In this document: in pieces, positions 1 to 64,000 of the stretch
How positions within the stretch are numbered: position 1 is the stretch's first letter
Layout of the letters: every line of letters begins with the position of its first letter
NCBI GenBank assembly: GCA_964016885.1
Contig: OZ024744.1
Span: 21,390,001 to 21,454,000 of the forward strand
DNA from: Eledone cirrhosa
Taxonomy: Eukaryota
Direction: 5' to 3'
Length of the DNA stretch: 64,000 nt
Program-made: the position numbers and the translations under genes
The notes under the pieces: model-generated
What the model saw: the letters and a program-made list of their open reading frames with translations, nothing else
Databases searched by the model: none
Told to the model about the DNA's origin: nothing

Positions 1-1394
1 GTATGTATATATATGTATGTTCTTCTGGTTTTATAATTTCACAAAGTGTTACCAATAGAGAGAGAATCGGTTTCTAACATAGACACAAGATTCTCTCATT
101 GGAATTTACACAACATCAACTAGGTAGATATGTATGTATGTATGTGTAGATATGGATGTTATTGTATGTGTGGATATGTATGTTTTGAGTTGTATGTGTG
201 CATGTGTATATGCTTTGTATCTGTACATGTGTATATGCAGTATGTATGTATGTTTGTATGTATGTATATGTTATGTTTGCGCCTGTTTAAATTTGCTGGA
301 CGTTTGAAATGTAATTTATGTTTGTTTTTCTTTCCTCCCTCAGCACAAAGAGAATGTTTGTCCCCGAGAATTGACAGTGTTATAGACACGACTTAACGAT
401 AGGAAATGATGGAAAACCACAAAAACCGCAAAACTCCAATGAAAATTGTTGTTGGTGGTGGTGGTGGTGAATGTAGTGTTGTTGTTGGTAGTGGTGGTGG
501 TGGTGGTGGCGGTGGTGACTGCAGTGTTGGTGGTGTGGTGGGGGCGGGTGGTCGTGGTGGGGGCGGTGATGATGATGATGATGATTGTGGTGGTGATGAT
601 GATGACGGTGATGACTGTAGTGTTTGTGGTGGTAGTGGCGATGTTGAATGTAGTGTTGTTGTTGTTGTTGTTGGTGGTGGTGGTGAGAAGAATTAACAGA
701 TAGGTGAGAGAGGTAGTGGTAGGAGTGGATGTATGAAAGGGTACAGGTTGGTAAAAAAAACAAGCAATAAGAAGGCGTACAGTGGAGCTCTTCCTCAAAA
801 TCGGAACATCAGTCGCCCGTCTGAGGAAGGACCCCCACGAGGTGGGATGGCTGTTGCAGAGGGTGTCACTGGCCGTCTTTGCGTGAATGCTTTTGCGGTC
901 TTGTCCGCGAGGCACAGCCTCATTAGCACCACGCCCTAGGCCCAGAAACCCTCCCACTTCCCATTCTTCTGTGACACTACAGTCCTTGCCATTCTCTCCC
1001 TTTTCCGTTTTTATTTTTTTTGCTCTTTTTTCTTTATATTTTCCTATTTTACATTCCATTCTTTTCAGTCGAAATTTCTTTTCTTTTTCTACTAAACTGC
1101 TTTTATATGGAAAAAAGCAACAACTAATAATAGACGAAGGCTGACGCGGAGGCGGTGGGGTGGGGTCTATTAGTAAATAAACCGACTGTAGATACATACT
1201 GACACACAAAACGAGACACACACACACACACAGGTTGTCCCCAAATTGTATACACTTAAACAGCATTATAATAAATATGTGTATACATTGTTGGGAGTAC
1301 ACCCTATTTATATATATGTGTGTGTATATGCATATGTATGTATGTATGTGTGTGTGTGTGTGTATGTGTGTGTGTGTGAGTGTGTGTTTGGAAT

Positions 1395-1675
1395 CGTGAG
1401 TTTGTGAGTTCGTTTCCTTGACCGTGTGATGAGTTGAAGGCTTGAGCAAGACACTTTATTTCACGTTGCTCCTGTTCACTCAGCTGTAGAAACGTGTTGT
1501 GCCGTCACTGGTACCAAGCTGTATCAGCCTATACCGTTCCCTTGGACAACATCTGAGGTGTGGTGAGGGGATCCCTGCATTCTTTGGTTACTGCTGGTCT
1601 GCTACAAATAACCTTAACCGGATTTATGCCTCGAAGGGCAACCTTGATGGTTATTCGTGACTGAAGAGTGTTTTA
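1395..1675 (+). mobile_element. Degenerate SINE fragment (second family, CORE/V-like CTTGAGCAAGACACTT motif)
   Basis: cttgagcaagacacttt at ~1441, also seen at ~37786; followed by ttcactcagctgtagaaa. Boundaries uncertain. Confidence 0.4.
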
Positions 1676-1687
1676 CGCTTTAACATA

Positions 1688-2951
<1,264 letters not shown>

Positions 2952-2956
2952 ATGTA

Positions 2957-3058
<102 letters not shown>

Positions 3059-3147
3059 TGTATGAATGGACCTGTTATTTTTATCTAAAGACATTTTTTC
3101 CAATTCCATCCCGCCTGTCCTCTCAATCCATCTTATTTCTCATTCTT

Positions 3148-3183
3148 TCTTCTGATGAAGGATTAGCGTCCGAAACGTTAAGA
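3148..3183 (+). ncRNA. Minimal type I hammerhead ribozyme motif
   Basis: tctt-CTGATGA-a-gga/ttagcg/tcc-GAAA-cg-TT-aaga: stem I tctt/aaga, 3-bp stem II, minimal palindromic stem III (aacgtt). Confidence 0.65.
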
Positions 3184-3301
3184 CCCTCTTCCCCTTCCTG
3201 CTTTATCAAGCGTTAACCTAATCTATCCTTTCCATGTACTGTACCAATTGAGTTGTTATTTCTGTTTACCTTTTGCATATATATATCTATTATTAATAGT
3301 A

Positions 3302-3503
3302 GGGCGGTGGATTGGCAGTATCGGTAGAGGGTCGGATGCCATGCTTTGACGCATAGAGTTACGGCCCTTGCCATTCTGAGTTCGAATCCCGCCGAGGTTA
3401 ACTTTGTCTTTCATCCTTACGGGGTCGATAAAATAAAGTACCAGTAATACACTGGGTATTTCCTGGCCTTGTGTCTAACGTAGAAACAATTATTATTATT
3501 ATT
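3302..3503 (+). mobile_element. tRNA-derived SINE, copy S1, (ATT)n tail
   Basis: A-box-like tggcagtatcgg, B-box gagttcgaatcc, body ctttcatccttacggggtcgataaaataaagtaccagt, 3' ggccttgtg..gtagaaacaattattatt; six related copies in the window. Confidence 0.85.
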
Positions 3504-3518
3504 AGTAGTAGTAGTTGT

Positions 3519-3692
3519 AGTATTGGTAGAAAGGTCGGACATGCATTCCAGCGTGGTTACGTCCCTTTACGATCTGAGTTCAAATCACGCCTTTCATCCT
3601 TACGGGGTCGATAAAATAAAGTACCAGTAATGTACTGAGTATTTGCTAGCCTTGTGCCAAAAGTAGAAATAATAATAATAATTATTATTATT
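3519..3692 (+). mobile_element. SINE copy S2 (5'-truncated); its tail abuts Tx1 element A
   Basis: Same body as S1; ends gccttgtgccaaaagtagaaataataataataattattattatt. Confidence 0.85.
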
Positions 3693-4068
3693 GAGTCTGA
3701 ACTGACGTCTTTTTGCTCGCTCCCGTAAGTTTATTTATTTACATTTCAAAACTTATTTATTGAATTTGTTGTTGTGTAAGGCATACAAGCTCTTGGACTT
3801 TGCCCTGTGAAGGGGAAAGAATAATATTTGGGCCTTTTGGCCCAAATATTTGAACTTTTTTATATTTTAAAAAATTAACGAGAAATAAAAAAAAAAGCAT
3901 GGCTGAACCACGCCCCCACCGATATGTCTGCTGTCGTGCGACAACGACGTAAAAGTTGAGAGGAGCGCTACGGCGAAATTAATAGAAATTGATAAAACAA
4001 ACACCACCACAAACAATGTAAACCAAGACAGCAATGATAACAACACTGAGATCTCTAATTTTGAATAA

Positions 4069-5938
4069 ATGACAGAAACAGCAACAACGAAAATACAGAT
4101 AACAAAAAAAAATAACAAATGCAACAACAATATCAACACCACTAACATGAAAACAAACAGCAACAACACCAACAGCAACAATACCAACTGCACCGAGAAC
4201 AACGGCAGCAACAAAGACAACAATGATAACAGCGACAGTGATAACAACAACACCAACAAGAACAACGACATCAACACTCCCAACGACAACAAGAAGAACA
4301 CTTTCGCTGCGGCAGCAGCAAAAAAGAGGCCATGCTTCAACATGGACCTCTCAAACAAAGATGAAAAGTTGGCCCAGGCATGGAAGCTCATCAAGCAAGA
4401 ACAAACCTGGGTCAAATTAACTGTCCCGGTAGAAGCTATTGAGGCAGTGGAGCGCAGAACGGTGCATTATAGATGCATCTCAGCACAAACCAAAAGGGCA
4501 GCTTTAATCCCACAAGAAGATGTCCAAGTCGCGCTGAGGTGCATCAGAGAAGACACCCAGTACATAGAGAGGGGCAGACAGAACGGCACCATTTCGGTGT
4601 TGTTCAAGTCAGAAGCCCAAGTATGAAACACGCTATGACTCCTTGCAAAACCAGCAAGGTCATAATGTACCCCTCCCACATGGGAAAAAGAATGGCCCGT
4701 CTCCGCATTCCCAGAATCCCACCAGGACTTGACATGTGGTGGCTTCTGGGATGTGTGATTGTGGAGGGGACTGATACCGTCCCTATAGAAGTGACCAGAA
4801 CGGCCAGATAGGATTGGTCCGGGGCATGACCTGGAGATCCTTCTCCAGATCAGGCCCGAGAATGTGAAGAGAATCCCGAACCACATCCGTCTTCAGAATG
4901 GGACGGTCATTCATATTATGACCGAGGGCAAAAGGCTGCAGTGTTTTGTTTTTGGGGAAAAAACCGATTTGCCAGCCTTCTGCCCTCAACTGCTAAAAGA
5001 TGCAAGAGGTCGAAAGGCTCTACTTCTGCCGACGCCGGGGCGAGGACCACAACCAAAACCTGCACCGGAAAAACCAACAACAACACCAACAGAAAGATCA
5101 CCACCAACATTGTCACCCAGGGGGGGTGGCGGGGGGGGGGGGGGGGGGGGGAGTTATCAAATTCCTCCTCTCCCCCAAAATACACACACCAATAAAAACA
5201 TAAACACACACACAGACACACTTACAGACACAGACCCCTCATCTTCCAGTAGTGAAGATGAGGGAAAACCAAAATCCCCCAAAATACAAAAATGCTAACA
5301 CAAAAAGGAAAAAAAAACTCAACAAAGCACAAAATCACCCACAATAAAAAAAAAATGCAGACGCAACCCACGCAAACATCTCTCCAATAACACCAACATC
5401 AACACCACATCAGCATCACAAGAATCCCCCAAACACAAACAACCTAAACAGACGCAAGAACAAATACACACACAAACATCTGAAACCACAGACACCGCAC
5501 TCACAATAAACACAGATACAACCGAAACAAAACCACCAATACCATCACCACCACAGCAACACAAACAAATGAAATCACACCAAGAAAACATACAAAACTT
5601 CGTGCTCGTCAGGAGGGCCAACAAGGAACTGATGGCCCTCGTAGCACGAAGTGAAAATATACAAAAAGAGGGGGGAAATGTTTAAATCGAGCAAATTTCG
5701 CGTGCCGGAAGATTCGTTTCTGGTGCGAATGTCGCTCGATTTATACAAAGAGATACGAGACAGCTTTCCTCGGGACGTGAGAACTCCGAACGTAAAACCC
5801 ACTTCAAGACTTTTAAAGGGGTTCCCAAAAGAAACCTTACCAACTATAGAGGTCGAACCACCCGACCTTCACAAGAGCCCGGAAGGTAACAAAACCTTTC
5901 TTCTCTCCCTTTTTAACCTGCCAACATGGCCGTATTAA
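4069..5938 (+). pseudogene. Tx1 copy A ORF1 (Asn-rich N-terminus, degenerate CCHC knuckle, Thr/Pro-rich C-terminus), frameshifted
   Basis: ORFs 4069-4626, 4864-5298 (EGKRLQCFVFGEKTDLPAFCP) and 5651-5938; the stop overlaps the ORF2 ATG at 5926. Confidence 0.75.
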
Positions 5939-8696
5939 GAGTAGGAAGTTCAAATGTTCGAGGCCTGGGATCATCCTAGAAGCAGGGTCACCTGCTCAAT
6001 GACCTCAGGTCTCTAGAAATGGATGTAATTGCCGTCAGCGAGATCAGGATTTCCGACACGCGCGCACTAGGCCCCATTTTCGACCACTATCAGATCTTTG
6101 CATCTGTTAGCCGGCCGGGAATGGGAGGCGGGGTGGCAGTGCTGTTTAGGAAAGGCCTGGATCTCAAGGTAAGTTTGATCTTCCGAGACCCGGACGGGAT
6201 GTTGGTGGTCCTGGACGTGAACAATAACGAAAGTAGTGCATTTAGACTGGTGGCCGTCTATGCCCCTACTTAGGCAGGACGGCCGGACTTCTTTAAACGC
6301 CTGGAAGCCTTTCTAGAAGGTTGCATTGACGGAGCTAAGGCGCGTGCTCTGAGAAACGAGGGAACCAAAGCTGTTCGATGGGCCCGCGTGGCAGAGGCGC
6401 AGCGTGGTAATAAAACCACGATTCGGTCTTTAACGGACCGAGACGGACACGAGCTGAACGATTCCAAGCGGATGTGTGAGGCCTTTCGCCAGCATTTTGC
6501 TCGGTTCTTCGGGGGGAAGTGGCGGGTCAGAGATGCTGGCGGATTTCGGTCCCTACCTCGATGGCTTCCCGCAACTCTCGACGGCCGACGCTGGGCGCTG
6601 GGAAAGGCCGATTACTTCAGCTGAGATTCAGGATGCCCTTGTCGGCTGCATGAGGTTTGGATGGTCTGCCCTACGATCTTTACGCAAATATGCCAGACTT
6701 CTTCTCCAATCTCCTCGAAGCGCTCTACTACAACTGGCAGCAGAACGCGAGTATTCCCAGTTATGTGAGCCGGGGCATAGTGACGCTGATAAAGAAAGAC
6801 GAGAACAAGAGGGACATATTAGACAACTTCAGGCCCATTACTCTGCTCATCACAGAGTTTAAGATTTTGGCTAAGGTGTTAGCGAAGATGTTCGCGCTTG
6901 TTGTCGGGGATCTGGTTGGGGAGGCGCAAATTGCGCAATCCCAACCAGGCCCATACACGACAACCTCCACCTAATGCGATACATCATAGAGAGGGTAGGG
7001 TGTAAACCTGGCTTCTGTGGGGCTCTGATCAATTTAGATCAATCGAAAGCATTCGATAGAGTCGACCATCGTACCTGGAGGCTGTCCTCAAGGCGGCTGG
7101 CTTCGGCCCCGTCTTCAGAAGCTGGATCGCTGCAATGCACAGCGGCAACTGCTCGGTGGTCAAAATTAATGGCCATCTTTCGGAACCGTTTCAGGTCTCC
7201 CGATCGGTACGTCAAGGGTGCCCTCTCTCCTCTCTTCTGTACGTATTGACTCTCGTCCATTACTGCGGAAGCTGGAGCTGTTGCAGGGCATCCCGCTCGG
7301 ACCGGGACACAGAAAGGCTGTGTCGGCTTATGCGGACGACATCACCGTGATGGTGTCGGACACCTCAGAAATCGAGGTGGTCGGCAACTTATTGGAGGAA
7401 TATGAAAGATTGACGGGAGCAAAACTTAATCCGAAAAAGTCGGTGGGCTTGCAACTCGGCACCTGGAGAGGCAAGTCCATGCCGTCCAACAGCGTCGTGG
7501 GGCGCTGGACGGACTGGACCGGTAAAGTTGCTCGGGGTTTGTTTCGCGCCAGACCTCTAGGTGGATAAGAATTGGGACGAGGTGACGGACAGGGTAGCCA
7601 GTCTCACCCAGAAATGGGCTGGGGGAAGCTAACATTGAAAGGTCGGGCGGAGGTGGCGAACACGTACAACGCGTCCCTCATCTACTACCGTCTGAGCGTC
7701 GTCCCTTTGCCCCGTTCGTGCCTCGCCATCTTGGAGCGGCTCCTCTTCAAATTCTTGTGGAGGGATCAAGTTCCGCTGTTGAGGCGGTCCATCTGCTGCT
7801 AGCACCCTCTACGTGGAGGTCTGGGCATGCCGTGGCTAATGATGCGCAGACACGCGCTGAGGCTGTGGCATCTCCAGATATTCTGCCTAAACGGTGATTG
7901 GTGTGGTCGCCGTTTGTCAGACGGGCCTTTCCGCAGCTCGTTTCTTTGACTGAGTTGCAGTCCTGGATCAAAAAGAGACCGAGACTGGCTGACTGGCATC
8001 TGGAATGTTGCCAGGCACTCACTGCCTTCTACCAGGCGGGCAATGCGGTCAGTGGAACTTCCACTCTCGAGTTCTATAGAGGATTAGTGGTGGGCGAGTG
8101 CGACGACGCACTCGGAGAGGCTCTGGGAGTCGACGAAGTCGAACTAACCAGTCTGTTCCGGAGGACTTTCGAGCCGGGGACGATGGAAAATTTCCCAAAA
8201 CCCATCGCTTGGCAATGCAACCGGGGGCACTGCCAGTTCGAGATAAACTCTACAGGCATGGAAGTGCTGTCAGACGGACCTGCCCGAGATGCGCGCAGAG
8301 CGACAAACCGTTCTGCACGCACTCGTCCAGTGTCCGTATATTACTGACTTGTGGAGTTATGTCGAACAGCTGTTGTTGCTTGTGGAACGGATGCGGCTAT
8401 CGGCCGAGTCCATAATGAAGATCGACCCACCGCCTTCTTTTGGCCTGGAAGGGCAGGCAATTTTCCTCTGTCTGGTAGCAGTAGCGAAAGAGGTTGTATG
8501 GTGGACGAGGTTGAAAGGACTGAAGACAGACACTTTTCTCTTCGGCCAATCCCTCATCAACTTTTTCAAGTTTCACTTGGAAAGGAAGGTGAGGGTGGAG
8601 AGAGAAGTGCTGCCCCCCAGTACTTTTGCTGAAAGGCGGGTGAATGCAGCGAGAATGGCCTGTGTGACTGGGCCTACTCTGGTAATGCGGCTGTAG
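5926..8696 (+). pseudogene. Tx1 copy A ORF2 (APE endonuclease-RT), stops/frameshifts and ~0.6 kb deletion at ~6315
   Basis: Starts MAVLRVGSSNVRGL; RLEAFL is joined directly to EGCI relative to copy C. Confidence 0.88.
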
Positions 8697-8962
8697 GTGG
8701 GTAAATTTGAGGAGGAGAGGGTACCCTTCCAGGGTGCTCTCGAAGCGTCGGGTCGTTCAGGATTGGTGGGGTACCTGAGCGAACCCTGGGTGTTCATACC
8801 GCCTATTTGGGGAATTTTTCTTGTATTTTTCTTGTTACTTTGTTATTGTTATTCATATTGTTTACTCGTTTTTTCTGTAAAACCCCACTGTCCCATTCTT
8901 TTGTATTGTCCCCTATATGTCTGCGCTGGTGGCCAATAAATGAAATCATTATTATTATTATT

Positions 8963-11900
8963 GGCGGCCTACGTAGGAAATCATATTATCGTGAGCTCCA
9001 CAAAGGTTTGTTGTTTTCAGTTGTTTCAAATTGCCAGTTATGGAACATTTTTGTTGTTAAGTGTTTATAACTTCATATACATTTCTTTCTGAAAAGGACA
9101 CTCAATAATATTGGGGGCCTTGAGCCCAAAATTTAATTCTTTTATATTTTTCAAACTAAAATTTCTTTGAAAAAAACATGTACGGCTTTCAGCCACACAA
9201 AGCTGACAGCCTAACATCACCCACCACCACCACCATTGTAAACCTTGCTACGGCTGCCAACACTGAAAATAAAGGTAATAGTAATGGCAATTATTTAAAT
9301 TTGTCACATGCAGACATGGATTTCCCGCCATTACCAATAACTGCAGATGTTAAAGCCGCCAACCCACAACCCCAATGTCAAAAAGAACAACCAACACCAC
9401 TGATACCACCACCACCACCACCACCACTGCGACAACAGAAACAAAAAATAAATTATTATCTCGTGACATCGAAATGGATTCACCCAGAATCGACTCTTCC
9501 ACACCGAACACCACTGACATCACCACCCCAACCACCACCACAACTGAAACTAAAAATAACAATAACAAAAATAACAATAACAACAACAGCAACAACAACA
9601 ACAATGAGAATAACAACAACATCAACACCAGTGGAAAACAAAATGTGTCGTTTACCAAAGCAGCTAAGAAAAGCGAAGCAATCGAGGTATGCCAGGATGA
9701 ATTTATTCAAGCCAAGCGAATGGTAAAAACAGATGGGTACAGGGTCAGCCTCACCCACTATCTAATAAAATGGAGCATCGGTGCCTATGCACCGTGTCAT
9801 ATCGGACGATAAACACAAAATCACGCCGAGTGGAACGGGCATCCAAGTCCCAGATACAAAAAGCTTTGGGACATGTGTAGGCGCAAAAACCCCACATCAG
9901 ACGTGGGAAGAAATATGGAACCATGGACGTGTTCTTTGGAGCCCCACAGGAAGCCAGAGAGCACTCCTTGGTCCGGATCTGGGGTGGAGCTCCTGATCCA
10001 AGTGGACCAAAAAAACACAGAGGAAATTCCAGAGGTGATAGACCTCACTGACGGCAGCCACCTCACCGTAATCGTTGAGGGTAGAAGGCCTTGGTGTGTC
10101 GTTTGTGGAGAAGGAACCCACCCAAAGCCTTTCTGCCCTCAGGCTAAAAGTTTAAGCCAACCTCTCCTACCCACCTCAGTGTCTCAACCATCAAAACCAG
10201 CAGCAGAAATGGCAGCAACCACTGTAACAGCAACAACCCAAGCAACTGTAGCAGCAACAACCCAGCAACTGTCGCAGCAACAGTAGCAAAACCACAGCAC
10301 ACCACCCACCGCGCCAGAATTAGCACCAGCGCCTACACCATCCACTACGCCACAACAAAACCAACGCCTGTGGAGGGCTTTCCACTCCCCGACCTATCGC
10401 AACTGGAGACAGGTTGTGACGGCGAGGAAGAGTGGGAAACTATCTGGAAAACAAAGAAAAAAGAAGAAACCAAAAAAGAAAAAATCCTTTTCCTTCGCCC
10501 TCCAAAAACAAAATGCAGGGTGAGAAAAGCAAACAAACAAAAAAAAGTTAAGACAGCTATGTCACCACCCACACCAGCATCACCAGCCCCATCACCACAA
10601 ATACCAACACCCTCACCATCATTAACCCCAACACCACCATCACCAACACCACAAAAATCACCAACAAGTGAAACAGAAACAAACCCACAACAAACGCAAA
10701 CAAAACAAAGCAACCAAAACGATACACACTACACAGCATTAAATTTGTACAACAATCAATTATTACACTAAATCCAACACAACACCAGCATCACAGAAAA
10801 AGACTACATGACACCCCCAAAATCCACACCAACTCCACACATACAAATCACTCTCATCACATAGAAAACGTACACGACACTAAAATTAAAATTCCCCAAG
10901 GACATCGGAGACTTCCGACAAACACTCTCCAGGAGGATTTATAAAGACATCGTTCCAGAGGGGGCCACAAGCAGTGAGAAGGACGGAAAACCATCCTTCC
11001 TCCTGAGAAGTGTGGTGAGAGGTCTTTCCCATCTTTTTCCACACCTTCTCAACATGACGTCACTCAGAATAGGCAGCCTAAATGCGCGTGGCCTGGGGTC
11101 GTCATGGAAGAAGGGCCACCTGCGCAACGATCTCAGGTCACTAAACTTAGATTTGCCATCAGCGAGACAAGAATCTCCGAAGCACAAGCCTTCGCACCGT
11201 TCTTCGGCGGCTACGATGTATACACATTTCCCAACCGTCCAGGATCGGGGGAGGAGTTGCTGTGCTTTTTCAGAGAGGTTTGGATCTCGCCATACAGGCC
11301 ATTTTCTTGGACCCAGAAGGTAAGTCGGTGGTGCTGGACGTGACGGGCAGCGAAGGCAATGCTTTCAGGCTAGTAGCCGTCTACGCACCAACAGGGGCAG
11401 GACGGCCAGATTTCTTCAGACGTCTAGAGACCTTTTTTGGAACGTCTCGCTCTTTAGTGTTAGTGGGCGACTGGAACGGTATCTTAGATGCACGCTGGGA
11501 TTATGTGGTGTTAGTAGACAGAGCATGTGGGTGTAAAAGCCTCAACAACCTGCTCAGACGTTTTGAATTGTCTGACAGGTATAGACTGGTTTATCCGAAT
11601 GTGCCAATGTGGACATGGGCAAACCGCATCGGGTCATCCAGATCGTATTTAGAGAGGGTATTCTGTAGGGAAACAGATAAGGCTAGTGTAGGTTGTCCAC
11701 AATTTAAACTAATCAACTACACAGACCACAAATTTGTGATCTGTGAAGTTGACTTAAATAGACTCCATAGGCAAGGGCCCGGCTACTGGAAGCTAAACGC
11801 GTCGTTCCCGACGCGCAAAGCTTACAGAGACCGGATTAGCGAATTAGTTAAGCGTGGTGGTTTACCCTGAAAACGGCTATTAGAGTAGCATCGATAAGGT

Positions 11901-14177
11901 TTAGCAAAGGCGGAAAATAGAATAGAGGGAGAGTTAGTTAGAAAGCAAGAAGAGGCGTTTGGGACAGGCATCGTAACCGACCTGCTTGCGGCGAGATTGG
12001 CACTCGACCAATTCTTCAACGCAAAGCATGAAGGCTGCGTTATCAGAGCTAGAGCGCGTGCTCTAAGACACAGGGGGACGAAAGCCGTTCAATGGACGCG
12101 GGTAGTGGAGGCACGGCGTAGAAACATGTCCACAATTCGGTCTTTGCCTGATCAAAACGGCCGCATATATCTGCTCGAACCCGAGCAGATATGTGCGGCT
12201 TTTCAACAGCACTTTGCTTAATTGTTCGAGAGCGGCGGCGGGCCGGATCGGAGTATGGACTTCGGTACATACCTCGACGGACTGCCGCGGCTCTCGACGA
12301 CCGCAGCGCAGTGCTGCTGAAAGCCGATAACAGCAGCTGAAATACGGGAAGCGATGTCTGACTGCACGAGGGGTAAATCGCCAGGTTTGTATGGTCTGCC
12401 CTACGAGCATTATGCGTATATGCCAGACTTGTTCGGCGACCTCTTGGCCCATGTCTCTGCAACTGGCAGCAGAACGGGAGCATTTTCAGTTTTGTGAGCC
12501 GGGGAGCTGTGGCGCTGCTGAGAAAAGACCCGAACAAGGGGGACGTTATAGACAACATCAGTCCCTTAATTCTGTTAAACGTAGAGTTTAAGATTTTGGC
12601 CAAGGTGTTAGCAAAGAGATTGGTGCTTGTCGTTGGTGATTTGGTGGGAGAGGCGCAGACATTCGCCATCTTGGACATATCCATCCACGACAACCTCCAT
12701 CTCATGCGATACATCATAGAGAGGGTGGTTAAGGAACCTGGCACGTTAAGGGGCCCTGATAACATCGATCAATCTAAAGAATTTGATATGGTCGACCATC
12801 GGTACCTGGCTGAGGTCCTCAAGGTGACCGGCTTCGGGCCCGTTTTTAGGGGCTGGATCGCTGCGATGCACAGCGACATCCACTCGATTGTGAGGGTGAA
12901 TGGTCACCTGTCGCAGCCTTTCAGCATCATGCGTTCGGTCCTCCAGAGTTGCCCCACCTCGTCCCTCTTGTACGTATTGGCCCTCGAGCCGTTACTTCAC
13001 AAATTGGAGACGATGAGGAGGATCCCACGCGAACTGGGATGCGGGGGATCCGTGTCAGCTTATGCCGACGACGTCACCGTGGTGGTGTCGAGCACCAAAC
13101 AGGTCCAGATACTCGGCTCCGCTCTCAAGGAATACGAAGCGGTGATATGAGCAAAGACGGTGGGCTTGCAACACGGCACCTGGAGACGCAAGTCCATGCC
13201 GTCCGACAAGGTCGTGGGTGGCTGGACGGAAGGACCGGTTAAATTACTCGGGGTCTGGATAGGTCCGGACCTCCAGATTGAGAGAAACTGAATCGAGGTG
13301 ACGAGAAATGGGCCGTGAGGAGGCTGGTCGTCGAAGACAATCATCTATTCGCTCTCTTCAAGAGAACTTTCAAACCGGGGCCTATGGACAACTTCCAGAA
13401 ATCTCTGGCCTGGCAGTGCTACCGGGGATCGTTGCCGGTTCGGGATTAGCTCTTCAGGCTCGGAGGTGCTATCAGCCGAGCCTGTCCGAGATGCGCGCAG
13501 GGTGACGAACCGTTCTGCACGCACTCGTTCAGTGCCCGAGGATTGCTGACATGCGGTGCTCTGTCGAACAGCTGCTGTCGCGTGTAGGACGGATCCGGTT
13601 ATCGACTGAGTCCATTGTGCAGATAGCCCCGCCATCCTCCTTTAAAGAGGAGGAAGGGCAGGCAGTTTCATCTGCCTGGTGGCCATGGCAAAAGAGATTG
13701 TGTGGTGGACAAGGTTGAAAGTGTTAAAGACGAACACTTTCCTCTCCGGCCAATCCCTCACTAACTTTTTCAAGTTTCACTTCAAGAGGAAAATCAGGGT
13801 GGAGAGGCAAGTGTTGTCTTCTAGTAAGTTTGTTGAAAGGTGGATGAAAGTGGCGACTCTGGTCCGAGTGAACGGGCCCGCTCTGAGTATGAGTCTGTAG
13901 ACTGAGGAGTGGGAAAAGTGAGAGAGTGTGCTTGTCCTGGTGGTCAGGGTAGCCGTAGTCTTTTGTGTGGTTTTCACCACGAGTGACCCTCGGAGGTTTT
14001 CCCCCTTCTTGGGGAATTTTTGTTGTTTGAATTTTTTGGATTTCTAGCCCGGTTTTGTTATAACATGTTTACACGACCAAAACCCAGTTTGTCTCGTCCT
14101 GTACTGTTCTCTGCTGTCTCTAATGTTTTTCTCCGTGTTAGCCCTTGTGGCCAATAAAGAAACTATTATTATTATTA
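8963..14177 (+). mobile_element. Tx1/L1-clade element, copy B (apparently full 5' end, decayed)
   Basis: Starts right after A's (ATT)n tail; ORF1 with EGRRPWCVVCGEGTHPKPFC; ORF2 from ATG 11054; 3' gcccttgtggccaataaagaaact(att)n. Confidence 0.92.
11054..13900 (+). pseudogene. Tx1 copy B ORF2 (APE-RT), disrupted, ~0.5 kb deletion near 13325
   Basis: MTSLRIGSLNARGL, LVGDWNG, YTDHK, GPGYWKLN, AYADD; the KWA segment is joined to VEDNHLF relative to copy C. Confidence 0.88.
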
Positions 14178-14231
14178 TTGTTGTTTGAATATTTTGGATT
14201 TCTAGCCCGGTTTTGTTATAACCTGTTTACA

Positions 14232-14427
14232 CGGTGGATTGGAAGTATCGGTAGAGGGTCGGACGCCATGCTTTCCAGCATAGTTACGTACCTTTACGTC
14301 TGAGTTCAAATCCCGCCGAGGTTGACTTTGCCTTTCATCCCTACGGGGTCGATAAAATAAAGTACCAGTAATGCACTGGGTAATTGCTGGCCTTGTGTCT
14401 AAAGTAGAAACAATTATTATTATTATT
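14232..14427 (+). mobile_element. SINE copy S3 between Tx1 B and C
   Basis: Same family as S1; (ATT)5 tail at 14413-14427. Confidence 0.88.
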
Positions 14428-14886
14428 GTTCTTTGAGTCTCAGTCATTGATGCTAGTTAACTGGAAAGTTTGTTGAAATGAATATCAAGCCACTACCTGC
14501 AGCCTCAGATATTCAGGACGTATCGGAGGGTTCTTGCTGTTCCCAGCAAGCATGCCTTTTGAAGTGTTCCAAAAAGCGGGGCGGGGCCAATTTTATTTAA
14601 CCATCCCTGGAAACCTTTTGAGATAGTACCTAGTGCGCCTATGACAATCGGGACCACTTTGACTTCATGGCAGTTCCAAATCCTTTTTACCTCCCACTTT
14701 AAGCCCTGGTATCGGTTAATTTTCTCCATCTCCTTCTCTTGCACTCTCGTGTCGAATGGTCAGGGCACATCCACAATCAAGCACGATTTTTTTCCTTGTC
14801 CAAACCCACCAGGTCTATTGTGTTCCAGTTTCTTGTCCGTCTGTATCCTAAAATCCCACAGCACCATCACCTGATCGTTTTCTATT
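14428..14886 (-). mobile_element. R4/Dong-type RLE non-LTR retrotransposon, 3' fragment
   Basis: LWDFRIQTDKKLEHNRP..SCLIVDV and KWEVKRIWNCHEVKVVPIVIGALGT..LQKACLLGTARTLR (RLE domain C-terminus); flanked on both sides by (TAA)n. Confidence 0.85.
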
Positions 14887-14902
14887 GTCATTATTATTAT
14901 TA

Positions 14903-17900
14903 CCACATCACCCGAGGTAGAAACTACGCCACAATAGACGTACTTTTCGCCACCCCCCAGGAAGCAAAGTCTCACTCTTTGGAAACCCTAAAGTGTGAGG
15001 AGATAGTATTGGTGCCCTCCTACTGAGGACAGAAAATTGTGAGGGTCAAAGTGACCCAGGTCCCACCCGACGTGCCCAACCTTGGCTAGCCGCGTCTATC
15101 CTTGCTGGAATCGAGAACAGGACGACCATGCTGCAAGTAGAAAAAATAGGGAGAGAGAACTGGTCAGGTATAGGCATGCAAATGCTTATACAAAATGACC
15201 AGGAATGTATCGACGCTATCCCCGATATCATAGACATCGAGGAAGGACTGCAGCTCCCTATAAGTGTAGAAGGAAGACAGCCAAAATGTTATCTCTATGG
15301 GTCGATGGGTCACCTCAGGGCCTTTTTCCCGCAGAAGACAGCGAAGAAGGTCCCTCTCCTTCCAATACCTGGTCCGCTGCTCCCAAGAGCAGGGCAGGCA
15401 ACAAACAAAGAAGCCCCTTCCACGGTGAGTAGGAGGGAAACGTCCGTAGCACCCGTACCAAGGCCACGGATAACTAAAGCAGCATCATCAGTAGCGGCAA
15501 CACCAATAGCTACATTTGAAGTAGCTACACCAGCAACACAATTGCTGAAGAGGGATCCACTACCACCACCAACAGCCGTGGAGCACATACCCCTCCCAGA
15601 CACCACATAATCCGACATGGAGTTTGAGGCGGGAGTGAAGTGGCAAACGGTCTGCCAAAAAAAATAAAAAAGAAAAAAACCCTTAGATTCACCCTCCAAA
15701 AGCGAAGGCATACAAAGAGGGGTAAAGGAAACTTGCAGCAACACCACCACCATCACCACCACAAACACCACTGGCAACAACAACCACACCACCACCAGCA
15801 TCACCCAAAACACCAACAACGCAAACACAAAACACACACACCCAACAGCAACAAGAAGAAAACAGCAACAAAATCACCCCTCCCCCCAAAAAGTACACAG
15901 CCATAAACATGGCAAAAAAAGAACTCCTACAATATATAAAGCAGCACACAGACATTACAGAAAAAAAAACTACTACACCCCACCAACACCAAGAACTCTC
16001 CCGACAAACATAAGCAACATTGAAATCTCAATAGAACAGTACAAACCTTTAAAACAAAAATTCCCCAACGCAGTTGGGGACTTCAGAGGGTCGGTTACCA
16101 AGAGGATATACACTGACATCCTCTAGGAAACACCCATGACCAGTGAAAGGGACGGTTCTACTGACGGTTCTCATCCAACATGGCCGTACTCAGAATAGGC
16201 AGTATAAATGCACGTGGCCTGGGGTCATCTTGGAAGCAGGGTCGCCTGCTCAACGACCTCAGATCACTAAACATAGATGTGGTGGCCATCAAAGAAACGA
16301 GAATCTCCGAAGCACAAGCCTTCGCACCGATATTCGGCGGCTACGATGTATACGCATCTCCCAGCCGTCCAGGATCGGGGGGAGGGTTTGCCGTGCTTTT
16401 TCGGAGAGGTTTGGATCTCGCGATACGGGCCATCTTCCTAGACCCAGAAGGTAAGTCGGTGGTGCTGGACATGACCGGAAGCGAAGGCAATGCTTTCAGG
16501 CTGGTAGCCGTCTACGCCCCAACAGTGTCAGGACGGCCAGATTTCTTCAGACGTCTAGAGACCTTTCTTGGAACGTCCCGCTCTTTAGTGTTAGTGGGCG
16601 ACTGGAACGGTATCTTGGATGCACGCTGGGATCGTGTGGGGCTAGTGCATAGGGGAAGAGGGTGCAAGAGCCTCATCAACCTTCTCAGACGTTTTGAATT
16701 GTCTGACAGGTATCGACTGGATCACCCGAATGTCCCAATGTGGACATGGACAAACCGCATCGGGTCATCCAAATCGTATCTAGATAGGGTATTCTGCAGA
16801 GAACTAGATAAGGCTAGTATAAGTAGTCCACAATTTAAAATAGTCGACTACACAGACCACAAATTTGTGATCTGTGAGATCGACATAGACAGACTTCATA
16901 GACAAGGGCCTGGTTACTGGAAGCTGAACCATTCTTTCCCCGCGCTAAAAGCCTACAGAGACCGGATTAGCGTATTAGTTAAGCGGGCGTTGACGGGAGC
17001 GATCGTCAACATCATGGGGTGGTTCGCCCTGAAAAGGGCAATTAAAGTAGAGTCGATTAGGTTTAGCAAAGGAGTAGTGATATAGGAAAATAGAGTAGAG
17101 GGAGAGCTAGTCAGAAAGCTAGAAGAGGCGTTTAGGACAGGCATCGCAACCGACGTTCTGTGGCGAGATTGGCACTCGACCAATTCTTCAACGCAAAACA
17201 CGAAGGCTGAGTTGTCAGAGCTAGAGCGCGGGCACTGAAACACGAGGGGACAAAAGCCGTCCAATGGGCCCGGGTGGCAGAGGCGCGACGTGGCAAGAAA
17301 GCCACAATTCGGTCTTTGTCTGACCAAAACGGATGCGTGATGCTCGAACCCGAGCGGATGTGTGAAGCTTTTCAGCAGCACTTTGCTGAACTGTTCGGGA
17401 GCGGCGGCGGCCCGGATCGGAGCATGAACTTCACTGCATGCCTCGACGGACTGCCTCGGCTCTCGACGACGGCAGCACAGTGTTGCGAAAAGCCAATAAC
17501 AGCCGATGAAATACGGTAAGCTAACTGCACAAGGGGTAAATCGCCAGGTTTGGATGGTCTACCCTACAAGCTTTATGCATTTATGCCAGACTTGTTCGGT
17601 GACCTCTTGGCAGACGTCTACTGCAACTGGCAGCAGAACGGGAGCATTCCCAGTTTTGCGAGCCTGGGAGCAGTGGCGCTGCTGAGAAAAGACCCGAACA
17701 AGGGGGATGTTATCGATAATTTCAGGCCCATAACCCTGCTAAACGCAGAGTTCAAGATTTTGGCCAAGGTGTTAGCAACGATTGGCGCTTGTCGTCAAGG
17801 GTCTGGAGGGAGAGGCGCAGACATGCCGCATTCCTGACAGATCCATACACAACAACCTCCACCTCATGCGATACATCATAGAGAGGGTGGTTAAGGAACC

Positions 17901-19834
17901 CTGCAAGGGTGGGGCCCTGATCAACTTGGATCAATCCAAAGCATTAGATAGGGTCGACCATCGGTACCTGGCAGCGGTCCTCGAGGCAGCCCGTTTCGGG
18001 CCCGTTTTCAGGGGTTGGATCGCAGCAATGTACAGCGACATCTGCTCAGTTGTGAGGGTGAACGGTCACCTGTCGCAGCCGTTCAGCATCATGCGCTCAG
18101 TCCGCCAGGGTTGTCCCCTTTCGTACCTCTTGTACGTATTGGCCCTCGAGCCGTGACTGCACAAACTGGGGGCGATGAGGGGCGTCCCAAGCGAACTAGG
18201 GTGTGGGAAATCCGAGTCGGCTTCCGCCGACGACGTCACCGTTGTGGTATCGAGCACCAGACACGTCCACATACTCGGCACCGCTCTCAAGTAATACGAA
18301 ACGGTGACAGGAGCAAAGATAAACCAGGAAAAGTCGGTGGGCTTGCATCTCGGCACCTGGAGAGGCAAGTCCATGCCGTCCGACAGCGTCGTGGTGCGTT
18401 GGACGGACGGACCGGTTAAAGTGCTTGTGGTCTGGTTCGGACCGGACCTTCAGATGGAGAAAAACTGGAACGAGGTGAAGAGCAGGGTGGCCTCCCTCAC
18501 CCAGAAATGGGCTGAGAGGAAGCTGTCCCTGAAAGGCCGGGCGGAGGTGGCGAATGCGTACATCGCATCCGTCATCTGCTACCACCTCACCGTCGTCCTC
18601 TGCCCCGGCACAACTCTCACCAAAATGGAGCGCCTCCTCTTCCGCTTTTTGTGGAAGGGACGCGCTCCCATGGTCAGACGATCCATCTGCTGTCAACATC
18701 CGTTGCGTGGAGGACTGGGCATGCCATGGCTGATGATGCGCAAACATGCGCTGAGGCTGGACATCTCTGGTCCTTCCTTGATGGTGAACAGGTGTGGTCG
18801 CCGTTCGCCAGGCACATTTTCCCACCGCTGCAGTCCTGAGTTATGAAAAGACCGAGGGATAGCGCTTGGAAACTGGAATGTCTCCAGGCGCTCACTGCCC
18901 TCTCTCAGCTGGGCACCAGTTTCGGTGGAACATCCACCTCGGCGTTCTACAGAGGACTAGTGGAGGGGAAGAGCAACGACATTTTCGGAGAGATCCTGGG
19001 CGTCGAAAAAGATCAGCTGTTTGCTCTCTTCCGGAGAACTCTCAGCCCGGGGCCTATGGATAACTTCCAAAAATCCCTGGCCTGGCAGTGCTACAGGGGA
19101 GTGTTGCCGGTTCGAGATAAGCTCTACAGGCACGGAAGTGCCGTCAGCCGAGCCTGTCCGAAACCGTCGTGCACGCACTCGTTCAGTCCCCGAGCATTGC
19201 TGACTTGTGGAGCTATGTCGAACAATTGCTGTCGCGTGTTGGACTGATCCGGTTGTCGACTGAGTCGATTGTCCAGATGGTCTCGCCGTCTTCCTTCGAG
19301 GAGGAATGGCAGGCGGTTTTCATCTGCCTGGTGGCCATGGCGAAAGAGATTGTGTGGTGGACAAGGTTAAAAGGGTTAAAGACAGACACTTTCCTCTTCG
19401 GCGTATCCCCAATTAACTTTTTCAAGTTTCACTTGAAGAGGAAAATCAGGGTGGAGAGGCAAGTACTGCTTTCTAGCAAGTTTGTTGAAAGGTGGGTGAA
19501 TGTAGCGAGAATAGCCCGAGTGAACGGGACCACTCTGAATATATGTCTGTATTGAGAGAGGGCGCTTGCCCTGGTGGTCAGGGTGGCCGTGGTCTTTGTG
19601 TGGTTTTCGCCACGAGTAACCCTCGGTGGTTTCCCCCCTATTGGGGAATTTTTCATTGTTTCAATTTTCATTTTTATTGTTTATATATATGTATCTATTT
19701 CCTTTTTCTTTCTTTTCTTATATAAATGATAAAAATATTTACACGCACAAAACCCACATCGTACCGTCATGTACCGTCCTGTGCCGTCTGTAATGTTTTT
19801 CTTGATATCAGCCCTTGTGGCCAATAAAGAAATC

Positions 19835-19880
<46 letters not shown>

Positions 19881-19891
19881 TTATTATTATT
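14903..19891 (+). mobile_element. Tx1/L1-clade element, copy C (5'-truncated in ORF1)
   Basis: Preceded by (ATT)4; ORF1 remnant 15128-15610; ORF2 16180-19555; AATAAA and long (ATT)n tail 19837-19891. Confidence 0.92.
16180..19555 (+). pseudogene. Tx1 copy C ORF2; APE domain open for 301 aa, RT disrupted
   Basis: ORF 16180-17085 (INARGL, VVAIKET, GDWNG, SYLDR, YTDHK); RT and C-terminal pieces follow with stops and frameshifts. Confidence 0.9.
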
Positions 19892-20096
19892 ACGTTCAAA
19901 GTAAAGAGTGTCATGAATGATACAAAATCAAACATATGTCTTGTCTCTAAAACAGCTCAAGATAGAATTCAGAGAATAAATCGTGCCTTAATCATTATAA
20001 GAAAGTTAATGAAATATATACATACACAGTTAACCGTCCATTAAGATATATCAAAACTAGAGACAATCTACACTGAATGTAAGATTACATAATCCG

Positions 20097-20266
20097 TAGA
20101 GTATCTTATTAAATTTAATAAAAAATTAAAACAAAATACCTGATAACAATCAATATATTTCGGTGAAACATATTCTGATTTTATGGAGAATACATGTGAG
20201 GGAAATATATTGATTGTAATCAGACATTTTGTTTTAATTTTTTATTAAATTTAATAAGGTACTCTA
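20097..20266. repeat. 65 bp inverted repeat (20097-20161 / 20202-20266)
   Basis: tagagtatcttattaaatttaataaaaaatt...caatatatttc vs gaaatatattg...aatttaataaggtactcta. Confidence 0.9.
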
Positions 20267-20270
20267 TGAA

Positions 20271-20300
20271 TATATATATATATATGTATATATACATATG

Positions 20301-20394
<94 letters not shown>

Positions 20395-20400
20395 CATATG

Positions 20401-20466
<66 letters not shown>

Positions 20467-20491
20467 TAGATAGATTGATAGATAGATAGAG

Positions 20492-20577
<86 letters not shown>

Positions 20578-20645
20578 TGAGAGAGAATTTCAGAAGTTCC
20601 CGTAATAGGATGAAAGCAACGATTATTTGCTTAAAAGTTAATCTG

Positions 20646-20714
<69 letters not shown>
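20271..20714. repeat. Compound microsatellite: (TA)n, (GATA)n, (GA)n, (CTA)n
   Basis: Directly visible. Confidence 0.95.
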
Positions 20715-20717
20715 AGC

Positions 20718-20765
<48 letters not shown>

Positions 20766-21007
20766 TTTCTTTATTAACCACAAGGGTTTACATAAAGTAG
20801 ACATTAAGGACAGTGCAGGACAATGCAGGACGGTACAAATGGGCATTTCTGCGTGTAAAAAACAAAAACAGAGAATGTAACAAAAATAACAATGAAAATA
20901 ACAATGAAAAATTCCCCAATAGGGGGGAGACTTCGGAGGGACATTTGTGGATAAAGCCCAGTAAAAGGCCCCAATGACCCTGACCACCAAGGCAAGTGCC
21001 CTTTAAT

Positions 21008-24000
21008 TTACAGATATATACTCAGAGTAGGCCCATTCACTCGGGCAATTCTTGCTTCTCTCACCCATCTTTCAACAAAATGCTGGGAAGAGAGCACTTC
21101 CCTCTCTACTCTGATTTTCCTTTTCAAATGAAATTTGAAAAAGTCAATCAGAGCATCACCGAAGAGGTAAGTGCTCGTCTTTAGCCCTTTCAAACGTGTC
21201 CACTATACTATCTCTTTCGCCATGGCCACCAGACAGATACAAACTACCTGCCCTTCCCGGCTAAAGGAGGAGGGCGGGGCAATCCTCACGATGGACTCAG
21301 ATGATAGCCGGATCCGTCCTACACGCGACAGCAGGTGTTCGACATAAACCCACAAGTCAGCAATTTTCGGACACTGGACGAGTGCGTGCAGGACGGTTTC
21401 GTCGCCCTACGCGCATCTCGGACATGCCCGGCTGACGGCACCTCCATGCCTGCAGAGTTTATCCCGAACTGGCAAGGCTCCTCGGTAGCACTGCCAGGCC
21501 AGAGATTTCTGGAAGTTGTCCATAGGCCCTGGCCCGAAAGTTCTTCCGAAGAGATTGGTTAGTTGATTTTCGTCGACGCCTAGAGTTTCCCCAAGTACGT
21601 CGTCGCTCTTCCCCTCCACTAATCCTCTATAGAACGCCGAGGTGGAGTTTCCACCGATCACATTGCCCGATTGGTCGAGGGCTGTGGGCGCCTGAAGACA
21701 TTCCAGTCTCCAGGCGCTCCCTCTCGGTCTTCGCTTGGCCCAGGACTGCAGCTCTGTCAAGGAAACGAGCTGGGGAAATACGTGTCTAGCAAACGGCGAC
21801 CACACCTGAACACCGTCGAGGAAGAGGTGGAGATGTCGTAGCCTGAGCGCGTGCCTGCGCATCATCAGCCCTCCACGTAGCGGGTGTTGACAACAGATGG
21901 ACCGCCTGACCATCGGAGCGCGTCCCTTCCACAAAAAGCGAAAGAGCAAATGCTCCAGCGCAGTCAGGCGAGGCTTAGGACAAGGTACGACGGTCAGGCG
22001 GTAGCAGATGACGGACGCGATGTACGCGTTAGCCACCTCCGCTCGACCTTTCAGGGATAGCTTCCTCTCCGCCCATTTCTGGGTGAGAGAAGCCAACCTG
22101 CTCGTCACCTCGTCCCAGTTTTTGTCCGTCTGGAGGTCCGGACCGAACCAGACCCTTAGCAATTTAACCGGTCCAGCTGTTGGACGGCATGGACCTGCCT
22201 CTACACGTGCCGAACTGTAGGTCCACTGACTTTTCCTGGTTGATCATTGCTCTTGTCACCGCTTCGTATTCTCTTAGTGTAGTGCCGATCGCCTCGATGT
22301 GTTTGGCGTTCGACACTACTACGGTGACATCGTCCGCATATGCTGACACGGATCTTCCGCATCCTAGTTCGCGCGGGATGCCCCTCAACGTCTCCAGTTT
22401 GTGCAGTAATGGCTCGAGAGTCAATACGTACCGAGCGCATGATTTTGAACGGTTCCAAAAGGTGACCGTTCACTCTCACCACAGAGCAGATGTCGCTGTG
22501 CATGGCAGCGATCCAGCCTCTGAAGACGGGCCCAAAGCCAGCAGCCCTCAGCACTGCCACTAGGTAACGATGGTCGACCCTATCGAAAGCTTTCGACTGA
22601 TCTAAATTGATCAAGGAACCCACCCGTGCCAGGTTCCCTAGCTACCCTCTCTACGATGTATCGCATGAGGTGGAGGTTGTCGTGGATGGATCTGTCGGGA
22701 ATGGCGCATGTCTGCGCCTCTCCCACCAGACCACCAACGACAAGCACCAACCTCTTTGCTAGCACCTTGGCCAAAATCTTGAACTCTGTGTTTAGCAGAG
22801 TTATGGGCCGGAAATTATCTATGTTATCCCCCTTGTTCGGATCCTTTCTCAGCAGTGCCACCGCTCCTCGACTCACAGAACTGGGAATTCTCCCGTTCTG
22901 TTGCCAGTTGCAGTAGACGTCCGCCAAGAGGCCTCCGAACAAGTCTGGCATCTGTACGTAAAGTTCATAGGGCAGACCATCCAAACCAGGCTATTTACCC
23001 CTTGTGCAGCCAGTCATTGCCTCCCTTACTTCAGCGGCTGTTATCGGCTTTTCGCAACACTTCGCCTCAGTGGCCGAGAGCCGCGGCAATCCGTCGAGGT
23101 AGACACTAAAGTCCATCCCTCGACCCGGCCCACCGCTGCCCCCGAACAGCTGAGCGAAGTGTCGCTGAAAAGCTTCACACATTTGCCCGGGATCGAGTAG
23201 CATGCGTCCGTCGTGGTCCACCAAAGACCGGATCGTGGTTTTGTTGCCACGACATGCCTCCGCCACTCGGGCCCGTTGAACGGCTTTCGTCCCCTCGTGT
23301 CTGAGAGCACGCACCCATGCTCTGACAACGCTGCCTTCGTGCTTTGCATTGAAGAATTGGTCAAGGGCCAATTTCGCTGAAAGCACGTCGGTCGCGATGC
23401 CTTCGCTAAGCGCCTCGTCTAATGTTCTAACTAGTTCTCCCTCTGCTCTATTTTTCTCTATTGCTAAAGCCTTACTAAACCTAATCGATTCTATTCTAAT
23501 CGCTCTTTTCAGAGCAAACTACCACTTGTTGTTGACGATGGCCCCCGTCAACGCCCGCTTAACTAGTTTGCTAATCCGGTCTCTGTAGGCCTTGCGCGCT
23601 GGTAAGGACGCGTTTAGCTTCCAGTAGCCTGGTCCTCGTCTATGAAGCCTATCTAAGTCAAGCACACAGATCACGAATTTGTGGTCCGTGTAGCTGAATA
23701 TCTTGAATTGTGGACAGCCTATGCTAGACCTATCTATTTCCCTACAAAATACTCTATCTAGATATGATCTGGATGACCCTATGCGATTTGGCCAAGTCCA
23801 CATTGGCACATTCGGGAAATCCAATCGGTACCTGTCAGAGAGTTCAAAACGCCTGAGCAGGTTGGTGAGGCTCTTGCACCCTCCTCCCCTATCCGCTAAT
23901 CACACACAGTCCCAGCGTGCATCTAAGATCCCGTTCCAGTCGCCCACTAACACTAAAGAGCGGGGCGTTCCAAGAAAGGTCTCCAGACGCCGGAAGAAAT

Positions 24001-24361
24001 CAGGCCGCCCTGCTCCTGTCGGGGCATAGACGGCCACTAGCCTGAAAGCTTGCCCGTCTCCGCTGGTCACGTCCAGCACCACCAACTTACCCCCTGGGTC
24101 CAGGAAGATGGCCCGTATGGCGAGATACAAACCTCTCCTAAAAAGCAAAGCGACTCCTCCCCCCGATCCAGGACGGCTTGGAGATGCGTACATATCGTAG
24201 CCGCCGAAGATCGGTGCGAAGGCCCGTGCTTCGGAGTTTCCGGTCTCGCTGATGGCCACTACATCTATGTTTAGTGACCTGAGGTCGTTGAGCAGGTAGC
24301 CCTGCTTCCATGACGACCCCAAGCCACGCGCATTTCTGCTGCCTATTCTGAGTGAGGTCAT
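21008..24361 (-). pseudogene. Tx1 copy D ORF2 (APE-RT-zinc motif), frameshifted
   Basis: MTSLRIGSRNARGL, GDWNG, YTDHK, NFRPITLLN, DQSKAFDRVDH, AYADD, RACPRC. Confidence 0.9.
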
Positions 24362-24395
24362 GTTGAAATGGAGTGGAAAAGATGGGAAAGACCAC

Positions 24396-26400
24396 TTACC
24401 GTACTTTTCGTAGAGGAAGGATGGTTTCTCCATCCCTTTTCACTTGATCATCTGGTGAAGAGACCGTTGAATCGTCCCTTCGGCTGGTTGTTGGCTCTTC
24501 TATGAGTATGTCCGAATATTCTCTCCGGTTGAGAGTCCCTCCTAGGTCTCTGAAATCACCAACTGCGTTGGGGAATTTCGTTTTGATGTTTGTGTATTGT
24601 TTCTGTGCTATTCTTACCAGTCTTATGTTCGTTCGTGTTTTGATTGGTGCTGGTATTATGTAGTCGTGCTGTGAAATGTCTGTGTGTTCAATTATGTAAG
24701 TCATTAGTTTCTTGTTGTGTGTATTTATTGCCGTGCATTTGTTTTTTCTGGGGGTGGGGTGTGGTTCTGCTATTTTCCTGTCGTTGTTGCTGGGTGTGTG
24801 TGTTTTGTTGTTGTGTTTGCGATGTTGGTGCTTGTGGTGGTGGTGTTGAAGGTGTTGTTGTTGTTGGCGGTGGGGTTGTCGCCGGTGGTGATGGTGGTGC
24901 TAGTGTGGGTGGTGATGGTGTTGGTGGTGTTGCTGCTGTGAGTCTCTTTGCAGTAGCCTTTACCCTTTTTTCATTTCTTTCCTCACTTTTCGAAGGCGAC
25001 GATGCGCTGCTTCTGCGTTTGTGCCTTCTTACGACCTTTTGCCATCCCTCTCCCACCTCACACTCCATTCAGATTCTGTGAGGTCGGGGAGGGATACCAG
25101 CTCCACTCTTTCACTTCTTGTTGTTGGTGATGTTTGCACTGGAGTCTCTGTTGCAGCTGCATTTGGTATTGCTGTTGTTGTTGTTAATACTTCCACAGCT
25201 GCTGCTGTTCTTGATTTCCGTGGTGTGGGTATGGGTGCCACGGACCTATCGTTCCTGGTTGCTGCTTGTCCTGTTGCTGGTAGCCGTGGAGCCGGTTTCG
25301 GAAGCAGGGGCGTTTTCTCCTTTCTCAGGGTCTTCTCGTTGCAGAAGGCCCTGAGGTGGGTCTTCGATCCACAGCGAAAGCATTTCGAGCGTTTGCCCTC
25401 AACACTTATGGGCAGTTGAGTGCCGTTGTCGAAGTCTATAACATCGGGGATAGCTTCGATGCACTCCTGGTTGGTTTGGATTAACATCTCAATGGAGGTG
25501 CCGACCAAATCTTCTCTTACTCTTTTCTGTAATTGCAGTACAGTTGTTTTGTCCTCGATTCCGACGAGGACAGACGCGGCCAGCCAAGAAGGGGCCATCC
25601 CGGGGGGGGGGATCAGTTTGACCCTTACAATTTTTTGCCCGCAGTAGGAGGGCACCAACACCATTTCCTCGCTCCTTAGGGTCTCTAAGGATTGAGCTTT
25701 TGCCTCCTGGGGTGTGGCAAAAAGCACGTCTACGTGCCTCGGCTGATGTGCGTTTTCCGCTGCCACACAGACCCTAAGGCTTTTTGTATTTGAGCCTCTG
25801 TGGCTCTTTCAACCCTACGGGATTTTGTGCTTACTCTACGGTACGTGACCGTACAGTGCTGTTGGGTTTCGAAAAAGTTTTCGGGTGCCTTGCAGATTGC
25901 TCGGTGTCCAGTTTTTGTCACCATCTTCTTCGCTTCCTTTAATTCCTCATTTGTTATGAGGATTGTTTCCAGGTTCTTCGCGATACCTGCAAACGAGATT
26001 GGTCTTTTTTTGCTGCTGTTGTTGTTGTTGTTGTTGTCGTCAGAGCTGCTGTTACTTTTGTTGTTGCTGCAGGTACTGCGACTACTGCCGCCGCCGCTGC
26101 TGCTGCTGTGGTTGTTGTTGTTGTTGTTGCTGCTGCTGCTGCTGTTTTTGTTGCTGCTAATGCTGTTGTTGTTTATGCTGCTGCTGATGCTGTTGCGGCT
26201 GCTACTGTTGTTTTCCTTGTCACTGTTGCTGCTACTGCTATTATTCCTGACGTCAGACGAATGAAATGGGTTTTCGTATTTCCCGCACACCTTTTTCGTC
26301 GTTGTCGTCGTCGTTGTGGAGAAATATTGCACGCTTTGCACGTGATTTTTCTTTTCTGGCGTCGCTTGCGAAAGAGAAGGGAGGGAGAGAGACACATTTA
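24396..26400 (-). pseudogene. Tx1 copy D ORF1 with intact CX2CX4HX4C knuckle, frameshifted
   Basis: ORFs 25730-26548, 25029-25766, 24688-25068 and 24396-24704; true start uncertain. Confidence 0.78.
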
Positions 26401-26721
26401 GAGAAGGGACGGAGAGAGACAATCTTCTCTCTGCTGTAGTGACGATTGAGGAAGAAGAAGACGGAATGAGTGGGAGTGACCTATGAAAATTATTTTTCGT
26501 AGCTATGTTTTTTTTTTGTTTAAAATAAATATTGGGCACAAAACACAAATAAGCGGTTATTTAACCCCGAAGGGCCAAATAACGGGCAGAAAGACCCCTC
26601 TCACGAGGAGGAGGGTGTTTTTGTCTACAATTTGGTTAAAGTTTTAAACAATTTACAATTGTTATAGCGGTCAACATTTACAATACCTTACAGAGCCGAG
26701 CCTCCGTCAACCATAGCACTC

Positions 26722-26722
26722 A

Positions 26723-26754
<32 letters not shown>

Positions 26755-54846: not shown

Positions 54847-55990
54847 TAATAATTTTTAAAAAATATATATTTAATATTTTGCCTTACTGGGGTAATAATT
54901 TATTGATGTTTTATCTATTAGAATAATTTCATTAAGAGTTTTTGTATCTTATGATTTGTTTAGGACAGTTCAATATTTAACTTGACAATTGTTTAGAATT
55001 ATCACTAGATTTCAGAGTAGTTAAATGTTCACATATGGTGAATGACTTATCTTCCTTTTGTTTACATTCTTCGTAAATATTTTTATTGTTTGAATAGCTT
55101 ACTAAATTATATTTGACATGAATTATGTAGTTTAATAATATAAGAATATTTTTAAAAGGAAACTATAATAATATGTAATTACAGAAGTAAATATAAATTA
55201 TAAGAATAACACTTTTGAGAGTAAATATAACAGCAATTTAATCCTGTAATTATATGATAATTAAAGAATAGAAATGCTTTTATAAAAATAATTCGGCTAA
55301 AAAATGATCTTAATATATTATATATATTGATGGTGATATATGCATGTATTTTAATATATATTTTAAATGCATGTTTAAAGATAAGTATTTTGTTACAACT
55401 TTTAAAAAATTCTAAGGAATATATTACTTAAACTAAAATTATAATCTATAATGAGTTAAATTAAATTATATAAATTTTTAATTAAACCAATTATGTGATG
55501 GCTATAAAAAATAATGTATATTGACTAATTTTGATATAATACATAAGTATAATTAGCTTAACCATAATCAAATACAAGAGATATTCAATGGTTTACGGTA
55601 ATTGATTGGTTGCCTCGATTGACCTAATATTTGAAAACAACGGTTTTTTCTAAGTATCCCAACATATATTTTATGTTCCTCCTCTTTTGTCGTTATAACT
55701 CCTTTCTTCTGCTTCCATTCATCCATCCTTTTATTTATTTTTATTCATTTAACTATTTATGTATGTATTTATATATATATATATTTTTATTTATTTTTAT
55801 TTTTTTCTTGCCTTCATCTACTTTACACCCTCTCTTATATCTCTAATGCGCTTCACGTCCTTTTCTTCTTTATGTTTATCATATTATTATTTGTGGTATA
55901 TAAATGTTGAGATTTGATGAAATAAATCACTGCCAATACTGGAATTGAAATATCAAGACCGTAGAGGTATGTCATATATCAAATCATATA

Positions 55991-56052
55991 TTTTATCTGA
56001 CGAGGACGTACTGAAAGAACATCACAATACCTTCGAAATATATATAATAAAA
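55991..56052 (+). ncRNA. Type I hammerhead ribozyme motif (same family as 40066)
   Basis: ttttat-CTGACGA-ggacgtactg..caataccttc-GAAA-tatata-TA-ataaaa; downstream flank also homologous to 40130-40185. Confidence 0.75.
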
Positions 56053-56487
56053 CATATAATTTGATTATGTGAATATCTTCATATGTTAATATTTTGAATA
56101 ATAGTATATATATATATATACGCACACACACACACACATATATACACAGGTTGTCCTTCCTGTTCCTATAACCATGCACATCCCGAGCTGAGGATCCGCT
56201 AAGGTGAAACAACTGTTCTCAGTATGGTGAACTAACTGTTGTGTAACCATTTCTACATAACTCGTCCCTTGGACTGAGTGCTCTACCACTACGGATATTA
56301 CCTTCCAGTGTTCCCCCACTATATATATATATATATATATATACACAAATACATACACATACACACATATATATATAATATATATATATACATACATATA
56401 TACATATATATAGACACACACACACACATACATATATACATATATATAGACACACACACATACACATACACATACTCACACACATAT

Positions 56488-56569
<82 letters not shown>

Positions 56570-56624
56570 TAATGGAAAAGAATAAAACCAAATTTCATTT
56601 CTCACTCTTAGTACGGCTGATACT

Positions 56625-57181
56625 TAAATGTAAGTATGTATGTATACGTACATAGATATATGTATACAGACGTACAGTAGTATGTATATATATATACATA
56701 CATGCACACATATATATATGTACGTATGGGTTTACCGAACATTTATTATAATATTCGGTTTGTTTGTAAACAAACAAACAGCCCGAATTAAGCCGTACAG
56801 TGTTCAGCAACCATCGTCGCCTTTTTGTTCAACACTGACGCAGGAACGATGTACTAGTTTCAAGCTTATTAGCTATCGTCAGCATCGTATACCTTCCTGC
56901 CAGCTGATTGAACGTCTGAAAGTATATACTTTCCATATGCATATTAACGTACAGTGTTCGGCATCCAACGTCGGCTGTGTCAAAAAGGCGACGATGGTTG
57001 CCGAACACTGTACGGCGTAATTCGGGATGTTTGTGTGTTTACGAATAAACCGAACATTATAATAAATGTTCGGTAAACCCATACGTACATATATATATGT
57101 GTGCATGTATGTGTATATATACATACTACTGTACGTCTGTATACATATATCTATGTACGTATACATACATACTTACATTTA
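56625..57181. mobile_element. MITE/foldback-like element with ~215 bp terminal inverted repeats
   Basis: 56625-56840 is the reverse complement of 56969-57181; a single arm recurs at ~1770-1927. Confidence 0.8.
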
Positions 57182-57191
57182 TATATATATA

Positions 57192-57406
57192 TATGATGGA
57201 TGCCCCCTCGTTATCGAGTATGGCCATTGCACGACATACCATTATTAAAAATTATTTATGAATTCTATAGTGCAATGCCTGTGCGTGAAGAGATTGTTTA
57301 AAGTGAAGAAAGACTGTGCACTGAGCCAATCCCACTCTCTGAGCGACAGTAGCTATAACCCGAAAAGAAGAAAAGATCAACATCATCGGTAACTACTGAG
57401 CCACAG
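57192..57406 (-). mobile_element. Second copy of the ~215 bp RTE-related repeat
   Basis: Reverse complement of 49805-50020. Confidence 0.7.
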
Positions 57407-57553
57407 GTTTTATATCGGAGTTATCCCAGTTTCTTGAGTTGCCTTCTCCTAGAAGAATGCCCTGACAAAGGCTATGGGTCCTTCACTCCCACTGGTTTTA
57501 CCGCACGGTACATGTGTATATACATATTTACACACTTTTGGATGGCCGTTGGA

Positions 57554-57635
<82 letters not shown>

Positions 57636-57849
57636 CACACACACACACATATATATAGTGTGTGTGTGTGTGTGTGATAAATGCAATAAAAGTTAGGAGC
57701 AGATAAAAGCATTACAAATAATAAAAAAACAAAAAAAAAACATGGTATTACAGATAAATTAAGCACAGTGAAAAACATATATCATAAGTAGTTATTAAAA
57801 TAAAAAAAAGTTAATAAATATAGTTAACATATAGATTTAAAAATACACT

Positions 57850-59000
57850 TCTAGAACTCTGATCGGAAACTTCCATTCACATTATGCCAACCCCCGACCT
57901 CCAAGTAGCTGATTAACCGAAATTCAGCTGTTTCGGACCACATTCTAATCAATATAATGAGTGCGGACTTAGTAATAGTGATGAAGAACCACCTGCAGTC
58001 TCTGGCTACAACCAGAGAGACAAGATCGGGGTATATAGAGGAGCTAGAACGAAATGGACAAAGATTGTAGAAAATGATGCAAATGGAACTTGTGCCATGT
58101 ATAGGAGCACATTTTTGAACAGAATAGAAAGGATTAGAAATAAGGCAAATAAAATAAACTGATGGTGTGATAACAATGAATACCAGAGTGTAATGTTCGT
58201 CAATACAACCCCTAGAGGCGAACTAGCTTACAGATTTAAAAGGGCCCTAGACAGTCTCGAAATAAATATTAAGATAGTTGGAAGACCAGTCATTCCAATA
58301 AAAACCCTGATTAGCGAATCATACCCGTTTCAAAGATCCCCTAGGTTGATAGGAAATGCATAGTCTGCAAGCTAAGCCCACAAATTAATTGCAAAACTAA
58401 AAACGTAGTATATAGCATAAGATGTACTGGGGGACAGTGTAGGAATAAGAATATAACATACATAGGTGAAACATCCCGTAGCATAGGAGAAAGGATAAGT
58501 GAACACTAGCGATAACTCCGAGATAGGAAAACTCATCAGTACTACAACAACATGCCAAAACAGAACATAGGGGTACATTAGAGAACATGGAGATAACAAT
58601 TATATCCACATACAGAAAAGATGCAATGCTCAGGCAAATCACAGAGGCGTCAAACATAAACGAACTCCAACCAAAATTAAACAGAAAGCATGAGTGGAAT
58701 AACAACATCACAACTAGTAATTACGGACAAAATGAAGACAGACAGACACACATAAACCAAACTAACAAAACAAATCACACACACACAGATAGAACAAACA
58801 ACCATCTAGTGAAAAATAAATAAACACATAAATAAATAAAAACACACATACACACACACACGGATGTAACGCATGCGCAAATTAGGCAAACAACCGACAA
58901 CACAAAAAAACAAGGTGTAGGACAGAACAAAGGAGAGGCACAAAATAAAAAAAACGGTCACTGATGAGGTTACAGAATGTGTGACGAAAGAGCTTTGACA
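57850..59000 (+). mobile_element. Penelope-like element 3' remnant (GIY-YIG, different family) with terminal hammerhead
   Basis: SVMFVNTTPRGELA, CIVC..NCKTKNVVYSIRC..C..YIGETSRSIGERISEH (58351-58506), DAMLRQITEA..PKLNRKHEW. Confidence 0.8.
58957..58999 (+). ncRNA. Minimal type I hammerhead ribozyme motif
   Basis: gtca-CTGATGA-g-gttac/agaatgt/gtgac-GAAA-gagc-TT-tgac. Confidence 0.75.
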
Positions 59001-59037
59001 ATATTTAAGCAACCATTAGGTTATTGAAGCAACCAAC

Positions 59038-59149
59038 AAGTTTTATAATAGATTAGAAGCACTTCACAGTGATGGTTTTCCGGAGTTATTAATATTAATA
59101 ATTCAGGGAAACCATCACTGTGGAGTGCTTCTAATCTATTGTAAAACTT
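59038..59149. repeat. ~55 bp-arm imperfect palindrome
   Basis: aagttttataatagattagaagcacttcacagtgatggttt.. / ..aaaccatcactgtggagtgcttctaatctattgtaaaactt; related to 39910-39960. Confidence 0.88.
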
Positions 59150-59327
59150 TATTAATTGATTTATTCATTGAACCTTGTTTAACCTTTAAATATATCTAGC
59201 TCCTAGCAGGTTGAGCGCTTTCTCTACAATATATTACAAATTTAATAAATGGTGGAATTCTTTATAATATAATATATTTGATCACACGAATGTCTATATT
59301 TATTAATATTTTGAATTAATATATATA

Positions 59328-59427
<100 letters not shown>

Positions 59428-59444
59428 GGGGGGGGGGTTAGAAA

Positions 59445-61916
59445 AGATAGATTGATAGATAGATAGATAGATAACTTTCTTTTTATTTGCCACCAGGGCA
59501 GCAAAAAGTGGGAGAAGTACAATGGCGGGAGTTTACATGAAAATGCGTCCTCAATAAGGAGGAGGCAATAACAAAATATTAAAATAAAATAAAATATAAC
59601 AAAATAAATGTTATAACAAAATCCTCAATAGGGAGGTGGCGCCTTGGGGGGTCGCACACACCCCCGAAAAAAGTGTGCAACCCTTCTCCTCAGGAGCACA
59701 GAGAGAGGGTGCTCCCTTGATCTTTCATCTTCCTCACCAATAGTCTGATGTAGAGTGAAGGCCCATTCACAAGGGCCATTCTCGCCACTTTCACCCATCT
59801 TTCATAAAAAACGGCTGGGGTACAGTACCTCTCTCTCCATCCTCATCCTTCTTCCGAAATGATATCGGAATAAACGGACCAGTTGTTGGCCAGAGAGAAA
59901 GGTGTCTGACCTCAGTCCTTTCAGACGCGTTCACCATACAACCTCTTTCGCCATGGCTATTACGCACAGAAACACCGCCTCTCCTTCGTTTTTGAAGAGG
60001 GGAGGCGGCTTGATCGTTACAATAGACTCGGTGGTCAACCGGATCGGCCCCACCCTTGACAGCAGTTGTTCGACATAGCCCCACAGATCGGCAATGCCCG
60101 AGAAGTGTACCAATGCGTGTGCAACGGTTTCCTCGTGACACGCATCTGGGACAGATCTTTTTCGAGTGGTCCCTACCCGGGCGCCCGTGTCTGTAGAGCC
60201 TTTCTCGAACGGGCAGAGCCCCTCTGTAGCACTGCCAGGCCAGGGACCTCTGGAAGTTATCCATGGGTCCCGGGCTGAATGTCCTAGCGAACAGGTTGGC
60301 CAGCTCGTCTTCCTCCATGCCTAGGGCTTCTCTGAGGGCATCGTCGCACCTGCTAACCACCAGCCCTCTATAGAATGACGAGGTGGATTCTCCACTGACA
60401 GCCGGGTCCGTCTGCCAGAGAGCCGTGAGCGCCTGGGCACACTCGGTGTGCCAGGCGCCCAGTTTTCTCGGTCTTTGCTTGACCCAGGATTGCAGCTCGG
60501 TGAGCGAGACGAGTCCGGGAAAGGCTCGCTTAACAAACGGGGCCCACACCGGTTGACCGGTGAGGAATACCTGGAGGTGCCGTAGCCTTAATGCGTGTTT
60601 ACGTATCATTAGCCACGGCATCCCCAGCCCCCCCCCTTTCGAAGGGTGTTAACAGCAGATGAATCTCCTCACCATAGGAGCTCGCTTCTTCCAAAGGAAT
60701 TGGAAGAGTGCGCGCTCCATTTTGGCGAGCGTTTCTCTTGGGCAAGGCACAACGGTCAGGCGGTAGTAGATGACGGACGCTATATAAGTGTTCGCCACCT
60801 CCGCCCGACCTTTCAGGGACAGTTTACACTCGGCCCACTTCTGGGTCAGTGCAAACACCCTGTTCGTTACCTCACCCCAGTTCTTCTCCACCTGGAGGTC
60901 TGGTCCGAACCAGACCCCGAACAACTTCACCGGGCCCTCCGTCCAGCCCCCGACGACGCCATCGGAGGGCATCGATCTGCCCCTCCACGTGCCGAGTTGC
61001 AGACCGATCGACTTGTCCCGGTGCAGCTTAGCCCCTGTAAACCTTTCGTACACCTCCAGTAAGGTACCGATCGCCCCGATTTCTGAGGCCGTCGACACCA
61101 TTACTGTTACGTCATCGGCGTAGGCCGACACCGCTTTCCGCAAGCCCGTCAACCGCTCCTTAACTGAAGTGCTAATCCGGTCCCTTACTTGGCGGTAAGG
61201 ACAAGTTGAGCTTCCAGTAACCGGGTCTCTGTCTATGCGTTCTGTCAAGGTTGACCATGCAGCTCACTAACTTGTGGTCTGAATAGCCAACCATGCGCAT
61301 TTTTGGACAACTTAAAAAGTCCTTATCCTTATTTCTAACTAAGAACCTATCTAGGTACGACCTAGATGATCCGCTCAGGTTTGCCCAAGTCCATGTTGGC
61401 GCAGTCGGAAAATCTAGTCGATATCTATCGACCAGGTCAAATCGACCGATTAACCCTTTGAGGCTATTACACCCCTCTCTATCGGGACAGGCCCCTACGT
61501 AGTCCCAGCGTCAATCTAGGATACCATTCCAGTGCCCCACTAATAGCAAGGAGCGGGACGTCCCTAGAAAAGTCTCCATACGATGGAAGAAGTCCGGCCG
61601 CATTGACCCGAAAGGGCCGTAGACGGCTACCAACCTAAACGCTCCGCCTTCACCACTGCCAAGGTCCAGAACCACTAGTCGACCCTCCGGGTCCAAATGT
61701 ACCGTCTGTGTTGCGAGACCCAGATGTTTTTGCAGCAGAATGACAACCCCACCCCCACTCCGGGCTGACAGAGAGACGCGTGCATCTCAAAGTCATCAAA
61801 GGTGGGGACCAGCTGTCGCACGTTGCTGATCCGGGCCTCGCAAATAACCATCACATCGTTGTGACCTGAGGTCATTTAGAAGCATTGCTTGCTTCCAAGT
61901 TGAGCCCAGGCAACGC
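59445..61916 (-). mobile_element. Tx1/L1-clade element, copy F: 5'-truncated at the APE start, ~1.2 kb RT deletion, (TCTA)n tail
   Basis: FRLVAVYGP, VGHWNG, ERLTG fused to LRKAVSAYADD, KICPRC; tail (GATA)n at 59445-59473 on +. Confidence 0.9.
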
Positions 61917-64000
61917 AGATAGATAGATAGATAGATAGATTAATAGATATATAGATATGTTTCTTTATTTGCCAGAAGGGAGCACAGGAAATGGGACATT
62001 ACAAGACGTGACGGCGGGGGTTTTACATAAAAATAACTTTAACATTAATAAATAACAATAAACTATATATAATAAAATAAGAATTGAAATCCCCAATAGG
62101 AGGGAATGTTACTGCAAGGTTGTTTTACACCCCGTGTATAGAACAACCCTTATCACCAGGAACACATTTTGTAGGTCTTCCCGTCTTCCCTCTGTTTATC
62201 TTCCTCAACCTACAGAGAAGACCCAGTCACTCGGGCCATTTTCACCATATTCACCCACCTTTCAGCGAATTTACTGGGGTGTAGCACCTCTCTCTCCACG
62301 CTTGGAAGTGGTACTTAAAGAAGGGGATCAGTTGTTGTCCAGAGAGAAGGGTGTTTGCCCTCAATCCTTTTAACCTTGTCCACTATATTACCTCTTTCAC
62401 CATAGCCACCAACAGAGGTAAACCGCCTCTCCTTCATTCTTAAATGAAGGCGGCGGGGTGATCCTCACGATGGACTCGGCTGACAACTGGATACGTCTCA
62501 CACGTGACAGTAGCTGTTGGACATAATTCTACAGGTCGGTCACCCTTGGGCACTGAACAATTGCATGCAGAACGGTTTCGATGTCCTGCTCGCATCTTGG
62601 ACAGATCCTTTTGGCAGGATCTCTGCCAGGGCGTCCGTGCCTGTAGATTTTGTCTTGAACTAGTAGAGCTCCTCGGTAGCACTGCCAGGCCAGAGACCTC
62701 TGGAAGTTATCCATAGACCCTGGACGGAAAGTCCTCCCGAACCAACTGCCTAGAGTTTCCCCGAGAACGTCGTCGCATTTATCCTCCACTAATCCCCTGT
62801 AGAATGTCGAACTGGAGTCTCTGCTGATTGCCGTTTCCGCTTGGTAGAGGGCTGTGAGCGTCTGAAGGCACTCGAGGTGCCAGGCACGAATTTTCGGTCT
62901 TCGCTTGACCCAGGACTGCAGCTCTGTTAGTGAGACGAGTTGTGGAAGAGCTTTCTCACTAACGACAGCCACACCGGTCCACCGGTCAGGAACACCTGGA
63001 GATGGCGTAGCCTCAGCGCGTGTTTGCGCATCATCAGCCACCGCAAGCCCAGCCCTCCATTAGAAGGGTGTTGACAGCAGGTGGATCTCCTCACCAATGG
63101 AGCCTGTTTCTTCCAGAGGAACTTGAAGAGTAGGCGTTCCATTTTGGTGAGGTATTCGCGGGGACAAGGCACGACTGTCAAGCGCTAGTAGATGACGGAC
63201 GCTATGTAAGTGTTCGCCACCTCCGCTCGACCTTTTAAGGAGAGTTTACACTCACCCCGCTTCTGGATAAGTGCAAACATCTTCGCCATGACCTCGTTCC
63301 AGTTCTTGTCCACCTGGAGGTCTGGACCAAACCAGATCCCGAGCAATTTCACCGGTCCTTCCGTCCAGCGTCCAACGTCACTGTCGGAATGCATGGGTTT
63401 GCCTCTCCATGTGCCGAGTTGCAAACCGACAGACTTGTTTGGGTTTAGTCTTGCTCCTCTCAACGTTTCGTATTACTGTAATAGGTTGCTGATTACCCCA
63501 ATTTCCGAGGTTTTCGACACCATTACACTTATGTCGTCGGCATAGGCCGACGCCGCTTTCCGCAGTCCTGGTTCGATCGGGATGCCCTGCAACAGCTCCA
63601 GCTTCCGCAGTAACGGCTCGAGAGTCAGTACATACAGAATGGAGGAGGGAGGGCACCCCTAACGGATGGAACGCATGACTTGGAATGGCTCCGATAGGTA
63701 GCCATTCACTTTGACTGCCGAGCAGATGTTGCTGTGCATGGCAGCGACCCAGCTTCTGAAGACGGGACCGAAACCGGCCGCCTGCCTTGAGAACCGCTTC
63801 CAAGTATTGATGGTCGACCCTATCAAAGGTTGTCGTGTATGGACCTGGTCGGGATTGCACACGTTTGTGCTTCCCCTACCAGGTTCTCAACAGCAAGCTC
63901 CAGCCTCGCTGCTAGCACCTAGGCCAAACTCTTTAACTCTGTGTTGAGCAGAGTTATGGACCTGAAATTGCTTATCTCAACCCCCCTTGTTCTCTCTTTC
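61917..64000 (-). mobile_element. Tx1/L1-clade element, copy G (runs off window), (TCTA)n tail
   Basis: FDRVDH, GLQLGTWRGK, LKGRAEVAN, RICPRC..HAIVQC; AATAAA then degenerate (TCTA)n 61917-61957 abutting F's 5' end. Confidence 0.9.

What the first reader, a model, noticed from the sequence alone, without database searches (positions are those of the whole stretch)
59445..64000. Sister Tx1 lineage stacked on a different microsatellite, (TCTA)n: apparent target switch
Seen: F and G are clearly homologous to A-E but end in (TCTA)n, and truncated F starts immediately after G's (TCTA)n tail (61916/61917). Both share a diagnostic insertion before the C-terminal zinc motif (HGRPGRDHSKKICPRC / HGRPGRDPAKRICPRC versus HGSAVRRTCPRC), and F's APE differs (AVYGPFG versus AVYAPTG). 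Inference: close relatives partition microsatellite niches, giving a natural comparison for mapping target-specificity determinants. Only two copies support this here.
Basis: partly seen in the sequence, partly recalled or inferred. Interest (0 to 1): 0.75.

Follow-up and report, generated by a model that had tools for sequence, protein, structure and literature searches.

The report
Retrotransposon lineage switched its landing repeat
The two broken jumping-gene copies belong to a group with over 13,000 copies in this animal genome that sits at TATCT sites, mostly in (TCTA)n repeats, and likely arose once from relatives that sit in (ATT)n repeats; such repeat-seeking elements are a known kind, but this set would allow a test of how they pick a site.

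Summary
F and G are 5'-truncated L1/Tx1-type LINEs of two different families (73% identical). Elements with the 4-residue zinc-knuckle insertion end at (TCTA)n in 119 of 148 copies; those without it end at (ATT)n in 43 of 51. The repeat is a target, not just a tail: it also lies at 5' truncation points (33 of 75 unstacked copies, background 0.7%), and target duplications start 2 bases after the element end. No stacked pair mixed the two types (0 of 54). Corrections: the TCTA group is nested among ATT families, not their sister (AU p=0.007). AVYGPFG marks family F only; G has AVYAPTG like A-E. The insertion also occurs in a nested family (about 350 copies) that sits in a MITE minisatellite. Six or more families share (TCTA)n, so niche partitioning is not the rule. 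No determinant residue stood out. Closest known: Kibi/Koshi, crocodilian Tx1, Xenopus Tx1L. This scan has already noted both switches on other DNA of this genome.

The parts
59446..59473 (-). (TCTA)n flank at F's 3' end, starting 2 bases after the terminal AATAAA...GAAA motif; likely target sequence or target duplication
   Evidence: duplication offset from other copies
59476..61916 (-). Element F: 5'-truncated L1/Tx1-type LINE, starts near the beginning of the endonuclease, about 1,180 bases deleted at about 61145, 94-95% identical to a full-length family member
60142..60189 (-). F zinc-knuckle region with the 4-residue insertion (HGRPGRDHSKKICPRC)
61607..61627 (-). F endonuclease motif AVYGPFG, specific to family F
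61917..61957 (-). (TCTA)n tract: G's 3' flank and F's 5' junction
61960..64000 (-). Element G, 3' part; continues about 1.3 kb past the window (to G000:C28:21455297), truncated inside the endonuclease, which reads AVYAPTG; its 5' flank is a degenerate trinucleotide array, not (TCTA)n
62592..62639 (-). G zinc-knuckle region with the insertion (HGRPGRDPAKRICPRC)
   Evidence: zf-RVT match E=3e-4, below Pfam cut-off
3695..8945 (+). Comparison element A: full-length 5' end, internal deletion, (ATT)n on both sides
8963..14162 (+). Comparison element B, stacked after A's (ATT)n
14903..19832 (+). Comparison element C, 5'-truncated, (ATT)n on both sides
20766..26721 (-). Comparison element D, stacked after E's (ATT)n
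26754..30664 (-). Comparison element E, 5'-truncated, A-like family

Best explanation
F and G are decayed copies of two families in a large clade of L1/Tx1-type LINEs whose copies end at the motif TATCT(AT) in one orientation, mostly inside (TCTA)n, likely because their endonuclease nicks there, and the clade likely arose once from (ATT)n-targeting ancestors. Shown: repeat type follows the tree, the repeat flanks both ends, target duplications of mostly 14-21 bases start at the motif, and copies stack only behind copies of the same type. Inferred: target-primed reverse transcription from a nick at the motif; each insertion duplicates target, which lets later copies such as F land behind earlier ones such as G. 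After the one switch the clade radiated into six or more families on the same target, and one nested family later moved to a site (ACTCTATATA) in a 72-base minisatellite of a TTAA-flanked MITE that matches the TCTA site at 7 of 10 positions. The zinc-knuckle insertion arose on the same branch as the first switch and is a lineage marker; a causal role is untested.
For: 3' ends: insertion-type 119 of 148 TCTA and 1 called ATT; non-insertion 43 of 51 ATT and 0 TCTA. Subset found without regard to tail: 36 of 49 and 38 of 46, no cross. Held-out loci: 19 of 24 and 3 of 3. 5' junctions: unstacked truncated 33 of 75 TCTA and 7 of 30 ATT, none crossed (Fisher 5e-8); full-length 8 of 9 and 12 of 12; background 0.7% and 0.44%. 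Duplications with non-repeat content in 21 of 202 copies, 11 starting exactly 2 bases after the end, against 0-8 in 20 shuffles. Stacks: 0 of 54 mixed. Genome-wide, of 20,584 ends with one 16-base motif, 13,060 continue TATCT, 3,431 ATTAT and 354 ACTCT. Trees: insertion clade support 100 in RT, endonuclease, C-terminal and whole-ORF2 trees; all 15 outside proteins lack the insertion. Endonuclease-led targeting is established for Tx1L (PMC1950540 passages).
Against: 42 of 75 unstacked truncated insertion-type copies, 23 of 30 ATT-type and 8 of 11 held-out copies have no repeat at the mapped 5' junction, G itself included; later rearrangement, mapping error or loose specificity are not separated. 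Only 21 of 202 copies show an informative duplication. No residue change stands out: 22 fixed ATT/TCTA differences are spread over the protein (6 endonuclease, 3 linker, 6 RT, 7 C-terminal), and the hairpin loop is identical in the MITE family and a TCTA family. The long endonuclease stem (0.28 against 0.094 in RT) is matched by ratios of 2-3 on branches without a switch. Direction rests on outgroups at about 40% identity with a long-branch warning; endonuclease and C-terminal trees alone leave the base open. No nicking or transcript data.
Confidence: 0.8

Rival explanations
1. The RNA 3' end chooses the site: transcripts run past AATAAA into the flanking repeat, and the carried repeat anneals to a matching nick made by a loosely specific endonuclease, so a switch needs little protein change.
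For: Copies end 6-8 bases after AATAAA; no poly(A) was seen in the 3' flanks printed. No endonuclease change stands out and the hairpin is shared across the second switch. PMC1950540 (passages) says factors beyond nicking, such as RNA-target pairing, may select sites.
Against: Duplications that depart from the repeat within the first bases are the same on both sides (L142, L169, L314), so the 3' flank is target-derived there. The one MITE-family copy that looked as if it carried its own target has the MITE at its 5' side and a later insertion at its 3' side. This can act together with the best explanation.
Confidence: 0.25
2. The repeat is an element-made tail (slippage, as recalled for CR1/L2-type tails) with random insertion, and stacks come from template jumping between RNAs.
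For: Over half of unstacked truncated copies lack the repeat at the 5' junction; template jumping would give head-to-tail stacks.
Against: Unstacked copies truncated at many different positions have the repeat 5' at about 60 times background; full-length copies 20 of 21; duplications begin at the start of the 'tail'; stacks join families 73% identical, such as G and F.
Confidence: 0.05
3. Close relatives diverged in target because they compete, and so partition microsatellites, with the zinc-knuckle insertion or the AVYGPFG loop as the determinant.
For: No mixed stacks (0 of 54); insertion and first switch map to one branch; four family-specific changes lie in or beside the insertion in the MITE family.
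Against: At least six families share (TCTA)n and stack on each other; G has AVYAPTG; the insertion persists in the family with a different target.
Confidence: 0.1

Closest known systems
Kibi (TC)n and Koshi (TTC)n, teleost Tx1 clade; crocodilian Tx1-1_Crp group on (TTCC)n/(TTTC)n (PMC4494074 passages and section 15; PMC3812793 passages; the original 2004 paper was not read)
   Same: APE-RT LINEs; related families on different microsatellites; passes the paper's rule of more than 20% of flanks of one type.
   Different: Targets are (TCTA)n and (ATT)n; host is likely an octopod (nearest named protein Argonauta hians, 64%); over 10^4 copies; three targets in one genome. No Kibi or Koshi sequence was available, so kinship to them is untested.
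Xenopus laevis Tx1L in Tx1D, a non-autonomous piggyBac element (PMC4494074, PMC1950540 passages)
   Same: ORF2 29% identical over 979 residues; the nested family here sits at one base of a TTAA-flanked element with terminal inverted repeats.
   Different: F and G use a short repeat motif, not a unique site; ORF2 is about 1,150 against 1,308 residues; the MITE-targeting family derives from microsatellite-targeting ones.
Waldo (ACAY)n, Mino (AC)n, Dong (TAA)n (PMC3812793 passage)
   Same: Non-LTR elements that insert into microsatellites; Dong uses the same repeat as the ATT families.
   Different: Other clades (R1 and R4, recalled); not compared by sequence here.

Membership tests
APE-type non-LTR retrotransposon (L1/Tx1 type) | ORF2 with endonuclease, RT and C-terminal zinc motif | tested here: met
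   Open ORF2 in relatives L124 and L145: PF03372, PF00078, PF13966; F and G hold broken pieces.
APE-type non-LTR retrotransposon (L1/Tx1 type) | ORF1 upstream with a zinc knuckle | tested here: inconclusive
   580-residue ORF1 in L124; zf-CCHC E=0.007, below the cut-off; absent from F and G by truncation.
APE-type non-LTR retrotransposon (L1/Tx1 type) | 5' truncation and target-site duplication | tested here: met
   Most copies truncated; informative duplications in 21 of 202, against 0-8 shuffled.
Tx1 clade | RT phylogeny groups with Tx1L rather than with L1 | tested here: inconclusive
   Similarity favours Tx1: 299 bits to Xenopus Tx1 ORF2 against 183 bits to human L1 ORF2p. No tree with L1-clade references was built.
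Target-specific Tx1 family (rule in PMC4494074) | One sequence type in more than 20% of flanks | tested here: met
   3' 119 of 148; unstacked truncated 5' 33 of 75; full-length 5' 8 of 9.
Target-specific Tx1 family (rule in PMC4494074) | Endonuclease nicks the target specifically | not testable with these tools
   Needs purified protein.
Kibi/Koshi lineage | Target is (TC)n or (TTC)n | tested here: not met
   Flanks begin TATCT or ATTAT.
Kibi/Koshi lineage | Clusters with Kibi/Koshi in an RT tree | not tested
   No named Kibi or Koshi sequence was returned.

The most novel reading that the evidence does not exclude
One genome holds an ordered series of two target switches in one LINE lineage, ATTAT to TATCT to a MITE site sharing the TCTAT core, with young copies that keep an open ORF2. 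The switches come from a few endonuclease surface changes (hairpin tip I to S/T and SR to CQ for the first; a W in the loop after YAP for the second) or from target sequence carried on the RNA, so a handful of swaps would show how sequence specificity evolves in these enzymes.
Probability: 0.3. Interest if true: 0.7.

Novelty: new member of a known kind. Interest (0 to 1): 0.42.

Why it matters
How APE-type LINEs choose microsatellites is called poorly understood in PMC3812793 (passage), and loop grafts between distant enzymes gave non-modular results (PMC1950540 passages). Families here are close (F is 75% identical to G, 71% to an A-type copy and 84% to the MITE family over the RT end), have thousands of insertion sites, and some copies keep an open ORF2, so swaps should be easier to read. 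The stacking also explains part of how repeats and LINE piles grow in this genome. The lifestyle itself and target shifts among Tx1 relatives are already described.

Tried and rejected
First junction mapping ran across stacked elements and was discarded; one search was replaced by mapping on full-length reference copies. A too-strong de-duplication (24 of 63 and 6 of 27) merged distinct young copies; one search is the one reported. AVYGPFG as determinant: rejected. Insertion as (TCTA)n marker: rejected. Faster endonuclease evolution at the switch: not distinct from other branches. Family-specific residues in the MITE family (6 in the endonuclease) are no more than in families that did not switch (0-11). 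RNA-carried target in copy L218/L301: not supported. TSD of F itself cannot be fixed inside a repeat. Pfam on 12 other window frames gave nothing above cut-off. No structure prediction and no read data were run. Literature searches found no paper on Tx1 elements at (TCTA/GATA)n or in cephalopods by target; Repbase and subscription journals were not searchable, and supplements of PMC4494074 and PMC13282606, which may list such families, were not opened.

Full report
Observation. The window lies in a 3.0-Gb genome at G000:C28:21390001-21454000. F (minus strand, 59476-61916) and G (61960 onward) are LINE pieces with RT (YADD at 61122 and 63544) and the stated zinc-knuckle motifs. Each ends in AATAAA...GAAA, two further bases and (TCTA)n, and F starts right after G's repeat. 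A-E end in (ATT)n and align with F and G at 65-73%. F and G are 73% identical to each other and 94-95% and 90% identical to other copies of their own families. F lacks about 1,180 internal bases. G runs 1.3 kb past the window, is truncated in the endonuclease, has AVYAPTG there, and has no (TCTA)n at its 5' junction.

Scale. One 16-base end motif occurs 20,584 times (control 9) and the A/E version 4,493 times. Of the 20,584, 13,060 continue after two bases with TATCT, 3,431 with ATTAT and 354 with ACTCT. These patterns miss F-type ends, so they are lower bounds.

Repeat type and phylogeny. A DNA tree of 132 copies over the C-terminal region separates 28 copies without the insertion (100/100), none with a TCTA tail, from all insertion-bearing copies. 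I then mapped 263 ends on 25 reference copies; 251 chained, 222 passed 100 bases and 78% identity, and 209 remained after removing duplicates. Insertion-type copies: 119 of 148 TCTA, 28 other, 1 called ATT (it begins TATCT). Non-insertion copies: 43 of 51 ATT, 8 other, 0 TCTA. Part of this sample came from similarity searches with F and G (the query included the tail). The subset found by end motif alone gave 36 of 49 and 38 of 46 with no cross, and 19 further loci fetched afterwards gave 19 of 24 and 3 of 3.

Target or tail. If the repeat were only a tail, 5' truncation points would have random flanks. Unstacked truncated copies have their own repeat at the 5' junction in 33 of 75 (TCTA) and 7 of 30 (ATT) cases and never the other repeat (Fisher 5e-8); full-length copies in 8 of 9 and 12 of 12; stacked truncated copies in 35 of 41 and 0 of 2. 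Background is 0.7% and 0.44% of 40,184 flanking 24-mers. Held-out unstacked truncated copies gave 3 of 11. Duplications with non-repeat content were found in 21 of 202 copies, against 0-8 in 20 shuffles (shuffled pairs were counted only within a group, so the control is somewhat low); 11 start exactly two bases after the end motif, most are 14-21 bases. Several hold only one TATCT unit (L169, L314), so the recognised site is likely a short motif, not the array. Against: more than half of unstacked truncated copies show neither repeat nor duplication at the mapped junction. Of 54 stacked pairs none mixes types, while TCTA families stack freely on each other.

Direction. I used per-copy translations stitched across frameshifts on the numbering of an open ORF2 (L124); this drops insertions and leans slightly toward that reference. 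With outside proteins, the RT and whole-ORF2 trees give (B/C/D, (A/E, insertion clade)) with support 99 and 100. ATT monophyly is rejected (AU p=0.0069). All 15 outside proteins lack the insertion, including the Argonauta hians protein at 64%. So the TCTA group is likely derived, once. The endonuclease and C-terminal trees alone do not resolve the base, and the tool warned that long branches meet; three distant proteins were left out of those trees and of the whole-ORF2 tree.

A second switch. A family with HGSLGRDPLNKICPRC is nested among TCTA families (TCTA-only monophyly rejected, p=0.0002). Found by its zinc motif (214 exact matches), 29 of 30 copies continue at the same base of a 72-base minisatellite and the 30th has it at its 5' side; six of the 30 are one tandem cluster. 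The minisatellite lies in a 204-229-base (one unit) element with TTAA ends and inverted termini; its left end occurs 9,249 times and 28 of 30 examined showed no LINE within 1.5 kb. The site ACTCTATATA matches TATCTATCTA at 7 of 10 positions. Calling the element piggyBac-like rests on the TTAA ends (recalled).

Determinants. The segment that aligns with the L1 and Tx1L hairpin (its role from PMC1950540 passages) reads NRIG in ATT families (one of five C copies has T) and NRSG or NRTG in the others, but is the same in the MITE family and family H. Twenty-two positions are fixed between ATT and TCTA families, 6 in the endonuclease (47, 55, 62, 63, 229, 235), with no concentration; the MITE family has 19 own changes, 6 in the endonuclease, within the range of families that did not switch. 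These are candidates only.

Mechanism. Most likely (0.8) the endonuclease nicks at the motif and primes reverse transcription; the second nick about 16 bases on duplicates the target, and later copies land in the duplicated repeat, as F did behind G. The nicking step is inferred from Tx1L. RNA-carried target could contribute (0.25): no poly(A) was seen in the flanks printed, but I found no copy where the RNA overwrote the target.

Known and new. PMC4494074 (passages and section 15) and PMC3812793 (passages) describe Tx1 families on (TC)n, (TTC)n, (TTCC)n and (TTTC)n and Tx1L in a piggyBac element. ORF2 here scores 299 bits to Xenopus Tx1 and 183 to human L1; no tree against L1 was built. Six searches found no paper with these targets; PMC13282606 (passages) lists 13 recently active L1-Tx1 families in Octopus vulgaris, and the word target does not occur in its main text. 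Repbase and supplements were not seen. Earlier notes of this scan report the GATA families and the MITE family on other DNA of this genome; I read them after my own tests and they are not independent support. Verdict: real, a new member of a known kind, useful as a test set; interest 0.42.

Noticed in passing
L111, L114, L122-L124, L128, L133, L139-L141, L201-L230: Young nested family (median 98.9% identity, open ORF2 in L111, L122, L124) at one base of a 72-base minisatellite in a TTAA-flanked MITE; full-length copies all start 65 bases into a unit, far longer than the usual duplication, so part of the unit may be carried on the RNA.
   Followed up: partly
L121-L124 (G000:C1:4.22-4.26 Mb): Six head-to-tail full-length copies of that family, about 5.7-7 kb apart, separated by one to several minisatellite units.
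   Followed up: partly
window 40727-44478: Degenerate trinucleotide array (TRF unit TAC, about 1,250 copies) that produces long spurious open frames; a similar array lies at G's 5' junction beyond the window.
   Followed up: no
window about 52209, minus strand: A second kind of RT fragment (FADD motif), not of this family; no Pfam hit on the neighbouring frames tested.
   Followed up: partly
window 14300-14430 and many ATT-type loci (e.g. L174, L176, L178): A short repeat ending in AAAGTAGAAACAATTATT often sits at or inside ATT-type elements; earlier notes call it a partner SINE.
   Followed up: no
L145:1508-5008: TCTA-type family F2 has an open 1,167-residue frame and near-identical copies (L144, L170, L319), a candidate for assays.
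   Followed up: partly
L116 (5.7 kb upstream of the G-type end) and L157: Endonuclease fragments of further F-like families with other loop sequences (AAYASFG), not placed in the trees.
   Followed up: no
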